From contig CAZMMZ010000003.1 of assembly GCA_964567575.1 (NCBI GenBank), forward strand, positions 4,328 to 68,327: a DNA stretch of 64,000 nucleotides. The letters are read 5' to 3'. The notes beneath the pieces are model-generated. The model was not told the origin of the DNA. It ran no database searches and saw only the letters and a program-made list of their open reading frames with translations. A program made the translations under genes and the position numbers. Shown one piece after another: positions 1 to 64,000 of this stretch (within the stretch, counting starts at the first letter, position 1; every line of letters begins with the position of its first letter). The DNA comes from Candidatus Undinarchaeota archaeon. GTDB taxonomy: Archaea; Undinarchaeota; Undinarchaeia; Undinarchaeales; UBA543.

Positions 1-561
1 TCATTTTTCCATGCGTTTTCAATTGGATTAGCTCAAAAAATTGCAAAGAAAAAGAAACCAACGTTCAAAGATGGTTCAAATGCATTTAAATTCGGTTTCA
101 AAGTTTTCAGTTTCAAAGTTCTTATTTGGCTTTTCACTGGGCTTGGAATTATTTTAATAACATTGCCAACGGTTTTCTTGTTTGGATCATTTGGTCTTTT
201 GCTCTCATGTGTTTTCGTGTTTTTCTTTTCTCTTTTATTACAATTTGTAGGATTCTTTGGAAAGCAAGCAATTGTTCTTGAAAAACTCGGAGCATGGTCA
301 GCATTTCAAAGAAGCTTTAAATTAATTCGAAAAAATCTTGAAAATGTTCTTCTTCTACTTGGTGCGTATATTTTCTTCTTCGCGGTTTTTCTTATTTTCA
401 AAAAAATTGCAGTAACAATTGCTAATTACGTTTTCGCAGGATTTAGTCTTGTTGTGTTCACACAAGCAGCAAACTTTATCTTCACATTCTTGATTCTTTC
501 GCCAATTTTTGTTATAATAAAAACATCTTACTTCATTAAGAAATCATCTAAGCGTCGATAG
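1..561 (+). CDS. Polytopic membrane protein, 5' end outside the window
   Basis: Frame 1 is open from base 1 to the stop at 559-561; the ORF track starts it at an internal TTG (163). The translation is a run of hydrophobic helices with no family motif I recognise. Confidence 0.5.
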   Translation, partial: SFFHAFSIGLAQKIAKKKKPTFKDGSNAFKFGFKVFSFKVLIWLFTGLGIILITLPTVFLFGSFGLLLSCVFVFFFSLLLQFVGFFGKQAIVLEKLGAWSAFQRSFKLIRKNLENVLLLLGAYIFFFAVFLIFKKIAVTIANYVFAGFSLVVFTQAANFIFTFLILSPIFVIIKTSYFIKKSSKRR

Positions 562-967
562 CTTCGCGAAGTTTAATATTAAGTTTCTTTTCGAGTTTTC
601 TAATAAGCTTCTCATCTGGGTGCGCGCTTCCAGATATAAGTTTGCTAATCACCGAACTCTTTTCATTTAACATAGCTGCGAATTCTTCCAGTTTCTTTCC
701 GCTTTGTTGCCATGCTTTTTGTATTATCTTTCCATACTCTTCAACAAGTTCATAGTCATCACTAACATCTGAAGAATACGGAATCCCAACTTTTCGTCCT
801 GGTGGTTTGTAACTATTTGTTTGACTTGGCGATACTGCAACAGAAGGTTTTGAGAACTGCACTTCTTCTCCATACTTTACACAATTCTCACAAACATTCA
901 GAATAGATCCCTCGACACTAATTTTTCTAGGGTTTTGTATTTCCTTTCCGCACAATTCACACTCCAT
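548..967 (-). CDS. mbf1: Archaeal MBF1-type transcription cofactor (zinc ribbon + HTH)
   Basis: An N-terminal CELCGK...CENC zinc ribbon is followed by a C-terminal helix-turn-helix (EFAAMLNEKSSVISKLISG). Size and layout match archaeal multiprotein bridging factor 1 homologues. Confidence 0.75.
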   Translation of the reverse strand: MECELCGKEIQNPRKISVEGSILNVCENCVKYGEEVQFSKPSVAVSPSQTNSYKPPGRKVGIPYSSDVSDDYELVEEYGKIIQKAWQQSGKKLEEFAAMLNEKSSVISKLISGSAHPDEKLIRKLEKKLNIKLREAIDA

Positions 968-1010
968 AATAGTCTAAGTAATAACTTCTTTTGTTAAAAA
1001 TCTTGCGAAT

Positions 1011-1544
1011 TTAGTTTTTTGGAGCTTTTACAGTTATTCGTCCTTTTCTGCTTTCAAATCCAACTGCATTGAAATAATATACTGTTGGTCCTTCAAGAGC
1101 GATACTCCAGGATTCTCCTGGTCGTATTTTTGGAGAATATGTATGTCGTGAATATGTTACTAAATCTATTCCATGCATGTTATAGTCTTCATCATTTATC
1201 CAAGTAACAATTGTTCCACTTTCTATTGTAACATCATTTGGTTTGAATCGATTGTCCCTTAATATGATTTCAACCATTTCTATCTCTTCAAGTGTTTCTG
1301 GTTCTTCAACAACTTCTATTTCTTCTTCAATCTTCTCTTCAACAATTTCTATGTCAGCTTCTGGTTCAATTTGTATTATTGCTTCGCGTGGTGGGTTTGC
1401 AATATCAATGCTTGCTGTTGCTTCTCCTTCTCCTGCAACCACTAGAACTTTTGCAGGTGTCATGAATAGTGCTACAACAAGAACTATTATTATAAGTATT
1501 AATCCAATAAGGAAGATATCCTCTTTATTTTTCATACTTTCCAC
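1011..1544 (-). CDS. Membrane-anchored cupredoxin-fold protein
   Basis: N-terminal TM helix (IFLIGLILIIIVLVVALF), an acidic E/I/V-rich linker, and a C-terminal ~90 aa resembling plastocyanin/EfeO-type cupredoxin modules (NRFKPNDVTIESGTIVTWINDED..H..). Confidence 0.5.
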   Translation of the reverse strand: MESMKNKEDIFLIGLILIIIVLVVALFMTPAKVLVVAGEGEATASIDIANPPREAIIQIEPEADIEIVEEKIEEEIEVVEEPETLEEIEMVEIILRDNRFKPNDVTIESGTIVTWINDEDYNMHGIDLVTYSRHTYSPKIRPGESWSIALEGPTVYYFNAVGFESRKGRITVKAPKN

Positions 1545-1708
1545 TAATCAATTTAAGTTTATAAGGATTTTGGACTGGCTAATTTGAATATAAAAGTAGT
1601 GCCTCTGCCCGCCCATCTTTCATCATATTGTAATCAGCTCGATGTCGGTACATCATCGGCAATATGTTTTGGTTTAAAGGTTGTATAAATAGTTTTAATT
1701 TGCGAGTT

Positions 1709-2626
1709 TCAAAAATTATCTAAATAATGTTGATACTTATGGCGCATTATTTTCTCAGTTCCTGCTGTTTTGACAAAACCATGTGATCTACTCTGTTTAA
1801 GTGTTTCATATGATATGCCATCACTTACAATAATATATTTTGAGAAAAGCCGAATATTATTGGGTGTCTTCCGTACTACATCCAGGAATTCCGATAAACA
1901 AATTTTTGCATATCCCCCAGTTACCATAAAATAATCTATCCTTGGGTCTATTTGATTCAAAGCATCAATCGCATAATGAGCTGCTTCTTTTTTCTTTCTA
2001 AAATCTTTATAGATTTTTGTTATAGGAGGTCCGCCTCGTACTGGAGTTATATCTTTTGAATCTTCAGCATCCTGTTTTAATCGGTTTTTTAATTCTCTAG
2101 GCATTTTTTCAAATCTGAAACCATTGTGCATAATCCTCCAAGTATTATAGTTTTTCTTTTCTTCTTTCTGTGATTTTTTATTATAATTAAGTTTGAAACC
2201 AGGAACATCTGAATTATATGGATCATGTGTTTGTCCAAATACATTATCATAATCAGTTGAGGATGAGGCAGTCCAATTGTAAGTATATATTTCATCATCA
2301 TCTCCATATCGCTCCTGATAAGCATCCGCCATATCTGTTGGATTGGCATCATCTCTTTGGTCAGAATAATCTAGTCCTGCGTGATCTTGCTGTACATGTT
2401 CCAAAATATCATTCATGTCTTTAATTCTGTAAATAATTCGTATATCTGCAAGATTGTAAATATCTTCTAGAAAATAGCTTGAATATGTTTCATAAATGAT
2501 TGGGATTTTTCTTTTTTTCAGAATATTAGCAAATTTTAATATTTCATAATACTGGTCTTCATCACATCGCAAATTTGTCCATGGTTGTATCATGAAAAGC
2601 GCTGCTCTATTTCTGTATTTTCCCAT
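1709..2626 (-). CDS. Hypothetical protein
   Basis: Long uninterrupted ORF with a central D/Y/N-rich insert. The ends weakly resemble a cysteine-hydrolase (isochorismatase-like) fold (AALFMIQPW... / MVTGGYAKICLSEF), but this is not secure. Confidence 0.45.
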   Translation of the reverse strand: MGKYRNRAALFMIQPWTNLRCDEDQYYEILKFANILKKRKIPIIYETYSSYFLEDIYNLADIRIIYRIKDMNDILEHVQQDHAGLDYSDQRDDANPTDMADAYQERYGDDDEIYTYNWTASSSTDYDNVFGQTHDPYNSDVPGFKLNYNKKSQKEEKKNYNTWRIMHNGFRFEKMPRELKNRLKQDAEDSKDITPVRGGPPITKIYKDFRKKKEAAHYAIDALNQIDPRIDYFMVTGGYAKICLSEFLDVVRKTPNNIRLFSKYIIVSDGISYETLKQSRSHGFVKTAGTEKIMRHKYQHYLDNF

Positions 2627-2654
2627 AATTAGTTACGTTATTTTAACTTGTATA

Positions 2655-3083
2655 TTACTCTTGTTCTTGTGGTGCTGGAACTGGGTCTGAAGGTTGTGGT
2701 GCTTCTGGTTGCGGTTCAGGGGCTGGTTCTGGTGCAGGCTCTGGCTCAGGTTCTTCAGGGGTAGCTTCTGGTTCTTCAGGGGTAGCTTCTGGTTCTTCAG
2801 GAGCAACAGGAGTTTCTTCAGGAACTTCTGTAACTGCTGGTTGTTCTGGTTCTTCCACTGTTGATTCTTCTGGCACTGGTGTTGTGTCTAATGGTTTTAC
2901 TTCAATTGCACCAGTTGGGCATGCGCCTTGGCAAGCTCCACATTCAATACAATGATTTGGTTTGAAATCCTGTGTTTCAACTCTTGGGAATCCTTCAGAG
3001 TCCTTATCAATTGCAGTTACTGGACATACTCCAATACATGCATAATTTTTTTGACATTTTGTTTTATCTACTACTGCTGGCAT
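2655..3083 (-). CDS. Dicluster-type ferredoxin with a long Pro/Glu/Ala-rich C-terminal tail
   Basis: One canonical CIECGACQGACP motif and one degenerate CQKNYACIGVCP motif (7Fe-like layout). I start it at the internal ATG (MPAVVDK, 3083) to avoid overlap with the divergent gene. The last ~90 aa are PEEPEAT/PEPAPE repeats. Confidence 0.8.
   Translation of the reverse strand: MPAVVDKTKCQKNYACIGVCPVTAIDKDSEGFPRVETQDFKPNHCIECGACQGACPTGAIEVKPLDTTPVPEESTVEEPEQPAVTEVPEETPVAPEEPEATPEEPEATPEEPEPEPAPEPAPEPQPEAPQPSDPVPAPQEQE
2749..2802. repeat. 21-bp tandem repeat (2.5 copies) inside the ferredoxin tail
   Basis: GGTTCTTCAGGGGTAGCTTCT occurs at 2749-2769 and 2770-2790, with a partial third copy to 2802. 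It encodes the repeated PEEPEAT peptide. Confidence 0.9.
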
Positions 3084-3195
3084 TTTATTTTCCTCGTGCG
3101 TTTGGTTGAGAATAATTGTATTTAAGTTTATCCGCTTCTGCAAATTTTTTACACACCTGGAAACTTTATTAAAGAAACAATGCTTGTTTTATTCT

Positions 3196-4167
3196 ATGAA
3201 GTCTTCAGCAATTGCTCACTCAAATATAGCACTTATCAAATACTGGGGACGCTCTTCAGAATTGAATATCCCACTGAACGACAGTATCAGCATGACAAAA
3301 AATGGTATTGGGGATATTAAACTCAAAGCTCATACAACAATTGATTTTTCTGAAGATTTTTCTGAAGATGTTGCAATTCTCAATGGAGAACAATTATCTG
3401 ATAGAAATCTTGAAAGAATTCTTTTGGTTATCAATCCTTTGCGAGAAAAATCTGCAATTAATTTAAATTTTAAAATGGAAAGCAAAAATGATTTTCCCAC
3501 ACAAAGTGGACTTGCATCGTCTGCTGCTGGTTTTGCAGCGCTTGCAACTGCTGCATCTGCTGCACTTGAATTAAAATTATCAAAAGAAGAATTATCAACA
3601 TACGCGCGTCTCGGCTCTGGATCTGCAGCTCGTTCAATTCATGACGGCTTTGTCCATTGGCATACTGGTGAAGATCATGAAAGTTCTTTTGCTGAGCAAA
3701 TCTGCGAACCAAATGATTTTCAAATGAATGCTGTTATTGCAGTTATTAATGAGGAGAAAAAGAAAGTCACTTCTGATGTTGGTCATGATTCTGCTTTTAC
3801 AAGTCCGTTGAATTCTCCAAGAGTAACACGATCTCAAGAGCATGCTGAATTAATTCGCAAAGCAATTCTTGATGATGACTTTACAACTGTTGGAAAAATC
3901 GCAGAGAGCAGTGCGCTTTACATGCATGCAGTAATGATGACTTCAAACCCTGCTTTGTATTATTGGTCTTCTAAAACTGAAAAAGTCATGGACTTAGTTC
4001 GAGATTCTGATATCAATTGTTTCTTTACAATTGATGCCGGTCCGAATGTTCATGTTCTATGCAGACCTGAGAATCGCGAGGAAGTTGAGAAACTTCTTTC
4101 AGATTACAAAACAATTCCTGCTGAACCAGGAGAAGGTTCTTCAGTGGTGCAGGAACACTTATTTTAA
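3196..4167 (+). CDS. mvaD: Mevalonate (di)phosphate decarboxylase family enzyme (GHMP superfamily); substrate not assignable
   Basis: Motifs AHSNIALIKYWGR, GLASSAAGFAAL, GSGSAARS and IDAGPNVH are typical of the MVD/PMD family. The start is set at ATG 3196 (MKSSAIAH) rather than the upstream 3106. Confidence 0.85.
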   Translation: MKSSAIAHSNIALIKYWGRSSELNIPLNDSISMTKNGIGDIKLKAHTTIDFSEDFSEDVAILNGEQLSDRNLERILLVINPLREKSAINLNFKMESKNDFPTQSGLASSAAGFAALATAASAALELKLSKEELSTYARLGSGSAARSIHDGFVHWHTGEDHESSFAEQICEPNDFQMNAVIAVINEEKKKVTSDVGHDSAFTSPLNSPRVTRSQEHAELIRKAILDDDFTTVGKIAESSALYMHAVMMTSNPALYYWSSKTEKVMDLVRDSDINCFFTIDAGPNVHVLCRPENREEVEKLLSDYKTIPAEPGEGSSVVQEHLF

Positions 4168-4190
4168 GGGGAGGAAACTATCACAATTCA

Positions 4191-4850
4191 ATGAAGGATA
4201 AAGCAGTAATCTTTGACATGGATGGTGTAATTGTTTATACTCTAGATCATCATTATGCAGCTTGGAAAGATCTTCTTGCAGAACGAAATATTAATTTTTC
4301 GCGTAATGAATTCAACAATATGATTGGTCAATCTTCTCAGGCATTTATTCAATCTCTTCGACTAAAAGGACTTAAAGGTGGTGAAAAACGATTAGTAGAA
4401 GAGAAAGATAAAAGATATCTTCAAAAATTCAAGGAGAAAGCACCGCCTCTTGTTGATGGTTTTCTTCCTATCCTTGAGGACATAAAAGATATTGATCTTA
4501 AAACAGCAATCGCAACTTCCGAGCCAATGGAAATTATGAATGCAACAATAATAGAATATGGTTTGCTAAATAAATTTGATGAGTTTGTAACTTCTGATGA
4601 TGTTAAAAATTTAAAACCAGATCCTGAAATATATTCCTTAACTTCTCAGAAATTAAATGTTTCTCCTCAAAATTGTATAGTTTTTGAAGATTCACCTAGT
4701 GGTGTTAAATCTGCAAAAAAGGCAGAAATGTATTGTATTGCATTGACAACTTCTTATTCAAAAAATGAATTAAAAAAAGCTGGAGCAGATAAAATAATAA
4801 CTAATTTCACTGAAATAAATCTTGGAGACATATTAGATGCACTTAACTAA
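4191..4850 (+). CDS. HAD-superfamily hydrolase (subfamily IA, beta-phosphoglucomutase-like phosphatase)
   Basis: Motif I is AVIFDMDGVIV. The cap region and motifs III/IV (KPDPEIY, FEDSPSGVKSA) are present. Confidence 0.8.
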   Translation: MKDKAVIFDMDGVIVYTLDHHYAAWKDLLAERNINFSRNEFNNMIGQSSQAFIQSLRLKGLKGGEKRLVEEKDKRYLQKFKEKAPPLVDGFLPILEDIKDIDLKTAIATSEPMEIMNATIIEYGLLNKFDEFVTSDDVKNLKPDPEIYSLTSQKLNVSPQNCIVFEDSPSGVKSAKKAEMYCIALTTSYSKNELKKAGADKIITNFTEINLGDILDALN

Positions 4851-5985
4851 AAACGAGGAGCAAATCCTCAATGGGGAACAAGGCGAAGCTAAACAAAAAG
4901 CTCTCAAAATTCTTGTCAAGCTCGGTGATAAAGAAAAATCTGATAATCTAATACCGATACGAAGTGCACACGTCCCAAATATTTCTTATACAGAACTTTC
5001 TGAAAGCGAAGTAACTACATTAGAAAAATGGGCAGAGCATTTTCCAAAAGTTGAAGTTCCAACAACTTTGAATGCAGGTGGTGTTTCCCAACGAACTCCT
5101 GATTTTGTTGATGACTTACCAAAGCAAGGTCAAATCATAAATTCTTTCAAAGCGTTCCATACTATTCCCGTTCTTACAACTGCTCCATATACAATTGGTT
5201 ATATTCCAAAAGAAGGAAATGATATTGCGTGGGGTCATGATAGTGCAGTTGTTTATGCAAATTCAGTTCTTGGTGCGTGCACAAATAATCATCATTGGAA
5301 AACTGCACTTGCTTCAGCACTTCTTGGAGTAACTCCAAATTCCGGATTGCATCTTCAAGCCAACCGCGAACCTGAAATAAATTTGAAAGTTAAGGAAAAA
5401 CTTTTCGGTTATGAAGATTTCAGTGCACTTGGATATTATGTTTCAAAAGAATATTCAAATCAAATTGTAAATTTTAGTTTTCCTTCAAAGCCAAACAAGG
5501 AAAATCTACAGGCGCTTGCTTCTGGTTATTCCACTAATACAAAGAAATACATGTTTACAATTGGAAATAAAATTGACGCCGAAAAAATTGAAGTTGGATT
5601 TGATGAAATCGATACAGTTTTCCAGGAATTCTCTGCTGAAGATCCAGATTTCGTTGCTCTTGGTTGTCCTCATTTTTCAAATTCTGATTTCCAAAAAATT
5701 GCAAGAATTCTGAAAGGGAAGAAACTTCAGAAATCTGCGAAGTTTTGGATTTACACTGCTGAAAAAATTCGCGCTGATTTAGAACTTGATGGGCATGAGG
5801 ATTCTATAAAGAAAGCTGGATGTTATGTTGCAACTGATGCATGTCCGAGCCTTGCTCCTCTTGAAAAGTTTGGAATAAAATGTGTTATGTCAAATTCTGC
5901 AGAGCTATGCGCAAAAGTTAAAAGCATGGGTCTTAAAGCTCACTTATCAAGCTTTGACGATATTGTCAAGTGGGGGTTTAGATGA
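4837..5985 (+). CDS. Aconitase-X (DUF521) catalytic-domain protein, phosphomevalonate-dehydratase-large-subunit-like
   Basis: N-terminus MHLTKNEEQILNGEQGEAKQKALKILVKLG..IPIRSAHV, then VPTTLNAGG, SAVVYANSVLGA.TN and LGCPHFS follow the DUF521/AcnX pattern. There is a 14-nt overlap with the HAD gene and a 4-nt overlap with the next gene. Confidence 0.7.
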   Translation: MHLTKNEEQILNGEQGEAKQKALKILVKLGDKEKSDNLIPIRSAHVPNISYTELSESEVTTLEKWAEHFPKVEVPTTLNAGGVSQRTPDFVDDLPKQGQIINSFKAFHTIPVLTTAPYTIGYIPKEGNDIAWGHDSAVVYANSVLGACTNNHHWKTALASALLGVTPNSGLHLQANREPEINLKVKEKLFGYEDFSALGYYVSKEYSNQIVNFSFPSKPNKENLQALASGYSTNTKKYMFTIGNKIDAEKIEVGFDEIDTVFQEFSAEDPDFVALGCPHFSNSDFQKIARILKGKKLQKSAKFWIYTAEKIRADLELDGHEDSIKKAGCYVATDACPSLAPLEKFGIKCVMSNSAELCAKVKSMGLKAHLSSFDDIVKWGFR

Positions 5986-6926
5986 AGAATCCAACTGGTT
6001 CAGCATGTGGAAAAATAATACTTTTCGGAGAACACTCTGTTGTGTATGGTCATCCTGCGATAGCAGTCCCTGTTACAGCATTACATGCTGATGTTTTTAT
6101 TCAACCAGCTGAGACATTAGTAATTTCATCTCGAAATTTTAATACTGAATATGAAATCTTGAAAAATCCTTTAAATAAAAATGAAACTGGTTTTGGACTT
6201 CAAGAAACAGTTCTAAACACTTTGAAATTTTTCAATCTTCTAAAGAAGCAGAATATTCACATTACAATTGATTCTTCAATTCTTCCAGCATCTGGTTTGG
6301 GGAGTAGTGCTGCTGTTGCTGTTGCAATTATCCGCGCGCTTTCAAATTATTTCAAAAAGAAAATTTCAAATAAAGATTTGTATGATCTAGCTTTCAAAAC
6401 TGAAGTGATTTATCATGGGGATCCAAGTGGTATTGACCCTGCAGTAATTATTCACGAAAAACCGGTTTACTTTAAGAGTGGTAAAAAAACTCGTCTTGAA
6501 CCACTAAAGGTTGCTAACAAAATTCCTATTATAATTGCTGACACCGGAGTTCGCAGTTCAACAAAGGAAGTTGTTTCTGATGTGAAAAAAGCAAGAGCAA
6601 GCGACAAAGATAAGTATGATACAATTTTCAGTGAGATAATTCCTATTGTTCATCGGGTACGCGATGTTATAGAAAAAGGAAATGTTTCAGAGCTTGGCAG
6701 ATTAATGAATGAAAATCACGAACTTCTAAAACAAATTGATGTTTCAAGTCCTGAACTTGATTTGCTTGTTGAATCTGCGCGCGAGGCAGGAGCAACAGGA
6801 GCTAAACTCGCTGGTGCAGGAAGAGGCGGCCACATCATAGCGTTGGCTGAGGATAATGTGCAAAAAATCAGCAAAGCGCTTGTAGATGCTGGAGCATCCC
6901 ATATTTTCTTTACTGAAATTGTTTGA
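5982..6926 (+). CDS. mvk: Mevalonate kinase (GHMP kinase)
   Basis: GKIILFGEHSVVYG, PASGLGSSAAVAVA, HGDPSGIDPA and KLAGAGRGG are the classical mevalonate kinase motifs. Confidence 0.85.
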   Translation: MKNPTGSACGKIILFGEHSVVYGHPAIAVPVTALHADVFIQPAETLVISSRNFNTEYEILKNPLNKNETGFGLQETVLNTLKFFNLLKKQNIHITIDSSILPASGLGSSAAVAVAIIRALSNYFKKKISNKDLYDLAFKTEVIYHGDPSGIDPAVIIHEKPVYFKSGKKTRLEPLKVANKIPIIIADTGVRSSTKEVVSDVKKARASDKDKYDTIFSEIIPIVHRVRDVIEKGNVSELGRLMNENHELLKQIDVSSPELDLLVESAREAGATGAKLAGAGRGGHIIALAEDNVQKISKALVDAGASHIFFTEIV

Positions 6927-6980
6927 GAAAACTTAAATAGGACTTTATGGAACTGAGAGCTATTCGAAGTGATATATACA

Positions 6981-7907
6981 ATGATAACAGCTTCTGCCCC
7001 AGGTAAAGTAATACTCTTTGGTGAGCACGCTATGGTTTTTGGCGAGCTTGGCATTGCTACTGCAATTGAGAAACGAGCATACGTTACAATTTGTGAGCTC
7101 GATGAACCAAAAATCGTAGTGCAGTCTAAGAATGTAGAGACTACAATTGAACTTCCTTCTTCTGAACGACCAAAAGAACCAATTACAAAAGCTGCACGCC
7201 TTGCTCTTGCAAAATGTGGGCACAAAGATCAAGGTCTTGGTATTGAGATTAATTCTGAAATTCCACAAAGCGCAGGTCTTGGTGCATCAGCAGCGATTTG
7301 CACTGCAACTGCAGCTGCTGTTCTCAAGATGTTTGAAAGCGAACTTGATATTATGAAAGTTGCAGAGATTGCATACGAAGCTGAGAAAACAATTCATACT
7401 AATCCTACTGGTGTTGAAACTGCAGTCACAACTGTTGGTGGAACAATTGCTTTCCATCGCGGGCAAGTTGAAGCATTGAAAACCGAATCATTAAGCATGG
7501 TTGTTGCAAACACTGGATTTACAAGCAATGCAGAATCAATGATTAAATTAGTTAAACAACATATTGAGGATCCTCGAATGGGTTGCACACTTTTCTCAAT
7601 TGGTGGATTAGTTAAACAAGCAAAAGATGCTATTTTGAGAAATCAATATTCTGTTATTGGAAACTTAATGTATAAAAATCACGATTATCTAAAAAATCTT
7701 GGAGTAAGTTCACCGGAACTTGAGAATCTTGTAAAGCGCTCAAAAGATGCAGGTTCCCCTGGTGCAAAGCTTACTGGTTTTGGTGGTGGTGGTTCTATGA
7801 TTGCATTAGCCAAAGATCCTGATCCTCTTGTTGATGCTCTTAAATCATCTGGAGCAAAAGTTTTCAAAACCATGACAGGACAGAATGGTGTAAGAATTAA
7901 AGAGTAA
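6981..7907 (+). CDS. Second GHMP kinase, mevalonate-kinase-like (could be a phosphomevalonate kinase or MVK paralogue)
   Basis: GKVILFGEHAMVFG, PQSAGLGASAAICTA and KLTGFGGGG are present. The HGxPSG motif is replaced by HTNPTGVE. Start taken at ATG 6981; the track starts at GTG 6969. Confidence 0.75.
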   Translation: MITASAPGKVILFGEHAMVFGELGIATAIEKRAYVTICELDEPKIVVQSKNVETTIELPSSERPKEPITKAARLALAKCGHKDQGLGIEINSEIPQSAGLGASAAICTATAAAVLKMFESELDIMKVAEIAYEAEKTIHTNPTGVETAVTTVGGTIAFHRGQVEALKTESLSMVVANTGFTSNAESMIKLVKQHIEDPRMGCTLFSIGGLVKQAKDAILRNQYSVIGNLMYKNHDYLKNLGVSSPELENLVKRSKDAGSPGAKLTGFGGGGSMIALAKDPDPLVDALKSSGAKVFKTMTGQNGVRIKE

Positions 7908-7947
7908 ACTCAAACTATAAATATTCTAAAACAAAGTTATTCTTGGG

Positions 7948-8712
7948 ATGGTAAAGGATTTAATTTTCATTAAGCTTGGAGGCTCGGCTATTACTAACAA
8001 GTCTGTTGAAAATTCTCTTAATGAAAAAGTTTTGAATCAAGTTTCAAAAGAAATTTCTGAATGCAAAGATTTTAATTTTTTAATTGGTCATGGTGGTGGT
8101 TCATTCGCGCATCCTATTGCAGCGAAATACAATGTTCAAAATGGGTTGCAAGGTAGCAGTCTTGAAGGATATTCTAAAACTCGAAAAGCTGTTGATGATT
8201 TAGGAGAAATAGTAACTGGTTCATTAACATCTGCTGGAGTTCCAGCAGTTTTTCTTCCAACTTCTACTCTTGCTGTAATGAAAAACGGAGAAGTAAAAGA
8301 ATTTTTCACTTCTCCAATTGAAAAATATCTTGAAACTGGGAAAGTTCCTGTACTTCCTGGAGATGTTTGCCTTGATTATGAAAAAGTTTTTTCAATTGCA
8401 TCAACTGAAATGATTTTTAATTTCCTGGCAAGTAAATTCAATCCAGTAAAACTTATTATTGGAACAAATGTCGATGGTGTGCTTGATAACGATATTGTGA
8501 TTCCTGAGATAAATCATCAAAACTTCAATAAAGTATTGGAAAAACTCGGTGGTTCTGCTGGAGCAGATGTGACTGGTGGGATGAAACACAAAGTTGAAGA
8601 ACTAAGTAAAACACATATTGACGTTCATATCATTAATATTCAGGAAGAAGGGAGATTGAAAAAAGCCATTCTTGGAGAAGATGTTATTGGAACGAGGTTG
8701 ATTTTTAAATGA
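7948..8712 (+). CDS. ipk: Isopentenyl phosphate kinase (amino-acid-kinase fold)
   Basis: FIKLGGSAITNK and LIGHGGGSFAHP motifs, ~250 aa, and a position next to IDI2 and the MVA kinases. Confidence 0.85.
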   Translation: MVKDLIFIKLGGSAITNKSVENSLNEKVLNQVSKEISECKDFNFLIGHGGGSFAHPIAAKYNVQNGLQGSSLEGYSKTRKAVDDLGEIVTGSLTSAGVPAVFLPTSTLAVMKNGEVKEFFTSPIEKYLETGKVPVLPGDVCLDYEKVFSIASTEMIFNFLASKFNPVKLIIGTNVDGVLDNDIVIPEINHQNFNKVLEKLGGSAGADVTGGMKHKVEELSKTHIDVHIINIQEEGRLKKAILGEDVIGTRLIFK

Positions 8713-9749
8713 CAGGGGAAACAGAATCTCGAAAGTTAGATCATATAATGATCTGTACTGAGAAGGATGTCCAATCTCAAAAATCAACACTTTTTGAGTG
8801 TGTTGATTTTTTGGATGGTCCTAAATTTTTAAGTGAACCTGATTTAGATTGTAGCACAACTTTTTTCAAAAAGAAATTGAATTATCCAATTATAATTGCT
8901 GGAATGACAGGGGGTGTTGCCGATGCTGAGCAAATTAATAAAAATTTAGCTCAAGCTGCTGAAGAGCTTGGTCTTGGTTTTGGTCTTGGTTCACAACGAG
9001 CAATGCTTGAAAATCCAACTTTGAAAAAGACATACGAAGTGCGAGATATTGCTCCTAATGTTCTATTACTTGGAAATATTGGAGCTGCGCAACTTTCTGA
9101 ATATTCACAAGAACAAATTGAAAATCTTGCATTAACTGTTGGCGCAAATGTTTTGGCTGTTCATCTAAATTCAATTCAGGAAAAAATTCAACCTGAAGGA
9201 AATCTTCCTGATATTGATTATTCTGAAAAAGTAAAACAATTATGTTCTTCTGTAAAACTTCCAGTTATCCTTAAAGAAACTGGTATGGGCATTTCTTCAA
9301 AAGATGCTCACAGTTTCAGAGAATCTGGAATTGCAGGAATTGATGTTGGTGGTGCAGGTGGAACTTCTTTCGCACGAGTTGAACTTGAGCGTGGTGGAAA
9401 TGGGGAATTCCATAATCTGGAAAATTCAGGAATTCCAACTGCAGCTAGTATCCTTGAAGTCAGAAAAGTATTTCCTAATATTCCAATAATTGCTACTGGT
9501 GGGATTCGGACTGGGTTTGATGTTGCAAAATCAATAGCCCTTGGCGCAGATGTTGCTGGTATAGCTCTTCCTTTATTGAAACCAGCGCAGGAAAGTACTG
9601 AAGCTGTTGTTGGGAAGCTTGAAAAAATAATTGAGGATTTGAAAAAAGCAATGATTTCTTCAAATTCTCCAACTGTAAGTGATTTAAAGGCAGATAAGAT
9701 TAACATAAATGGAGAATTGCTTGAATGGGTAGAAAACTTGAAAAATTAA
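8709..9749 (+). CDS. fni: Type 2 (FMN-dependent) isopentenyl-diphosphate delta-isomerase
   Basis: IIIAGMTGG, GLGSQRAML, ATGGIRTG and GADVAGIA motifs of IDI-2. Confidence 0.9.
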   Translation: MTGETESRKLDHIMICTEKDVQSQKSTLFECVDFLDGPKFLSEPDLDCSTTFFKKKLNYPIIIAGMTGGVADAEQINKNLAQAAEELGLGFGLGSQRAMLENPTLKKTYEVRDIAPNVLLLGNIGAAQLSEYSQEQIENLALTVGANVLAVHLNSIQEKIQPEGNLPDIDYSEKVKQLCSSVKLPVILKETGMGISSKDAHSFRESGIAGIDVGGAGGTSFARVELERGGNGEFHNLENSGIPTAASILEVRKVFPNIPIIATGGIRTGFDVAKSIALGADVAGIALPLLKPAQESTEAVVGKLEKIIEDLKKAMISSNSPTVSDLKADKININGELLEWVENLKN

Positions 9750-10570
9750 AGGCGTTTAGTGAATTAATTCGTATTAAGGAAACATTTTTTGTTTTTGTTT
9801 CTGTTCTTGCAACTATTCTATTATGTCAAGGGAATGTGTTCAATTGGAAAATCACTCTTCCAGCTTTGTTGGCAATCATTTTTATTGCAGCTGGTGGAAA
9901 TATGATAAATGATTCTTTTGATTTTTTTATTGATCTTGTTAATCGTCCTGACAGACCATTACCTTCTGGTCGGTTTTCAAGGAAGAATGCAAAGAGATTG
10001 TCTTTTGTTTTATTTTTTATTGGAATATTTTTTTCATTATTTCTTCCATTGCTTTCAATAGTTATTGCATGTTTTACAGTAGTCCTTTTAATATTCTATT
10101 CTTATTTTTTCAAAAGAAGTGGTTTTTTAGGGAATTTTTTTGTAAGTTATATGTTCGCATCTATTTTTGTTGCTGTAGCTGCTACAACTCCTAATTTAAT
10201 GACTGGTATTTTTATTGGGATCTTGGCATTCTTTACTTCATCTGCTCATGAAATTCTAAAAGATATGGAAGATGTTCGTGGTGATAAAATCGGTGGTGTA
10301 AAAACACTTCCAATAAATCATGGAATCAAAAAAACCAATTTTATTGTTTTTTCATTCCTTCTTATAGCAATTCTTTTCACCCCAATCCCGTATTTTCTTG
10401 GGTTAGTTTCTTTTTATTATCTCTTTGTTATTTTCATTGCTGATTTGGTTTTCGTAAAAGTTATATTATCAGTACTCCGTAGTTCTTATACAAATCCAAC
10501 CAAAAATGTTAATCTCATTTTATTTGGTGTTGGTATTGTGTTCTTGGCATTTTTTGCCGGGTTGCTATAA
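9725..10570 (+). CDS. UbiA-family prenyltransferase, probably digeranylgeranylglyceryl phosphate synthase
   Basis: NMINDSFDFFIDLVNRPDRPLPSGR (NDxxDxxxD) and a second Asp-rich motif KDMEDVRGD. About 8 TM helices, at the end of the isoprenoid operon. Confidence 0.8.
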   Translation: MGRKLEKLKAFSELIRIKETFFVFVSVLATILLCQGNVFNWKITLPALLAIIFIAAGGNMINDSFDFFIDLVNRPDRPLPSGRFSRKNAKRLSFVLFFIGIFFSLFLPLLSIVIACFTVVLLIFYSYFFKRSGFLGNFFVSYMFASIFVAVAATTPNLMTGIFIGILAFFTSSAHEILKDMEDVRGDKIGGVKTLPINHGIKKTNFIVFSFLLIAILFTPIPYFLGLVSFYYLFVIFIADLVFVKVILSVLRSSYTNPTKNVNLILFGVGIVFLAFFAGLL

Positions 10571-10842
10571 TGGCCATTTCAAAAGCAGCTACACTTTCAG
10601 TATTACTCGCAGTTGTGCTATTATACCTCACACCACTCCACCCTGCAGCTGTTTTTGTTATAGCAGGTATCGGTGTTACATTTCTTTACCGTGCAATAAA
10701 AGGATGTTTTAATTTCGTTAACCCAATGGCAATTACTGGAGTTGGAGTTGTTGTTGTTCTTCATTATTTCTACCCTAACCTAATTGTTGCTCTTGTTGCT
10801 GGTCTTGCAATTTCTGTTATTACTGGTCTAGTACTTCCATAA
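10570..10842 (+). CDS. Small membrane protein (3 TM helices)
   Basis: The ATG overlaps the stop of the UbiA gene (TAATG). The protein is entirely hydrophobic. Confidence 0.5.
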   Translation: MAISKAATLSVLLAVVLLYLTPLHPAAVFVIAGIGVTFLYRAIKGCFNFVNPMAITGVGVVVVLHYFYPNLIVALVAGLAISVITGLVLP

Positions 10843-10880
10843 CAACAAATTATAAAAATATCCAAATATAGGTATTATTA

Positions 10881-11237
10881 GTGATTTCAATGAAGGGGTT
10901 CAAAACATTTCTTATAGGGCTTGCTGGCTTTGTTTCTATTGTACTAACTGCATTTTTCTTCAACATAAATATGGGAGTTTTATTATTCACTATTGTTATT
11001 TTCTCTTTTATTCATCCAACAGTTTCTTTTATTCATTCAAATAAATCCACTGATTCGTATGTAGATGATACGGTTTCTAATATCGAAGCTACTCCTGAAA
11101 TTATAGAACACCTTGAAGAAAAAGTTCATGATGTTATTGACTTCACAAAAGAAAAAGTTTCAAAAACATGGAAGCAATACACCACTGAAGCAGAATCAAT
11201 AGCATGCGAGCTAACTGATTTTATGCATTCAAAATAA
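10881..11237 (+). CDS. Small membrane protein with an acidic C-terminal domain
   Basis: Two N-terminal TM helices. Starts are possible at GTG 10881 or ATG 10890. Confidence 0.45.
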   Translation: MISMKGFKTFLIGLAGFVSIVLTAFFFNINMGVLLFTIVIFSFIHPTVSFIHSNKSTDSYVDDTVSNIEATPEIIEHLEEKVHDVIDFTKEKVSKTWKQYTTEAESIACELTDFMHSK

Positions 11238-11243
11238 ATTAAT

Positions 11244-11855
11244 TTATTTTACAAGTTTTCCAAGTTCTGCTGATTTCTCACCAAGAATTTTTGCAGCTTC
11301 AGAAACGATTTTTCCAGGTTCTAGATTTCCGTGGCTCTCAACTCTGAATGAAAATACTGGGTTAGTTCCCTTTTCATATCCATAGCTGATAACTCCGGTT
11401 TGCCATTTTGCATGTTCTTTTCCTTTACCTAGCATTGCAATTGCTTCAATTTTGACTTTTTGATTCTCTAGAAGTTTTGTTATAGGAATATTAGTGTCTG
11501 TAACAGTTGTTTTTGGATCATTTGATTTAAGGTCGCCAGAATAAACTGTACATGGTCCTTTCTTTACAAGAGTGAATGAAACTTGGCATTTTGGACATCC
11601 TTTTCCTTTACAAGTGCACTTGTCTGGGAGTTTGAATGTTCTAAGATCAGTCTTTATTGGAACAAGTCCAATTCTATGTGCAACAATTTCGTCATAAAGT
11701 GCAGAACCGTTTTCATAAATTGTAACATCATCAATTGCTAGAACTGGAACTTCAGAAAGCATTAGTCTTCTAAGTGTGTTTGCAAAAGAAGGTGTGATTC
11801 CTTCTATATCAAAAGTTAGAACATTCTTTTCTTTTTTAACATTGGAAATTTTCAT
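11244..11855 (-). CDS. rpoD: DNA-directed RNA polymerase subunit D (Rpo3)
   Basis: FANTLRRLMLSEVPVLAIDDVTIYENGSALYDEIVAHRIGLVPI is the Rpo3/RpoD dimerisation domain. It lies immediately downstream of uS11, as in the conserved archaeal operon. Confidence 0.9.
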   Translation of the reverse strand: MKISNVKKEKNVLTFDIEGITPSFANTLRRLMLSEVPVLAIDDVTIYENGSALYDEIVAHRIGLVPIKTDLRTFKLPDKCTCKGKGCPKCQVSFTLVKKGPCTVYSGDLKSNDPKTTVTDTNIPITKLLENQKVKIEAIAMLGKGKEHAKWQTGVISYGYEKGTNPVFSFRVESHGNLEPGKIVSEAAKILGEKSAELGKLVK

Positions 11856-12251
11856 TTAAACTCTCCTTCCTCTTTTTCCGCCCTTGCGTCTCATTGTGCC
11901 ATGAGCGACTGGAGTGACGTCCTCTATTTTTCCAACGCGCAATCCAGCTCGTGTTAGAGATCGAATAGCTGCTTGTGCGCCTGGTCCTGGTGAGCGGGAT
12001 TTGTTTCCGCCTGGTGCCTTAACGCGAATATCAACATCGTATATTCCTTTACTTTTTAATTCATCAGCTATTTTATTGACCTGTTGCATTGCTGCAAATG
12101 GGCCTGGCTTTTCTCTACCACTTCTAACTACCATTCCACCAGATGTGGATGATATTGTCTCTGCGCCGGTTATATCTGTAACATTAATTATTGTGTTATT
12201 GAAAGAGGAAAAAATATGAATTATTCCTTTCTTGTTTATTTCTTTACTCAT
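11856..12251 (-). CDS. rps11: 30S ribosomal protein uS11
   Basis: [17 protein letters not shown]...[39 protein letters not shown]. Confidence 0.95.
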
Positions 12252-12844
12252 TCTGCGTCACCTTCCTTTTTCTCTTCAGCTGGTGCTTCTGGTTTTGCTT
12301 CTCCGCCTTCAAGTGCTGGGGATTCTTCAGGACCTTTTGCTTCTTTCTTTTTTGGAGCTCTTGGAGCTCGTGAAATTCCTACATATGCAATTGTTTCTTC
12401 TTTATCAACAGGTACAATTGTTCCAGGGATTGAATGTTTTCTTCCATTGTATTTTACCTGTCCATGAATGATCATTTGTCGTGCTTCTTTTGCAGTTTTT
12501 GCAATTCCTTTTGCTTTCAAAATACTTTGCAAACGTCGTGTAAGAACATCACGAACATTTAATCCTAGAATATCTGAAAGTGTTGCGCCTTTTGAAACAA
12601 TTCCTTGTCTTGTAAGACGGTTGAGAAGTAATTTTTGGAGGTTTTCTCCTTTTTCATCTTTTTTACCAATAAGTTGTCGTGCTTGTTGCCGTGCATTACT
12701 AATAAAAGTCTTTGCGCGCCAAATTTCACGATTGTTTTTTAATCCGAATTCTCTTTTAAGTTTGAGTTCATCAGCAATCCTTGTACCTTGCCACATGTGT
12801 GCAGGCGTTGTGAATTTTTTGCGTGTTTTTTTTGGATCTCCCAT
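12248..12844 (-). CDS. rps4: 30S ribosomal protein uS4 with a P/E/A/K-rich C-terminal tail
   Basis: [18 protein letters not shown]...[12 protein letters not shown]...IHGQVKYNG is the archaeal S4 pattern. The last ~40 aa are low complexity ([34 protein letters not shown]). Confidence 0.95.
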
Positions 12845-12857
12845 CTTTATTTACTCC

Positions 12858-13304
12858 TTATTTCTTTTTCTGAACTCCAACAGTTTTGTTCTTTCGTCCT
12901 GAGGATCGTGTTCGCTGACCACGAACAGTTAGTTTGAACATGTGTCGAATTCCGCGATATGATTTTTTCTTTTTCATATTTGTTATATCTTCACGGTTTA
13001 CAAGCATTAAATTTGTTTCAACATTGTGAGTATCAATACCGGTTTCAGGATCTTTTCTCCGGTTTAAGAGCCATTTTGGGAATTCAAGTGTGTGTGGGGC
13101 TTCTAGCATTTTTTCAAGTATTTTCATTTCTGCATCTGTTAAATCACCCATTAAAATTTTATCATCAAAACCAGCTTTTTTTCTTATTGCACGAGCGGTC
13201 ATAAAACTAATACCTCGCATGTGTCGTAGTGCTGACTCTACTGGAACCTCTCCCGGAAGATCCTTTCTCATCAATCTAACAAGTTTTTTAGTGTCTGCCA
13301 TCAA
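12858..13304 (-). CDS. rps13: 30S ribosomal protein uS13
   Basis: VESALRHMRGISFMTARAIRKKAG...SYRGIRHMFKLTVRGQRTRS. Confidence 0.95.
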   Translation of the reverse strand: MMADTKKLVRLMRKDLPGEVPVESALRHMRGISFMTARAIRKKAGFDDKILMGDLTDAEMKILEKMLEAPHTLEFPKWLLNRRKDPETGIDTHNVETNLMLVNREDITNMKKKKSYRGIRHMFKLTVRGQRTRSSGRKNKTVGVQKKK

Positions 13305-13381
13305 ATTATCCCCAATAAAAAGGAATTTAGCGGATTTAAGAGTATCAAACCGTTATATATGCTTTTTGGGACTGCCTCTCT

Positions 13382-14032
13382 TTATAAAATATTCGGTTGC
13401 AAGTTTTCGAAACTTGCGCGTATTTTAGAAAGATTTTCTTGCGCGTCTGTTATCTCTGTAAGTTGTAAAGTAGCGTAAGCGCTCTTCAAATGCGGAACTT
13501 CTTTATCATTAATTATTGTTAAAAGATATGCTGCGATGTTGTTAAGATTTACTAGATTATTGCAAGCTCTTTCTTTCCATTTTTTATCTTCAACTTCTTT
13601 ATTCACTTTATTTATTATATCTGCTGACAGTTTCTGTATACTCACAAGAAGATTTATTTGATGCTCCAAATGTACTGCGAATTCTAATTCTTCCTCAACT
13701 TCTTTTAGAATTTCACGTTCAGTTGTACCTTTTGCATCTTTTTCAAGTTCGTCAACAAGCTTTGCTTCTTCTTCAATTGATTCTGATAATGTTCTTGTAT
13801 CAACTTCAAGAGCAAGAAGTAATTTTCCTATTTCAGGAGATGCATGTTTTTCAGATTCTTTTACAAGCATCATAATTTGATCTATTTCGTTTTTTGGATT
13901 TTTCAAATCCTCGCCAAGCTCATCTTTCTTGCCGGTCATGAAGTCTCTTTTCTCCTTAACGACTTTCTCTGCGTTCTCAAGATGTTTCCTAACAGAAAGC
14001 ATCCCTCCTTTTTTTAAATATTCTTTATCCAT
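13382..14032 (-). CDS. All-helical or coiled-coil hypothetical protein
   Basis: E/K/L-rich heptad-like sequence. It starts 2 nt after the stop of the upstream restriction-endonuclease-fold gene, so co-transcription is likely. Confidence 0.5.
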   Translation of the reverse strand: MDKEYLKKGGMLSVRKHLENAEKVVKEKRDFMTGKKDELGEDLKNPKNEIDQIMMLVKESEKHASPEIGKLLLALEVDTRTLSESIEEEAKLVDELEKDAKGTTEREILKEVEEELEFAVHLEHQINLLVSIQKLSADIINKVNKEVEDKKWKERACNNLVNLNNIAAYLLTIINDKEVPHLKSAYATLQLTEITDAQENLSKIRASFENLQPNIL

Positions 14033-14034
14033 TT

Positions 14035-15639
14035 TTAAAATAGTCCTTTCTTTCCTTTTGCTTTTTTAACTAGTTCTTTAGTTTTTGTTTTTCTAAGTTT
14101 TTCTAGTGCTCTCTTTTCTCCACCTGTTAGTTTTCCTTCTTCTGCTAGTTTTTCAAGCTGAGCAATTGCGCCTTTTGCATCTTCCATTGGTTTTATTTTC
14201 TTTAGGTATTTCTTCTTTGTAAGTTGTGGGTGTCCATACATTGGAACTGGATATTTTTTCAAATAATCTTGTATTAGATAAATGACTGCGTATCCTGGTC
14301 CCATAAAAATAAACACAAGCAAAAGTCCTAGAATCAAACTAAGTCCCCAAGTTGCACTTACGAAAGCATAAATTGTTCCCATTGTTATCATTAACAAAAC
14401 AATCCAAAGATAAATTGGTTTTATTTCTAAACTGTAATTCCACCAAAGAACTGAAAGTCCTAATGTAACACTTCGCATGAACTTGACATAACGGTCGCGG
14501 CCTAACAGTTTCATTAGCGATCGTTCCATGTAATAATAAATAATATCTCTTTTCTTACTTCCATAAAGTTTCCACTGATTGAATATATCTCCGAAAACAG
14601 CAGTCATTTTAATACCATCATACTCAGTATCTTCCCAAGCATTCTTGACAATCGGTCTGTAGAAGTAGAAGAATTTCCACCATGGGTGGTAAATTAATTC
14701 ACGTCCTGTTATAACAACATCTTCAGGATCAACAGCTTCAATATATGAAACCCATTGGATAGCTGCGAGTTTTGCTTCGTGCTTTTCCATTGTTGGTCTG
14801 TAAACTTCATACTTTACTCCTTTCGGAAGTTTTGGCTTTTGGATTTTTCCACGAGGAGCCATATTACAAGATTCAATTGCATTTATGATATTGACTTCTT
14901 TCCAAACTTGTCTTGCTCCCATTTTATCAACAGCTGCTGATAATGCAGGATCTGTGTCGAACCACGCATCAATTTCTCCAGTGAAAGCATTAATTGCAAA
15001 GTAACCCTTTTTCATTTGCCCGCTTTTTGAAATATGATAAGAGAATCTCCAATATGGTTCGTATGCTAGCTCTTTGTTCATAAACCAAATACATTTAAAA
15101 TTGATGAACATCATTTTTTCAAAGAACCATTTTAATTTCCACTTGACTTTTTCATAATCCCAAAGAACTGGATAAGCCGGTGCATTGAACCACCACTTCT
15201 CTTTTGTCATTGCTTTTCCAAGAAGTGTCTGAACTTTGTCTGGTGTTAATATGCTAACATTAAGAGGAACCGCTGCAGTTTCTGCATCTTCTTTTGCTCC
15301 ATTTGTTGTTAAAAGTAAAACTGAATGTGCATCTGAGTGATCTCGAATTTGCCCTGCCTGTTCACAATCTGCTACTGTAACTGGTCCTTGTCCTCGTTTG
15401 TAACGAACAATTACACGACCGAATGGGCGTTCAATATCTTTCTTTTCAGCGAGAATATCAGCTTTGTAAACAATTCCTTCCTCTTCTTTCTTAGGTAAAA
15501 CTTCACCTGGTCTTCCTGTTTCTTTTTCAAGAGGTGCAGTTGTTATTTTTCCACCTACAATTCCTACATTTCTTCGGGTTTCATACCCATACATATTTAG
15601 AAGCTCTTCTACGAAATCTAGGAGGGTGTTTATGTCCAT
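14035..15639 (-). CDS. Restriction-endonuclease-fold (Mrr-cat-like) N-terminal domain fused to a duplicated beta-rich module, 3 TM helices and a basic coiled-coil tail
   Basis: The N-terminus LLDFVEELLNMYGYE...YKADILAEK...VIVRYKRGQGPVTVADCEQ...VLLLTTNGAKEDAETAA..ILTPDKVQTLL follows the Mrr/restriction-endonuclease D..(E/Q)xK layout. Two internal repeats share ELxYxPxW(R/K)FxY. TM helices lie around residues 395-470, and the tail is K-rich. Start taken at the second ATG (MDINTLL). Confidence 0.6.
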   Translation of the reverse strand: MDINTLLDFVEELLNMYGYETRRNVGIVGGKITTAPLEKETGRPGEVLPKKEEEGIVYKADILAEKKDIERPFGRVIVRYKRGQGPVTVADCEQAGQIRDHSDAHSVLLLTTNGAKEDAETAAVPLNVSILTPDKVQTLLGKAMTKEKWWFNAPAYPVLWDYEKVKWKLKWFFEKMMFINFKCIWFMNKELAYEPYWRFSYHISKSGQMKKGYFAINAFTGEIDAWFDTDPALSAAVDKMGARQVWKEVNIINAIESCNMAPRGKIQKPKLPKGVKYEVYRPTMEKHEAKLAAIQWVSYIEAVDPEDVVITGRELIYHPWWKFFYFYRPIVKNAWEDTEYDGIKMTAVFGDIFNQWKLYGSKKRDIIYYYMERSLMKLLGRDRYVKFMRSVTLGLSVLWWNYSLEIKPIYLWIVLLMITMGTIYAFVSATWGLSLILGLLLVFIFMGPGYAVIYLIQDYLKKYPVPMYGHPQLTKKKYLKKIKPMEDAKGAIAQLEKLAEEGKLTGGEKRALEKLRKTKTKELVKKAKGKKGLF

Positions 15640-15681
15640 ACAGTAATACATAAGTACGTAAAATCATATTTAAAGGTAGTG

Positions 15682-16662
15682 ATGAGCCCAAATTATGTGT
15701 CAGAAAGCAGTGTAAAAATCCAAATTCCTACTCAGGATACTCGTCCATCTGCTTCTTCTGCATTCTATAATCCGCGAATGAAATTAAATCGCGACTTGAG
15801 CATGGCGGTTGCAAAGGAATTCTTGAAAAACCGTAAGCAAGCGTGCATCTGCGAACCGTTCTCAGCTACTGGAATCCGTGCTTTGCGATACGCAAAAGAA
15901 ACAAAATCAAATGTTTTTGCAGGTGACATACGTAAGTCTTCAGTTGATCTCATTCAAAAAAATGCAAAATTGAATCAAATCACAAATATCGAAGTTTTTC
16001 ATGGAGATGCAAATGAGCTTCTCACAGCACGAAAGTACGATTTAATTGATTTAGATCCATTTGGAACTCCCGCACCTTTTATTGACTCAGCTTTGCAAGG
16101 TTTGAAAGCAAATGGAATGCTCGCTGCTACAGCAACTGATATGATGGCGCTTTGCGGAGTTGCACCAAAGCAAGGAACTGCAATGCCAAAATATGACGGA
16201 GCAAAAGCAATGAAATGCGAGTTTGTTCACGAAGTTGCAATTCGTCTTTTACTTGGTTTTATTGCGCGCAAATCAAAACGAATTATTAAACCGGTTTTGA
16301 GTTTAAGTACTGATCATTACATTCGTGTTTTTGTTAAATTCGGAAAAATTGGTAAGAATAAAATTGGTTATGTTAATTACAATCCAAAAACAGGAAAGCG
16401 TTCTGTTTCAAAAATCAAAAAGAAAAACTTCAAACATGCTGGCCCACTTTGGATTGGCAAACTTTGGGATAAACCATTTTTGAAAAAATTAGATTTCCAG
16501 CACAAGCTCCTTGATTTTATGATTGAAGAAGCAAATGGCAAACCATTATTTTATACCACTAGAGAATTAGTAAAAGGAATTCAACCTCCAATAAAAGAAC
16601 TTCTCAAAAAATTCAAAGCAACTCGAACTCACTTTAAACCGCAAGCAATTCGAAAAAAATAA
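15682..16662 (+). CDS. trm1: tRNA (guanine26-N2)-dimethyltransferase Trm1
   Basis: FYNPRMKLNRDLS, ATGIRALRY, DLDPFGTPAPFIDSAL and MALCG motifs. Confidence 0.9.
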   Translation: MSPNYVSESSVKIQIPTQDTRPSASSAFYNPRMKLNRDLSMAVAKEFLKNRKQACICEPFSATGIRALRYAKETKSNVFAGDIRKSSVDLIQKNAKLNQITNIEVFHGDANELLTARKYDLIDLDPFGTPAPFIDSALQGLKANGMLAATATDMMALCGVAPKQGTAMPKYDGAKAMKCEFVHEVAIRLLLGFIARKSKRIIKPVLSLSTDHYIRVFVKFGKIGKNKIGYVNYNPKTGKRSVSKIKKKNFKHAGPLWIGKLWDKPFLKKLDFQHKLLDFMIEEANGKPLFYTTRELVKGIQPPIKELLKKFKATRTHFKPQAIRKK

Positions 16663-16678
16663 AAACGAAGCGCGGGGT

Positions 16679-17590
16679 TTAAGCCGCTGCTTCTGCCATT
16701 TTGTCTTCAATTCCAAGTTCTTCAATAAGTTCTTTGTATCTGTTTCGGATTGTAACCTCAGTTACTCCAGCTACTTCTGCAACTTCTCTTTGTGTTCTCT
16801 TTTCATTTTCTAAAGTTGAAGCTACGTAAATTGAAGCTGCTGCAACACCAGTTGGTCCACGACCAGAAATCAGATCTTTGGTTTGTGCACTCTTTAAAAT
16901 TGCAATTGCACGCTCTTGTGTGTTTGGGCTGAGTTTTAGCTCAGATGAAAATCTTGAGATGTAATCAATTGGAGATGTTGGTAGTAATTTAATACCAAGT
17001 TCTCGTGTGATAAATCGGTATGTTCTTCCAACTTCTCTTTTCTTTACTCCTGAACCTTCAGCAATTTCATCAAGTGTTCTTGGAACATTGTGTTTTCTGC
17101 AGGCTGCGTAGAGCGCTGCTGCAACAACAGATTCCATTGAACGTCCTCGAACAAGTCCGCGTGTTACTGCTTTTCTGTAAATCAAAGCAGTTGTTTCGCG
17201 TATGTTTTTTGGAAGTCCAATTGCACTTGATATTCTATCAAGTTCAGAAAGAGCGTAGCGAAGGTTTCTTTCTGTAGCAGTAGAAACCTGTCTGTGCCAT
17301 CTCTTAAGTCTGTAAAAAGCTGCCCGCTTTGATGGCGGTAGCTTGTATAAATCTGAATATCCTTGATCACCAATCGAGGTGCTTAGACCTTTATCGTGAC
17401 GTGTATATGTTAAGAAAGAACCAGTTCTGTCACGCTTGCTTTTTTGTTCATAATCAAAAGCGCGCCATTCCTGAGTTGTATCAATTTGTCGTTCTTCTAG
17501 AACTAAACCGCATTTCCCGCAGATTTTCTCTGCACGTCTTGCGTCTGTAGTCAAACTTTCTGATCCGCATTCTGGACATTTATCAGCCAT
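16679..17590 (-). CDS. tfb: Transcription initiation factor B (TFB)
   Basis: N-terminal zinc ribbon CPECGS..CGKCGLV, a B-finger, and two cyclin-fold repeats ([18 protein letters not shown] / [14 protein letters not shown]). Confidence 0.95.
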
Positions 17591-17597
17591 TTTTCAC

Positions 17598-17828
17598 CTA
17601 TTTAGTATACAATACTTTGCCAATCATTTTCTCAACATCCACACTTTTGGAATGTTTGATTGTGGCATACGGCTTTTTTATTGGCCCGAAAACATCAGAA
17701 ATAATGCCAATTTTTTTCTCATCTTCTGTGAAAACTAACATATTTTCCTTTTTAGGAATACTGTTTTCACAGCGCAGAACCAACATATGGTTCTTCGAAT
17801 CATGGAGAACTGTACCGATTGCTTGCAT
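17598..17828 (-). CDS. gar1: H/ACA RNP component Gar1
   Basis: 76 aa with IGIISDVFGPIKKPYATIK, adjacent to tfb as in many archaea. Confidence 0.8.
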   Translation of the reverse strand: MQAIGTVLHDSKNHMLVLRCENSIPKKENMLVFTEDEKKIGIISDVFGPIKKPYATIKHSKSVDVEKMIGKVLYTK

Positions 17829-17899
17829 ACCTTTAAATAGGGGTAAAAAATCTTGTATATATACCTTTCGGTATTTCTAATTTTTAAATATTTCTCTTT

Positions 17900-18133
17900 T
17901 TACATGCCTTTGCTCTTCCAAGCAAGGAAGAACAGAGCCACGAAGCTTACCAAAAGTAGTGACAAGCTTGCAATTGAGAACACACTGCTTCCACCATCTT
18001 CAGCTACAGTGTTTCCTAGAACAGAAAAACCAGTTAAAGAAAGTCCAGAAACCGCAAACATAGAAACTACAGTGATTGCAGCTATTGCGATTAATGAGAT
18101 TTGAAGCACACGTTCAACAGTGACCTTTGTCAT
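17900..18133 (-). CDS. Small membrane protein (2 TM helices)
   Basis: Hydrophobic 77-aa ORF with no recognised homology. Confidence 0.4.
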   Translation of the reverse strand: MTKVTVERVLQISLIAIAAITVVSMFAVSGLSLTGFSVLGNTVAEDGGSSVFSIASLSLLLVSFVALFFLAWKSKGM

Positions 18134-18156
18134 ACTATTTTCCTGGTTAAATTAGT

Positions 18157-18477
18157 TCATATATGTTTCGGGTTACTACTTTCTTTTGATTTTTTTATTT
18201 TATTCTTTTTCAGTTTTTCACCGCGTGCTAATGCTTCATAACCAGGGAGTTTTCCTTTTATGTCTGCAAGTTTCTCTCGATATTTTGTAACTCTAATTTC
18301 ATATGTTGCTGGCAGGGTTTTCTTTTTAAATCGATCTTCTTGCGCTTTTTTAGTTAGTTTTTCTAATACTCTTTCTTCAATCTTGAGCATTTTTACTTTT
18401 TGTTTTGCTCTAAGTCGTCTGGTTATTCTAAATGTAAGTACAGTTCCAACTGAAAGGAAAATAATTAGAACTATCAA
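18157..18477 (-). CDS. TM-anchored basic or coiled-coil protein, possibly the C-terminal piece of a disrupted gene
   Basis: TM helix IVLIIFLSVGTVLTF followed by a K/R-rich helix. There is a 4-nt overlap with the upstream ORF. Confidence 0.35.
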   Translation of the reverse strand: MIVLIIFLSVGTVLTFRITRRLRAKQKVKMLKIEERVLEKLTKKAQEDRFKKKTLPATYEIRVTKYREKLADIKGKLPGYEALARGEKLKKNKIKKSKESSNPKHI

Positions 18478-18710
18478 ATGTTTCCAACGTCGTTGTAAAA
18501 ATGTTTTCCCAGCTTTTTTATTGTATTTAGTATTGTCATTTCTGCTCGTTTCTCTTCTAGCATAATTTCCATTTCTACAAGTTTTGTTTCAGCTTCTTCA
18601 TAACGTTCTTTTTTGAATGCAGCTACTGCTAATTCATATTCATTTTGTGTTTCTGTAATGTTTACTCCAGCTTCATTATACTCTTCAAGTTTTAATTCAA
18701 AAGCTCGCAA
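18474..18710 (-). CDS. Helical protein fragment; no ATG, and the frame stays open upstream to 18782
   Basis: The ORF track starts it at a TTG. The same frame continues without a start codon up to a stop at 18783-18785. Confidence 0.3.
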   Translation of the reverse strand: MRAFELKLEEYNEAGVNITETQNEYELAVAAFKKERYEEAETKLVEMEIMLEEKRAEMTILNTIKKLGKHFYNDVGNI

Positions 18711-18810
18711 TTCATCTAGTAATTCAAATCCTTTGTTTCTTCTTTCTGGAATTATTTTAGCTAATCTAAAAGCTTCATATAATCAGAATATCGTTTTCCA
18801 TTATCGTAGG

Positions 18811-19236
18811 TTGCTTGCGCTTAAAGGAATTCCAACAGGTGCTATTACAATTTTCCCATTAGGTTTTGACAAAATCGGGCCTGGTGAAAGCCAAAAATTC
18901 AAGATTATTTTCAACGCAAAGGACATTTCCATAGGGGAGTATGCCGGAGTTTATACGGCAGTTTCTGATCAGGGAGTAATCATGCAGAAAGACACTATTT
19001 TTGTTGTTAAAGAGAAACTGTCTGGAGCTACAATGTTTGTTCCAACAATAAAAAGACTAGCTTCATGGATATCAATCCCTGTCTTTTTACTTTTATTAAC
19101 TGGGTTTATATTTTTTATCAAGTTCTCACCAAAAAAATCTAAAAAGAATGTTTTGCAGCTGACATCAGTGTCTAAAATATCTAGAATAAAAAATTGGTTA
19201 TTCAAACATAAAAAGGAAAATCAGTCAAAAGTTTAA
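18811..19236 (+). CDS. C-terminal part of a surface (CARDB-like beta-sandwich) protein with a TM anchor; probably truncated
   Basis: IFPLGFDKIGPGESQKFKIIFNAKDISIGEYAGVYTAVSDQG followed by the TM helix WISIPVFLLLLTGFIFFI and a basic tail. Only a TTG (18811) is available as a start, and there is no signal peptide. Confidence 0.3.
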   Translation: MLALKGIPTGAITIFPLGFDKIGPGESQKFKIIFNAKDISIGEYAGVYTAVSDQGVIMQKDTIFVVKEKLSGATMFVPTIKRLASWISIPVFLLLLTGFIFFIKFSPKKSKKNVLQLTSVSKISRIKNWLFKHKKENQSKV

Positions 19237-19325
19237 AATTCGCAAACCTTTTTATATAATATAATAATAGCTGTGGATATGGCTCCACCAAAAAAGAAAA
19301 AACCGTGTTGCAAATAATTACAATC

Positions 19326-19937
19326 ATGAATTCAAAAAACCTAATCTTAATATTACTACTAATCACAGCAATTTTCTTTGCTGGTTGTATTGAACAATCA
19401 GTAGAAGAAGTGGAGGAACCTGAAGAAGTTCCTGACGAAATTATTGAGGAAGAAGAAATGGGTACTAAAGTATTACTAAAAACAACAATGGGCGACATAA
19501 CAATTGAGCTCGCTGACAACATGCCAATTACTACTGGCAATTTTGAGAAACTTGTTAAGGAAGGTTTCTATAATGGTGTAATTTTCCACAGAGTTATTTA
19601 TCAATTCATGATACAAGGTGGGGATCCAGAAGGAACTGGAACTGGTGGTCCTGGTTACAAAATCGAGGATGAGTTTGTAGAAGGAAGCACTAACTTGCGC
19701 GGAACAATCGCAATGGCAAATTCCGGTCCTAACAGCGGCGGGAGTCAATTCTTCATAAATCTTATTGATAATGAATATCTTGATTGGGACAAAGAACCAT
19801 TACAAAGCAAACATCCAGCATTTGGAAAAGTTGTTAACGGTATGAATGTTGTTGTTGATATCGGTGCTATGCCTGTTGGTCCTGGTGACAAGCCAGAGAC
19901 TGAAATCAAAATTATTGAGGCTACAATAATAGAATGA
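19326..19937 (+). CDS. Cyclophilin-type peptidyl-prolyl cis-trans isomerase, predicted lipoprotein
   Basis: FHRVIYQFMIQGGDP..GTGGPGY...MANSGPNSGGSQFFI, preceded by the signal peptide MNSKNLILILLLITAIFFAGC (lipobox-like AGC) and an acidic linker. Confidence 0.9.
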   Translation: MNSKNLILILLLITAIFFAGCIEQSVEEVEEPEEVPDEIIEEEEMGTKVLLKTTMGDITIELADNMPITTGNFEKLVKEGFYNGVIFHRVIYQFMIQGGDPEGTGTGGPGYKIEDEFVEGSTNLRGTIAMANSGPNSGGSQFFINLIDNEYLDWDKEPLQSKHPAFGKVVNGMNVVVDIGAMPVGPGDKPETEIKIIEATIIE

Positions 19938-20455
19938 AAATTAAAACAATTACTTTACTTTTGATACTGCTCTTAGCAGTTACTGTTGCTGGTTGCATTG
20001 AGCAACCTGTTGAAATAGGAGAAGAAGAGTTCTGTAATTCTGACAATGAGTGCATACCACTCCCTTCAGACTGTCACCCAGAAATCTGCATAAACCATGA
20101 GTATGCAGGGAATTATGAAACGCCCGAAGTGTGTACTGAAATCTTCATGTTAAATGCAGCTTACAAACCCGAGGATTGTATATGTGTTAATAATAGGTGT
20201 ACTAATAAGAATAAAGTTGATAATGTTGATCCGGATTCTAGCTCATTGACAATGGATGAAGCTCTTGAAATAATAAAGAATAGTGATTGTGCCCAGGAAG
20301 AACTTGAGGAAACTGTAAGTTACAATATTAATACAAAAACTTGGTGGTTTGATCTTAATTTAGAAAAAGAAGGTTGCAATCCTGCTTGTGTTGTTAATGA
20401 AGAAACAAAAACTGCTGAAATTAATTGGAGATGTACAGGTTTGATTGTGCCTTAG
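19934..20455 (+). CDS. Secreted Cys-rich lipoprotein, function unknown
   Basis: Signal peptide plus lipobox-like LAVTVAGCIEQ, with 12 further Cys. The ATG overlaps the PPIase stop. Confidence 0.55.
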   Translation: MKIKTITLLLILLLAVTVAGCIEQPVEIGEEEFCNSDNECIPLPSDCHPEICINHEYAGNYETPEVCTEIFMLNAAYKPEDCICVNNRCTNKNKVDNVDPDSSSLTMDEALEIIKNSDCAQEELEETVSYNINTKTWWFDLNLEKEGCNPACVVNEETKTAEINWRCTGLIVP

Positions 20456-20516
20456 TTATTAGAACTTCAAATCCAAAACTATATTAAACCAAAGTCGGAT
20501 TTTTGTTTAACGAAGT

Positions 20517-20867
20517 ATGAAAAATAATAAAGCACATCTGCACATCCCTGGAATTATTCTTAAAGTAATTATTGTTGGTAGTGCTGCTTGGATAACGTTC
20601 CTCCTTGCTATTGGAAAAACAGTTCCAACAAATGCGATTTTTGCATTTGCAATCCTTATGTTTTTTTCACAATTTGTTAATATGATGTTTGGGATGAATC
20701 CAATTGGAATGATTTCTGGAATGTTCGTTGCGTTGTTCGCGCTAATAATGGTTAAAGCGGTTTACAGTTATCCTTCTACAGCATTCGGAAAATTTTTCAT
20801 AAATAATCTTATTTTTATTGCACCAACTTTTGCAGTAATTGATATTATACGAGATATCATAGATTAA
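20517..20867 (+). CDS. Small polytopic membrane protein
   Basis: Four predicted TM helices and no recognised motif. Confidence 0.45.
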   Translation: MKNNKAHLHIPGIILKVIIVGSAAWITFLLAIGKTVPTNAIFAFAILMFFSQFVNMMFGMNPIGMISGMFVALFALIMVKAVYSYPSTAFGKFFINNLIFIAPTFAVIDIIRDIID

Positions 20868-20939
20868 TTTTTAAAAAGTAAGGGGTGCGCCAAAGATCTT
20901 ACCCTGTCAGCGCTTAGAAGTTTTCAGTTTATATCAGAT

Positions 20940-21554
20940 TTAGTATCTTTTTGGTTTGTGTTTCTGATAGCAGTCTCTGCAGTATACTGGTTTGTCGCCG
21001 GTTGGTTTGAAAGGCACCTGTGTTGACTGTCCGCAATCGGAGCAGGTTACAGTTGTCATTTCTCTTGGAGCACTGTCGTATCCACCTCGGCCTCCGCCTC
21101 GGTTTCCACCACCGAATCCGCCACCACGGCCGCCACCGCCACCGCCGAATCCACCTGACCTACGTGGAGGTCTGTGTTTCTGGTAGCAATCTTTGCAGTA
21201 TAGGGGTTTAGATTCATCAGGTTTGAAAGGAACTTCACAATCACTTCCGCAGTCTGCGCATTTAGCTTTGTAAATTTCGCGTCCACGGTCGTCGGTTTTT
21301 CCAGTTTTTTCTACTGTTGAAGTTGATTCTTCTGCCTGTGCTTCTGGAGCTGCTTCTTCTGCTGGCTCTTCTTCTGCTGACTCTTCAGCTGGTGCATCTT
21401 CTGTTGGTGCATCTTCTACTGATTCTTCTGGTGCTTTTTCTGAAGCATCTTCTGTGTTTTCTTCGGAACTTGTATCTTCTTTTGTTTCTACTTCTTCCTG
21501 TTCTGTGTTTGTTTCTTCCTGAGGTGCTGCCTCAGGTTCATCATCTGCGTACAT
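20940..21554 (-). CDS. Tandem CxxC-x17-CxxC zinc-ribbon protein with an RGG/Gly-Arg linker and an acidic N-terminal region
   Basis: CADCGSDCEVPFKPDESKPLYCKDC and CSDCGQSTQVPFKPTGDKPVYCRDC both have exactly CxxC-17-CxxC spacing. They are separated by RRSGGFGGGGGGRGGGFGGGNRGGGRGGY. The N-terminal 90 aa are E/A/T/D-rich. Confidence 0.75.
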   Translation of the reverse strand: MYADDEPEAAPQEETNTEQEEVETKEDTSSEENTEDASEKAPEESVEDAPTEDAPAEESAEEEPAEEAAPEAQAEESTSTVEKTGKTDDRGREIYKAKCADCGSDCEVPFKPDESKPLYCKDCYQKHRPPRRSGGFGGGGGGRGGGFGGGNRGGGRGGYDSAPREMTTVTCSDCGQSTQVPFKPTGDKPVYCRDCYQKHKPKRY

Positions 21555-21725
21555 TTTATTTTTACCTATTATTTTATTTCACAAAAAGAGTTACATATGT
21601 AATTCTTTTTTGTGCACGCTTTTTGAGAGTTAATGGGTATTTAAGGGTTGTGTTAGTCGAAAAATTAAAAATACAACGATATATTTTCAATGTGTTTAAA
21701 TACAACTTTATTATTCAAAACGAAC

Positions 21726-22700
21726 ATGCAGTACAACATATCTTTGTTAAGTATTGATCTTGAAACAGTAAATTCATTTGCAGCGAAGCTTGGCACAAAA
21801 GCAACTGAAAGCAATATTGTTCTATATCATGGCGATCTTGATGACAAAGTTTTGAATATTGCTGCTGCGATTTCATATCCTGAAAAAATCGAAACTGTTT
21901 TCCAATGCGCAGAAATTTCAGAATGTGCAATAGTGGTTCTGCCTGCTGATTACATTCTTGATTATCGTCTTGGCGAACTTGTAATAATCCTTAATTATCT
22001 TAATAAAAAAGTTTGTTTTATTATTGACAAAACTAATTGTGAAAGTGATTTTAAAATCGCTGACATGCGATCAAAACTAGAAGCACTTCTTGCAAATACA
22101 AGTTTGAAAGATTCAAAAATTATTGATGTTTCTTTGAAAAATGATTCTGAAATTAATGAATTAAAAGCATGGATAAAATCCATTGAGTTTGAAAAATCTG
22201 ACAAGCCATTGTTTGTCATGGATCATTTTTTTGATGTTAAAAGTATTGGAACTGTTTTACTTGGTGAACTTAAAACCGGAACCATGAAAGCATATGACAA
22301 GTTTAAGATTTATCCACTTAAGAAAGAAGTTCTTGTAAAATCAATGCAGGTTATGGATGTTGATCAAAAAGAAGTCCTTGCGCCGATTCGTCCTGGGCTT
22401 GCAGTGAAGGGTGTGAAAGTTGATGAGCTCAAACGAGGGTTTGTTCTTTCCGCTGAAGAATTGCCAGTGATTGAAGAACTTTCAGGAACTTTTGAAAAGA
22501 ATCCTTTTTACAAAAACGATATCAGTAACGGTGAAAAATATCGTGTTGCTCTTGGTGCGCAGATTGTTGAAGGTGTTATTGAAGATTTGAATTTCAAAAT
22601 GAAACTTGAGAAACCATTAGTGAAATATTTGGATACGGCAGTTATTTTCAGATCCGATCTGAAAACTGGTTTGAGAGTTGTTGGAAAAGTACGCATCTGA
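21726..22700 (+). CDS. EF-Tu/SelB-like protein with a degenerate G domain (beta-barrel domain II retained)
   Basis: FVMDHFFDVKSIGTVLLGELKTGTMKAYDKFKIYP..KEVLVKSMQVMDVDQKEVLAPIRPGLAVKGVKVDELKRGFVL matches translation-GTPase domain II. The N-terminal ~160 aa have Rossmann-like alternation but no GxxxxGK(S/T) motif. Confidence 0.6.
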   Translation: MQYNISLLSIDLETVNSFAAKLGTKATESNIVLYHGDLDDKVLNIAAAISYPEKIETVFQCAEISECAIVVLPADYILDYRLGELVIILNYLNKKVCFIIDKTNCESDFKIADMRSKLEALLANTSLKDSKIIDVSLKNDSEINELKAWIKSIEFEKSDKPLFVMDHFFDVKSIGTVLLGELKTGTMKAYDKFKIYPLKKEVLVKSMQVMDVDQKEVLAPIRPGLAVKGVKVDELKRGFVLSAEELPVIEELSGTFEKNPFYKNDISNGEKYRVALGAQIVEGVIEDLNFKMKLEKPLVKYLDTAVIFRSDLKTGLRVVGKVRI

Positions 22701-22759
22701 AAACATACAAAAAATTTTATATACTACATCAAGCCCTACTTAGTCAGGGGAATTATAAC

Positions 22760-23116
22760 ATGAAAATTAAAGATGTATTATCACAACAAAGCGCTACACT
22801 TGAAAATGTAGAAGTAACTGAAAAAGCTGATGTCAGAACTTTCCAAAAATTTGGTAAAGAAGGACGAGTTTGCAATGCTAATATCAAAGACGATAGTGGC
22901 GAAATGACACTAACATTATGGAACGATGAAATTGATGCTGTTAATGAAGGCGACAAAATTAGCATCGTTGATGGTTGGGTTTCTGAGTGGCAAGGCAACA
23001 AACAGATTTCTGCTGGACGAAATGGTAAGATTACAAAAGCTGGCGAAGAAGGCGCTGCAGCACCTGCTGAACCTGCAGAAGAAGTAGCTGTTGAAGACGC
23101 ACCAAAAAAAGAATAA
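22760..23116 (+). CDS. Single OB-fold nucleic-acid-binding protein (SSB/RPA-like) with an acidic tail
   Basis: VEVTEKADVRTFQKFGKEGRVCNANIKDDSGEMTLTLWNDEID...GDKISIVDGWVSEWQGNKQIS is the short archaeal OB-fold SSB pattern. The tail is AGEEGAAAPAEPAEEVAVEDAPKKE. Confidence 0.7.
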   Translation: MKIKDVLSQQSATLENVEVTEKADVRTFQKFGKEGRVCNANIKDDSGEMTLTLWNDEIDAVNEGDKISIVDGWVSEWQGNKQISAGRNGKITKAGEEGAAAPAEPAEEVAVEDAPKKE

Positions 23117-23158
23117 GTAAATTCTTTTATTTTGTTAATTAGTTAGCTCGGATGCTAA

Positions 23159-23812
23159 TTATTTCAAATCCGCATCATTATCATAACCACGGCTTTCCCA
23201 AAATCCTTCATAATTTTCATCATCTGTAAATTCAATTTCTGTAATCCATTTTACCCATTTGTATCCGAATTTTTGTTCTGCTACAACTTGGAATGGGAAA
23301 CCTCTTTCTTCTGGAAGTGTCATGTTATTCATTTTATACGCTATCATTATATTATTGTCAATCAAATAATCAAGTGGTAGCGCGCTTGTGTAACCATCGT
23401 AGGCATGGAATATTACTGTGTTCGCTGTGCCAAGGGGATTTGCATCTTCCACAAGATCTTCAAAAAGCACACCTTCCCAAAGAATTGTAGCGCTCCATCC
23501 TTCAACACAATTAAGTGTAACAACTTTGCTGTATGTCTGTCTGTCAATTACTTCGTCATACAAATACTCTTGAGGAGTTTCAACAAGTCCGTGTATTTTT
23601 AATTTATAATCTTCAATATCAACACGCTGAATTCCTTTGATTGAGTTTTCTCTGAAATCATTTGCTGATGAAAGTCGCTCACCTTCATATTCTCTTATTT
23701 CAATTTCATCAAGTTCTATTGTACTTTCTTTTCCATTCATTGAAACCCCACTCTCAATACAGCCAGCAAGCAATACAATTAAAATTAGTAAAATAATTAT
23801 TTTGAAGCGCAT
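23159..23812 (-). CDS. Molybdopterin-binding oxidoreductase domain protein (MsrP/YedY-like), predicted lipoprotein
   Basis: VVTLNCVEGWSATILWEGV (YedY-type Cys context), FHAYDGYTSALPL, ERGFPFQVVAEQKFGYKWVKWITEIEF. The signal peptide is MRFKIIILLILIVLLAGC. Confidence 0.7.
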   Translation of the reverse strand: MRFKIIILLILIVLLAGCIESGVSMNGKESTIELDEIEIREYEGERLSSANDFRENSIKGIQRVDIEDYKLKIHGLVETPQEYLYDEVIDRQTYSKVVTLNCVEGWSATILWEGVLFEDLVEDANPLGTANTVIFHAYDGYTSALPLDYLIDNNIMIAYKMNNMTLPEERGFPFQVVAEQKFGYKWVKWITEIEFTDDENYEGFWESRGYDNDADLK

Positions 23813-24009
23813 TTGAAACCTCTTCGATTAAGAATTAAATGTGTTACTCCAAACTGCAGCAAGTTTTAGAAGTCCTGTAATTAAAAGCACAGAAAATGAA
23901 ATCAGAAGAAGGTAATTCATATAACATCTTAATTTTGTTTGGTTCATAAAGAAACATAACTAAAATCTGTTTTTAAAGTTTTGGGGCGGCGCGCGCTCAT
24001 AGCTGAAAA

Positions 24010-24645
24010 TTACAAGTGCTTAATTGGTTTTTCGAGTTTAGGGTTTTTAATCATTAGTGTAAATGTAACTAATTGTAAAACTATTACTATAACAACCATT
24101 ATTACTGCAAGATATCCAAACCAATCAGGACCTCCACCATAAGTTGAAAAAAATTGGAAATAAATGAAATGTCCAGAAACTAAATAAAATACTGCGTGAG
24201 TTAGACTATGAAGCCATTTCCACAAATCTATACCTAAACCTTCAATTACTTTGCCAAAAGAAGTAGCTGTAAGCAATAATGACCAAAATAGGGCAATTAA
24301 ACCAAGTAAATTAGCAAGCCCATACCCCTCTCCACCAATATGTATTAAACTTGAAAACGATCTTAATACAAGTATAATTATAAAATGAACTAAAGCTGTT
24401 AAAGTAAACCAAATGCCAAGTTCTCCTCTCCAACTCCAAGGACTAAATAAAGGTGATGAACTTTGTGTAGGTTTTTTCAATCTCATTATTGGACCAATAA
24501 TTAAAATTAAAAATAATAAAATAAATGAAATCCTAGCAAATGATACAGTCCACGAAATATTCAGTAAAAATTTGAAAATAGAAACTAAACCTAAAGAAAA
24601 AATACCAACAATTAAATGTTGCCTTAAAGTATTTCTAGCATCCAT
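24010..24645 (-). CDS. Ferric-reductase-like transmembrane protein (MsrQ/YedZ-like haem-b membrane partner)
   Basis: Six TM helices with conserved-looking His residues in helices (LTALVHFIIIL; WLHSLTHAVFYLVSGHFIYF). It sits upstream of, and on the same strand as, the MsrP-like gene. Confidence 0.55.
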   Translation of the reverse strand: MDARNTLRQHLIVGIFSLGLVSIFKFLLNISWTVSFARISFILLFLILIIGPIMRLKKPTQSSSPLFSPWSWRGELGIWFTLTALVHFIIILVLRSFSSLIHIGGEGYGLANLLGLIALFWSLLLTATSFGKVIEGLGIDLWKWLHSLTHAVFYLVSGHFIYFQFFSTYGGGPDWFGYLAVIMVVIVIVLQLVTFTLMIKNPKLEKPIKHL

Positions 24646-24706
24646 AATTTTACTAAATTAAAATTGAGTATATATATTTTGTTTTTAGGGGAAAATTAAA
24701 ATTTGG

Positions 24707-24790
24707 TGCGGGGGACGAGGTTCGAACTCGCGAATCCACTAAGGAACTAGGCCCTCAACCTAGCACGTTTGACCACTCCGCCACCCCCGC
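24707..24790 (-). tRNA. tRNA-Leu (anticodon GAG), type II with a long variable arm; CCA is encoded (24704-24706)
   Basis: The reverse complement reads GCGGGGG-TG-GCGGAGTGGTCAAACGTG-CTAGG-TTGAGGG-CCTAG-TTCCTTAGTGGATTC-GCGAG-TTCGAAC-CTCGT-CCCCCGC-A. It has a 7-bp acceptor stem, a TTCGAA T-loop, anticodon loop TTGAGGG and no intron. Confidence 0.93.
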
Positions 24791-24818
24791 AGAATTAAGT
24801 TTTGTTGTCATCAGTGTT

Positions 24819-24827
24819 ATTTAAAAG
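24819..24827 (-). promoter_or_regulatory. Candidate TATA box for tRNA-Leu
   Basis: The minus strand reads TTTTAAATA about 30 nt upstream of the tRNA 5' end, directly after the stop of the preceding gene. Confidence 0.4.
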
Positions 24828-24828
24828 T

Positions 24829-26565
24829 TTATCTCTTCTCAACGATTTTATCGCGCCATTTATTCCAATCATCTTCAAGTTCATTAAAAATTATTTTAAT
24901 ATGTTCATCACTCCACTTATTATTTTTCAAATGCATTTCAAGTTTCTTTCTCTCAACTCCGTTTTTCATATGGAATGCAATGTACTTCTTCAATGCGTTT
25001 TTGTGTCGATCTGTGAGTGCGTGCTTTTTCTTGGACTCTGGTGGCTCTTTCCTAATTTTTAATTTGAATAATAATAATTGCCAATCCTTAATTAATTCCA
25101 TTTCAAATTTCTTGTCAACAACAATTACAGTTCCTACTCCAACAATAAAGAGTGTAATAATAACAATGGCTACCCACAATGCATTGTCGATTCCTAGTGT
25201 TTTTGTTCTGCCTTCAAATTCTTTTACAATTTCTGAAACATCTTTTTCTGGAATGTCTCCTCCAATTGGAACTTCTGGTTTGTCTGGAATCGGTATCGGT
25301 TCCACTCCTTTGACAACTAACGTTCGCAATTCAGAATTGTATTCATTATCTGAATCATCAATACAGCGGATTCTCCATTCCCAAATTCCTTCTGAAACCG
25401 AAACCATTGAAAATGCAGTTTCTTCATCACTTGTCCCGCCCTTTTTCACTTCGCGGACACTTTTGTTTGTTATTAATTCACATCGATTCAAACCAAGAAG
25501 CGCCCTCGGAATATATTTGAAATTTACATTTCCTGTTTCTATGTTTTCGTAATCTTCTGGAGCTGTTGCTTTAACATTAATGTATTCGCTCATCAGAATT
25601 GTTTTGTTAACCCACAAATTGCGTTGACTTGAAGTGACATTATTTCCTTCAGAATCATGACAAGTGATAGACCAATTATATGGTCCTGTTTTTACATGCA
25701 CTTGTTCAAACATATTTACTGAATTATTGACAATATCACTATTTGTTCCATTAACCGATTCATTTAATTCTAATGTGCACCATCGCAATGGTAACCGACT
25801 TTTTGGAGTATATTTGAAAGTAACATATCCATCAAGATCAACTGCATCCTCTATTGGACTATTCAAAGTAATCATTTGAGAAGTTGTTAATTCTGCAATT
25901 AAAAGTCCATGCGATGATTCTCCAACATTACCTGCTTTGTCTTCACATAAAACTTTCCACATATAATCTCCTTCTGTTAATACAATTTCAGGGAAAGTCG
26001 AAGTTCCATTTCCTGCATTTGCAATATATCCTTTTTTCTCATCCTCAACAAACAATGTACAATTCTCAATTCCGGTTTCCATATCTATTGCATTGACTTT
26101 GAAAACAGTTCTTCCATTTGTTGTGTTGTAAGTTGTTACAGAATTATCTACAGTAATTGTCGGTGCAACATCATCTAAAACTATATTGACAGTTCTATTT
26201 GTGGAATTATGAAGATTTGTATAATTATCTCTGCACTGAATATAGTACCACCAGGTTCCGTTTGTCAGTGCAACATCTTTGAAATACTGTTGTTGACTTC
26301 TTTCTATTGTGCTACTTAATGCAATGTAAGTTCCATTTGAAATTATTTTACACCAGCTTACATTGTTATCACTTGTTGGCGTATATGTGAAATTAACCAA
26401 CGCTTCCTGTTTTTGTAATGTTGATGGCATTCGAATATATTCATTCGCGTCTGGTTCAGTAATACTTATTGTCACTGGGCTCGTGTTCCCTGGGATCGCA
26501 TATACTGCACCTGCCATGGCTAGGATTGAAAATAAAAAGACCAAAGCCATCAATGACCGCTTCAT
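24829..26565 (-). CDS. Large surface protein: signal peptide, four Ig-like repeats, TM anchor and cytoplasmic helical tail
   Basis: Signal peptide MKRSLMALVFLFSILAMAGAVYA. Four ~95-aa repeats each hold a Cys pair and a W-x-(W/Y)-x-(I/V)-x-C-x-D motif (WWYYIQCRD, YMWKVLCED, YNWSITCHD, WEWRIRCID). There are many N-x-S/T sequons, and the TM helix is ALWVAIVIITLFIVGVGTVIVV. Confidence 0.7.
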   Translation of the reverse strand: MKRSLMALVFLFSILAMAGAVYAIPGNTSPVTISITEPDANEYIRMPSTLQKQEALVNFTYTPTSDNNVSWCKIISNGTYIALSSTIERSQQQYFKDVALTNGTWWYYIQCRDNYTNLHNSTNRTVNIVLDDVAPTITVDNSVTTYNTTNGRTVFKVNAIDMETGIENCTLFVEDEKKGYIANAGNGTSTFPEIVLTEGDYMWKVLCEDKAGNVGESSHGLLIAELTTSQMITLNSPIEDAVDLDGYVTFKYTPKSRLPLRWCTLELNESVNGTNSDIVNNSVNMFEQVHVKTGPYNWSITCHDSEGNNVTSSQRNLWVNKTILMSEYINVKATAPEDYENIETGNVNFKYIPRALLGLNRCELITNKSVREVKKGGTSDEETAFSMVSVSEGIWEWRIRCIDDSDNEYNSELRTLVVKGVEPIPIPDKPEVPIGGDIPEKDVSEIVKEFEGRTKTLGIDNALWVAIVIITLFIVGVGTVIVVDKKFEMELIKDWQLLLFKLKIRKEPPESKKKHALTDRHKNALKKYIAFHMKNGVERKKLEMHLKNNKWSDEHIKIIFNELEDDWNKWRDKIVEKR

Positions 26566-26660
26566 AAAAACCTGTAGTGTTTTGGGTTTAAAAATACATT
26601 TGTTTTCCCTTAACCCAATCAGAAAACTATAAAACCGAATTTATCTACTAAATAATTACT

Positions 26661-27326
26661 ATGAGAGACAATGTTCGATGGATAATAATAAGTGTGCTGA
26701 TTGTCGGTTTACTGATAACCAGTGTTTCTTTTATGAGTAACGGAGTTGCTCCTACTAGTTTTATTTCGCTTAATTCTATTTTAGGAAAAGTCACTGGTCA
26801 GATTACTGGAGTTTATTGCGTTCCTTCAATGAAAATTTCAGCACCAGAAGCAGTTACTATAAGTCCAGGTGCTCACACCGATATTCAAATTGATGTGTCT
26901 GATATCAACTGTGGTGTTTCTCGCGCAACCTTAACTCTTACGGATTTCCCTGAAGATTATTATACTGTCACACCAGAATATCATCCAACTCTTTCACCTA
27001 AAAATGATAATTCTTACACCATAACTTTTAGTGCTCCAAAAGCTGCAGAAGGTATGGTCTATTTAACAAATGCTAGAATCCGAGGCAGTGGTTCTAATTT
27101 CTACAGCAGTGATATTGAAGTTACTGTTGATACACTTCCTACAAAACCAGGTGCTGTTGCAGGCACTCCAGCAATTGAAAATATTGTAACAACTAAATCT
27201 CGAGGTGTTCTTGATTCTTTCCTTAGCAGTCAAACTTGGTGGGCCGTATCACTCATAGTTGTTATTGCAGCAATTTCTCTTGTGATTTATGAATATTTAC
27301 CTGAAGAAGCTAGGAAAACTCGATAA
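26661..27326 (+). CDS. Surface protein with an N-terminal signal anchor and a C-terminal TM anchor
   Basis: N-terminal helix WIIISVLIVGLLITSV, a beta-rich middle, and C-terminal helix WWAVSLIVVIAAISLVIY. Confidence 0.5.
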   Translation: MRDNVRWIIISVLIVGLLITSVSFMSNGVAPTSFISLNSILGKVTGQITGVYCVPSMKISAPEAVTISPGAHTDIQIDVSDINCGVSRATLTLTDFPEDYYTVTPEYHPTLSPKNDNSYTITFSAPKAAEGMVYLTNARIRGSGSNFYSSDIEVTVDTLPTKPGAVAGTPAIENIVTTKSRGVLDSFLSSQTWWAVSLIVVIAAISLVIYEYLPEEARKTR

Positions 27327-27381
27327 TTTTTGACCTACCATAACCTTTAAAAAGGACTGGTATTATAGGAACTGCACTTGA

Positions 27382-27735
27382 ATGAAACGAAATAAGACTA
27401 ACCCCCGCGTTTTGGGTTTAATTAAATCTTTATATGAAAAGTCAGCTGAATCTAAGGCTGCTCTATGGAAGAATTTAGCAAAGCGACTTGAATCCCCCAA
27501 CCAGAACTGGGCGTCAATAAATCTTTCTCGTTTAAGCCGAATTACAAAAGAAGGAGAGACAATTGTTGTTCCTGGAAAAGTTCTTGGCTCAGGTACACTT
27601 TCTCACAAACTTAATATTTTCGCAGTTTCAGCTTCCAAAACCGCACAGGTTCGAATAAAAAAATCTGGTAGCTCTTTTGGAATTATTGAAGATGCACTTG
27701 CAAAACCAGCAAAAGGAGTTCGAATTATAAAATGA
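27382..27735 (+). CDS. rpl18e: 50S ribosomal protein eL18 (L18e)
   Basis: TNPRVLGLIKSL...WKNLAKRLESPNQNWASINLSRLSR..KEGETIVVPGKVLGSG. Confidence 0.9.
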   Translation: MKRNKTNPRVLGLIKSLYEKSAESKAALWKNLAKRLESPNQNWASINLSRLSRITKEGETIVVPGKVLGSGTLSHKLNIFAVSASKTAQVRIKKSGSSFGIIEDALAKPAKGVRIIK

Positions 27736-28151
27736 AAGTTATTGACGCAACAAATCTCAAAGTTGGAAGACTCGCATCTTATGTTGCACATGAAGCTCTA
27801 AAAGGTGAGACCTTTCGAATTGTCAATGCTGAGAAAGCAGTAGTTACTGGCACAAAAGATTCTATTCTTAAAAGATACAAATTCAAGAGAACTGTTGGTT
27901 CACGATATCAGGGTCCATTTTACCCAAAACGATCTGACAGGATTTTAAAACGTTCAATTCGAGGTATGCTTCCATACAAAAAACAAAGAGGAAGGGAAGC
28001 TCTTGATCGCATTCGCGCATATATCGGAGTTCCTGAAGAACTTGCCAAGCAAAAGCCTGAAGTTCCTGAAGTAGCAAAACTCGGTGTTATTGAAAAACGT
28101 ATGTATATGACTCTTGCAAATCTTTCAAATGAACTTGGAGCTAAACAATGA
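27732..28151 (+). CDS. rpl13: 50S ribosomal protein uL13
   Basis: VIDATNLKVGRLASYVA...IVNAEKAVVTG...MLPYKKQRGREALDRIRAYIGVP. Confidence 0.95.
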   Translation: MKVIDATNLKVGRLASYVAHEALKGETFRIVNAEKAVVTGTKDSILKRYKFKRTVGSRYQGPFYPKRSDRILKRSIRGMLPYKKQRGREALDRIRAYIGVPEELAKQKPEVPEVAKLGVIEKRMYMTLANLSNELGAKQ

Positions 28152-28555
28152 GTGCAAAAAAATCTATTACAACAACTGGAAAAAAGAAAAGCGCAAAAGC
28201 GCGTGCATCTATCCAGAAAGGTAGTGGTAAAGTTACTATTAATTCAATCCCTGTTGAAAACTGGGGTTCTTTTTATGAGCGCAATTTGATTCTTGAGCCA
28301 ATGCACATAATGGAAAAAGCTCTCAGCGCAGTTGATATTAGTATTAATGTATTAGGTGGCGGTTCTGTTGGTCAGGCTGCAGCATGTAGGGTTGCAATGG
28401 CTCGCGCGGTTATCAAATTCACAAATGACGACAAATTAAAGAAAGACCTTATAAGCTACGACGATAAGATATTCTCTGGTGATTCAAGGCAGAAAGAACC
28501 TTGTAAACCAAACGATTCTTCAGCTCGTGCACGAAGGCAGAAGAGTTACAGGTAA
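28148..28555 (+). CDS. rps9: 30S ribosomal protein uS9
   Basis: GKKKSAKARASI.KGSGKVTIN...GGGSVGQAAACRVAMARA...DSRQKEPCKPNDSSARARRQKSYR. Confidence 0.95.
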   Translation: MSAKKSITTTGKKKSAKARASIQKGSGKVTINSIPVENWGSFYERNLILEPMHIMEKALSAVDISINVLGGGSVGQAAACRVAMARAVIKFTNDDKLKKDLISYDDKIFSGDSRQKEPCKPNDSSARARRQKSYR

Positions 28556-28562
28556 TGTTAAA

Positions 28563-28757
28563 ATGATTATTCCAGTAAGATGTTTCACATGCGGAAAACC
28601 ACTCGGCGCAGAGTATGAAGAGTTTAAGAAACGTGTTGAGGCAGGCGAAGAAGAAAAAGCAATTCTTGATTCTCTTAATGTTGAACGATACTGTTGCAGA
28701 CGAATGATTCTCACACAACTGGATCTTCTTGAAGAAGTAGCTCAGTTCGACGCATAA
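28563..28757 (+). CDS. rpoN: DNA-directed RNA polymerase subunit N (Rpo10)
   Basis: MIIPVRCFTCGKPLG..YEEF...ERYCCRRMILTQLDL. Start at the internal ATG 28563 of the tracked ORF. Confidence 0.92.
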   Translation: MIIPVRCFTCGKPLGAEYEEFKKRVEAGEEEKAILDSLNVERYCCRRMILTQLDLLEEVAQFDA

Positions 28758-28774
28758 ATATTAATTTTACAAGA

Positions 28775-28792
28775 TACTGACATACGTCAGTA
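28775..28792. promoter_or_regulatory. 7-bp inverted repeat TACTGAC-ATAC-GTCAGTA between rpoN and the HTH_10 gene
   Basis: A perfect 7-bp inverted repeat with a 4-nt spacer, followed by TTTATATA (about 28796-28803) roughly 40 nt upstream of ATG 28844. It could be a terminator hairpin for the ribosomal operon or an operator. Confidence 0.4.
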
Positions 28793-28843
28793 ACATTTAT
28801 ATAGTATAATATTGAGTTTAATTAACCGATTGGGACAAACAAA

Positions 28844-29140
28844 ATGGCAGTTTTAGGATTCCGAAATACGAATAAAGAGCAATCTAATGTTTTGCCTAAT
28901 GTTGATTCTGAGAATTTTACTTATGAAAGTATATCAAAAGAAGTCCGAATCACTCAAAAACAGTTTGAAGCACTTCATACTGCTTTAAAGCACAAGTATT
29001 ATTCTTGGCCACGCAAAGTAACTCTTGAAGATCTTGCACAACGTTCTGATACAACCCGAAGAGCTTTCCAAGAGAACCTGCGAAAAGCTGAAGCCAAACT
29101 TTTCCCGCACCTTGTGAAGAAATTTATGCGCGGCGAATAA
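28844..29140 (+). CDS. HTH_10 (bacterio-opsin-activator-type) DNA-binding protein
   Basis: ITQKQFEALHTALKHKYYSWPRKVTLEDLAQRSDTTRRAFQENLRKAEAKLFPHL matches the C-terminal HTH of Bat-like archaeal regulators. Confidence 0.75.
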   Translation: MAVLGFRNTNKEQSNVLPNVDSENFTYESISKEVRITQKQFEALHTALKHKYYSWPRKVTLEDLAQRSDTTRRAFQENLRKAEAKLFPHLVKKFMRGE

Positions 29141-29191
29141 ATTCTTTTTTATCATAACACTTAAAAGGTGCTAAACTATTTCTGTAGATAG

Positions 29192-30319
29192 ATGGCATTT
29201 AAAATCTCTAAACTTTCAATTCTTTTACTAGCACTTGTTATACTCAGTTTAATATCGCCTTTAGCATATGCTCAAGAAGAAAAGATTGATGTTGTTTATT
29301 TCTACGGCGATGGTTGTCCGCATTGCGGAAATTTAGAAGAATGGCTAGATGAAATCAAAGACGAGTATCCAATTAATCCAATTAGCTACGAAGTTTATTC
29401 AAATCCAGAGAATCGAGATCTTGCTATTAAAATGGCAAAGGAATATGGTGAAAGTTTCCGTGGTGTTCCTATGACTTTCATCTGCGATGAAGTTTTTATT
29501 GGTTTCAGTGAATCAGTTACTGCTGGTCGTATGGAAGCTAAATTAAAAGAATGTCAACAAGCTACTTGTGTAATTTCACCTCTTGATGCTGTTAAAGAAT
29601 GTGAAGGAGATGTTCAAAAAGAAAAATTAACATTCGCTTCTGTTATGACGCTTGCTGTTGCTGATTCAATTAACCCTTGCGCGCTAGCAGTTCTGGCAAT
29701 GGCGTTAATTGCATTGCTTGCAAAAGATCCTGCTAAAAAGAAAAGAGTTTTGCTCGGAGGTTTTGCTTTTATTTCAGCTGTGTTCCTAACGTACTTGATT
29801 TACGGCGGAATCATAATCCAGTTCTTCAAAGTCCTTGAATCTTATTTCGTTTCATTAAGTTTCTATGTCCGAGCGTTATTTGCACTTCTTGCAATTGCGC
29901 TTGGTATTATGAATCTAAAGGATTTTGTCAAATACAAACCAGGTTCATTTGGAACTGAAATGCCTGTGAAACTCAGACCAATGGCTAAGCGAATAATTGC
30001 AAATATCACAAGCCCTTACGGCGCTTTCATAATCGGAATCTTTGTAACTCTGTTCTTATTGCCATGCACAATTGGTCCTTATCTCGTGGTCGGAAATATT
30101 CTGTCAGGACTTGCTTGGGTGAAATCATTGCCATGGCTTTTATTGTATAATATCATTTTTGTCCTGCCAATGGTTGTTGTTACTCTGCTTGTTTACTTCG
30201 GAATGTCTCGCGTCACTGATGTAACTGCATGGAAAGACAAGAATGTAAAATGGCTACACTTTATTGCTGGATTAGTTCTGTTGCTACTTGGTATTGCAAT
30301 GCTATTCGGTTTCGTCTAA
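29192..30319 (+). CDS. Thioredoxin-fold domain fused to a CcdA/DsbD-type transmembrane thiol-disulfide transporter
   Basis: Signal peptide, then VVYFYGDGCPHCGNLEEWL (CPHC), then a 6-TM domain with DSINPCALAVL and LLPCTIGPY, the two half-channel Cys motifs of CcdA/DsbD. Confidence 0.8.
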   Translation: MAFKISKLSILLLALVILSLISPLAYAQEEKIDVVYFYGDGCPHCGNLEEWLDEIKDEYPINPISYEVYSNPENRDLAIKMAKEYGESFRGVPMTFICDEVFIGFSESVTAGRMEAKLKECQQATCVISPLDAVKECEGDVQKEKLTFASVMTLAVADSINPCALAVLAMALIALLAKDPAKKKRVLLGGFAFISAVFLTYLIYGGIIIQFFKVLESYFVSLSFYVRALFALLAIALGIMNLKDFVKYKPGSFGTEMPVKLRPMAKRIIANITSPYGAFIIGIFVTLFLLPCTIGPYLVVGNILSGLAWVKSLPWLLLYNIIFVLPMVVVTLLVYFGMSRVTDVTAWKDKNVKWLHFIAGLVLLLLGIAMLFGFV

Positions 30320-30437
30320 TTCAGAGAGGCTTTACATAAACGTCTTCTACTAGTTTCTTTTATTTTAATCTGTAAAACAAATTTCATAATAAATCTATCT
30401 TGTTTTACAGTTAAATATATGTTTCGCAAAAATCAAA

Positions 30438-30812
30438 TTATGCGTTTTTCTTAATTCTAAACAATAACCAATTCTTCGGCCCCGTTTTCTCGAATTTGAT
30501 AAGACAATATTTTCCTTTGAGCTTTTTTCCTTTTAATTCAAAAACCATTTTCCCAGGGGCTTTGCTTTCCATTTCATAAGTTCCGGAATCCCAAATTTTT
30601 ACAGTGCCTTTTCCATAACCTTCTTCAATTGTTCCTTCAAAATTAATATAAGAAACTGCGTGGTCTTCCACTTGCACTGCCAAACGCTTGAGGCCTACTT
30701 GTTTTGGTGGTTGTTTCGGAACTGCCCAGCTTTTCAAAACCCCATTCATCTCCAACCTAAAGTCCCAGTGCAAATTTGTTGCATTGTGTTCTTGTATTAC
30801 AAATCTATTCAT
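30438..30812 (-). CDS. Stand-alone LigD-type 3'-phosphoesterase domain protein
   Basis: FVIQEHNATNLHWDFRLEMNGVLKSWAVPKQPP...KRLAVQVEDHAVSYINFEGTIEEGYGKGTVKIWDSGTYE is the LigD PE-domain signature. Confidence 0.85.
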   Translation of the reverse strand: MNRFVIQEHNATNLHWDFRLEMNGVLKSWAVPKQPPKQVGLKRLAVQVEDHAVSYINFEGTIEEGYGKGTVKIWDSGTYEMESKAPGKMVFELKGKKLKGKYCLIKFEKTGPKNWLLFRIKKNA

Positions 30813-31359
30813 TTTTTAATTTTTTTAGGATTTTTTTCTTTTTTATTACGTTTTCAATTTCTTCCTTAATATTATAAGCGTGTTCTAGATCTGTTTTAAC
30901 AACGTCTTCCATTTCCATATTTTCTAAAAGTTTAATTTGTTTTTTTAAATCTTTCAAAGCTTTTTCTGGTTCATTATCTCTTTCATATAAAATTTCTGCA
31001 CGAGTAGCGTAAGATCCAGAAAGCAATTTCGTATTTTTTTCATTCTTTATAATATGATTAAGAATTTTCATTGCTTGTTTAAACTTTTTTAATTCTGTTA
31101 ATGTAACTGCTCTGTAATACTGGAGGGCATTATCATCTGGAAACATTTTGCAAAAAAATGTAAAAATTACATTTGCTTTTTTCCATTCTCCATTGTTTAT
31201 TAGTTCAAGCGCGTTGTTTAGGATTTGCATTTTGTCTATTCCAGGTTCTTCTTCCCAAGTTTGAATCAAGTCTTCTTCAAATTCGGATTTTTTTCTTCCT
31301 CTGTTTTTCTTTAATTTTTTTATTGCCATTTTTATTTTTCCCAAGCCGTAGTGCAACAC
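30805..31359 (-). CDS. TPR-like helical repeat protein (paralogue A)
   Basis: Helical-repeat pattern (NNALELINNGEWKKANVIF..., YYRAVTLTELKKFKQAMKILN, YATRAEILYERDNEPEKALKDL) and a basic tail. It overlaps the PE gene by 8 nt. An alternative start lies at 31329. Confidence 0.55.
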   Translation of the reverse strand: MLHYGLGKIKMAIKKLKKNRGRKKSEFEEDLIQTWEEEPGIDKMQILNNALELINNGEWKKANVIFTFFCKMFPDDNALQYYRAVTLTELKKFKQAMKILNHIIKNEKNTKLLSGSYATRAEILYERDNEPEKALKDLKKQIKLLENMEMEDVVKTDLEHAYNIKEEIENVIKKKKILKKLKNE

Positions 31360-31376
31360 TAAGCTTCCTATCGGTT

Positions 31377-31862
31377 TTATCGTTTACTAATTGCGTCAAG
31401 TATTTCTTCTCGTAAGTCTACTGCTTCTTTTAATTGTTCTTTAACACTTTCAGGTTGTCTATATTTTTTCATGAGTTTTATTGCAATGTTAATATCTTTA
31501 AATGCATTTCCCAAGTCATCATGATAATCTAACTGAATTTCAGCACGCATTTTGTAGCTATCAAAAACAGTTGCCTCATCTTTGGCAGTTTTTATTAATC
31601 TATCAAAAGTTTTTTCAGCTTTAGCAAATTGCCCTAATCTAGTTTCACCCATTGCAATAAAAAAATCTGGCCATTCTTTGTTTTTTCGTTTTTTTCTGAG
31701 TTCACTCCAAAGTTTCATTGCTTCTTCCCACTTGTTTTGATTTTGCAAATCAAAAGCTTTTTCTGCTAAAGCTACAAATTCATCATCTCTTGGTTCTAAA
31801 AAATCATTTAGTTGGCCTGTATTGAACCATTCTTGTTTTCTTTTAGCATTTATTACTACCAT
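31377..31862 (-). CDS. TPR-like helical repeat protein (paralogue B)
   Basis: Same layout as paralogue A (AEKAFDLQNQNKWEEAMKLW, YKMRAEIQLDYHDDLGNAFKDI). It starts 1 nt after the XRE gene stop. Confidence 0.55.
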   Translation of the reverse strand: MVVINAKRKQEWFNTGQLNDFLEPRDDEFVALAEKAFDLQNQNKWEEAMKLWSELRKKRKNKEWPDFFIAMGETRLGQFAKAEKTFDRLIKTAKDEATVFDSYKMRAEIQLDYHDDLGNAFKDINIAIKLMKKYRQPESVKEQLKEAVDLREEILDAISKR

Positions 31863-31863
31863 T

Positions 31864-32223
31864 TTATATCCTGAACATGTTTCTACTGAGTTCGCTTGTT
31901 ATGTTGTTGTGTATCTTGAGATCCGCGCGCTGTTTTTTCGTGAGCTTTTTTTTGCGCGTGCGCTTTGGTGCAGATGACTTTTTTGTGGTTCTTCTCCTTT
32001 TTGTTGTTTTCCTTTTCCAGAGAAGATCCCCGGGGGTGAATTGGAATGTTTCGTCGAGAGTGGTTCCTAGCGCATGCGCGAGTCTATGCGCTAGGAGGAG
32101 GGAGGGGTTAAATTGGCTCCGCTCGATCAGACCGACGGTCTCACGAGCGACCCCGGATTCTCGCGCCAGCTCCGATTGGGAGAGATTCTTCCTTGCACGG
32201 AACTCTTTTATCCGGGTTTTCAT
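31864..32223 (-). CDS. XRE-family HTH regulator with a long basic C-terminal tail; G+C-rich relative to its flanks
   Basis: MKTRIKEFRARKNLSQSELARESGVARETVGLIERSQFNPSLLLAHRLAHALGTTLDETFQF followed by KRKTTKRRRTTKKSSAPKRTRKKKLTKK. Start at ATG 32223. The DNA contains runs such as CCGCGCGC, CCCCGGGGG and GCGCATGCGCGAG that are unusual for this window. Confidence 0.8.
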   Translation of the reverse strand: MKTRIKEFRARKNLSQSELARESGVARETVGLIERSQFNPSLLLAHRLAHALGTTLDETFQFTPGDLLWKRKTTKRRRTTKKSSAPKRTRKKKLTKKQRADLKIHNNITSELSRNMFRI

Positions 32224-32386
32224 AATGTAGTTAAAGAGATTAATACCTCTCTTTTTGAGATACACATATCTCTTTATGAGGAATATATATCTCTTTCTGG
32301 TATATAAGTGTTGCGTTTGCTATTAACACATAAACCATAACGCTTATATATTATGTCAAGTAGAGCTTAACTCTGAAATTGGTTCA

Positions 32387-32455
32387 GTTTGTAGTTCGTA
32401 GTTTGTAGTTCGTGGTTACCACTACCTACCTACCACCAACCACTAACCTAACCAA
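32387..32455 (+). promoter_or_regulatory. Thermosome leader element: 14-nt tandem repeat (GT-rich) followed by a G-free AC-rich tract that can pair with it
   Basis: GTTTGTAGTTCGTA (32387-32400) and GTTTGTAGTTCGTG (32401-32414), then GTT, then ACCACTACCTACCTACCACCAACCACTAACCTAACCAA. GTGG-TTA-CCAC forms the apex, and about two thirds of the positions pair in an ungapped register. A TATA-like CTTATATATT lies at 32343-32352. Confidence 0.5.
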
Positions 32456-32470
32456 TAGGACAAACAAAAA

Positions 32471-34132
32471 ATGACACAACTAACAGGACAACCAATTGTA
32501 ATTATGTCTGATAAAGCAAACCGCACACGCGGACGAGATGCACAGCGCATGAATATCATGGCTGGCAAAATCGTAGCTGAAGCAGTTAAATCAACACTAG
32601 GACCAAAAGGAATGGACAAGATGCTTGTCGATTCACTTGGCGACGTCGTCATCACAAATGACGGTGCTACTATTCTTAAAGAAATGGATATCCAGCACCC
32701 AGCTGCAAAGATGATGGTTGAAGTTTCCAAAGCTCAGGAAGATGAGGTCGGAGACGGAACAACCACAGCAGTTGTTGTTGCAGGCGAGCTTCTCAAAAAA
32801 GCAGAAGACTTACTTGAAATGGATATTCATCCAACAGTGATTGCACGCGGTTACAGAATGGCAAATGACGAGGCACAGAAGTTCCTCGAAGCAACTGCTG
32901 ACACAATCTCAAAAGATGATACAGACACTCTAGAGAAAATCGCAATGACAGCAATGACTGGAAAATCCGCAGAACGCGCACGAGAAAGTCTTGCAAAACT
33001 TGCAGTAAAAGCAGTTTCTCTTGTTGCAGATGAATCAAATGGAAAAATTTCAATTGACTCAGATAACATCAAAATCGAAAAGAAAGAAGGTGGATCAATT
33101 GATGATTCAGAATTGATTAGCGGTATAATTCTTGACAAAGAGCGCGTGCACAACGGCATGCCAGAAAAAGTTTCAAGTGCAAAAATCGCTTTAGTTGATT
33201 CAGCTCTTGAAATTAAGAAAACAGAAACTGATGCAAAGTACAATATTAATGATCCAGCTCAGCTTCAAAGTTTCCTTGAACATGAAGAAGGAATGTTGAA
33301 GAAAATGGTTGAGCAGATTAAAGCAAGCACCGCAACAGTCTTGTTTTGTCAAAAAGGAATCGATGATCTTGCACAACACTTCCTTGCAAAGGAAGGAATT
33401 TTCGCAGTTCGCAGAGTAAAGAAAAGCGACATGGAAAAACTTGCTCGTGCAACCGGTGGAAAAGTTATGACAAGCATCGACGATTTAAGTTCAACTGATC
33501 TTGGAAACGCTGGAATTGTTGAAGCTCGCAAAATCGGTGGAGATGACATGATTTTTGTAACAGAATGTGTTTCACCAAAAGCAGTTTCAATTCTAATTCG
33601 CGGCGGAACCGAGCATGTTGTGGACGAAGTTGATCGCGCATTACAAGATGCAATCGGCGGAGTTTCAGCAAGCATTGAAACCGGCAAAATTGTTGCTGGT
33701 GGTGGAGCAATTGAAATTGAACTTGCAAAAGCACTCAAGGCTGCAGCTGAGAAAGTCTCAGGACGAGAACAGCTAGCAATGACTGCTTTCGCAGAAGCAA
33801 TTGAAGTAATTCCACGAACTCTTGCAGAGAACGCAGGACTTGATTCAATTGACAAACTTGTTGAGCTAAGATCAATGCATGAAACACCAGAAGGCAAGAA
33901 CAACGGCCTTGATGTTTTCGCAAACACAGTAAAAGACATGAAAGCAGAAGGTGTTATTGAACCGCTCAAAATTAAAACACAAGCAATTAAGTCAGCTTCT
34001 GAAGCTGCAGAAATGATTCTTCGAATTGACGATGTAATCAGTGCAAAAGGTTTCAGTGGTGGCGGAGATGCAGGCGGAGCAATGCCTCCAGGAATGCCCC
34101 CAGGAATGGGCGGAATGCCTGGCATGATGTAG
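32471..34132 (+). CDS. ths: Thermosome subunit (group II chaperonin)
   Basis: [52 protein letters not shown] and a C-terminal GGMPGMM tail. Confidence 0.97.
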
Positions 34133-34151
34133 GTTCGTAAAAACTAATCTT

Positions 34152-34187
34152 AAGCTCTGGTGTAAAAACCAGGGCTTACTCTTTTTC
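34152..34187 (+). terminator. Hairpin plus T-tract downstream of the thermosome gene
   Basis: AAGCTCTGGT-GTAAAA-ACCAGGGCTT gives a 10-bp stem with one G-T pair, followed by ACTCTTTTTC. Confidence 0.5.
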
Positions 34188-34246
34188 TAACTTTTCATAC
34201 TTAAAAACCTTTAAATACCCAGATTGCTTATTCGCTTTGATGCAAT

Positions 34247-34903
34247 ATGCCTGAGAAATCTCAAATGTACGAGATCGTCCCCGTGGACCCTCTTTCTAAG
34301 CTTCAGAAGAAGCACCAGACACTTGAAGAAGATATTCGAGAGATTAAATCGGCTCTTAGAGGAACCGTTGGACTTTCTAAAATAGAATCAAATGCAGATC
34401 AATTCATTCAGCGAATGCTTGAGCTTATGACATCCTCTCAGAAAATGGTTGAAGAAGTCGCCAGCTCAAATCAGAAGGTTGCGACACGAATTCAAGCAGC
34501 AATTGACAAGATGAATCAAGTAAATGAAGAATTATCAGTCAAACTCACACAAATTCTCAACTTCTTTGCACAGGCCACAGATGCAATGACAGATGGGGGT
34601 GATTCCGAATCCTCTGATGATCTTGTTGATTCTCTTAATAATCTCAAAAAGATAATGGAAGGGCTTGCAGAAAGCAATGCAAAAACAAATCAGGTTCTCG
34701 GGTCACTTGATACTCATTTGAAGAAAAGAGTAGCAAGGCGAAGGCCAAGTCAAATGCAGAGGTTGCCTTCATTGGTTGGAATACCACCAGCTGCTCCTCC
34801 ACAAGCGCCACCTGCATCACAACAAGGACAAGCACAAGGGCAAAGAAAAGCTCCAGCGCAAGGCGGAGAACCAGATCTTCCACCGCCCCCCTTTCCTCCT
34901 TAA
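34247..34903 (+). CDS. Coiled-coil protein with a Pro/Gln-rich C-terminus; first gene of the pilus operon
   Basis: Helical for ~170 aa, then PPAAPPQAPPASQQGQAQGQ...PPPPFPP. There is a 3-nt gap to the next gene. Confidence 0.5.
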   Translation: MPEKSQMYEIVPVDPLSKLQKKHQTLEEDIREIKSALRGTVGLSKIESNADQFIQRMLELMTSSQKMVEEVASSNQKVATRIQAAIDKMNQVNEELSVKLTQILNFFAQATDAMTDGGDSESSDDLVDSLNNLKKIMEGLAESNAKTNQVLGSLDTHLKKRVARRRPSQMQRLPSLVGIPPAAPPQAPPASQQGQAQGQRKAPAQGGEPDLPPPPFPP

Positions 34904-34906
34904 ACA

Positions 34907-35116
34907 ATGACAACTAGAAAAGCACACAAAATCGTGATACAACTCATAATCATACTAGCTTTTGTATTTGGATTAATAGTTGCACTTATTGCACGACAAA
35001 CCGGTAGCTACGAAGTCGGAATAATTTTTGTCGGAGCTGTTCAGATAATAATTCTTCTAGCAATTCTTTATGTACTTGAACATGTTATTGAATTTATGGA
35101 GGTTCATGTTAAATGA
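34907..35116 (+). CDS. Small membrane protein (2 TM helices)
   Basis: 69 aa, hydrophobic, with a 4-nt overlap with the following pilin gene. Confidence 0.45.
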   Translation: MTTRKAHKIVIQLIIILAFVFGLIVALIARQTGSYEVGIIFVGAVQIIILLAILYVLEHVIEFMEVHVK

Positions 35117-35619
35117 AGTCGCATCGCAAAAAAATGCAGAATAGAAAAGGCATAACCCCAATCATCTCAGTTATTCTACTCCTTATGATGACCATTGCTA
35201 TTGCTGGTCTTGCTTATTCCTGGCTTCAGAAAATGCAAGGAAGCATAACAACTTCAACAGAAAACAGGACTGCAGAATTGCTCGGTGGTTTGAAAATTGA
35301 GCTCAAGGTTGATGGTTATTACATGAATTGTACAACTGGTTCTAACTTGACAACCTTCTATGTCAGAAACGCAGGAAGCGAAGCTGCGTCAAATGCGAGA
35401 ATATTTGCTGACGATCAGTTCTTTGTCAATGGTACCGGAGGTACTAACTCGACATACGGAACAATTTCAGCAGGTCAAATGGTAACCTTTGCAATAAATG
35501 CAACCGATGGTTGCAACTTCTTTAATGAAACTCCTAGAACTATCAAAGTTGTCAGTGACCGCTCAACTGTTGAAAAGGCATTCACCTTCACCTGTTCTGA
35601 AGGCAATTGTATAGGTTAA
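35113..35619 (+). CDS. Type IV pilin-like protein (class III signal peptide, KG-type)
   Basis: MKSHRKKMQNRKG / ITPIISVILLLMMTIAIAGLAY: a basic leader, Gly at -1 and a hydrophobic helix, followed by a beta-rich domain with N-x-S/T sequons. Confidence 0.75.
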   Translation: MKSHRKKMQNRKGITPIISVILLLMMTIAIAGLAYSWLQKMQGSITTSTENRTAELLGGLKIELKVDGYYMNCTTGSNLTTFYVRNAGSEAASNARIFADDQFFVNGTGGTNSTYGTISAGQMVTFAINATDGCNFFNETPRTIKVVSDRSTVEKAFTFTCSEGNCIG

Positions 35620-35657
35620 TCGAATTCTAAAACCTTATAACTATCTCAAGATTATCC

Positions 35658-36317
35658 ATGATTATGTATCCTTCTTCGAGAAAAGCGCAGTCTGAAGTTT
35701 TGTCAAAAGTAGTAGTTGTCCTTATACTGTTGGCTCTTTCTTCATTCGCATATACATGGGGTTCAAATCTTATTGAAGCTCAAAAAATGCGATCTGAAGT
35801 TGAGGAAATCCAATCAAAATTTTTAGAATTGAAAACAAAAATCACTGAAGTTGCAAATGCAGGAAATGGCTCTGCAAGATTTGTTGATTTGAAACTCGAG
35901 TATGGTATTCTTTCAATTGAACCTGGCGAGCCTTGCAGTGGAACTGATCCAGATAATAATATGCTTCGCTATGTTCTTTCAACTAAAGATAATTTTGTTG
36001 ATTCTTTAACCTGGGCTCTTTCAGATTCTGCTAATAAAAATCTTAATTGCATAGCTCCTTACGAAAACAGTAGTTCCGGAATTATAATTTCAAAATCCAC
36101 AGTCTCCGAAGGTTTAAGCATGAATGAATATGCGTTGTGGTTCCGCAAATTGAATCAGTCTGGAAATACAAATCAATTTTTAATTAATCTCACAACAGGG
36201 TCAGCAGATTCAGATATGCGTCTCACAGCTGGCTCACATCAAATTCGAGTTGAATCTCAAGGATCTGTCCAAGTCGGCACATCCTCTTACACAAAAGTGT
36301 TGATAAGTGATGTATGA
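35658..36317 (+). CDS. Type IV pilin-like protein (class III signal peptide, KA/Q-type)
   Basis: MIMYPSSRKA / QSEVLSKVVVVLILLALSSFAY: Gln at +1 and Glu at +3, DUF361-like. Confidence 0.7.
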   Translation: MIMYPSSRKAQSEVLSKVVVVLILLALSSFAYTWGSNLIEAQKMRSEVEEIQSKFLELKTKITEVANAGNGSARFVDLKLEYGILSIEPGEPCSGTDPDNNMLRYVLSTKDNFVDSLTWALSDSANKNLNCIAPYENSSSGIIISKSTVSEGLSMNEYALWFRKLNQSGNTNQFLINLTTGSADSDMRLTAGSHQIRVESQGSVQVGTSSYTKVLISDV

Positions 36318-37000
36318 ATTTCAAAAATAAAAAAGCACAAGCAGAATTGATTTCATTTGTCCTAGTTGCAATCATAGTTATTATTGTCGTTCTTGCTTCA
36401 TATGCGTGGGGTTCTCAAATTCTTGATGATCGAAAAGAATCTTATGCAGCTACAAAAATGCGAGATAAAATGTTCGAGATTCGCGAAGCTGTTATGAGTG
36501 TTGCGCAAGAAGGTGCGAATTCAACTCGCGTTGTTTCTGTTATTATTGAAGATGGGAAATTATATCTTGACACGAGTTTCATTCCAGTTTCGTGCGGTCA
36601 GGCGCGGGCAGATAATGGAATTATTTATGAAATTGCAACAAAGGAGCAAATTGTTAATTCAGAATCATGGGCCAATGTTGATCCATATGAAAATGAAACC
36701 GGTGATCTGTGTACTGTTGGCGGTCCATCTCTAAGTTATCCTGGAGTTTTATTTGCACGGCATCGAGGAACTGGTGAAAATGGAAAATATTTGAATCAAT
36801 ATCTACTTTCATTTAGAAATCTCAAGGACATTAGCACCGGCGAGAGTCACATAATCCGCATTGGTTCTTCAGAAATCGGGCAAAACACAACTGGAATTGG
36901 TGAAGGAAAACACAATATTCTTATTCGTAATAACGCGATTACTTTTGATTCTGCAAATTCTCGGTGGACACATGAGATTTCACTGATTTTCGACCCATAA
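36314..37000 (+). CDS. Type IV pilin-like protein (KA/Q-type), paralogue of the preceding gene
   Basis: MNFKNKKA / QAELISFVLVAIIVIIVVLASYAWGSQILD. It shares YxWGSxxI(E/D) and later blocks with 35658-36317. Confidence 0.7.
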   Translation: MNFKNKKAQAELISFVLVAIIVIIVVLASYAWGSQILDDRKESYAATKMRDKMFEIREAVMSVAQEGANSTRVVSVIIEDGKLYLDTSFIPVSCGQARADNGIIYEIATKEQIVNSESWANVDPYENETGDLCTVGGPSLSYPGVLFARHRGTGENGKYLNQYLLSFRNLKDISTGESHIIRIGSSEIGQNTTGIGEGKHNILIRNNAITFDSANSRWTHEISLIFDP

Positions 37001-37046
37001 AGCGAATACACTAAACCTTTTATACTGAAAACGATTATCTCGATTA

Positions 37047-37484
37047 ATGAGAAACTGTAAGGGTGTCAGCACTATTATGGAGCAGGTCTTCATCCTGATG
37101 TTTGGTGTCCTGTTATTGATAACTGTAGTGGTGACATTCTCAGACTTAAAGGACGATACTGTCGAGTACTCGGCAATTCCTCAGTATGAGGCAGTTGCTC
37201 AGCATATGCACGCTGTTGTTATTTCAGCGCAGGAACAAATGCAATTGGCTGAATCAGGATACATCGGCTTCACAATACCGCGTGAAATCGCTGGGAAAAA
37301 CTACATAATGCGTTTCAATAATACGCACATACGGGTTGAGGATTTCCAGCAGGAAATAAACCAGACTGTTCTGCTTGCGCAGAGTAACATAACAGTATCT
37401 GGAAATGTCAGTTCTTCTGACAGCGGAAAAGCACGCGCATATTTCAATACAACTGAAAGGAGTGTAACATTCACAACGATATGA
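37047..37484 (+). CDS. Type IV pilin-like protein (KG-type)
   Basis: MRNCKG / VSTIMEQVFILMFGVLLLITVVV. Confidence 0.6.
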   Translation: MRNCKGVSTIMEQVFILMFGVLLLITVVVTFSDLKDDTVEYSAIPQYEAVAQHMHAVVISAQEQMQLAESGYIGFTIPREIAGKNYIMRFNNTHIRVEDFQQEINQTVLLAQSNITVSGNVSSSDSGKARAYFNTTERSVTFTTI

Positions 37485-39568
37485 ACAGAAACTTCAAGCG
37501 TTTTCTAAAGCATGCGGCAAGCGCCGTGAAAGAGCACCATGATAATGAGATTTTGAAAAAAGCTCACGTTGCTCCAGTTTCACATTCTAAACCAAAACCA
37601 GAAGAAAAACCAAAAGCAGTCGCACCTAAAAAACCAATTAATATTCACGAGGATTTGAAAAAAGAAGGAGTTCCTGCAGAACTCAGTCACAAGATGCACA
37701 AAGTTGTTGAAGATCATCCTGACAGCGATGCAAAAGAAGTTCTTGGTGGTGCAATACAACAAGCAATTGAACACAAGAAGAAAGGGAACATTATGCCAGA
37801 AGGTCTTACAAAGATTGTTGAAGAGGCAGTTGCTGAACAAGAGAAAGGTGTTTCAAAAGAAGAGCTCAGTGATCTTATTTCTGAAATTATGAAATCTGAA
37901 TTGGCAAAAGTTGAGTCAATGAAAACTCATTACAAAGAATCTCATCCTGAAGCGCCAATTGAAGATTCACGCCTTGCAGGTGGAATTCCGGATGTTGCAA
38001 TGCCGGTTCCTTCAACTATTAAGCAAGATATTATTCAAGCAGAATCAAAAGGTCTTGCTGTTGACATAGATCTTACAAAAACCAACATCACGTACCCGCT
38101 TATTTACAGTGGGGGGAAAGTTCATGTTTATGCAAATATCAGATACGATCCAACAATGCATCATTTAACTTTCCGAGTTATTGAACCGCAATTAAGTGCA
38201 GAAGAGCAAAAGCAATTGGCGAAAATTGAGAACACACTTATTGAAGAACTTGAAGTTGATTTCTCAGCTCTCAAAAAACAAACTGCTGAAAAATATCTTT
38301 TTGAAAAAATTAACAGTGTTATTGAATATTACGGAATGAAAATGACTTCGCGCACTAAGGAAATTATGGATTATTATATCAAACGAGATTTCATTGGACT
38401 CGGTCCAATTGAACCGATGTTCCAGGATCTTAATATTGAGGATATTTCCTGTGACGGAACTGGAATTCCAATTTATGTTTATCACCGCGATCCTCGATTC
38501 GGTTCTCTTCGTTCAACAATTTCTTTCAAGGAGGAGGATTCTTTAGATTCATTTGTAATGAAGCTCGCACAGCGGTGCGGCCGTTCGATTTCTGTTGCAG
38601 ATCCTTTGCTTGATGGTGCGCTTCCGGATGGATCTCGTGTTCAGGCCACATTTGGTACTGGCATTTCTATGAAAGGTTCAAACTTCACAATCCGAAAATT
38701 CACTAAAGATCCTCTTACTTTTGTTGATCTTGTAAAGTACGGGACAGTCAGTGCAGAGCTTCTTGCATATTTGTGGCTTGCAATGGAACACAACAAATCA
38801 GTTCTTATTGCCGGACCAACTGCTTCTGGAAAAACAACAATGCTTAATGCGCTCTCGCTTTTCATTCGACCTGAATTAAAAATTGTTTCAATTGAGGATA
38901 CGCCCGAATTGAGACTGCCACATGAGAACTGGATTTCTCAGGTTTCAAGAACTGGTTTCGGCCCTGAGGGAGCTTCTGGAAAGAAGCTTGGGGAGATTTC
39001 GCTTTTCGATTTGCTTAAGGCATCGTTGCGTCAAAGACCAGATGAGATAATTGTCGGAGAGGTTCGTGGTAAAGAGGCGTATGTTCTCTTCCAGCAAATC
39101 GCTACCGGTCACCCTGGTATGAGCACGATTCACGCAGAATCTATGGAAGCTGTTATCAACAGACTTACAACTCCTCCAATTTCTTTGCCAGCAAGTTTGA
39201 TTCAGCACCTTGATATCCTTCTTGTTATGACTCGACAAAGAATGGAAGGAAAATACAAAAGACGAATTAAAGAAGCCGTTGAGGTTATTGGTTACGATAC
39301 AAATAAGGATAGACCGTTCTTGAATATTCCTTATCATTGGATTCCTTCTGAAGATAAATTTGAATATAATGGAAAGAGTGGAATTCTCAAGGAGATAATG
39401 GAAACAATCGGAGCTTCTCCAGAGGGAATTTTCGGAGAAATTGACCGCCGAGTTAAAGTAATTGAGTGGATGGTTCGGTCAGGAATTCGCGATTACAAAA
39501 ACGTGGGCAAAGTGGTGAGTGAATATTACCAGAGCCCGCAAACTGTTCTGGAGAGAATAGATATCTAA
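37481..39568 (+). CDS. Type II/IV secretion-family assembly ATPase (FlaI/EpdL/PilB-like) with a ~200-aa K/E-rich N-terminal extension
   Basis: Walker A IAGPTASGKTTMLNAL, Walker B and Asp box ...PDEIIVGEVRG, His box TGHPGMSTIHA. Confidence 0.9.
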   Translation: MNRNFKRFLKHAASAVKEHHDNEILKKAHVAPVSHSKPKPEEKPKAVAPKKPINIHEDLKKEGVPAELSHKMHKVVEDHPDSDAKEVLGGAIQQAIEHKKKGNIMPEGLTKIVEEAVAEQEKGVSKEELSDLISEIMKSELAKVESMKTHYKESHPEAPIEDSRLAGGIPDVAMPVPSTIKQDIIQAESKGLAVDIDLTKTNITYPLIYSGGKVHVYANIRYDPTMHHLTFRVIEPQLSAEEQKQLAKIENTLIEELEVDFSALKKQTAEKYLFEKINSVIEYYGMKMTSRTKEIMDYYIKRDFIGLGPIEPMFQDLNIEDISCDGTGIPIYVYHRDPRFGSLRSTISFKEEDSLDSFVMKLAQRCGRSISVADPLLDGALPDGSRVQATFGTGISMKGSNFTIRKFTKDPLTFVDLVKYGTVSAELLAYLWLAMEHNKSVLIAGPTASGKTTMLNALSLFIRPELKIVSIEDTPELRLPHENWISQVSRTGFGPEGASGKKLGEISLFDLLKASLRQRPDEIIVGEVRGKEAYVLFQQIATGHPGMSTIHAESMEAVINRLTTPPISLPASLIQHLDILLVMTRQRMEGKYKRRIKEAVEVIGYDTNKDRPFLNIPYHWIPSEDKFEYNGKSGILKEIMETIGASPEGIFGEIDRRVKVIEWMVRSGIRDYKNVGKVVSEYYQSPQTVLERIDI

Positions 39569-39569
39569 G

Positions 39570-40439
39570 ATGGACTTGAAAAAGGAATACAAACAACTTG
39601 CTGCCAGACTTTTTAATACGTTTGTTGATTCTTATCTCTCTAAATTTTCTTGGGTGAAAAAGGATCTTCGTAAAGCAGGTATCAAAATCATGCTTCGGGA
39701 GTATCTTAGTATTGCTTTACTGACAACAATTTTGCTTATTCCAGTTTGGTTTATTGTTATTTTCTTTTTCATGACACTTTTTAGTATTCCAGCGCCGATT
39801 TTGTCAACACTTCTCTTAACAATTCTTTTAACAGGAGGCACTGCGTTTCTTTCTCTAGAATATCCAGCTACAAAAGCAAAAGAGCGCGCGCGGAATATTG
39901 ATAATAATCTTCCTTTCGCTTGCCTTTACATGAACACAATTGCAGGCACTGGCGCTGCTCCCCATCTGATTTTTAAATTCCTTTCTGAATTCAAAGAATA
40001 TGGAGCTGTTTCTGAAGAAGCTAAGAAAATAAATGATGACATTGAAGTGATGGGTGAGGATATTGAAAAAGCGCTTCGCCGCGCTGCTCGCGAAACACCA
40101 TCTGAGAATTTAAGAGATTTGCTTTGGGGTATGATCACTACAATTGTTCAGGGTGGTGATTTGAAATCACTTCTTGATGCAAAATCGCATCACTTGATGG
40201 AAGCGTATCGCCGAAAGCTTGAGGATTTCACTACTAATGTTAGCATGTATGTTGAGATTTACATCACTGTTGTGATTGTCGGCTCGATATTTTCAATTGT
40301 TATGATGACGATTATGGGTGCCATATCAGGTTTCGGAACTTTGCAAGCGTTCCAGACTTTAATGGTTTACGTGTTCCTTCCAGTTGCATCTATTGTATTC
40401 ATATTCCTACTGAGATTAATTTCTCCACTTTCAAAATAA
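39570..40439 (+). CDS. T2SS-F/TadB-like pilus platform membrane protein (one T2SSF domain)
   Basis: LPFACLYMNTIAGTGAAP...ALRRAARETPSENLRDLLWGMITTIVQGGDL flanked by TM helices. Confidence 0.8.
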   Translation: MDLKKEYKQLAARLFNTFVDSYLSKFSWVKKDLRKAGIKIMLREYLSIALLTTILLIPVWFIVIFFFMTLFSIPAPILSTLLLTILLTGGTAFLSLEYPATKAKERARNIDNNLPFACLYMNTIAGTGAAPHLIFKFLSEFKEYGAVSEEAKKINDDIEVMGEDIEKALRRAARETPSENLRDLLWGMITTIVQGGDLKSLLDAKSHHLMEAYRRKLEDFTTNVSMYVEIYITVVIVGSIFSIVMMTIMGAISGFGTLQAFQTLMVYVFLPVASIVFIFLLRLISPLSK

Positions 40440-40440
40440 A

Positions 40441-41316
40441 ATGGCAATAAATCCGTTTAACAAAGAAGAAAGAACCCCTGCAGATAAAGGGGACCTTATT
40501 CTTGGTCTTGAGAAACGGTATGCAGTGCTTATATTTTCTGGGATGGGTGCGGCTTTCACTTTTGTTATGATGGTTCTTTTTGCACCATCTGATATGTTTG
40601 GTTTTTCTGTTGGAGTTGCACTTACTGTTGCATTTGTTCCGTATTCGATTTACGCATACCTTGAAAAGAAAGCAATTATTGACATGGAGAAGAATTTGCC
40701 ATCATTCCTTCGCGATATTGCAGAGTCTAGGAAAACTGGAATGACTTTGCCGCAGGCCTTGTACAAGAGCGCGCAGGTTGATTATGGTAAACTTTCAGTT
40801 GAGTTGAAGAAAATGGCGAATCAGATTTCGTGGGGCGTTCCGTTCCATGATGTGCTTGCTCGATTTTCAAAACGATCAAAAAGTGGTTTCATTCAACGGT
40901 CAATTGCAATTATCATAGAAGCGCAACAAAGTGGTGGAGCTCTTGTTGAAACTCTTGATGCTGTTGCTCGTGATGCACGCATGTTAAAGGAAGCAGAAGC
41001 GGAACGTAAATCAAAATTGAATCAGCAGGCTGTTATTATTTATGCGATTTTCTTTTTGTTCATGATTATTGTTGTGGCTTTGCAGAAACTGATGATGCCT
41101 CTTATTTATTCTAAGGGTTTCGCGCTCGCAACTGAAGATCCAGATCTGATTATCAGCTACTATCAGAACTTATTCTTTTCAATGATTTTAATCCAAGGTC
41201 TTTTCAATGGAATGATTGCAGGGCAAATTGGAGAAGGTTCACCAATTCTTGGTTTGAAGCATAGTGCGATTTTCGTAATTGTGGGAGTGATGGTCTCATG
41301 GCTGTTTATATTTTGA
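40441..41316 (+). CDS. T2SS-F/TadC-like pilus platform membrane protein (one T2SSF domain)
   Basis: LPSFLRDIAESRKTGMTLPQALYKSA...FIQRSIAIIIEAQQSGGALVETLD flanked by TM helices. Confidence 0.8.
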   Translation: MAINPFNKEERTPADKGDLILGLEKRYAVLIFSGMGAAFTFVMMVLFAPSDMFGFSVGVALTVAFVPYSIYAYLEKKAIIDMEKNLPSFLRDIAESRKTGMTLPQALYKSAQVDYGKLSVELKKMANQISWGVPFHDVLARFSKRSKSGFIQRSIAIIIEAQQSGGALVETLDAVARDARMLKEAEAERKSKLNQQAVIIYAIFFLFMIIVVALQKLMMPLIYSKGFALATEDPDLIISYYQNLFFSMILIQGLFNGMIAGQIGEGSPILGLKHSAIFVIVGVMVSWLFIF

Positions 41317-41900
41317 AATTTGTGAAGGGGCTAAGGTGCAAGGGGGCTAAGGAGCTAAAGCAATATCCTAGCCCCATAGCTCCCTACTCGCCTAGCCCCC
41401 TTAACCAAAAGGCCCAGGTAAATTTCGGTTTCATTATAGCGGTTCTTCTGTTGATTGTTGTTATCATTACAGCAACTACTGGTGTTCTTGATAAGCTTCC
41501 ATCTATTAAACATGATGCAGAAACATCTGCAATGGCTCCACGCATTGAAGTTATTAGCAAGTTGTTGCTGGAAGATCCTGGATATCCTGCTACATGGACT
41601 TCTGCGAATGTCGAGCGCGTTGGTTTAATTCATCACAATTCTTACAATAACAAAACTAAATTTGGCCAGCTTAATTCCACAAAAATTAATTATGTTGCAA
41701 CTTTGTCATATGATACTATAGCGCATCAACTTGGTTTGTTTAATGATACGAATTTCCGTTTGCGCGTGTCAAATGCTAATATGATTCTTGATATTAATCA
41801 GAGTTTGCCTGGCAGTACTGCGAGTGTGTTTGTTTTGAATCGCGTGTTTTCACTTGATGGAACAAGTTTTGTTAATGCAACTTTGGAGGTGTGGGAATGA
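41298..41900 (+). CDS. Type IV pilin-like protein (KA/Q-type) with an unusually long leader
   Basis: ...SPLNQKA / QVNFGFIIAVLLLIVVIITATTG. The only in-frame starts upstream of the cleavage motif are ATG 41298, TTG 41313 and GTG 41322, which gives a leader of 29-37 aa. Confidence 0.6.
   Translation: MAVYILKFVKGLRCKGAKELKQYPSPIAPYSPSPLNQKAQVNFGFIIAVLLLIVVIITATTGVLDKLPSIKHDAETSAMAPRIEVISKLLLEDPGYPATWTSANVERVGLIHHNSYNNKTKFGQLNSTKINYVATLSYDTIAHQLGLFNDTNFRLRVSNANMILDINQSLPGSTASVFVLNRVFSLDGTSFVNATLEVWE
41322..41402. repeat. G+C-rich nested inverted repeats (2 forward + 2 reverse copies of GGGGCTA(A)GG)
   Basis: GGGGCTAAGG at 41327-41336 and GGGGGCTAAGG at 41342-41352. The reverse complements are CCTAGCCCC at 41367-41375 and CCTAGCCCCC at 41391-41400. 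In addition, GGAGCTA (41351-41357) pairs with TAGCTCC (41377-41383). Confidence 0.85.
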
Positions 41901-42382
41901 GAGCGCTTCGTAATAACAAAGGTTGGCTTCGAATTATTGAAATCGTTCTTGCAGCAACTTTGGTTTTCTCTTTTATGATGTTCATCTCTCGATTTGAGGG
42001 GGGTTCTCAAATCTCTCGGCCAGACACTGATGATTATTTGCTTCGGCAAATTGGCGAGGATGCGCTTCGCGCGTATGATATTACAGATACAGTTGGGGAT
42101 GCGAAAAGTGATTTAGCAACTGATGTGATTGAAGGAGATTGGACATCAATTGGTTCATATTTTGATGGGTCTCTTGAACAGAATATCGGATACGCTGTGT
42201 ACTTTTACAATGACACAAGCGGATATTCTGATGGTGAAGTTTACTTGGAAACTGGCACAACAAACATTCCTGTGAATCGCGATATTGCAACTGTGTATTA
42301 CATGATTGCTGGCGATTCAGGTTCTCATTGCAGTGATATTAATGCGTGCGCTGTAAAGCTCGACCTTTGGTATATGAAATGA
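41891..42382 (+). CDS. Type IV pilin-like protein (KG-type)
   Basis: MGMRALRNNKG / WLRIIEIVLAATLVFSFMMFI. Confidence 0.65.
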   Translation: MGMRALRNNKGWLRIIEIVLAATLVFSFMMFISRFEGGSQISRPDTDDYLLRQIGEDALRAYDITDTVGDAKSDLATDVIEGDWTSIGSYFDGSLEQNIGYAVYFYNDTSGYSDGEVYLETGTTNIPVNRDIATVYYMIAGDSGSHCSDINACAVKLDLWYMK

Positions 42383-43083
42383 AATTGAATTTCAAAAACA
42401 ACAAAGCGCAGTTTTTCATAGCGAGCGCTGTCATCATCATCATCATGCTCTATTTCATTTACTTCCATGTGCTTGGTCGCAATGAACTTGATTCATCAAC
42501 GTTGCAAACTTCTGATTTGTCTTATACTTTGAATAATATTCGCGAGGAATATGATTCAGTTGTTGAATTAGCATTGTCTGGTGTGTCGATTAATGGTGAA
42601 GGTGATCGGGACGCAGCACTGGATGGGAACTTAACGTTGTTTTCGAGCTTTGTTGCGAATTTAACAGCGCAACAGCATATTGTTTCGGACATTACTGCAG
42701 GCCGGCTGGATGCAAATGCTACTTACATGAATGCAAGTGTTAACATAACTCTCAAGGGTTTGACTTCTCAGGCAACTGCTCGGTTCTATGCAGTTAGTGA
42801 AATCCGAAATGCAATTACTCAGCTTGTGACTTGCACATCTGGGCCAAATGTTTTGGATTTCAGAGTGCGCGTGTTGAAAGAATATCTTGAGCCAGTTGTT
42901 GATTTAACTGCTGGGAATTTCACAGTGGTGTATGATGGTGGGGGTATTTCTCCTAGTGTGACGCACGAGGGCGCTGGTGTTTATTTGTTTGAATCATCTA
43001 CTGCATGTGCTGGAAGCGATTCTTTATCAGTTACTGTAATTGATAATAGAAATATCAAAGCAGCACACACCACTACAACATAA
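42379..43083 (+). CDS. Type IV pilin-like protein (KA/Q-type)
   Basis: MKLNFKNNKA / QFFIASAVIIIIMLYFIYF. Its ATG overlaps the previous stop (ATGA). Confidence 0.65.
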   Translation: MKLNFKNNKAQFFIASAVIIIIMLYFIYFHVLGRNELDSSTLQTSDLSYTLNNIREEYDSVVELALSGVSINGEGDRDAALDGNLTLFSSFVANLTAQQHIVSDITAGRLDANATYMNASVNITLKGLTSQATARFYAVSEIRNAITQLVTCTSGPNVLDFRVRVLKEYLEPVVDLTAGNFTVVYDGGGISPSVTHEGAGVYLFESSTACAGSDSLSVTVIDNRNIKAAHTTTT

Positions 43084-43145
43084 TTATGTTATAGGTAGAT
43101 TTAAATAAAGGTCTTTTAAAGGATTTCTCAGAAAGGAGGTGTAGA

Positions 43146-43400
43146 ATGAATATATATGTTGGAAATCTTTCATGGGAAATGGACCAAAGCGTATTACGAG
43201 CAGAATTTGCAGCGTTTGGAACAGTTGACTCATTGAACATTATTATGGATAAAATGACTGGTCGATCTAAAGGATTCGGTTTTGTTGAAATGTCAAATGA
43301 TGATGAAGCAAAAGCAGCTATAGCGGCATTAGATGGTAAAGAAGTCGGCGGACGAGCAATTAAAGTTAATGAAGCTAAGCCAAAAGAACCACGAGTTTAA
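43146..43400 (+). CDS. Single-RRM RNA-binding protein (bacterial Rbp-like)
   Basis: RNP-2 IYVGNL and RNP-1 KGFGFVEM, 84 aa, preceded by AGGAGGTG 6 nt upstream of the ATG. Confidence 0.9.
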   Translation: MNIYVGNLSWEMDQSVLRAEFAAFGTVDSLNIIMDKMTGRSKGFGFVEMSNDDEAKAAIAALDGKEVGGRAIKVNEAKPKEPRV

Positions 43401-43467
43401 TTAACTAATCTTTTTTGATTATACTTTTAAGCGTTTGGATGTAAGAACACAGGCGCACTCTTTTTAT

Positions 43468-43926
43468 TTAATTTTTAAATTTAAATCCAAATAATCTTCC
43501 AAGTTGATACAAATTATTTTTCTTTTTTCTCCGCCTGCTCGCGGAGGTAGAGCGAGGACGTTCGCCTTCGGCGAAGTCCTGATTGAAGTTGGTTAGTATT
43601 TTTGTAGATTTTTTTACAGGTTTTTTAGCAGGCGCAGGAATGTGTCGCGGCGTTACTGTTTTACGCTCTCGCGCAGGCGCGCGCGCCTGTTGCACAGGTT
43701 CTACAGATTTTTTAATTTCATTATTTTCTAATTCATCTTCTAATAAAAATAAAGAATCTACACTTGTATTGAAATGTTTTGCAATTTTTTTTGCTAAAAG
43801 AAGGTTAGGAATACTCTTCCCACTCTCAATCAGGCTTATTGTTTCACGATGAGTGTTGGTTTCTTGCGCCAAATGAGCTTGTGTCATTCGTCTGCGCGCA
43901 CGAAACTCAGGAATTCTAGTTTTCAT
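43468..43926 (-). CDS. XRE-family HTH regulator with a long basic C-terminal tail (paralogue of 31864-32223)
   Basis: MKTRIPEFRARRRMTQAHLAQETNTHRETISLIESGKSIPNLLLAKKIAKHFNTSVDSLF, then an Ala/Arg/Pro/Lys-rich tail encoded by locally G+C-rich DNA. Confidence 0.8.
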   Translation of the reverse strand: MKTRIPEFRARRRMTQAHLAQETNTHRETISLIESGKSIPNLLLAKKIAKHFNTSVDSLFLLEDELENNEIKKSVEPVQQARAPARERKTVTPRHIPAPAKKPVKKSTKILTNFNQDFAEGERPRSTSASRRRKKKNNLYQLGRLFGFKFKN

Positions 43927-43932
43927 GTAACA

Positions 43933-43980
43933 GTAACCACCTCATAATGTGAGGTTAACCTCACATAATGTGATGTTAAC
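43933..43980. promoter_or_regulatory. Operator-like array upstream of the XRE gene: two ~20-bp direct repeats, each holding an inverted repeat, with GT(T)AAC every 21 bp
   Basis: ACCTCA-TAATG-TGAGGT (43939-43955), GTTAAC (43954-43959), TCACAT-A-ATGTGA (43961-43973), GTTAAC (43975-43980), and GTAAC at 43933. The array lies between a TATA-like TTATTTATAC (minus strand, about 43990-44000) and ATG 43926. Confidence 0.6.
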
Positions 43981-44004
43981 ATTACATTTTGTAGGTATAA
44001 ATAA

Positions 44005-44313
44005 CTATTTCTTTCGAAATTTATTTTCTTCTTCTTTAACATCGTGTTCCAGCTCAATCATATTTCTACTCATCTTTTTTTTCATTTCAGTAATTGTAGT
44101 TTCTCCTAACCACACATTAAGTGGGTTTTCTAAATTTTTATGAATTCTATCTGTTATTTCACCTAATTCAAAATTAATATAAAAAAGATCTCCACTTTTA
44201 ATCATTGCTGCTCGTTCCAAAAGTGTTTCTAACTTTTTTCTGTAATTTATTTTCATTTGCATGATTCCTTCATACATTGTTTTAAGCTGTTTATTGCTAT
44301 TGATTAATTCCAA
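44005..44313 (-). CDS. Hypothetical helical protein
   Basis: ORF with a TTG start in the track. The frame is open further upstream, and an internal ATG is possible. No motif recognised. Confidence 0.35.
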   Translation of the reverse strand: MELINSNKQLKTMYEGIMQMKINYRKKLETLLERAAMIKSGDLFYINFELGEITDRIHKNLENPLNVWLGETTITEMKKKMSRNMIELEHDVKEEENKFRKK

Positions 44314-44528
44314 ATCTTGTTCAAAAATTTCACCCCGTAAAAAAGGGACACACTCGTGCAGTATTCTCCAATAAACTTTTTTTGTTTTTAAAATTGTATG
44401 TTAAAACCAGATTTTTTATTTATCTCGTTAATAATTAGTCTCAAATTCTTCTTTGTTTTCGTTAATAATTTTTCTGTTATTCTTTCAACCATTCTAAAAA
44501 CATATTCATTTTAATACTTTATAACAAT

Positions 44529-45725
44529 TTATTTCTTCAAAAATTCAACTTCTTCTTTATCTAATTCCAAATTTAGATTCACTTTCTTCTTCAGCATTTG
44601 CCTGAAATAAGGCATTTGCTCTTTTGCTCGTTTCCTTGAGCAATGCAACTGTTCACCAATTTTTCCAGCAACTTGTTTGCGCATAGCTCGGCTTGCTCTT
44701 GTTCTACCCATTCGCATTAAATAAGTTGGTGGCATGTATCTAGTGAACTTGTTGTACTTCTGCTCCTTTGCTAAAGCAGTACCAAGCGCCATTAATTCAG
44801 CACTGTAACTCATGAATGTCCAAGCACCGCGCCGTGCAATCCTTCCCGTGAAAACATCTGCGCGTGAAATTGCATCAAAAGCTTTTGCAACTTCCTCAGG
44901 TTTCTCATACTCTTTTGGAATTGTTTCAATAAGCCACAACATAATCTCATTCGGACTTTTATCACAATCCCAAACACTTTGCATAATTGTTTTAGGATCT
45001 TTGGATTTGTAAATCGCAAACAAAGTATCGAAAATGCTCTTAACACGATCTCGTTTTCCAAGTACTTCCAAATCCTTCATTGTAATCTTGTCAATTCCAG
45101 ATAAAGTTTCAATATCATTAATTGCAGAGCGCAAATCACCTTCAGCTCTACGAGAAATTTCAGCAATCACAGTTTCGTCAATATTCATTCCTTCTTTTTC
45201 AGCAATTTCTCCTAATCGCTTTGCCATTGAACGAATATCCACTTTCCTCAAATCAATACCTCTACATTTTTTCTTGAGTGTGCGGAGTTTCTGATTCCAC
45301 TTGTCAGTTGCTGTGAGAATCATTGGGAAGCAAGTCTTATCAACAATCTTGCCTAGTGTTGCCATACCACCGCGGTCTGAATTTCCATGAACACCATCAA
45401 CTTCATCAACAAGAATTAGTTTGCCATTACTTGGAATCAAACTCTGCTGATTGCAAGCGCATCCAATCTTTGCTTCAATCTGATCCTTTTTCCGATAGTC
45501 AGATGCATTCATTTGAATAAGCTCATAACCAAGTTCTTCAGCTACAGCAATTGCAATTGAAGTCTTGCCACTGCCTACTGGTCCTGTGAGGAGAATAGCT
45601 TTCTCTGGCTGTTGTTTAAAATTTTGAACAAAATCAAGAATTGCTTTAACACTACCAGCTTGCCCAACAACTTCGCTTGTGTTAGCAGGACGATACTTCT
45701 CAACCCAAGGGAGTTTGTTTGTCAT
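44529..45725 (-). CDS. rfcL: Replication factor C large subunit
   Basis: LPWVEKYRP..VVGQ, LLTGPVGSGKTS, LILVDEVDG, and a basic C-terminal PCNA-binding-like tail. Confidence 0.9.
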   Translation of the reverse strand: MTNKLPWVEKYRPANTSEVVGQAGSVKAILDFVQNFKQQPEKAILLTGPVGSGKTSIAIAVAEELGYELIQMNASDYRKKDQIEAKIGCACNQQSLIPSNGKLILVDEVDGVHGNSDRGGMATLGKIVDKTCFPMILTATDKWNQKLRTLKKKCRGIDLRKVDIRSMAKRLGEIAEKEGMNIDETVIAEISRRAEGDLRSAINDIETLSGIDKITMKDLEVLGKRDRVKSIFDTLFAIYKSKDPKTIMQSVWDCDKSPNEIMLWLIETIPKEYEKPEEVAKAFDAISRADVFTGRIARRGAWTFMSYSAELMALGTALAKEQKYNKFTRYMPPTYLMRMGRTRASRAMRKQVAGKIGEQLHCSRKRAKEQMPYFRQMLKKKVNLNLELDKEEVEFLKK

Positions 45726-46696
45726 TACTTTTCTTTTCCAATAGCATAAATCTGCGCAAGCAGTGCAACAACTTGAATGCGTGCATCTGCGCCTTCAATA
45801 ATTCTGAAATTATATTCACCAATTTTGTCAAGCAAAGTCACAAGCTTCTCTTGTGGCAGTTCCATTTTCAATACGCACTGATGCATTTGTCGAACAACAT
45901 CCTCGCCACTTAAACCTTGTTTAATCATAACACCGTCAAGCTGGCTTCGAGCCTCTTCGAATTTACCATCAAATGCTTTCTGAACGCATTCTTCAATATC
46001 TTGTGGTCGCGCTTTAGCAGCAACTTTGTAAACTGCTTCTGCATTAATTTGCTTCACAGTTGAAGCAGTTGCTTGCAAGAGATTAATTGCCTGACGCAAA
46101 TCTCCGCCACTAACTTCAAGCAAAGCTTCCATACCATCATCACTAATTGCAACACTTTCTTTTTCCCCAATCATTTGCAATCGTGCTTTAACATCTTCCT
46201 GCGCAACAGGTAAGAATCTGAAAAACGCGCACCGACTTTTAATTGGATCAATAATTTTTGAATTATAATTGCATGCTAAAATGAAACGGCAAGTTGCAGT
46301 GTAATCTTCCATAGTTCGTCTCAATGCTTGCTGCGCTTCGCGAGTAAGGGCATCACTTTCATCAAGGTAAATTATTTTGTAAGGAACATTTCCAATTGGT
46401 CTGGTTCTTGCAAAATCTTTTACTTTCACACGAACAACATCAATACCTCGTTCGTCACTTGCATTTAATTCCAAAAAGTTTCCGCGCCAGTTATCGCCGA
46501 ATAGTTCGCGGGCTATTGCTATTGCGCATGTAGTTTTCCCAGTTCCAGCTGGACCTGCAAATAACAAATTCTGCAGAGTCTTGTTCTCTACAAAAGATTG
46601 CAGTCGGCTCACTATCTCTGTTTGACCAACTACATCGTTTAACAATTGAGGTCGATACTTTTCAGTCCAGACCTGCTCGAATAATTCTTCAGCCAT
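45725..46696 (-). CDS. rfcS: Replication factor C small subunit
   Basis: VWTEKYRPQ, LLFAGPAGTGKTT, IIYLDESDALT, SRC motif (IKSRCAFFRF). Confidence 0.95.
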   Translation of the reverse strand: MAEELFEQVWTEKYRPQLLNDVVGQTEIVSRLQSFVENKTLQNLLFAGPAGTGKTTCAIAIARELFGDNWRGNFLELNASDERGIDVVRVKVKDFARTRPIGNVPYKIIYLDESDALTREAQQALRRTMEDYTATCRFILACNYNSKIIDPIKSRCAFFRFLPVAQEDVKARLQMIGEKESVAISDDGMEALLEVSGGDLRQAINLLQATASTVKQINAEAVYKVAAKARPQDIEECVQKAFDGKFEEARSQLDGVMIKQGLSGEDVVRQMHQCVLKMELPQEKLVTLLDKIGEYNFRIIEGADARIQVVALLAQIYAIGKEK

Positions 46697-46789
46697 TTCT
46701 CCCCAACGTGTTGTATGAGCGGGGATATTTAATGTATTCGGTTTTCGAGTTTCTTATTATTTATATACCCCTTTTGCATACGCTTCTAT

Positions 46790-49036
46790 ATGAATAAAAG
46801 CAATCAATTGGCACTTTTCTTAGCCATTTTAATTCTAATGTTTGCGACTTTGCCTACTACATTTGCAAGTGAGCAAGTCACAACTGTATATGATGCAGAT
46901 TTGTCTGTTTCTGTATCTGAAATAATTCCAACTACTGTTAATCCATTTGACAGTCAGTATTTTACATTTGAATCAATTCAAATTCGAAACTCTGGACAAG
47001 CTCCGGTTATCTGCAAAATCCCAACTGGACTTGATAATGGTGATGGGAAGATTTCAGAAGATGAATACTGGGCAACTCTTGCATATAACAAACTTGACAA
47101 AGATGGAGATTCATTCCAAGGACTTTTTAATTCATTCATACTTGATGATATTTTTGTAAATGAAGAATCACTTCTTAATGGAATTGCCTTATTGAAAGAA
47201 AAGAAGTTAATCACTGAAGAATCCGCGCTATTCTATACTCGAAAAGAATCTCGGATAACTAGTGGATTCTGCAAAATCAAAATTCTTGATTCTATGCCAG
47301 GACAAGGTTCAAAACTAATAAAAGAATTCACACTTGACAGAAATCTTGCAGCAGGAACTTCTGTTATTCTCTCAACAAAATTCAAGGACTATGTAATTGA
47401 AGGTGCAGGAATGCATAGTATACAAGTTATTGCAGATTATGATAACTTGCTTCTTGAAAAAAACAAGGATAACAATGTTGCAGATCTTCAAATATATGTA
47501 AATGCATTCCAACCGGATTTATTCTTTATGGGGTCAAATAAGATTTATAACCGTGGTCCCGCGCCTATGCTTTGCAACCGGTTCAAAATAAACAAAGGTG
47601 TGTTTGCTCCATCAAAGAAAGCATTTGGTGAAACTCCAAGAACGCGCGTACTTTCATACATGCTTCTTTCTGAAACAATTGCATATGCAGAAGCAAATGG
47701 GCACACGTGGTTCTCTGGCGAAGATATGAGAACGGTGTTTGATTCCTCTGCTATTTTCGAAACTTATTATGATGATTATCCAAACACAGAAAAATACAAA
47801 AACCGCATTTTCGCTTTGTTGTCTGAAAATCTTTTGGATCATGAAAATGTTCATCCTGTTTTGAAACAACTTGGGGGTTCATTCTGGATTGCTGATAATG
47901 TTTTAATAAGAAATTACTGCTGGTTTGGCGATGCTGATACAGAAGAAGATGTTTGCAAAGATCCTATTGCTTTAGATCAAGCTATTGTTAATCCAGGAAG
48001 CTTTGTTCCAATTGGTGGAGTAACTGCTGGTTTCAGTAATGTAAATTGTTTTGCTCTTGAAGATTCCAATCAAGATAATAATCTTTACTCTGAAGGATTT
48101 GAAAATCAATTCATTGAGAATCCATCTTCACTTGAAACCAAAGTCAGTATAAATTTAGAATTGGATAACAAATATTGTGATGGGATTGTTAATGTTTACA
48201 CTTCAACAACCGGAACCGAGTGGGGACTTGTTAATGCGATTCCAACCTGCCCAACTCGACAATGTAATAATATTGACACCGAACTTACAATTTCAAATCT
48301 CTTTAGCTACATTAAATTAGAGAGTAAGACCTGCACTCTTAAAGATTCTTCAATTACAATATTGGATTCAAATTACGGAGATCCATTCACTCGCGTGTCA
48401 GAATATTGTGGTAATAGTTATGGGTGGTCAGTACCACTTAAAGCAGATGATGAAGTAATCCCAATTGACAAATGCTCTCCAAAAATTGTTTCACATATTC
48501 ATTATTTCGGTGGCGGTTCTGAAGGAGTAAATACTGAAAAAGATGCAGTTGTTTATTTAAACACCCCAATTCCTTCAACTTCAAATGTTGAAATTTTAGT
48601 TGACGAGGTTTATGATATTCTTGTGGGTGAACCAACAGACTTTTTATTCCAGTTGAAAAATAAAGGAGTTAAACCAATTGATGAGCTTGATGTTGAGCTA
48701 GAATTTCCAAACGACGCTTGTTTAGATAGCACAACACAAAAAGCCACGATTTTCAATCCTAATAGTCGAAAAGATGTTATCTTTACTTTCGATCTTCCAA
48801 CAATCACTTTTGTTAATAGTTATCCACTCACCATAAATGTGAAACGCGCTGGTTATACTATTGCCAGCAAAGAAGTCGAAGTTCGTATTGTGAAAGATGA
48901 TTATTTACTACTCTATACTATCTATGGATTAATTGGCGTTGCTGCTATTGGTCTTATAGTCATTGTATTGAAATTTACTGGTATTCATGAGAAAATATTT
49001 AAAAAGAAACATAGACGAAAACGTCGGAAGAAGTAA
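46790..49036 (+). CDS. Large (748 aa) secreted protein with CARDB-like beta-sandwich modules, a C-terminal TM anchor and a basic tail
   Basis: Signal peptide LALFLAILILMFATLPTTFA. CARDB-like stretches are DLSVSVSEIIPTTVNPFDSQYFTFESIQIRNSGQAPV and VDEVYDILVGEPTDFLFQLKNKGVKPIDELDVELEF. The TM helix is LLYTIYGLIGVAAIGLIVIVL, followed by KKKHRRKRRKK. Confidence 0.7.
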   Translation: MNKSNQLALFLAILILMFATLPTTFASEQVTTVYDADLSVSVSEIIPTTVNPFDSQYFTFESIQIRNSGQAPVICKIPTGLDNGDGKISEDEYWATLAYNKLDKDGDSFQGLFNSFILDDIFVNEESLLNGIALLKEKKLITEESALFYTRKESRITSGFCKIKILDSMPGQGSKLIKEFTLDRNLAAGTSVILSTKFKDYVIEGAGMHSIQVIADYDNLLLEKNKDNNVADLQIYVNAFQPDLFFMGSNKIYNRGPAPMLCNRFKINKGVFAPSKKAFGETPRTRVLSYMLLSETIAYAEANGHTWFSGEDMRTVFDSSAIFETYYDDYPNTEKYKNRIFALLSENLLDHENVHPVLKQLGGSFWIADNVLIRNYCWFGDADTEEDVCKDPIALDQAIVNPGSFVPIGGVTAGFSNVNCFALEDSNQDNNLYSEGFENQFIENPSSLETKVSINLELDNKYCDGIVNVYTSTTGTEWGLVNAIPTCPTRQCNNIDTELTISNLFSYIKLESKTCTLKDSSITILDSNYGDPFTRVSEYCGNSYGWSVPLKADDEVIPIDKCSPKIVSHIHYFGGGSEGVNTEKDAVVYLNTPIPSTSNVEILVDEVYDILVGEPTDFLFQLKNKGVKPIDELDVELEFPNDACLDSTTQKATIFNPNSRKDVIFTFDLPTITFVNSYPLTINVKRAGYTIASKEVEVRIVKDDYLLLYTIYGLIGVAAIGLIVIVLKFTGIHEKIFKKKHRRKRRKK

Positions 49037-49039
49037 AAG

Positions 49040-49729
49040 ATGGAAAAGAAATATCCACAACACTTTGCAATTATCCCTGATGGATGTCGTAGATGGGCAA
49101 AGGAACGTAATCAAATGCCATGGGAAGGGCACAAGAAAGGTGTTGAAGTTATAGAAGAATTACTCCAATGGTTTGTTGATACTTATCCAACCAAATATAT
49201 TACTGGTTACGGACTTTCTATTGAAAATTTCAACAGAGCAAAGAATCAGCTTGATGCATTGGCAATGCTTTATTCCAAACACTTTATGCGAATTGCCAAT
49301 GATGAACGCACACACAAAAATGAAGTTCGTGTGCAAGTGTTAGGTAGGGTTGATCTTCTTCCAAAAAAAGTTCAGAAAGCAATAAAGAGTGCAGAAGAAG
49401 CAACAAAAGATTACGATAAACATATTTTTAATATTGCATTGGCTTATTCCGGCAGATCAGAAATTGTTGATGCTGTGAAAAAACTAAATGAAGCTGGTTC
49501 TGAAATTTCTGAGGAAAACATTTCAAAAAATCTTTATCAACCAGATGTTCCAGAGCCTGATATGATATTCCGAAGTTCTGGAGAGCAACGAGTAAGCAAC
49601 TTCCTGCTTTGGCAGGGCGCTTATTCAGAATTGTTTTTTGTGGACAAGTATTGGCCTGATGTAACAAAAGAAGATATTGCAAAAGCAATGGATGAATTTG
49701 ATTCAAGGCAGAGACGATACGGAACTTAG
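49040..49729 (+). CDS. uppS: cis-Prenyltransferase (undecaprenyl diphosphate synthase family)
   Basis: HFAIIPDGCRRWA, GYGLSIENFNR, RSSGEQRVSNFLLWQGAYSELFF. Confidence 0.9.
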   Translation: MEKKYPQHFAIIPDGCRRWAKERNQMPWEGHKKGVEVIEELLQWFVDTYPTKYITGYGLSIENFNRAKNQLDALAMLYSKHFMRIANDERTHKNEVRVQVLGRVDLLPKKVQKAIKSAEEATKDYDKHIFNIALAYSGRSEIVDAVKKLNEAGSEISEENISKNLYQPDVPEPDMIFRSSGEQRVSNFLLWQGAYSELFFVDKYWPDVTKEDIAKAMDEFDSRQRRYGT

Positions 49730-50775
49730 AACAAGTATTTCAAATAAGATGTGTATTTCCAAAGCATTGGATTTTTTACAAAAGCTTTCAATAATTTTGT
49801 TGGGTGATCCATATCCCCGTGTTCAGCAAAAACTTTTTTGATTTCTTCTTTATTTAACAAATCCCACAGATTATTCATTTCATTATCGCTCATCTTTTTT
49901 ATTCTGTTTCGTATTCTTCTTCCCAAACTAAAGTCCCAAAAGAATTCTTTTTGCCAATTTTTTTCATAACTTTCCAAATTATTTTTCTTAATTGAATTTG
50001 CTAAAATTTTAGCAGATTTAAAACCAAAATAAACACCACCGCCTGTTGTTGCTTTTACCTGTCCAGCAGCATCTCCAACAACAGCAATGTTCCCATTTGT
50101 AAATTCAGGTCTTACTGATATAGGAATAACTCCTGCATTTGTTGAAAGAATTTCTGGCTCCTCAAATTTATTTTTCAAAAAATTATCAAGATACTCTTTT
50201 ACATTAGTATTTGTTGCAGCTCCAACCCGAAGCCGATCCCCTGCTGGAACAATCCATGCGAAAAATCCTGGAGCAAAGTTGTCTCCGAAATACATTTCAA
50301 TAAAATCCCTTCCATAATCTTCAATTGGGATTTCATATTGTAATCCAACGAGTTTCTCTTTAATAGGCTTTAAACCAGAAAGCCGCGCCACAATTGAATT
50401 GGGTCCATCAGCTCCTATAATATATTTACTTTCAAAATTTAAATCTGAAACATGTTTTGTTTGAATATTAATTCCTTCTGCTAATTTTTTATCAAACTTT
50501 TCGCGGTCAATAACATATGCTTGATCTTGATCTCGTGCAAGTTCAAATTTTTTCCCAGAAGGTGAATAAATTCGCGCGCCTTTAACTTTGTTTAAAATAC
50601 ATTCTTGTGGGATTTCATAAACAGAATCAATATTTTTGCTAATTAATCCAGTGCATTGCACAGGTTTTCCGATTTTTTTGTGCTCTTCGTAAACAGTTAC
50701 ATCTAAGTCCTTCAATTGCTGCGCTAAGAATAATCCAACTGGTCCAGCGCCAACAATCGTGCAATCTCCTCCCAT
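49726..50775 (-). CDS. Geranylgeranyl reductase family flavoprotein (digeranylgeranylglycerophospholipid reductase-like)
   Basis: CTIVGAGPVGLFLAQQL FAD fold, IIGADGPNS, VGDAAGQVKATTGGGV. Start taken at ATG 50775; the track uses GTG 50796. Confidence 0.85.
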   Translation of the reverse strand: MGGDCTIVGAGPVGLFLAQQLKDLDVTVYEEHKKIGKPVQCTGLISKNIDSVYEIPQECILNKVKGARIYSPSGKKFELARDQDQAYVIDREKFDKKLAEGINIQTKHVSDLNFESKYIIGADGPNSIVARLSGLKPIKEKLVGLQYEIPIEDYGRDFIEMYFGDNFAPGFFAWIVPAGDRLRVGAATNTNVKEYLDNFLKNKFEEPEILSTNAGVIPISVRPEFTNGNIAVVGDAAGQVKATTGGGVYFGFKSAKILANSIKKNNLESYEKNWQKEFFWDFSLGRRIRNRIKKMSDNEMNNLWDLLNKEEIKKVFAEHGDMDHPTKLLKAFVKNPMLWKYTSYLKYLF

Positions 50776-50809
50776 AAAGCTTAAATCCCTTAACACCCAT
50801 TTATATCTT

Positions 50810-51127
50810 ATGATAGACGAACTTGACAGCCTTCTTGCTAAGTCAAAGAAAGTAAAGAAAGATCCGTTTGAGGGTCACCGCGATTTTAGAAAAGAACTTC
50901 TTGAAGTCATTGATGAATTGGAAAAGGAGCAGAACTTATCTTTCAAAAAAGAAGAAGTGTTTGAGCGTACAGATTCTAGAAAAATACCAAGAGAAGAAGC
51001 TGAAGTTGAATTTGATGATTTAATTGCAAGTGGGATAATTCGGGAATTAAAAGGCGGGGATGGGATTTATCAGCGAGCAAATCGCGGAGATTATTCACCT
51101 GCGTTTGAAGATATGCCTGATTGGTGA
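50810..51127 (+). CDS. Small acidic hypothetical protein
   Basis: 105-aa ORF from ATG 50810, helical and E/K-rich. Confidence 0.4.
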   Translation: MIDELDSLLAKSKKVKKDPFEGHRDFRKELLEVIDELEKEQNLSFKKEEVFERTDSRKIPREEAEVEFDDLIASGIIRELKGGDGIYQRANRGDYSPAFEDMPDW

Positions 51128-52312
51128 TTATCCAGAAACAAGATATGTGCTAGTTGCTTTTTTGATTTTAACATTTACCTTCTCACCTAGTTTATGTGTT
51201 CCTTTTACAACAATTGGTTTGTAAGCGAAATTCCTTCCAATAAAATCATTTTCTTTTCCGTGTTCATCAATCAAAACTTCTCCTTCCCAATTAATCCAAT
51301 CATTGTTTCGTGCTTGTCCAATTTCTTTTACTAATTTAGTTGCTTCGCGACTTCGTTCTTTCTTTGTAATTTCTTCATGCTGTTTCAATTCAGCAGCTGA
51401 AGTTCCAGGTCGTGCACCGTAGCGTGAAATATTTACAATATCTGGTTTAGTTTCTTCAAGCACTTTAAGAGTGTCTTTGAATTCCTGATTCGTTTCACCA
51501 GGGAATCCAACAATAATGTCAGTTGAAATTGTGATTTGAGGAATTTCGCGTTTTACATAATCAATTATTTTTTTATAATCTTCAACAGTGTAAAACCGAT
51601 TCATTTCTTTGAGAATTTTGTTATTTCCAGATTGAATTGGAAGATGTAAGAACTTGAACATTTTTTCGTGCTGCAAAGCTTTGGAAAGAGCAGGTAACAT
51701 TTTCATAGCGTGGTTTGGATTCATCATCCCAACACGCACTTTAAAATCACCATCAAGCGTGCATACTTTCTCAAGCAAATTTGGGAGTGAATTTCCAATA
51801 TCTATTCCATATGCTCCAGTGTCTTGTGCAGTTATCCAAATTTCTTTACACTCATCTTTAATTGCAGTTTCAATTGCATTCAAAATCTTTTCAACAGAAT
51901 AACTTTTGAGTTTGCCGCGAGCAAACCTAACAATACAATAAGTGCATGAACCCAAACATCCTGAAGAAATTGGAATAATTCCTACAAGTTTATTTACGCG
52001 AATGTGTGGACCTTCAAGAACTTCTTCATGCTTAACCCCCCAAATCTCTGCATTCGGAGCAACTTCTTTTATTTTATCTCGTTCTGCTTCAGGCATACAA
52101 CCTGCAACAATTAATTTCTTATTTGAATATTTTTTCAGTGCTTTCAAAATTTTATTTTCAGTTGGGGTTTTGACAATGCACGTATTTACAACAACAATGT
52201 CTGCATCATCTGGAGTTGAAACTTGTTCATGCTCTTCAGCCAAAGCACCAGCTATAGCTTCTGAATCTGCTTGATTCCGAGAACATCCATACGTTTCAAT
52301 ATAAAATTTCAT
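51128..52312 (-). CDS. Radical-SAM methylthiotransferase (MiaB/MtaB/CDKAL1 family)
   Basis: The N-terminal UPF0004 domain has YIETYGCSRNQADSE. The radical-SAM motif is SSGCLGSCTYCIV, and there is a C-terminal TRAM-like domain. Confidence 0.9.
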   Translation of the reverse strand: MKFYIETYGCSRNQADSEAIAGALAEEHEQVSTPDDADIVVVNTCIVKTPTENKILKALKKYSNKKLIVAGCMPEAERDKIKEVAPNAEIWGVKHEEVLEGPHIRVNKLVGIIPISSGCLGSCTYCIVRFARGKLKSYSVEKILNAIETAIKDECKEIWITAQDTGAYGIDIGNSLPNLLEKVCTLDGDFKVRVGMMNPNHAMKMLPALSKALQHEKMFKFLHLPIQSGNNKILKEMNRFYTVEDYKKIIDYVKREIPQITISTDIIVGFPGETNQEFKDTLKVLEETKPDIVNISRYGARPGTSAAELKQHEEITKKERSREATKLVKEIGQARNNDWINWEGEVLIDEHGKENDFIGRNFAYKPIVVKGTHKLGEKVNVKIKKATSTYLVSG

Positions 52313-52370
52313 TTCCTTAACTCACTTGGGTTAATGAACTTTTATAACACTTTCTAAGCGCAGTTTATTT

Positions 52371-54077
52371 ATGTTCTTTAAAAAATCTACTCCAAAAGAA
52401 TCATTTCTGGATTCAAATTTTTCCAGTATAATAAAACCAGACATACTGTTTTTTAAACCAGATCATTCTTTCTTGCAAGGCCAGTTCAATCGGGTTTTAA
52501 TGGCAGTTGGATACCCGCGCGAAGTGCAGGAAGGTTTTATGGATCGATTGATAAGGAGCAAGGATGAATTTGATCTTTCTATTCATATCTTCCCTTCATC
52601 AATTGAAGTGATGCTAATTAATTTGAATCGTTTGCTAAAGAAACTGAATGCAGATAAGTATGCATCTGAAAAACGCGGAGTTATGACTCCTTCACTTGAT
52701 CTTTTAATTAGTGATACGCGAAAAGTTCTTGAAGAAATTCAATCTGGAAAAGAAAAACTTTTCAAAACAAGTTTTTATGTGAATGTAACTGCATTTGAAA
52801 AAAAGGAACTTGATGCTTCAACAAGAAAAGCTGAAGCAATTCTAAATTCTCTTAGTATAGTTCCGAAAAAAGCAACTTTCAAAATGCGCGAAGGATTGCA
52901 AAGTATTCTTCCAATTGCGCGCGATAAATTGAAACAACAAAGGACTTTAACAACATCAGCGCTGAGTGCCTGTTTCCCCTTCACTTCGTCGTTTCTTGAA
53001 TCTGATAATACTGGAGTGATGATTGCAACTAACAAAACAACAGGGATTCCAATAATTCGAGATGTATTCAAACAAACAAATCCTAATTCACTTATTTTAG
53101 GAACTTCTGGCTCTGGAAAAAGTTTTTGTTGCAAATTAATTTTCTTGCGATCTTTCCTTGCAGGCACAAAAGTTTTTGTTGTAGATCCTCAAGCCGAATA
53201 TCTTGATCTAACACGCGTATTGAATGGACAAGTTATTGAAATTTCAAAAGAATCAGATTCAATAATAAATCCTCTTGATTTAATGGGACAAACTCAAGAT
53301 GATAAGCGTCTTTCTCTTTTGTCAGCGTATCGCATAATGTTTCCAAATATCGACAACCAGAGCTTAGCAATACTTGACAAAGCAACATCTCTTGCATATC
53401 AAAACACAAAAACTCCTATTCTCAAAGATTTGTTACGATTTATTAAAAAAGAAAAATCTGAGCGCGCTCGAGATTTGGAATTACAATTAGAGCAATATGT
53501 TTCTGGTGCATTTTCTTTTCTTAATCAAAAAACAAATTTGAATTTTGATAATGAATTCATTTGTTTTGATATTCAGAAAATGCCAACTGCTGTAAAACCT
53601 TTAATGTCGTATTTGATTTTAGAATATCTCTATAACACAATGCAAAAAGATCGTTCGAGAAAAATGCTTGTAATTGATGAAGCGTGGTCTCTTCTAAGTC
53701 ATGCAAATTCTTCTGATTATCTTTTCAAAATTGTAAAGACTTGCAGGAAATTCAATCTCTCGCTTTTTCTAATAACACAAGAAGCAAATGATGTTCTTAA
53801 TAATGATGCAGGAAAATCAATTCTTGCAAATACAAGCTGTAAATATTTGCTAAAGCAAGATGCAAGTGTTATTGATCAGCTTGTGAAATTGCTTGGCTTA
53901 ACCAACAAGGAGCGTAACATTCTTTTGCAAAGTTCTGTTGGGGAAGGGATATTGATAATTGATAGTGAACGTTTTCCTGTTAAAATTCTTGCATCTCCAG
54001 CAGAAGCTGGGTTAATTACAACTAATGCTGATGAACTTCACAAGCGTGAGAAGGAGAAAAAATGTACGACAGAATAG
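52371..54077 (+). CDS. VirB4/TraE-like conjugation-type ATPase (AAA-like, DUF87-related)
   Basis: The N-terminal domain has VLMAVGYPREVQEGFMDRLI...DLSIHIFP (the VirB4 N-domain pattern). Walker A is ILGTSGSGKSF and Walker B is MLVIDEAWSLL, with LFLITQE downstream. Confidence 0.75.
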   Translation: MFFKKSTPKESFLDSNFSSIIKPDILFFKPDHSFLQGQFNRVLMAVGYPREVQEGFMDRLIRSKDEFDLSIHIFPSSIEVMLINLNRLLKKLNADKYASEKRGVMTPSLDLLISDTRKVLEEIQSGKEKLFKTSFYVNVTAFEKKELDASTRKAEAILNSLSIVPKKATFKMREGLQSILPIARDKLKQQRTLTTSALSACFPFTSSFLESDNTGVMIATNKTTGIPIIRDVFKQTNPNSLILGTSGSGKSFCCKLIFLRSFLAGTKVFVVDPQAEYLDLTRVLNGQVIEISKESDSIINPLDLMGQTQDDKRLSLLSAYRIMFPNIDNQSLAILDKATSLAYQNTKTPILKDLLRFIKKEKSERARDLELQLEQYVSGAFSFLNQKTNLNFDNEFICFDIQKMPTAVKPLMSYLILEYLYNTMQKDRSRKMLVIDEAWSLLSHANSSDYLFKIVKTCRKFNLSLFLITQEANDVLNNDAGKSILANTSCKYLLKQDASVIDQLVKLLGLTNKERNILLQSSVGEGILIIDSERFPVKILASPAEAGLITTNADELHKREKEKKCTTE

Positions 54078-54358
54078 ATTTAAGCTCTGCAAAAGCTGTA
54101 GCAAGAAATTTCTCAATGGAATTTCCTACAATAAAAGAAATGCGGTTTAGATTAATGCAAAAAGTAAGTAATGTTTTGCAAAAAGAACAAGGGTTTTTCT
54201 TTTTTGATCAAATCTACGATATTTTTGAAATAGTTTATTGCAATCTTCCAAAGAATATAGTATCTGAACTTGAAGAATGGGTTGAAAAAGATGAGAATAT
54301 AAAATTCATTGAAAAACAAGATGGTTTTTACAAATATGCAGTTATTCCAACAATCTAA
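54062..54358 (+). CDS. Small hypothetical protein translationally coupled to the VirB4-like gene
   Basis: Its ATG lies 16 nt inside the end of the upstream gene. 98 aa, with no TM helix and no motif. Confidence 0.45.
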   Translation: MYDRIDLSSAKAVARNFSMEFPTIKEMRFRLMQKVSNVLQKEQGFFFFDQIYDIFEIVYCNLPKNIVSELEEWVEKDENIKFIEKQDGFYKYAVIPTI

Positions 54359-54360
54359 AC

Positions 54361-54693
54361 TTATTCTTTTTTCTTTTCTTCAGGTTTAGGTTCTTCTGGC
54401 TTTGCTTCTTCAGTAGGTTTTTCTTCTGGTTTCTTTTCTTCTGCTTTTGGTTCTTCTGGTGGTTTTTTTTCTTGTTTAGGAGCTTCTTGTTTTTCTGGTT
54501 CTCCTGTTTTTTCTGTGTAACCACATCCGCCACATGAAATCCTATCTTTGTGAACTGCTAGGAAAACTGCAGGTCCACATTTTGGGCATGTTCTATTTTT
54601 TCGCTCAACTGCCTCGCCTTTAATATTATAATAATTAAATTTGCCTTTGTAATTTCTTTTCTTTCCTGTTTGTTTTTTTGGTGCTTCAGCCAT
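54361..54693 (-). CDS. rps27ae: 30S ribosomal protein eS31 (S27ae) with a K/P/E-rich C-terminal tail
   Basis: [41 protein letters not shown], then about 50 aa of [44 protein letters not shown]. Confidence 0.9.
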
Positions 54694-54698
54694 TTAAA

Positions 54699-55142
54699 TC
54701 ACTCCTTTTTTTCCTCAGCAGGTTTTTCTTCTTCTGGTGCTTCTTCTTTTTTCTCTTCTGCAGGTTTTTCTTCTTTCTTTTCTTCAGCTGGAGTTTCTGC
54801 AGGTTCGCTAAGGTCTACTTTCATTTCTCCACTTGCATCAGGAACATTTGAATCTGTTGTTTTTTCTTTCTTTTCTTTTGGTTGTGGTTCTGTTGCTTTA
54901 AGAGCTTCTTCACTTTCATAGATTTTCACATAAGCTTCAGACTCTTTCATTCCATAAGAAGTTTTTATGCTGTCAAGAACAACAAGTTCTTTATTTGAAA
55001 TATTATATTTTGTACAAACTTTATCCAAAAGTTCGTTCTTTTTTGGTGTTGCAGCTTCTGCAACTACCTTTATTACAAGCTCCTTTCTTTTTAGAAGCGG
55101 GTTTTCTTTTGAACTAATTTCTTCAATTTCCATTTTAATCAC
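54699..55142 (-). CDS. rps24e: 30S ribosomal protein eS24 with a P/A/E/K-rich C-terminal tail
   Basis: ENPLLKRKELVIKVV...NELLDKV...LVVLDSIKTSYGM..SEAYVKIYESEEALK, then about 55 aa of low complexity. An alternative start lies at 55133. Confidence 0.9.
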   Translation of the reverse strand: MIKMEIEEISSKENPLLKRKELVIKVVAEAATPKKNELLDKVCTKYNISNKELVVLDSIKTSYGMKESEAYVKIYESEEALKATEPQPKEKKEKTTDSNVPDASGEMKVDLSEPAETPAEEKKEEKPAEEKKEEAPEEEKPAEEKKE

Positions 55143-55327
55143 TACTGAACAATAAGCGCGTATTCTCCTTTTTCTTTTATTTCAAGTTTTTCTGCAACTT
55201 GAGATTTTTCTGGATTGATTATAACTACAAGCCCTCGCCATCTTGTTGAAAGATCTGTATTCTGACAAATAGGACAAACATTGTCTTCTGTTATTTTTCT
55301 GCAACTTTTACATGCTTTTTTTGTCAT
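55142..55327 (-). CDS. spt4: Transcription elongation factor Spt4 (RpoE'')
   Basis: KACKSCRKI...CPICQNTDLSTRWRGLVVIINPEKSQVA. Confidence 0.9.
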   Translation of the reverse strand: MTKKACKSCRKITEDNVCPICQNTDLSTRWRGLVVIINPEKSQVAEKLEIKEKGEYALIVQ

Positions 55328-55333
55328 TTTATA

Positions 55334-55930
55334 TCACTTCTTTTTCCCTTTTTTCTTGTCGTCTTTCTTTTTGTTATCAGATTTTTCTGTTTTCTTTTCT
55401 TTTTCATCCATCCAGCCGTATTTTCCAAGTCCTGGCTGTCTCATTGTTAAACCAATCTTGTTTTCTTTGCTTTTCTTTAAGCTGATTGTAACAACGCGAG
55501 CTCGTACAAGATCTCCTTGTGAAATGGTTTTCTTTGATTCTTTTCCAACGAATCGTGAACCTTTTTCATCATAGTTTAGGTAATCGTCTGTTATCTGAGA
55601 TACGTGTACTAGACCGTCAAGAGGTCCGAGTCTTATGAATATTCCGAATTCAACAACTTCAATTACTTCACCATCAACAACTTCTTGAAGTTCTGGTTTG
55701 TATGTGAGTACTTTGAAAGTAGCATTGTAAAACGCAGCGCCGTCGCCAGGTATTACTTTTCCAATACCATCGGTTGTAACACCTAGAATTGACACTATAG
55801 CTCCTAAATCTCTGTCTAGTTTGCTCTCATACTTTTCAGCGAGTATCTGTTGTAGTGTTTCTTCAAGTTTGCCGCCGAATTTATCTGGAATGACACGAAC
55901 TGTGTCTTCAATTTCAACTATTTGATACAT
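55334..55930 (-). CDS. rpoE: DNA-directed RNA polymerase subunit E' (Rpo7) with a Lys-rich tail
   Basis: MYQIVEIEDTVRVIPDKFG plus an S1 domain (VVDGEVIEVVEFGIFIRLGPLDGLVHVSQI). The tail is EKEKKTEKSDNKKKDDKKKGKKK. Confidence 0.92.
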   Translation of the reverse strand: MYQIVEIEDTVRVIPDKFGGKLEETLQQILAEKYESKLDRDLGAIVSILGVTTDGIGKVIPGDGAAFYNATFKVLTYKPELQEVVDGEVIEVVEFGIFIRLGPLDGLVHVSQITDDYLNYDEKGSRFVGKESKKTISQGDLVRARVVTISLKKSKENKIGLTMRQPGLGKYGWMDEKEKKTEKSDNKKKDDKKKGKKK

Positions 55931-56012
55931 GATTATTAACCCCCAATTTAAGTGAATATAATAGCTAAGATAAGCACCAAATTGTTCCTCTAGCTGGTTA
56001 TAAACGTTTCGT

Positions 56013-57995
56013 TTATAGGAACAATGGGATGAAAACCAATGCTATGATACTCATTAACTTGATTAAGATGTTTAATGCTGGTCCTGCTGTGTCCTTGAAT
56101 GGGTCTCCAACAGTGTCTCCAACAACTGCATTTTTGTGCACTTCTGAACCTTTTCCACCAAGTTTTCCTGATTCAATGTATTTCTTTGCGTTGTCCCATG
56201 CTCCGCCTGAGTTTGACATCAATAAAGCAAGTAAAAATCCTGAAGCAGTTGCACCTGCAAGAAGTCCGCCGAGTGCTTCTACACCAAGAACAACACCAAC
56301 TGCAATAGGTGAAACAATTGCAATCAAACTTGGTAGGATCATTTCTCTCAAAGCTGCTCGTGTACTGATATCAATACACTTTACATAATCAGCTTCTGCT
56401 TTGCCTTTCATCAAACCTTTAATTGTTTTGAATTGTCTTCGAACTTCCTCAACAATTGCCATAGCTGCATTTCCAACTGCTCGCATTGCGAAAGCTGAGA
56501 ACAAGTATGGTAATAATGCTCCTAGGAATAACCCAACAACAACTTTTGGTGTCATGAGGTTTATCACAGTAAGTCCAACAGTTTGTCCGTATGTGACAAA
56601 TAATGCAAGAGCAGTCAAAGCAGCGGAACCAATTGCGAAACCTTTTCCAATAGCTGCAGTTGTGTTTCCAACAGCATCAAGAGCTTCTGTTCGCTTTCTT
56701 ACATGTCCACCGACTTTTGCCATTTCTGCAATTCCTGCTGCATTATCTGCGACAGGTCCGTAAGTGTCAGCTGCTAGTGTGATTCCAAGTGTTGAAAGCA
56801 TACCAACTGCTGCCATTGCAATTCCGTAAACTCCACTGAATTTGAATGAAACTAAAATTGCAGATACAACGAAAAGAACTGGCAATACTGTGCTGAACAT
56901 TCCAACTGAAAGTCCTGTTATAATGTTAGTTGCTGATCCCATTTTTGATGCAAGCGCAATGCTTCGTACTGGCTTTCTTGTGTCAGATGTGTAATACTCT
57001 GTTGCTAATCCAATTCCAATTCCTGAAACTAATCCTGCAACAAGTGAAACGAATAAGTGATATGTTCCTGTCAAAAACCAAATTGCAATAAATGAAAGTA
57101 CTGCTGTTAGTCCCGCGCTGATGTATATTCCATTATTCATAATGCTGTGTGGTTTTCCTTTCTTCATTGAAAGCACAAAATAACTTCCAAGAACTGAACA
57201 AATAATTCCTATTCCTGCTATAAGCATTGGAAGAAGAACTGCGGTTCCAGCTGTTAAATTAAGTGCACCGAAAGTTACTCCAACAATACCAAGTGCCATT
57301 GCCGCGATAATTGAATCAACATAAGATTCAAACAAGTCTGCACCCATTCCAGCAACATCTCCAACGTTGTCCCCAACATTGTCTGCAATTACTGCAGGGT
57401 TTCGTGGATCATCTTCTGGAATTCCTGCTTCTACTTTACCAACTAAGTCTGCTCCAACATCAGCGGACTTTGTGAAAATTCCACCACCAACACGGGCGAA
57501 CAATGCTACAGAACTTGCTCCGAAACCGAAACTGAATAACATTGAAACATCGCCGAATATTGCGTAAAGAATACTAACTCCAAGCAAACCAAGACCAACA
57601 ACCATTAGTCCCATAACAGAACCACTTGAGAAAGCTACGCGAAGTGCTTTCTGCAAATTTGATCGTGCAGCTTGAGTTGTTCTTACATTTGCAGTTGTTG
57701 CAATCATCATGCCGGCATAGCCTGCAAATGCTGAACATCCTGCTCCAAGAACAAATGATAGTGCGGATAGTCTTGATATTAAGAAAAATAAAACTCCGCC
57801 CATAATAATTACAAAAACAGATAATGTTAGGTACTGCCGCTTTAGATAGGCAGAAGCTCCTTTCTTTATCTTCATAGAAATGTCACGCATCATTGGCGTG
57901 CCATCATTCCGACTCTTTATTTCGCGGACAAGCATGACCGCAAATACAAGAGCGATAATCGCGCTAGTAGGTGCTATCCAATATAATAAACTCAT
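56013..57995 (-). CDS. hppA: Membrane-integral pyrophosphate-energised cation pump (H+/Na+-PPase)
   Basis: [89 protein letters not shown]. Confidence 0.97.
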
Positions 57996-58047
57996 TTGTT
58001 TTCTCCCAATTAAGTGAAATTTCTTATTTAACGAAGTATTTAAAACT

Positions 58048-58533
58048 TTACTTCTTTGTCCGAGATCGTTTTGGGTACTTTAATGCCCCTAAAAATAGAA
58101 CTTGCACATTATTTTTCTCTGCTTTTTTTATTAATTCTTTATCTGATGTGCAAAGTCGTGCCCCGAGTTTCTTAGAAAAATCAATTAGTGAGTCATCAAC
58201 AGTCTTTTTTGATTTCTCTGCTTCCTCAATTTTTATTTCATATGCGAATCCAGTTATGCTCTCGTTATCCATTCCAGTTCTAACTGCTTTACTTATCTCA
58301 CTATCTGATATCATTTTATCAACAAGTGAGATTGCAAGTTTTGCAGCATCTTTTATTTTCCTAGCTTTCTTCGGATTGTTTTTGATTCCTTCTAATTCAT
58401 TCATAACATAGCGTGGAATTACTGCTTCGTAATTTCCTAAGAGTTTCAAGAGCTCCATAAAAATATCGCGAGACGGAGTTCTGCCTGGTATTAATAATAC
58501 AGATGTGTCAAGTATTACTTTGTTTTTTTCCAT
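58048..58533 (-). CDS. PIN-domain protein of the Fcf1/Utp24-like archaeal family
   Basis: VILDTSVLL... and ...[27 protein letters not shown] carry the PIN acidic residues. The position next to the rpoE'/spt4 cluster is typical. Confidence 0.7.
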
Positions 58534-59343
58534 TTAAGCTGGGCAGGATGATGTTACTAGCCGTGAATTGTAGCACCGCTTGTCTTTGCAGAAGTCGCGC
58601 GTGCATTCGTTTGTGTCTGCACATTCCTCATCTTCTGTGCATTCATTGTATTCGTAATCTGGGAACCAGGTTTTGTAATTGTTGAAATTGTATTTCTTTC
58701 GAGTGAAGCGTTTTGTTCCTGCTTCCATTTCTTTATCTTCATCATTATATCCTGTGACATTAACTTTTTCTGTTGCTGGATATACTACTAGTAAAACTCC
58801 TGAAAGGTATACTGCTTCTGATCCTGGGTCAGCAAGGCCGGTTGAAAATGATAATGCTATTGTATCTGAAGTTGTTGTTACATCTTGAAGCCGTTCAATA
58901 AGATCTGGGAATTGCGCTTGCGGATTCTCTTCCATGTAACTCTTCACATCTTGCACATCCCCTGCTTGTGCGATAGCTGCTGGTGTGGTTGTAGTTGTTG
59001 AGCTTGGTGAAGATGCGGAGCTTGGACTACTACTGCTACTTGAAGCTGCTATAGCTGCGAGTTCATCTGCAGTTGGTGAATGGGTTTTCACGCACTCGTT
59101 TGTAAGTGCAACTGCTGCAGTTTCACTAAATCCAGATGCAAGATGTTCTTTGTATTCTTTGTAATATTGAACACAATCAACAGTGTCAGTGTCTGTTTCA
59201 GTTTCTTCTTCTGCTTCTTCTGTTTCAACATCTTCAATTTCGCCTGTTTCTGCATTCTCTCCCTCAGGACCGACTTTGACTGTGCAACCTGCTGCAGCTA
59301 CTACAAGCAGTATTAATAATATCATAATGATTTTTGAATTCAT
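58534..59343 (-). CDS. Secreted lipoprotein with Ser/Thr-rich linkers and a Cys-rich C-terminal module
   Basis: Signal peptide plus MILLILLVVAAAGC. It has an acidic linker, SSSSSSPSSASSPSSTTTTTP, and a C-terminal CTEDEECADTNECTRDFCKDKRCYNSRLVTSSC. Confidence 0.6.
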   Translation of the reverse strand: MNSKIIMILLILLVVAAAGCTVKVGPEGENAETGEIEDVETEEAEEETETDTDTVDCVQYYKEYKEHLASGFSETAAVALTNECVKTHSPTADELAAIAASSSSSSPSSASSPSSTTTTTPAAIAQAGDVQDVKSYMEENPQAQFPDLIERLQDVTTTSDTIALSFSTGLADPGSEAVYLSGVLLVVYPATEKVNVTGYNDEDKEMEAGTKRFTRKKYNFNNYKTWFPDYEYNECTEDEECADTNECTRDFCKDKRCYNSRLVTSSCPA

Positions 59344-59395
59344 AGAGTTTCATAATTAGTGAAGTTATTTAAGCATTAGGATAAGGGTCGATAGA

Positions 59396-59575
59396 AATTA
59401 TAGTGCGCCTCTATCAACAGTTTTGGGTGGTAACCGTCTTGATGGTAACTATAGTGTCCGTCGAGATGGTGTGTGGGAGACCGTCAGGACTCCTAAATCT
59501 CCACGAACATTTTTTTATTAACAGAGACGCGCATTTTAGGTGTGTGAAAAATTTAACCGTCTCTTCACATACCTA
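59396..59575. other. Structured, repeat-rich non-coding segment (candidate small RNA or regulatory or recombination site)
   Basis: An imperfect ~50-nt tandem duplication is marked by TATAGTG at 59399 and 59450 and by ACCGTC at 59433 and 59480. CCGTC occurs four times, and CCGTC-NN-GATGGT occurs at 59434 and 59458. There are two interleaved stem pairs: AGAGACG 59523-59529 with CGTCTCT 59558-59564, and AGGTGTGTGAA 59538-59548 with TTCACATACCT 59564-59574. Confidence 0.4.
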
Positions 59576-59763
59576 AGTAGGATGTATATTCTGTATGATA
59601 TATATACCTTTCTGTTTTTTAGAAAAATAATCTAAAAAGAAATTTAATTTAGAACTTTTTCCTATAAATAAAAAAAATCCGAAAAATATATATATTTTGT
59701 AGAATATGTTGAATTATAATCCTTTCAGAGAAGTTATAAACTTCCCCGAACTAATTACATATT

Positions 59764-60609
59764 ATGCCAACCGAAGAACCCACTGTTGAAGATGTTGTAA
59801 AGCTCATAAAAGTAAGCAAACCGAATGGGAGAAATCAAAAACATTTCCCACGGTTAATAATGGATGACTTAGTTAAACGGCAGATAACCGCGTATCACAG
59901 TTCCCCAGATAAGGTTGTGAAAGTGCGTGCAAATGATTTAGATCTTCCTGGCCAGCGAGGAATAATCAAAGCCAGAATGTCTCAACACTGTCTCCAGCTT
60001 CTTGTCGAAATGAATATTTTTGAGAAATATGAAGGGAGCGAAGAGCAACAAAAGCATATTGGTACTCATGGAAAAGCTGAAGTAAGGCGCATAGATAGTT
60101 CCGAGTTTTATTTGTTTACGCAGACTGTGCGTTCTGCGTGTCGCAAAGCATTTGATAAAGGTGAACCTCGTTATAAAAAGTTTGTTCTGGGACAAGCGCT
60201 AGCTAGCAATTACATTGTTATTGCTTCTGATCCCGATAAGTCTAAGCAGTTTCTCAAGCGCTCTGAAAATAATCTTGTTGCAAAGTTTGATGAGAAGAAG
60301 CTCAAAAAGCTGTTTGATTCTGACAAAGCAAACGGAAAGAAAGGATCTAAAAAAGGGGATACTTTGGAAAAAGTTGAAGCAGATTTGAAAAAGCAGAAAT
60401 GGGCCAAGCAAAAGACTCCGTGCCGTAAGCAGGTAGCGAGATACCTTCTGCGTCTGGAAGATCTTGGTCTTGATATTTCAAACCCCGCACAATTTCTTTT
60501 CGGGCCATTCGCAAACCTATATTCTCCTGTGCGGTATCACAAAATGCACTGGGTGCACATTCTCGTGCAGGTAAAAGCATTGAAAAAGCTTAGGGATAAG
60601 AAGAAATAA
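59764..60609 (+). CDS. Hypothetical protein (orphan), basic, on the opposite strand to all its neighbours
   Basis: 281-aa uninterrupted ORF after a long AT-rich promoter-like region. No recognisable motif, and it appears somewhat richer in G+C than its flanks. Confidence 0.5.
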   Translation: MPTEEPTVEDVVKLIKVSKPNGRNQKHFPRLIMDDLVKRQITAYHSSPDKVVKVRANDLDLPGQRGIIKARMSQHCLQLLVEMNIFEKYEGSEEQQKHIGTHGKAEVRRIDSSEFYLFTQTVRSACRKAFDKGEPRYKKFVLGQALASNYIVIASDPDKSKQFLKRSENNLVAKFDEKKLKKLFDSDKANGKKGSKKGDTLEKVEADLKKQKWAKQKTPCRKQVARYLLRLEDLGLDISNPAQFLFGPFANLYSPVRYHKMHWVHILVQVKALKKLRDKKK

Positions 60610-60615
60610 TTCTAA

Positions 60616-60744
60616 TTACTTCTTATTTATTTTCCAAGTGCTTGCTGAGAAACCAGATGATATTTTCTTAAAACATTCTTCGCACACAGTCTTTGTGCTG
60701 TCATCAGGAATTTCTTTGTTGCATTGTGTGCAATATTTAGTCAT
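60616..60744 (-). CDS. Unlisted 42-aa zinc-ribbon mini-protein
   Basis: The minus strand encodes MTKYCTQCNKEIPDDSTKTVCEECFKKISSGFSASTWKINKK (CxxC-x12-CxxC). It starts 8 nt after the aIF2-gamma stop and is below the ORF-track size cut-off. Confidence 0.4.
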   Translation of the reverse strand: MTKYCTQCNKEIPDDSTKTVCEECFKKISSGFSASTWKINKK

Positions 60745-60752
60745 AATTAGAA

Positions 60753-61967
60753 TTATTGGATAACGCCGTATCCAATTAATCGCCATCGAGTTCCGAATCG
60801 TCTTGCAATAGTAACTCTGTCGCCTACGCGCGCGCAGACTGGCAATTTCAATTTGAAAGTATAAGACTGCTTCTTACCAACTGAAACAACTCCAACAGTT
60901 GTTGCAGTTCCAGTATTCAGCATCAGAGGCTCCTGATTAATCAGTGGTTTAATCTCAAGCTCGTCCTTTGAACCAACAACGCGCTCCAATAAGTGAATCT
61001 CCATTGCAATGTCTTTTTTAATTGGAGGCATTTTACCAGGGATTCCCAAAACTTTTCCTGATAATCCATCAGCTTTTGTCAGAGCAGGATCAAGTCCTGT
61101 TTCCAAACCAAAAGTTCCACCTCTACCAACTTTCTTAATTTTGGAACCACCGCAAGTTATGCCTCGGATTTTTGTTTTAATTGTTCCGCCATCAGACATT
61201 GGACCAATTTCAACAAGCTCGCCTTCTTTTAATTCACCAGATACGAGTGCGCCGCCAAGCACACCTCCTTTAATTACTGTTGGGTCTGAACCTGGCTTGT
61301 TAATATCAAATGACCGAGCAAGATACATTATTGGTTCCTCGCCTGGTTTCACTCCCGGAGAAGGAATCTTCTCCTCAATTGTTTTAATTAAAACATCAAT
61401 GTTTGTTCCATGCTGTGCAGATACTGGAATAATCGGAGCTTTCTCAGCAACAGTTCCTTTTACAAATTCTTTAATTTGATTATAATTCTCAAGAGCTTTC
61501 TCAGGTTTAATAAGATCAATTTTGTTTTGAACAATAATAATATTTTTTACACCAACAATATCAAGAGCCATCAAGTGCTCTTTGGTTTGCGGTTGAGGAC
61601 ATTCCTCATTTGCAGCAATTACAAGAATTGCGCCATCCATAATTGCAGCGCCTGTAAGCATTGTTGCCATCAGAGTTTCGTGCCCAGGTGCATCAACAAA
61701 ACTTACAACGCGTGCGAGTTCTGTTTTGGCTTTGCATTTAGGACATTCTTTTTTAACTGAATAGCAGTCCGGCTCTTTGCATTTAGGACATTTGTAAAAT
61801 TTGCAATCAGCATAACCAAGTCGAATTGTAATACCACGTTTTAATTCTTCAGAATGACGATCTGTCCAAACACCAGATAAGCGTTCAGTCAGTGAAGTTT
61901 TCCCATGGTCAATATGGCCAACTAAGCCGATATTTACTTCTGGGAGTTGACATTTATCTTCAGTCAT
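60753..61967 (-). CDS. eif2g: Translation initiation factor aIF2 gamma subunit
   Basis: [10 protein letters not shown], the zinc knuckle CPKCKEPDC...CPKCK, DAPGHE, NKIDL, and domains II and III. Confidence 0.97.
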
Positions 61968-61971
61968 AAAT

Positions 61972-62598
61972 TTACTCTTTCTTCTCCTCTACAGGTTTCT
62001 CTTCTTCTTTAGGTTCTTCTGCAGGGGCGTCTTCTTTTTTCTCTTCTTCCTTTGCTGGTTCTTCAGCAGGTTTTTCTTCTTTCTTTTCTTCTGCTTTTGG
62101 CTCTTCAGGTTTTGCTTCTTCTGCTGGTTTCTCTTCTATAGGAGCAGCTTCTTCTTTTGCAGGTTCAGCTGGTGCTTCACCTTCAGCAGGTGCTGCATCT
62201 CCTTCTTTCTTTTCTTCACCCTCAGCTGCTGCTGGAGCAATTAATTTGTCAATCGGTTGTGAACCTTCTTTAACAACTTTAAGATTAATTTGAACAATAT
62301 CAGCGCCGATCTTGTTTCCGAACACACGTTTCTTTCTTCGCTCACCATTACGGTCTGTGTGGAAACCAGTTCCTTCTGAAAGTAATATACGTCTAGTAGT
62401 ACTGCCTTGAACATCTTTTCTCATTGGAGTTCCAGTTTTATCAGAACCTCCAGTAACTTCTAGTTCATAGCCTGCTAGGCCCAAGGATTCCCCTGAGAAT
62501 GTCTCACCAATCTTTGTTCCAACTAGTGAGTTGTCTTCTGTTTCAATTTTGTAGGACTTTCCTGTTTTTGGGTCAGCCACTACGAGTTTAAAGGTCAT
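61972..62598 (-). CDS. rps6e: 30S ribosomal protein eS6 with an ~85-aa A/E/K/P-rich C-terminal tail
   Basis: [19 protein letters not shown]...[18 protein letters not shown]...RRKKRVFGN, then [28 protein letters not shown]...[10 protein letters not shown]. Confidence 0.92.
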
Positions 62599-62611
62599 TA
62601 TTATCTCCTAT

Positions 62612-64000
62612 TTATCGTGAAATTTTTTCAATTTCGTCCAAAAGCACAGATTCCTCAACTGTCAAAAGATCCTTTAATTTGGTTCTCAAAACTTGTCTGT
62701 CCCGCTTCGGAACGCGTACATAGAGGGTATCGTTCTCTTTTATATTCTTTCCGATTACGCCTCCAACTATGGAAACTGCAACTTCCTTGCCTGCTTCCGC
62801 TTCCTTCAGATTCTCTTTATCTTCTGTAATTCCTTTAATTGAACCAACTTTCTGCCCTTCTCCATTCATTAATTCACTTTTTTGCTTGATTCGCCCTGCA
62901 ACAACGCGAACACCGCAAATTGCTGGTTTTGATTGTCTGAAAATGTATTGCGGAAGCACTTCAATTTTCCCTGGCATTATTGTTGTTTTTGCAATTTCAG
63001 CTGAAGATTTGTTTTTTTCAGCATCCATCCATTGTTTGTACTCGTCAATTAAGCTGTAAACAATATCGCCTTCAAGAATTTTAATATCATTATCATCTGC
63101 TTCTTGCTTAGCGTCTTCTGAAACTTTTACATTGAATGCGAAAATCACAGCATTTAGATTGCTCTCCTTTTTCACTGCCTCAGCTTCCATTACATCCTTG
63201 CGTGAAACATCTCCAAATCCCGTTTTCCGAATTTTAATTCCTTTATCGCGGAACATTTTCATCAGAGCTTCCAGTGAGCCAAGTGTATCTGCTTTTAAAA
63301 TCACACCAATTGTTTCAGTTTTAATTTTGATTTGATCAATTTGTGTGCGAACTCTGTCTTTGATGTCCTCAGCATCATCAGTTCCAACAACTGAAACTGG
63401 CGCGCCTGCCAGTGCTTCATCCAAGCCAGGTGCGGAGAGTTTTATTCCAGATGCTGCCGGAACTTCATCAACCGGTGTGTATTGTTTTCCTGTGCGCATT
63501 TCCATCATTGGATTAGGTCGGAATAATGCTTTGACAGTTGTTTGAACTGGTTCATCTTTTGTTCCAACAACAATTTCATCACCTTTTTTTATGCAACCGT
63601 CATAGAGAATTAAATCAAGTGTTGTGCCAAGGCCTTCTTCTTTCTTCACTTCCAGAATTGTTCCACGCCCTGGAGAATCGCAATCAATTTCCAATTTCTT
63701 TTCCATGTATTTCTGTGTTAATCCTGTAAGCACCATTAAGAATTCTGGAATTCCTTCTCCTGTCTTTGCACTGATTGGGACAACTGCTATCTGTTCTGTG
63801 AAATCTTTAACGCGATCGAATCGTTCAGAACTGTAACCATTTTTGTGCAGAACTTCAACAATTTCATAAAGTTTTGTATCAATTATTTGCTGAACATCGT
63901 GCTTCTGATCCATTATGTTTTGAAGCATTGGCTTGTCTGGATTTGATTGCCAGCCTGAGAATGTGTCGAGTTTATTTGCAACAACAACGAATGGTGTTTT
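62612..64000 (-). CDS. infB: Translation initiation factor aIF5B (IF-2), N-terminal part outside the window
   Basis: The frame is open to the window edge (…FVVVANKLDTFSGWQSNPDKP before the tracked Met). Domains II-IV are recognisable (GRGTILEVKKEEGLGTTLDLILYDG, IKGDTLGSLEAL-like KADTLGSLEAL, VIFAFNVKV). Confidence 0.9.
   Translation of the reverse strand, partial: KTPFVVVANKLDTFSGWQSNPDKPMLQNIMDQKHDVQQIIDTKLYEIVEVLHKNGYSSERFDRVKDFTEQIAVVPISAKTGEGIPEFLMVLTGLTQKYMEKKLEIDCDSPGRGTILEVKKEEGLGTTLDLILYDGCIKKGDEIVVGTKDEPVQTTVKALFRPNPMMEMRTGKQYTPVDEVPAASGIKLSAPGLDEALAGAPVSVVGTDDAEDIKDRVRTQIDQIKIKTETIGVILKADTLGSLEALMKMFRDKGIKIRKTGFGDVSRKDVMEAEAVKKESNLNAVIFAFNVKVSEDAKQEADDNDIKILEGDIVYSLIDEYKQWMDAEKNKSSAEIAKTTIMPGKIEVLPQYIFRQSKPAICGVRVVAGRIKQKSELMNGEGQKVGSIKGITEDKENLKEAEAGKEVAVSIVGGVIGKNIKENDTLYVRVPKRDRQVLRTKLKDLLTVEESVLLDEIEKISR

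Follow-up and report, generated by a model that had tools for sequence, protein, structure and literature searches.

The window, a 64-kb stretch of DNA, carries the isoprenoid/lipid operon of an archaeon of the Undinarchaeales (DPANN), a symbiotic, tiny organism. In the reading that we favor, with a probability of about 60%, the operon records an incomplete replacement of one mevalonate route by another: flux would run through a haloarchaea-type pathway, and two native genes, encoding an orphan AcnX large subunit and a mevalonate kinase (MVK) homolog termed kinase B, would have been repurposed. What is new here is that both "extra" markers appear to be native, inherited from an ancestral operon of the archaeal type, with rebuilt active sites. 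The word "transitional", one of several readings offered in an earlier note on this DNA, thus came close to the truth, the operon apparently being in the middle of exchanging its pathway genes.

The cluster consists of eight plus-strand open reading frames; their start and stop coordinates agree with the earlier note, and the same boundaries had been called independently on metagenome contigs of identical sequence. The junctions measure, from 5' to 3', +23, -14, -4, +54, +40, -4, and -25 nt. Hence, the same-strand arrangement described before was confirmed, except that gaps under 45 nt do not hold for the +54 junction between kinases A and B; a start of kinase B at GTG 6969 would be needed to bring it down to +42. 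All family-level assignments were upheld by profile scores, and the suspected reduced-genome archaeal host was borne out, the closest named relative being Candidatus Undinarchaeales. The sequence searched comprised 64 kb of the window genome and at most 21 kb per relative; genes for an AcnX small subunit, UbiD/UbiX, or a phosphomevalonate kinase may be present in other parts of these genomes. The same gene order was found in the Undinarchaeales lineages L005-7, L014/15, and L035, and the truncated locus L036 shows MVD-HAD-AcnX only; the cluster is syntenic in at least five lineages. Since the gene order recurs across lineages, the operon is not a chance arrangement. No lineage shows a frameshift or stop.

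An AT-rich, TATA-like element, ctttattaaag (3164..3174, + strand), was read directly in the sequence some 22-32 nt ahead of the start codon of the first gene (ATG, 3196); it is a possible operon promoter, in which case the leader would be short or absent. A ferredoxin gene (2655..3143, - strand; Pfam Fer4_7/Fer4_10), encoding a 2x[4Fe-4S] domain followed by an extended tail rich in Pro and Glu, diverges from the operon. This neighbor is kept in all related loci, at the equivalent position in L005-7 and L008, and may have a connection with the operon, for instance by reducing the type 2 IPP isomerase (IDI2). At the other end, two small conserved membrane ORFs (10570-10842 and 10881-11237) that had previously gone unnoticed extend the cluster. 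The ORF list gives orf90 (10570..10842, + strand), which encodes a short hydrophobic protein and begins within the stop of UbiA; it is kept at the cluster end in every Undinarchaeales locus with 63-71% identity between lineages, and a Pfam search returned no match for it. The small protein orf118 (10881..11237, + strand; ORF list and synteny) has N-terminal hydrophobic segments; its position is kept and its sequence is poorly conserved (41-45%). A gene for G1P dehydrogenase, which in several relatives comes next after UbiA, is missing here.

The first gene (3196..4167, + strand) encodes an MVD-family decarboxylase of the His type (PF22700, 185 bits; TIGR01240, 248 bits with a cut-off of 171). 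Catalytic Asp and Arg and the motif columns are retained. The motifs read YWGR/GH (YWGR ... GHD) in place of YWGK/GM; the protein is not a canonical MVD. The best PDB match is the Anaerolinea phosphomevalonate decarboxylase (PMD) 6n0x with 237 bits, as compared to 195 bits for MDDs, and the PMD-type His, a Met in DMDs, is one of the two positions altered in the deposited Anaerolinea variant 6n0z. An Arg occupies the position of the diphosphate-binding Lys of DMDs. The closest sequences come from genomes of Bilamarchaeaceae (65%), Bathyarchaeia (60%), Promethearchaeota (58-60%), and Thermoplasmatota (57%); enzymes of Bathyarchaeia, Lokiarchaeia-type archaea, and Thermoplasmatota classed as PMDs (PMC11052028) fall in the same clade, which itself is without a characterized member. 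The protein is probably a phosphomevalonate decarboxylase converting mevalonate 5-phosphate (MVA5P) to isopentenyl phosphate, and given the Arg at the Lys site it may have DMD or dual activity.

Kinase A (5982..6926, + strand) is a bacterial-type MVK (TIGR00549 MVK, 266 bits; cut-off 163) in which, as noted earlier, all canonical MVK motifs are intact. Its best matches outside Undinarchaeales are MVKs of Anaerolineales with 44-50% identity and bacterial gene contexts. In neighbor-joining trees of 33 sequences, it grouped with bacterial MVKs in 194 of 200 bootstraps and with an Anaerolineales-like group in 145 (72%, a moderate value); a Chloroflexi-like MVK was independently reported in an Undinarchaeales MAG by Dombrowski et al. 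The related locus L008 has the AcnX small subunit in the slot taken here by kinase A. Kinase A is probably the working MVK of the operon; oddly, its fast evolution fits an essential role poorly, with between-lineage identities of 54-59% (IPK, 55-56%).

Isopentenyl phosphate kinase (IPK, isopentenyl phosphate to IPP; 7948..8712, + strand; NF040647, 198 bits, cut-off 120), syntenic in all related loci, and IDI2 (8709..9749, + strand; TIGR02151, 347 bits, cut-off 281) both score above equivalog cut-offs. The UbiA prenyltransferase (9725..10570, + strand; PF01040, 150 bits) is DGGGP-synthase-like, the respective models lying just under cut-off (PRK12884, 214 bits; PRK12882, 208 bits), and evolves fast in Undinarchaeales (47-51% identity); its orthologue in L008 and Naiadarchaeales has EgsA and PcrB next downstream. 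The second gene (4191..4850, + strand; HAD_2, 113 bits; Pfam and NCBIfam matches) encodes a beta-phosphoglucomutase-like HAD-IA phosphatase with complete catalytic motifs (DMDG / TSE / K / ED). It is present in L005-7, L014, and L036; L035 carries an unrelated 156-aa ORF instead, so the phosphatase is not universal in the clade and is an optional, dispensable accessory.

The orphan AcnX large subunit (4837..5985, + strand; PF04412, 302 bits) descends from phosphomevalonate dehydratase (PMDh) of the mevalonate (type IIb) clade, and its predicted structure (pLDDT 82) matches TkAcnX (7cnr_A) with a TM of 0.90. As compared to TkPMDh, C110 is replaced by T115, N53 by E, E129 by H, S130 by D, K361 by E, and Y365 by K. 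Thereby, the site-A Cys ligand is gone, two of three Fe-S Cys ligands are kept, and five of the substrate contacts named for TkPMDh are absent, the phosphate contact N53 now being Glu. R151/E152, 100% conserved elsewhere, are replaced along with E129, S130, K361, and Y365 in all five orthologues, in which 26 of 91 conserved columns are altered; Cys110, N53, E129, S130, K361, and Y365 are kept by every one of the 148 further representatives (50% identity) that were examined. The replacement residues are themselves invariant, and among them are His, Cys, and Lys newly present in loops of the active site. An adjacent small-subunit gene exists in 56 of 61 canonical loci and in none of the four orphan AcnX lineages with readable downstream sequence; the protein lacks the subunit supplying the catalytic Ser. 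When the 64 kb were searched by tblastn with a relative's proteins, neither the AcnX small subunit nor UbiD or UbiX was found (best E=0.5), in agreement with their reported absence in cis. Identity between lineages is 78-82% and dN is 0.13-0.15, equal to that of ribosomal protein S11; dN/dS values are bounds only, dS being saturated. The protein is under strong purifying selection. Because Cys ligand and five substrate contacts are lost, it cannot be counted as an enzyme of the archaeal route.

Kinase B (6981..7907, + strand; TIGR00549 MVK, 231 bits, cut-off 163) belongs to the native, archaeal MVK lineage: its clade was recovered in 200 of 200 bootstraps, and in 199 of them it is nested among MVKs of Undinarchaeota. 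The mevalonate-site motifs read PTGVE, GLGASAA, SN(A/P)E, and TGFGGGG; single-MVK relatives retain PSGID, GLGSSA, NTK, and TGAGGGG. This signature occurs only in the Undinarchaeales kinase B orthologues, that is, in all recovered loci with kinase A. The five substitutions, the exchange of the catalytic Asp for Glu among them, correspond to LmMK Val27, Ser152, Asp155, Thr198, and Thr283, the structural role of which is taken from the LmMK-mevalonate complex (PMC1851959). The ATP-binding motif is kept, as are Lys9 and Glu-His, and the base position is still occupied by an acidic residue. Since Asp to Glu is conservative, kinase B might phosphorylate mevalonate after all. Identity between lineages is 77-80% with a dN of 0.13-0.165, again the same as S11. 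Identity of either kinase as phosphomevalonate kinase (PMK) was rejected, since PMK models, with cut-offs of 166 and 500, gave no score above 62 bits.

With the orphan AcnX and kinase B discounted as route markers, MVK, PMD-type decarboxylase, and IPK remain, and the working route is likely the haloarchaea-type pathway. Mevalonate would be converted by kinase A to mevalonate 5-phosphate and by the decarboxylase, acting as PMD, to isopentenyl phosphate, from which IPK would form IPP and IDI2 DMAPP. The previous statement that the path cannot be read off no longer stands: the AcnX marker is stripped of ligand and contacts, and the second kinase provides no evidence for the classical route.

Locus L008, assigned to Undinarchaeota from synteny, TFB identity (89% between L008 and the window), and the MVK tree, is intact (UbiX-UbiD-x-AcnXL-AcnXS-MVK-IPK-IDI2-UbiA-EgsA-PcrB) and has flanks in common with the window. 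One locus therefore exists in three states: the archaeal route in L008, MVD-MVK-IPK in Naiadarchaeales, and the hybrid in the window and its close relatives. This comparison shows that the ancestral locus carried the canonical archaeal route, as L008 still does. Undinarchaeales would have lost UbiX, UbiD, and the AcnX small subunit and gained a His-type decarboxylase of an archaeal clade as well as the bacterial-type kinase A, the displaced AcnX and native kinase being retained instead of lost. The former would have shed the site-A Cys ligand and the mevalonate 5-phosphate contacts, and the latter would have changed five mevalonate-pocket residues; no other protein of the operon now evolves as slowly as these two. 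As their active sites are altered and yet their dN equals that of S11, we infer that they were repurposed rather than decaying; they may have been neofunctionalized, either to act on a new substrate or to serve in regulation or binding. In this reading, both lie outside every known mevalonate route.

A possible, if rather unlikely, variant is that both proteins are pseudoenzymes with non-catalytic binding, scaffolding, or regulatory functions, for example metabolite sensors controlling kinase A or the decarboxylase. Loss of catalytic and ligand residues despite very strong purifying selection is consistent with this, as are the missing Ser-providing subunit and the translational coupling of the orphan AcnX to the phosphatase and kinase A via overlaps of 14 nt and 4 nt; however, kinase B retains its ATP-binding and catalytic-base features, and the invariant new residues of AcnX point to a site rebuilt rather than abandoned. 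Still less probable is a redundant archaeal route, in which AcnX would remain a PMDh large subunit partnered by a small subunit and UbiD/UbiX encoded elsewhere. Family, fold, PMDh ancestry and slot, two retained Cys ligands, and strong conservation speak for it, and Promethearchaeota operons do contain both routes. This reading is very improbable in view of the substitutions in all five orthologues, the equivalent C122A mutant of Aeropyrum PMDh (ApPMDh; Cys equivalent to TkPMDh Cys110) with <4% activity left, and the lack of a partner gene next to the orphan AcnX in the four lineages with readable downstream sequence or within the 64 kb of the window; furthermore, Dombrowski et al. list MvaD for Undinarchaeota genomes, not AcnX/UbiD.

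A classical eukaryote-type route would require kinase A as MVK, kinase B as a new PMK derived from the native MVK, and a decarboxylase acting on mevalonate 5-diphosphate (MVAPP), with IPK serving only to salvage isopentenyl phosphate. Two MVK-family kinases and an MVD-family gene do share the operon, the pocket of kinase B is altered, a basic Arg stands in the decarboxylase where DMDs have Lys, and an origin of PMK by MVK duplication was proposed by Aoki et al. We nevertheless consider it improbable: kinase B reaches 36-40 bits on PMK models, below kinase A; its pocket, with Phe for Ala/Thr, Met for Val, and Glu for Asp, has become bulkier and is ill-suited to a larger phosphorylated substrate; the decarboxylase carries the PMD-type His instead of the DMD Met; every lineage retains IPK; and the orphan AcnX is left unexplained. 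A collapse to the classical pathway had been foreseen for the case of a bona fide PMK, a canonical MVD, and an AcnX from a non-mevalonate clade; kinase B nesting among Undinarchaeota MVKs, the YWGR/GH decarboxylase, and the type IIb AcnX are none of these.

Both the haloarchaea-type route and mixed AcnX and MVD operons are already known. The set of MVK, PMD-type decarboxylase, and IPK was listed for Undinarchaeota (Dombrowski et al. 2020; PMC7414124, supplement), and Asgard operons mixing AcnX/UbiD with an MVD-family gene were published (PMC11052028) and seen directly in Promethearchaeota loci. With the haloarchaea-type pathway (Haloferax, Chloroflexota; by inference Bathyarchaeia, Lokiarchaeia, and Thermoplasmatota), the window shares the enzyme set, one operon encoding MVK, IPK, IDI2, and an MVD-family decarboxylase with the PMD-type His; it differs in that its working MVK is apparently a bacterial xenologue, its decarboxylase, from an archaeal clade without characterized members, shows Arg in place of the Lys of DMDs, and two remodeled archaeal-route relics are kept mid-operon. 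The archaeal pathway (Aeropyrum, Thermococcus, Methanosarcina) comprises AcnX large and small subunits, a UbiD-type anhydromevalonate phosphate decarboxylase, UbiX, and IPK. The AcnX of the window has its fold and comes from its clade, and in L008 the corresponding locus is complete for this pathway; since the partners are absent and other residues stand in for one Cys ligand and for the MVA5P contacts, the AcnX of the window is not a member of this pathway in function. The chimeric Asgard operons UbiD-AcnXL-AcnXS-MVD-MVK-IPK-IDI2 (loci L018/L021/L023/L034) likewise combine AcnX with an MVD-family decarboxylase, 58-60% identical to that of the window, but their archaeal-route genes are complete and canonical, giving two redundant routes, whereas the window has a remodeled large subunit alone and a second, remodeled MVK. 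In the scheme of Aoki et al. (2022), the archaeal route leads to the PMD route and then to the classical route, PMK having originated from a duplicated MVK. The series from L008 to the window resembles the displacement of PMDh/AMPD by PMD, and an MVK paralogue diverges at its substrate site, without any sign of PMK in the profile scores of kinase B; in contrast to the scheme, the extra MVK apparently arrived by transfer, not duplication, and it is the native copy that diverges.

The eight genes that the earlier note had placed between 3196 and 10570 were recovered at those coordinates on the + strand in the ORF list, and its gene-family assignments were all upheld by profile searches. The operon encodes an MVD-family decarboxylase (3196-4167; TIGR01240, 248 bits), a HAD-IA hydrolase (4191-4850; HAD_2, PF13419, 113 bits), an AcnX large subunit (4837-5985; PF04412, 302 bits), kinases A (5982-6926) and B (6981-7907), which scored 266 and 231 bits with the mevalonate-kinase equivalog TIGR00549 (cut-off 163), an isopentenyl phosphate kinase (IPK; 7948-8712; NF040647, 198 bits, cut-off 120), a type 2 IPP isomerase (IDI2; 8709-9749; TIGR02151, 347 bits) and a DGGGP synthase-like UbiA prenyltransferase (9725-10570). 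The small ORFs orf90 (10570-10842) and orf118 (10881-11237) are part of the conserved cluster. Successive junctions measured +23, -14, -4, +54, +40, -4 and -25 nt. The earlier figure of under 45 nt is exceeded at the junction of +54 nt only, and not even there if GTG 6969 is the start of kinase B. Gene calls of identical metagenome contigs reproduced the gene boundaries. A putative AT-rich, TATA-like element is located 22-32 nt 5' of the first ATG.

The gene content of the window is archaeal, with TFB, thermosome, archaeal ribosomal proteins and RNA polymerase subunit D. The nearest named relatives of the AcnX protein and of kinase B belong to 'Candidatus Undinarchaeales' (76-80% identity), which places the host in the Undinarchaeota, among the DPANN archaea. 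Rfam and tRNA scans of the window revealed a single tRNA-Leu (24704-24790), which is unrelated to the operon. At a distance of 39 kb from the operon, a cis-prenyltransferase gene (UppS family, 234 bits; 49040-49729, + strand) is convergent with a gene for a geranylgeranyl-reductase-like flavoprotein (49726-50796, - strand). A type IV pilus or archaellum-like locus (35113-43083, + strand) encodes a T2SSE ATPase (37481-39568; 122 bits), two polytopic membrane proteins and several small proteins that, judged by eye only, resemble class-III-signal-peptide proteins. On the - strand, a LigD 3'-phosphoesterase domain stands alone (30438-30812; PF13298, 125 bits), and the protein encoded at 20940-21554 has two treble-clef zinc fingers (PF23477), a stretch rich in Gly and Arg, and an N-terminal half that is acidic.

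The gene order of the window was also found in the Undinarchaeales lineages L005-7 (including GCA_964636545.1 and GCA_030751255.1) and L014/15, in the Tara contig L035 and in L036. The invariant core reads MVD-(variable gene)-AcnX-kinase A-kinase B-IPK-IDI2-UbiA-(EgsA)-orf90-orf118. The variable gene encodes the HAD protein in four lineages and an unrelated 156-aa ORF in L035 (352-822), and the HAD protein is therefore inessential to the module. Locus L008 from a related genome shares flanking genes with the window, its TFB being 89% identical to the window TFB, and contains the full canonical archaeal route plus lipid genes in the order UbiX-UbiD-(916 aa)-AcnXL-AcnXS-MVK-IPK-IDI2-UbiA-EgsA-PcrB. 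Its slot for the AcnX small subunit is the slot of kinase A in the window. Naiadarchaeales contigs (L009-L012) carry MVD-MVK-IPK-IDI2-UbiA-EgsA-PcrB.

All related loci have a divergently oriented ferredoxin gene 5' of the operon (window 2655-3143, - strand; L005 7845-8234; L008 2351-2533), even next to the canonical archaeal route of L008; the window ferredoxin bears a long Pro/Glu-rich C-terminal tail. A G1P-dehydrogenase-like Fe-ADH gene is located 3' of UbiA in L005-7 (L005 15581-16621), L014/15 (L014 14509-15552), L008 and the Naiadarchaeales loci; it is missing in the window (at the UbiA/orf90 junction, 10570) and in L035. PcrB (GGGP synthase) is present in L008 and Naiadarchaeales and in no Undinarchaeales locus. 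This pattern of Fe-ADH and PcrB fits a stepwise loss of ether-lipid synthesis. The HAD genes of the window and L005 (9349-10014) differ by a dS of 0.42 at 79% amino-acid identity, with all neighbours above a dS of 1, which suggests that lineages have recently exchanged this gene. Lineage-specific inserts comprise the 916-aa ORF between UbiD and AcnXL in L008 (4365-7115), a 450-aa ORF between MVD and HAD in L014 (6668-8020) and the 156-aa ORF that L035 has instead of HAD.

Judged by its sequence, the AcnX-like protein of the window (AcnX*) is not a canonical phosphomevalonate dehydratase (PMDh). In the Thermococcus enzyme, Cys110, Cys283 and Cys342 are the cluster ligands, and mevalonate 5-phosphate is contacted by N53, N79, E129, S130, S131, K361 and Y365 of the large and Ser62 and Thr63 of the small subunit (PMC8184944). 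Each Cys-to-Ala mutant of Aeropyrum PMDh retained <4% activity (PMC10040528). All five AcnX* orthologues carry threonine (Thr115) in place of Cys110 and retain the other two cysteines (C277 and C336). The seven large-subunit contact positions read E, N, H, D, S, E and K in the window, five of them being altered (N53 to Glu, E129 to His, S130 to Asp, K361 to Glu, Y365 to Lys). Among 91 columns conserved at ≥90% in 116 canonical archaeal homologues, 26 were altered in all five Undinarchaeales orthologues, and the replacement residue is mostly invariant itself. When 1.84 billion cluster representatives were searched exhaustively, the AcnX* clade appeared as one 50% cluster; within the top 150, each of the 148 other full-length sequences (≥340 aa) kept the canonical residues. 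A metagenome scan for intermediate states yielded just two further AcnX* loci, and its N-terminal search patterns drew mostly canonical PMDh. The predicted fold is intact (pLDDT 82; Foldseek TM 0.90, rmsd 2.4 Å to 7cnr_A), with the lowest confidence near the loop where the cysteine was lost. A cysteine at the Ala358 position, present in all AcnX* proteins, was considered as a relocated third ligand and rejected; it lies on a modelled helix and would face another side than E356 and K360, and its presence in five canonical representatives also counts against this idea.

Kinase A contains all canonical mevalonate kinase (MVK) motifs in intact form (GKIILFGEH, GLGSSAA, PSGID, STK, AGAGRGG). Its nearest relatives outside Undinarchaeales are Anaerolineales MVKs from bacterial gene contexts (44-50% identity), with which it grouped in 145 of 200 bootstraps; it grouped with bacterial MVKs in 194 of 200 (neighbour-joining on Kimura distances, own script, as for all trees). 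Kinase B, designated kinase B* for its altered site, fell within the archaeal MVK lineage of Undinarchaeota in 199 of 200 replicates and was sister to the L008 MVK in 179. It passes the TIGR00549 family score, yet the residues of its mevalonate site are not canonical: GEHAVV, GLGSSAA, PSGID, RNT(K) and TGAGGGG read GEHAMV, GLGASAA, PTGVE, SN(A/P)E and TGFGGGG. The Leishmania MVK positions Val27, Ser152, Asp155, Thr198 and Thr283 thereby become M, T, E, A/P and F. Asp155 serves as catalytic base in the structure of Leishmania MVK with mevalonate, and Thr283 (human Ala334) forms its pocket for the C3 methyl group; substrate affinity dropped 100-fold in the Ser mutant, and the Asp-to-Ala and Asp-to-Asn mutants were without significant activity (PMC1851959). 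Mapped on this structure, the five changes indicate that the pocket of kinase B* has been rebuilt. The same substitutions occur in six of six orthologues, all from Undinarchaeales loci that also bear kinase A, and single-MVK relatives retain the canonical residues. Two other relatives of kinase B (P0252 and P0253, 51-52% identity) read PSGIV or PSGVV, without the catalytic Asp, and possibly represent another non-canonical MVK lineage near Undinarchaeota.

The best solved relative of the decarboxylase is the Anaerolinea phosphomevalonate decarboxylase (PMD; 237 bits vs. 195 bits for Enterococcus MDD). A Chloroflexi origin, suspected from this match, was discarded: archaeal relatives among GTDB species genomes are closer (Bilamarchaeaceae 65%, Bathyarchaeia about 60%, Promethearchaeota 58-60%, Thermoplasmatota 57%), and kinase A alone is bacterial-like. 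PMD and diphosphomevalonate decarboxylase (DMD) are separated by a 'conserved lysine of DMD' and a 'conserved histidine of PMD' (PMC11052028), the positions altered in the deposited Anaerolinea variant 6n0z. The window protein reads YWGR ... GH (GHD), with His at the AthPMD His194 position and Arg in place of the Lys of the DMD motif YWGK, as throughout the Bathyarchaeia/Thermoplasmatota clade; the DMD motif YWGK ... G-M is not present in it. Its whole clade reads YWG(R/H) ... GH(D/E), with a PMD-type His and a basic residue at the Lys position. The window enzyme retains its ATP motif and the catalytic Asp and Arg. With the haloarchaeal PMD model NF040704, it gave 186 bits (cut-off 475). The putative assignment as a PMD-type enzyme is based on motifs and on a clade of uncharacterised proteins. 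The Thermoplasma-type models NF040848 and NF040847 reached 53 and 45 bits, under cut-offs of 440 and 560. The Naiadarchaeales decarboxylase (L009 8802-9827; L010 470-1504) is 35-40% identical to that of the window and reads YWGQ ... GMQR; therefore, the two orders gained different MVD-family genes. It has the DMD-type Met and no Lys, with a single kinase and IPK in cis.

The best-supported reading is that flux would follow the haloarchaea-type route from kinase A via the PMD-type decarboxylase and IPK to IDI2. The archaeal route would have been displaced, with AcnX* and kinase B* as its survivors put to a new role. One rival explanation holds that a classical route evolved locally with kinase B* as a new phosphomevalonate kinase (PMK). 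The operon does contain a second kinase with a changed substrate site; both kinases were placed in MVK clades, neither being PMK-like, and scores with the PMK models were 62 (A) and 36 (B) bits for TIGR01220 (cut-off 166) and 62 and 40 bits for NF040957 (cut-off 500). According to another, AcnX* serves a redundant archaeal route with partners encoded in trans. It shares the sequence and large-subunit fold of the AcnX family (PF04412). Canonical loci mostly (56 of 61) have a small-subunit gene immediately 3' of the large-subunit gene, which is the case in no AcnX* lineage; tblastn detected no small subunit (swivel, PF01989) in the 64-kb window (best E about 1) and no UbiD-type decarboxylase or UbiX there or in related loci of about 20 kb. 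Diverged small subunits in orf90 and orf118 were ruled out, both being hydrophobic and membrane-like.

A purely non-catalytic function of AcnX* and kinase B* is the third rival. The lost ligand and the replaced catalytic Asp can be read in its favour; selection on both genes bears on it as well. Because dS was saturated between divergent pairs and population variation was absent (L001-L004 are identical to the window save one mismatch and one gap in L002), dN and identity were compared with those of neighbouring genes, and dN/dS values are bounds only. Between the window and L005 or L014, amino-acid identity was 78 or 82% for AcnX*, 80 or 77% for kinase B* and 80 or 79% for ribosomal protein S11, followed by IDI2 (70 or 69%), the decarboxylase (67 and 67%), IPK (56 or 55%), kinase A (54 or 59%) and UbiA (47 or 51%). 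Nei-Gojobori dN (own NG86 script) was 0.13-0.15 for AcnX*, 0.13-0.165 for kinase B*, 0.13-0.14 for S11 and 0.31-0.38 for kinase A. Hence, constraint within the operon is strongest on AcnX* and kinase B*, and neither is a pseudogene.

We tentatively propose, with a probability of roughly 0.3, that AcnX* and kinase B* act catalytically on new substrates and provide, in Undinarchaeales, a side branch or step of mevalonate/isoprenoid metabolism that has not been described before. As parts of this joint proposal, AcnX* would be an orphan aconitase-X large subunit with a rebuilt metal or Fe-S site, working without a swivel subunit, and kinase B* a GHMP kinase for a non-mevalonate molecule. They might, for example, salvage or convert an isoprenoid precursor that comes from the host. 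If this proposal were true, a fifth pathway variant or a new salvage route would result.

Conversion among the four known mevalonate routes has so far been argued largely from trees. Here, three related genomes display the replacement gene by gene at a single locus, where a PMD-type enzyme would supplant the archaeal dehydratase/decarboxylase pair and a bacterial kinase the native one, the displaced genes being recycled rather than discarded. Clonable proteins are now at hand to test the proposed order of events. Furthermore, there are two candidates for new chemistry, namely the AcnX large subunit that lacks its partner and its third cysteine, and the descendant of a mevalonate kinase whose pocket was rebuilt. 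Automatic annotation labels both kinases 'mevalonate kinase' and AcnX* 'aconitase X / phosphomevalonate dehydratase' and would mis-score the presence of pathways in DPANN.

Undinarchaeota have already been credited with HmgB, HmgA, Mvk, MvaD and IpK, and one Chloroflexi-like mevalonate kinase has been recorded for them (Dombrowski et al. 2020, PMC7414124 supplement); AcnX, DUF126 and UbiD had no match in the text of those supplementary tables. For Undinarchaeota, the literature searched contained no description of a second, remodelled MVK or of an orphan AcnX large subunit deficient in a ligand. Operons joining AcnX/UbiD with an MVD-family gene have been published for Asgard archaea (PMC11052028). 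In Promethearchaeota (L018, L021, L023, L034) we observed the order UbiD-AcnXL-AcnXS-MVD-MVK-IPK-IDI2, UbiX being located close by on the other strand; the two routes, each complete, are adjacent, and the decarboxylase motif is YWGH ... GHE. Unlike those of the window, the archaeal-route genes of these operons are complete.

Like the haloarchaea-type pathway, the window contains an MVK with canonical motifs and an IPK. It differs from the archaeal pathway (PMDh/AMPD) in that AcnX* lacks the third Cys ligand and has changed mevalonate 5-phosphate contacts, from the eukaryote-type pathway in having no PMK match or DMD motif, and from the Thermoplasma-type pathway in that its genes score below the cut-offs for mevalonate 3-kinase and bisphosphomevalonate decarboxylase. 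The best-supported reading agrees with the first step that Aoki et al. (2022; PMC9254496) placed in their scheme and supplies a physical example of it; it differs from this scheme in that the extra kinase came by transfer.

Follow-up and report, generated by a model that had tools for sequence, protein, structure and literature searches.

DPANN archaea depend on other cells, and the devices that work at their cell-cell interface are largely unknown. The 64-kb stretch of archaeal DNA analysed here (the window) carries, among housekeeping genes, a gene for a VirB4-like ATPase and a small ORF that overlaps its 3′ end. This raised the question of whether the two genes are an orphan unit or one part of a machine whose other parts are encoded elsewhere. 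The pair and its immediate surroundings were as follows, in coordinates of the window:

51128-52312, minus strand: methylthiotransferase gene (UPF0004/Radical_SAM/TRAM), the divergent upstream neighbour of VirB4
52340..52347, plus strand: TATA-box-like element TTTTATAA, read from the sequence, about 24-31 nt 5′ of the VirB4 ATG
52371..54077, plus strand: VirB4-family ATPase ORF, 568 aa, ATG start
54053..54056, plus strand: GGAG, a Shine-Dalgarno-like motif
54062..54358, plus strand: 98-aa ORF, ATG start, overlapping the VirB4 3′ end by 16 nt

Both ORFs and their overlap had been reported in a first-pass annotation and were confirmed from the sequence. Domain matches also supported the housekeeping flanks described there, namely the divergent methylthiotransferase and, convergent with the pair on its downstream side, eS31, eS24, Spt4 and Rpo7, to which H+-pyrophosphatase can be added. 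The GC content of the pair was 0.33-0.35 and resembled that of the adjoining sequence. The TATA-like element TTTTATAA falls in the 58-bp divergent spacer and, from archaeal promoter geometry, is a candidate promoter of the pair's own that would give a leaderless transcript. The Shine-Dalgarno-like motif lies within the 3′ end of the VirB4 gene and stops 5 nt before the ATG of the 98-aa ORF, and a similar AGGAGG was found 5′ of the orthologous ORF in the relatives L004 and L010. Judging from these motifs, translation of the small ORF is probably coupled to that of VirB4.

The 568-aa protein had been claimed to be a VirB4-type motor with Walker A and Walker B, and by motifs and family scores it is a genuine and intact one. 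It scored 331.8 bits with the NCBIfam model NF045971 (VirB4-like conjugal transfer ATPase, CD1110 family), thus passing the curated cut-off of 325, and 261.6 bits with the NCBIfam Mbov_0397 model, and its Pfam matches were P-loop_TraG (107 bits), AAA_10 (79 bits) and DUF87. The C-terminal domain of Thermoanaerobacter VirB4 (PDB 4ag5) was covered at an E value of 1.5e-35, and TrwK of the R388 type IV secretion system (T4SS; PDB 7o41) was matched at 7e-4. The two nucleotide-binding motifs were located at:

53100..53123, plus strand: Walker A, GTSGSGKS, residues 244-251, aligned to the P-loop of 4ag5
53664..53687, plus strand: Walker B, MLVIDEAW, residues 432-439, aligned to VLVVDEAW of 4ag5

Walker A is kept in L004, L005 and L006, and Walker B is likewise kept in relatives. 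The identity to orthologs was 74% for L004, 73% for L010, 59% for L005 and 57% for L006. The dN was 0.18-0.21, and the dN/dS of about 0.1 against L010 is a rough value only, because dS was saturated for most pairs. A possible affiliation with a known plasmid-borne T4SS was checked and none was found, with the best plasmid VirB4 match at about 29% identity.

The claim of a VirB4-type N-domain was correct for the distal part of that domain only. The N-region carries the motifs VLMAVGYPREV (residues 42-52) and DLSIHIFP (residues 68-75). The alignments covered positions 186-734 of the 752 in the CD1110 profile and 285-893 of the 894 in the Mbov_0397 profile, and since they begin at 186 and 285, the first ~185-285 profile positions, the proximal part of the domain, are absent from the ORF. 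No transmembrane helix was predicted, which suggests a soluble protein. On these alignments, the window VirB4 is the predicted C-terminal module, about two-thirds, of a split VirB4.

The missing part was found as a protein of its own in relatives. In every close relative, a separate N-domain gene upstream of VirB4 encodes a protein that joins a PrgI/VirB3 membrane hairpin to a TraC/TrsD-like domain, and this protein matched positions 3-280 of the Mbov_0397 VirB4 and 28-156 of CD1110. It also matched TrsD (42 bits) and PrgI (31.8 bits), and the division of VirB4 into a TrsD-like part and an ATPase part is therefore a natural one. In every other short VirB4 lineage with known context, VirB4 adjoins an N-domain of its own. 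One N-domain match was labelled Staskawiczbacteria (P0204, 35% identity).

The N-domain gene is part of a conserved operon, in which the order is AsnC-like protein, VirB2-type pilin, secreted protein of ~230 aa, polytopic TrbL/VirB6-like protein, N-domain, VirB4 and usually the 98-aa protein. The operon with VirB4 was seen at L004, L005, L006, L019 and L038. Its pilin scored 47.9 bits with T4SS_pilin and 35.8 bits with TrbC, above the cut-off of each of these Pfam models, and the predicted topologies of the operon proteins agreed with the assigned roles. At L007 and L010, the N-domain and VirB4 genes were present with no pilin genes nearby. The TrbL-like gene of L004 appeared broken only through an artefact of gene calling, since a single-frame match (51% over 238 aa) showed an intact gene. 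No relaxase or VirD4-type coupling protein family of Pfam was found among the called genes of L001-L006, L013-L015 and L019. The synteny with N-domain, pilin, VirB6/TrbL-like and secreted-protein genes beside VirB4 speaks against the earlier view of the pair as an orphan or minimal two-gene unit.

Most DPANN relatives have long forms of VirB4 with a nuclease-like tail. Some of these long forms adjoin Fic, a weak integrase match and metal-resistance cargo, and for this reason the wider family may be partly mobile. Conjugation may have been its ancestral role.

The 98-aa protein had only 12 matches among 1.84 billion representative proteins, and searches of Pfam and NCBIfam with it gave no match. 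Its ortholog follows VirB4 in L004 and L010, stands at the operon start in L005 and lies 3.8 kb downstream in L006; the protein is a clade-restricted accessory of the T4SS-like operon. Its AlphaFold model (pLDDT 89.9) has the layout H-H-H-H-beta-beta. The top Foldseek matches of the model were mostly winged-helix domains, including forkhead, the C-terminal WHD of ScpA, HlyU, Fur and H1, at weak E values of 0.03-0.3 and TM scores of 0.45-0.6. The model suggests a soluble, winged-helix-like protein. The lengths of the pieces (285 + 570 + 98, or about 950 aa) had also prompted the idea that the 98-aa protein is the detached C-terminal domain of a long-form VirB4. This was rejected, as the HMM search was empty, the profile-profile probability was 0.1%, and the predicted folds differ, with a winged helix on one side and PD-(D/E)xK on the other.

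A tblastn search of the 64-kb window with all operon proteins from three relatives found no operon partner, in agreement with the earlier remark that no VirB6-like partner lies near the pair. The reported lack of a relaxase, coupling protein and integrase was also borne out among the larger ORFs of the window (mostly those above ~200 aa), and no repeat pair flanking the VirB4 and 98-aa genes was found. Repeats that do occur near the pair are low-complexity tracts, coding for K/E/P, in the tails of eS31 and eS24. The sole tRNA of the window is at 24.7 kb, about 27 kb from the gene pair.

The remainder of the operon was instead found on other contigs. An intact set of genes that ends just after the N-domain gene, without VirB4, is present on contigs L013-L016 and L029-L037 (the partner locus, P0124). 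VirB4 was on none of the ten P0124 contigs; in nine of them, the N-domain gene adjoins a convergent polyprenyl synthase gene (or a convergent gene cut short there), and the tenth stops at the N-domain gene. In L004, the N-domain gene is followed by VirB4-99aa-Fic-71aa, and the P0124 arrangement equals the L004 synteny minus these four genes. Six samples were common to the window pair and P0124, of about 10-11 for each protein. These were the JGI samples 3300036767, 3300048645 and 3300035203 and the samples SRR10556728, SRR35531825 and ERZ27245248. The tetranucleotide correlation of the P0124 contigs with the window was 0.98-0.99, equal to that of the window's own fragments, compared to 0.91-0.96 for the nearest relatives. 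The window VirB4 and P0124 are each an outlier of their clade, with the relatives ranked in nearly the same order. The identities of housekeeping orthologs (GlmS 81%, TrmB 88%, TatD 67%, polyprenyl synthase 61%) indicated a divergence similar to that of VirB4. From the shared samples, the composition and the phylogenetic position, we infer that the partner operon comes from the same organism as the window pair. The partner genes almost certainly lie at another locus of the same genome.

The pair is thus probably the displaced 3′ end of a chromosomal T4SS-like operon that is widespread in DPANN-type archaea, with its partners at another locus. Most likely, virB4 left the operon together with the 98-aa gene and both function in trans, a relocation deduced from a VirB4-less operon on contigs that match the window in samples, composition and phylogenetic position. 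The ancestral operon would have encoded the AsnC-like protein, the VirB2/TrbC-type pilin, the secreted ~230-aa protein, the TrbL/VirB6-like protein, the VirB3(PrgI)-VirB4N fusion, the VirB4 module and the 98-aa winged-helix protein. Its last two genes would have been transferred as a block to the site between the methylthiotransferase gene and the eS31 operon, where they gained, or came to stand behind, a TATA-like promoter of their own, and the remaining five would have stayed at the ancestral site beside polyprenyl synthase and GlmS, on the other contig. From established T4SS knowledge, the soluble ATPase would assemble as a hexamer on the membrane-anchored VirB3-VirB4N subunit supplied in trans. 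With the VirB6-like channel protein as its partner, the ATPase would then use ATP to pull the VirB2-type pilin out of the membrane and polymerise it into a pilus or conduit of the conjugative type. The winged-helix-like protein, presumably co-translated with the ATPase, might bind either this ATPase or a nucleic-acid substrate. By analogy with known systems, the likely role is contact with a partner cell, or exchange of macromolecules with it or their uptake from it, and classical plasmid conjugation is unlikely; contact or exchange is favoured because neither a relaxase nor a coupling protein was found among the genes screened.

The alternative that survives best is that the pair is a true orphan. 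Its partners would have been lost, P0124 would belong to another, co-occurring relative, and the pair would be a decaying ICE remnant or would have been recruited for another ATP-driven job. The absence of any partner gene from the 64-kb window fits this, as does the integrase-like gene that lies with Fic near the long-form relative L038. The operon is also repeatedly fragmented in relatives, as the lack of nearby pilin genes in L007 and L010 illustrates. In addition, the linkage to P0124 is circumstantial: no single assembly with both loci was found in the GTDB and JGI contigs scanned, where a chimeric query of P0124 and VirB4 retrieved only the unrelated L017 (49%) and L018 (34%), from GTDB representatives that do not include this genome and a JGI contig collection that does not include these samples. 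We nevertheless consider a true orphan unlikely. A VirB4 without the VirB3-VirB4N part has no membrane anchor, and an operon that lacks exactly VirB4 occurs in the six shared samples, similar to the window in composition and congruent with it in phylogenetic position. The first-pass annotation had offered the last remnant of an ICE as one explanation, for which degraded motifs in relatives would speak. The catalytic motifs are intact here and conserved in relatives, the nearest of the compared orthologs sits inside a complete operon, dN is low against a saturated dS, and the identical pair of VirB4 and 98-aa protein is fixed in 11 samples. No integrase (among the larger ORFs), repeat or tRNA was found at the site, and the partner operon is intact and in conserved chromosomal synteny.

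Another proposal was a stand-alone minimal transfer motor that cooperates with a type IV pilus. The window does contain an archaeal type IV pilus locus upstream of the pair, as had been claimed; it spans 35113-41316, ~11 kb away, and encodes two T2SSF proteins together with a PilB-type ATPase and a flagellin-like pilin, and a passage in PMC12102498 states that DNA import by the Sulfolobales Ced system needs Ups type IV pili. This proposal is nevertheless very unlikely, as unrelated genes (RFC subunits, a surface protein, a prenyltransferase and the methylthiotransferase) lie between the two loci, VirB4 at L004, L005, L006, L019 and L038 goes together with a VirB2-type pilin and VirB6-like genes of its own and not with type IV pilus genes, and the CedB model gave far less than its cut-off. 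It is scarcely credible that the pair serves in defence against phages or plasmids, as a two-gene module in which a HerA/MADS-type ATPase works with a small DNA-binding protein, since the match to PADLOC mad8 (74.4 bits, E 2.8e-21) and the weak HerA matches, to which the predicted winged-helix fold of the 98-aa partner would lend some colour, reflect a generic ATPase only, the VirB4-specific model scored far higher and above its curated cut-off, the 98-aa protein had no PADLOC match, the orthologs sit inside pilin/VirB6/VirB3 operons and no defence partners lie beside the pair.

A displaced operon end remains the probable explanation. Taken alone, the window pair would be merely a relocated subunit of a recognisable system, and its wider meaning is that a seemingly isolated VirB4 becomes a member of a T4SS-like system widespread among DPANN archaea, in which a VirB2 pilin and a VirB6-like channel protein accompany a VirB3-VirB4 that is either split or fused. 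This system would parallel the relaxase-less T4SS that is essential to the epibiotic growth of Patescibacteria. Calling a gene an orphan from a single window is unsafe, because this lineage probably encodes the machine piecemeal, at more than one locus. The split would yield separately expressible modules (N-domain, ATPase and winged-helix partner), and the fusion of a nuclease-like tail to the long forms points to a possible nucleic-acid substrate. A broader reading is possible but doubtful. DPANN-type archaea would then share a conserved, mostly chromosomal, pilus-forming T4SS-like nucleic-acid machine, the counterpart of the epibiosis-essential Patescibacteria T4SS, which serves acquisition of nucleic acid from, or contact with, the host. 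Most lineages would carry it as a VirB3-VirB4-PD-(D/E)xK nuclease-like fusion, and in the clade of the window it would be split, with the tail lost and the winged-helix protein handling DNA or RNA. Being a core function passed on vertically, such a machine would tolerate dispersed loci.

A literature search found nothing specific on a DPANN VirB4 or T4SS operon; it returned Patescibacteria papers and nanohaloarchaeal SPEARE-type proteins, giant VirB4-domain proteins whose architecture differs from that of the window VirB4. Among the known systems, VirB4/TrwK of R388 (7o41) and 4ag5 share the ATPase core and its motifs with the window protein. Unlike R388, the system here is reduced and of the monoderm type, with the N-terminal domain of VirB4 encoded by another gene. 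Ced and Ted of Crenarchaeota (PMC9905601) are likewise archaeal, chromosomal, reduced derivatives of a T4SS without a relaxase, and have in common with it a VirB4-like ATPase, a VirB2-like pilin and a polytopic membrane protein. The affinity of VirB4 to CedB or Ted that had been raised earlier proved weak. The scores were far under the cut-offs (57.7 bits against 700 for NF041017 CedB and 41.4 bits against 600 for NF053655 CedD), the partner pilin did not match the NCBIfam Ced models at E<=0.1, and the window VirB4 is much closer to bacterial monoderm VirB4 than to Ced/Ted.

The best HMM matches were instead to Gram-positive MPF-FATA/FA systems, namely the CD1110-type ICE, the Mycoplasma ICE Mbov_0397 and TrsC-TrsD-TrsE of pGO1/pIP501. 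In contrast to these, the locus here has no relaxase, VirD4-type coupling protein, integrase or plasmid context, and its pilin is of the VirB2/TrbC type, a component that is generally absent from Gram-positive systems (PMC10633639). The T4SS of Patescibacteria, described in Microb Genom 2025 (PMC12102498), likewise combines pilins with the lack of a relaxase and coupling protein, and it is indispensable for epibiotic growth (PMC10633639, PMC12102498), as shown in Southlakia epibionticum (Cell 2023, PMC10633639). The window VirB4 and the partner locus together contain the component set that defines the Patescibacteria type in PMC12102498, without relaxase and coupling protein: a monoderm (MPF-FATA-like) VirB4, a TrsD-like VirB4-N piece, PrgI/VirB3, a polytopic VirB6-like protein and VirB2-like pilin(s). 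Both systems are chromosomal and belong to ultrasmall, host-dependent organisms. They differ in that the organism here is an archaeon, the ATPase gene stands apart from the other genes, a single pilin gene is present where Patescibacteria have arrays, and PrgI/VirB3 is fused to the VirB4 N-domain, whereas no VirB3-VirB4 fusions were found in Patescibacteria (PMC12102498). A clade-specific, predicted winged-helix accessory and, in most DPANN relatives, a nuclease-like VirB4 tail further set the archaeal system apart. Its closest analogues are the T4SS of Patescibacteria, which has pilins but lacks a relaxase, and conjugation systems of the Gram-positive type in which VirB4 is split.

The ORF calls bore out the two frames, and their overlap, that the first-pass annotation had described:

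52371..54077, plus strand: virB4-family ATPase ORF, 568 aa
54062..54358, plus strand: 98-aa ORF, overlapping virB4 by 16 nt

In the VirB4 protein, Walker A (GTSGSGKS) lies at residues 244-251 and Walker B (MLVIDEAW) at residues 432-439. Pfam matches were P-loop_TraG, AAA_10 and DUF87, and the solved C-terminal domain of Thermoanaerobacter VirB4 (4ag5) matched with an E-value of 1.5e-35. The score of 331.8 bits passed the curated cut-off of 325 for NCBIfam NF045971 ('VirB4-like conjugal transfer ATPase, CD1110 family'); the second-best NCBIfam model was the Mycoplasma ICE VirB4 (Mbov_0397; 261.6 bits), and the CedB model reached 57.7 bits, far below its cut-off of 700. The protein is an intact ATPase under constraint, with dN at about 0.2 and dS saturated. 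A TATA-like TTTTATAA sits 24-31 nt 5′ of the virB4 ATG.

The HMM alignments began at profile position 186 of 752 (CD1110) and 285 of 894 (Mbov_0397), and the window protein is only part of a VirB4. Nearly all of the 983 VirB4 homologs were labelled archaeon, Nanoarchaeota or Pacearchaeota. Most were 740-990 aa long, many of these with PrgI (VirB3-like) and TraC-like N-terminal domains, and a form of ∼570-586 aa was confined to the nearest relatives (57-74% identity). Since the positions absent from the window protein are covered by a separate ∼285-aa N-domain protein (Mbov_0397 3-280, CD1110 28-156), which also matches TrsD and PrgI, VirB4 is split in this clade: one subunit, VirB3-VirB4N, is anchored in the membrane, and the other, the ATPase, is soluble. 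A VirB4 segment with 49% identity to the window protein was also found on a 7.7-kb contig (JAWODG010000196.1, 7043-7726) with 65% GC that was binned to a Brocadiia (planctomycete) MAG; the contig could be misbinned, or VirB4 of this type could have been transferred between domains.

L004, L005 and L006 (74%, 59% and 57% VirB4 identity) are the three closest relatives represented by long contigs, and in them the short virB4 was the last or next-to-last gene of an operon ordered small ORF, TrbC/T4SS_pilin (∼110 aa), ∼250-aa protein, ∼230-aa polytopic protein, ∼285-aa PrgI+TraC-like protein and VirB4. The operon core recurred in distant DPANN genomes (L019, 885-kb contig; L038, 409-kb contig) with a mid-length or fully fused VirB4. 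Predicted topologies fit the assigned roles: a signal peptide and two TM segments in the pilin, five or six TM segments in the TrbL-like protein, a TM hairpin in the N-domain protein, a signal peptide only in the ∼230-aa protein, and no predicted TM segments in the window VirB4 or the 98-aa protein.

Most DPANN VirB4 homologs of 700-1000 aa, mid-length and long, end in a ∼170-aa domain (P0010-P0120; for example P0013, ∼815-980) that is lacking in the window's clade. Its residues H62, D89, E102, E104 and G106 were invariant in the alignment (E102/E104 forming an E-x-E), and it showed a marginal match to the Pfam CoiA nuclease (CoiA_nuc). The tail models as a PD-(D/E)xK nuclease-like fold; the model was very confident (pLDDT 94.9), with the PD-(D/E)xK-type enzymes YaeQ, Cdn1, Hjc, PspGI and OkrAI as closest structural matches. 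No description of a VirB4-nuclease fusion was found in the literature searched. HMM search and profile-profile comparison ruled out the 98-aa protein as a relative of this tail.

The 98-aa ORF is a genuine accessory, and a conserved one. Its orthologs overlap the virB4 3′ end in L004 (48% identity) and L010; in L005 the ortholog (39% identity) is the first gene of the operon, and the L006 ortholog is 3.8 kb downstream, adjoining polyprenyl synthase. A GGAG within virB4 ends 5 nt 5′ of its ATG. The family is tiny, with 12 matches among 1.84 billion representative proteins. The AlphaFold model (pLDDT 89.9) has four helices and a β-hairpin, and the best Foldseek matches were mostly winged-helix (forkhead, the ScpA C-terminal WHD, HlyU/ArsR, Fur and H1) at weak E-values of 0.03-0.3. 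The ScpA C-terminal WHD binds the Smc ATPase head. Most simply, the modelled winged-helix-like protein would be a stoichiometric ATPase partner or a nucleic-acid-binding adaptor.

The gene pair sits in the core chromosome, between a divergent radical-SAM methylthiotransferase gene and the convergent eS31/eS24/Spt4/Rpo7/H+-PPase genes. Apart from a type IV pilus locus at 35-41 kb, the remaining window genes are housekeeping genes (mevalonate pathway, Trm1, TFB, thermosome, RFC). Other features of the window are:

54361-54693, 54699-55142 and 55334-55930, minus strand: eS31, eS24 and Rpo7 genes, with long K/E/P-rich low-complexity C-terminal tails
30438-30812, minus strand: stand-alone LigD_N 3′-phosphoesterase gene (129.8 bits)
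46790-49036, plus strand: predicted surface protein, 748 aa (signal peptide, weak CARDB match, C-terminal TM, K/R tail)
24829-26565, minus strand: predicted surface protein, 578 aa (bacterial Ig-like domain)
14035-15651, minus strand: 538-aa protein with an Mrr_cat restriction-endonuclease domain near its N-terminus (23.8 bits)

Both surface proteins could serve a host-associated cell as adhesins. The LigD_N gene lies 22 kb from virB4, and its ortholog in the sister lineage L007 (3132-3524; 73% nt identity) is directly 5′ of the N-domain and VirB4 genes. The eS31-eS24-Spt4-Rpo7-(PPase)-H+-PPase block adjoins T4SS-like genes in both L006 (891-5006) and the window (54361-57995), at opposite ends: it diverges from the start of the operon in the former and converges on the gene pair in the latter. 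The arrangement may be fortuitous or may be left over from an old linkage.

tblastn with the operon proteins of three relatives detected none of the four partner genes within the 64-kb window. The L004 N-domain protein, used as a query, retrieved P0124, a 288-aa N-domain protein whose contigs read SRP54, 206-aa protein, AsnC-like, pilin, 227-aa protein, TrbL-like and N-domain, and then run directly into convergent polyprenyl synthase, GlmS, TrmB and TatD. This is the L004 synteny minus exactly VirB4-99aa-Fic-71aa. From five lines (samples, composition, contig ends, clade position and divergence) we infer that these contigs belong to the window's organism. The exact window VirB4/98-aa and P0124 proteins co-occur in six samples, and NCBI records carry both on long contigs (74,112 and 90,003 bp). 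Tetranucleotide correlation with the window was 0.98-0.99, as for the window's own fragments, compared to 0.91-0.96 for sister lineages. The N-domain gene abuts a convergent gene at the polyprenyl synthase position in 9 of 10 P0124 contigs, the tenth ending at the gene, and none of the 10 carries VirB4; among nine contigs listed with the 98-aa gene, every one reaching past it enters convergent eS31 directly. Window VirB4 is the outlier of its clade and P0124 of its own, the relatives of the two rank in nearly identical order, and housekeeping orthologs on the P0124 contigs are 61-88% identical to L004, bracketing the 74% of VirB4. All other short VirB4 lineages with context have their own adjacent N-domain, and because adjacency or fusion is found in all other lineages, the separation is a derived state.

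On L014, one of the P0124 contigs, the SRP54-domain protein has an acidic, proline-rich N-terminal extension resembling the eS31/eS24/Rpo7 tails, and the gene immediately 5′ of the AsnC-like and pilin genes is:

1399-2019 of L014: 206-aa gene, M6-metalloprotease-like segment (TIGR03296, 42.6 bits, below cut-off)

Its product has about three C-terminal TM segments, and L004 has a shorter ORF at this position with the TM tail in common.

The orphan minimal device proposed in the first-pass annotation is largely explained away. A true orphan, or the remnant of an ICE, is likewise disfavoured: the VirB4 motifs are intact, the gene pair is fixed in the population, the co-occurring partner operon is intact within conserved chromosomal synteny, and mobile-element signatures were not found at the locus. 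Screening of the larger window ORFs turned up no relaxase, coupling protein or integrase, the two genes are not flanked by a repeat pair, the sole tRNA of the window is at 24.7 kb, and GC content at the locus is unremarkable. The 'repeat families' near virB4 all arise from the K/E/P-rich tails of eS31, eS24 and Rpo7. A defence module has a generic ATPase match as its sole support, and nothing supports a role of this VirB4 with the type IV pilus locus.

The long-form clusters of L038 (GCA_038121585.1, 1-16200) and L019 (1-6500) adjoin multicopper oxidase, cupredoxin, Cu-ATPase and cation-efflux genes, the former also near Fic and a weak integrase-like gene and the latter near DNA methyltransferases; both may be integrated elements. 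In L004, the 99-aa gene is followed (10036-10594) by a small Fic/DOC gene (120 aa, 24.6 bits) that a 71-aa ORF overlaps; the two look like a toxin-antitoxin pair, and the P0124 locus lacks them as well as VirB4 and the 99-aa gene. The L038 neighbours (Fic, weak integrase, copper resistance) and the L004 Fic/DOC make it plausible that the whole family originated on archaeal integrated conjugative elements.

In T4SSs, VirB4 is docked on VirB3/VirB6/VirB8, where it drives both the extraction of pilin and the growth of the pilus (R388 structures 7o41). The partner set of pilin, 227-aa, TrbL-like and N-domain proteins is intact, and by established T4SS biology the ATPase would assemble in trans on the VirB3-VirB4N subunit and would then power a VirB2-type pilus or conduit. 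We infer an archaeal relaxase-less, pilin-bearing T4SS-like system with modular VirB3/VirB4, a relocated ATPase gene and a clade-specific winged-helix partner. No description of such a DPANN operon was found in the searchable literature; present Pfam and NCBIfam models recognise its parts, and Patescibacteria have a close published analogue. Neither relaxase nor coupling protein was seen at the window locus or related loci, which makes the Patescibacteria T4SS the best functional analogue. That system possesses pilins, has neither a relaxase nor a coupling protein, and is indispensable to epibiotic growth (PMC10633639, PMC12102498). Ced/Ted DNA import (PMC9905601) bears a more distant likeness to the archaeal system.
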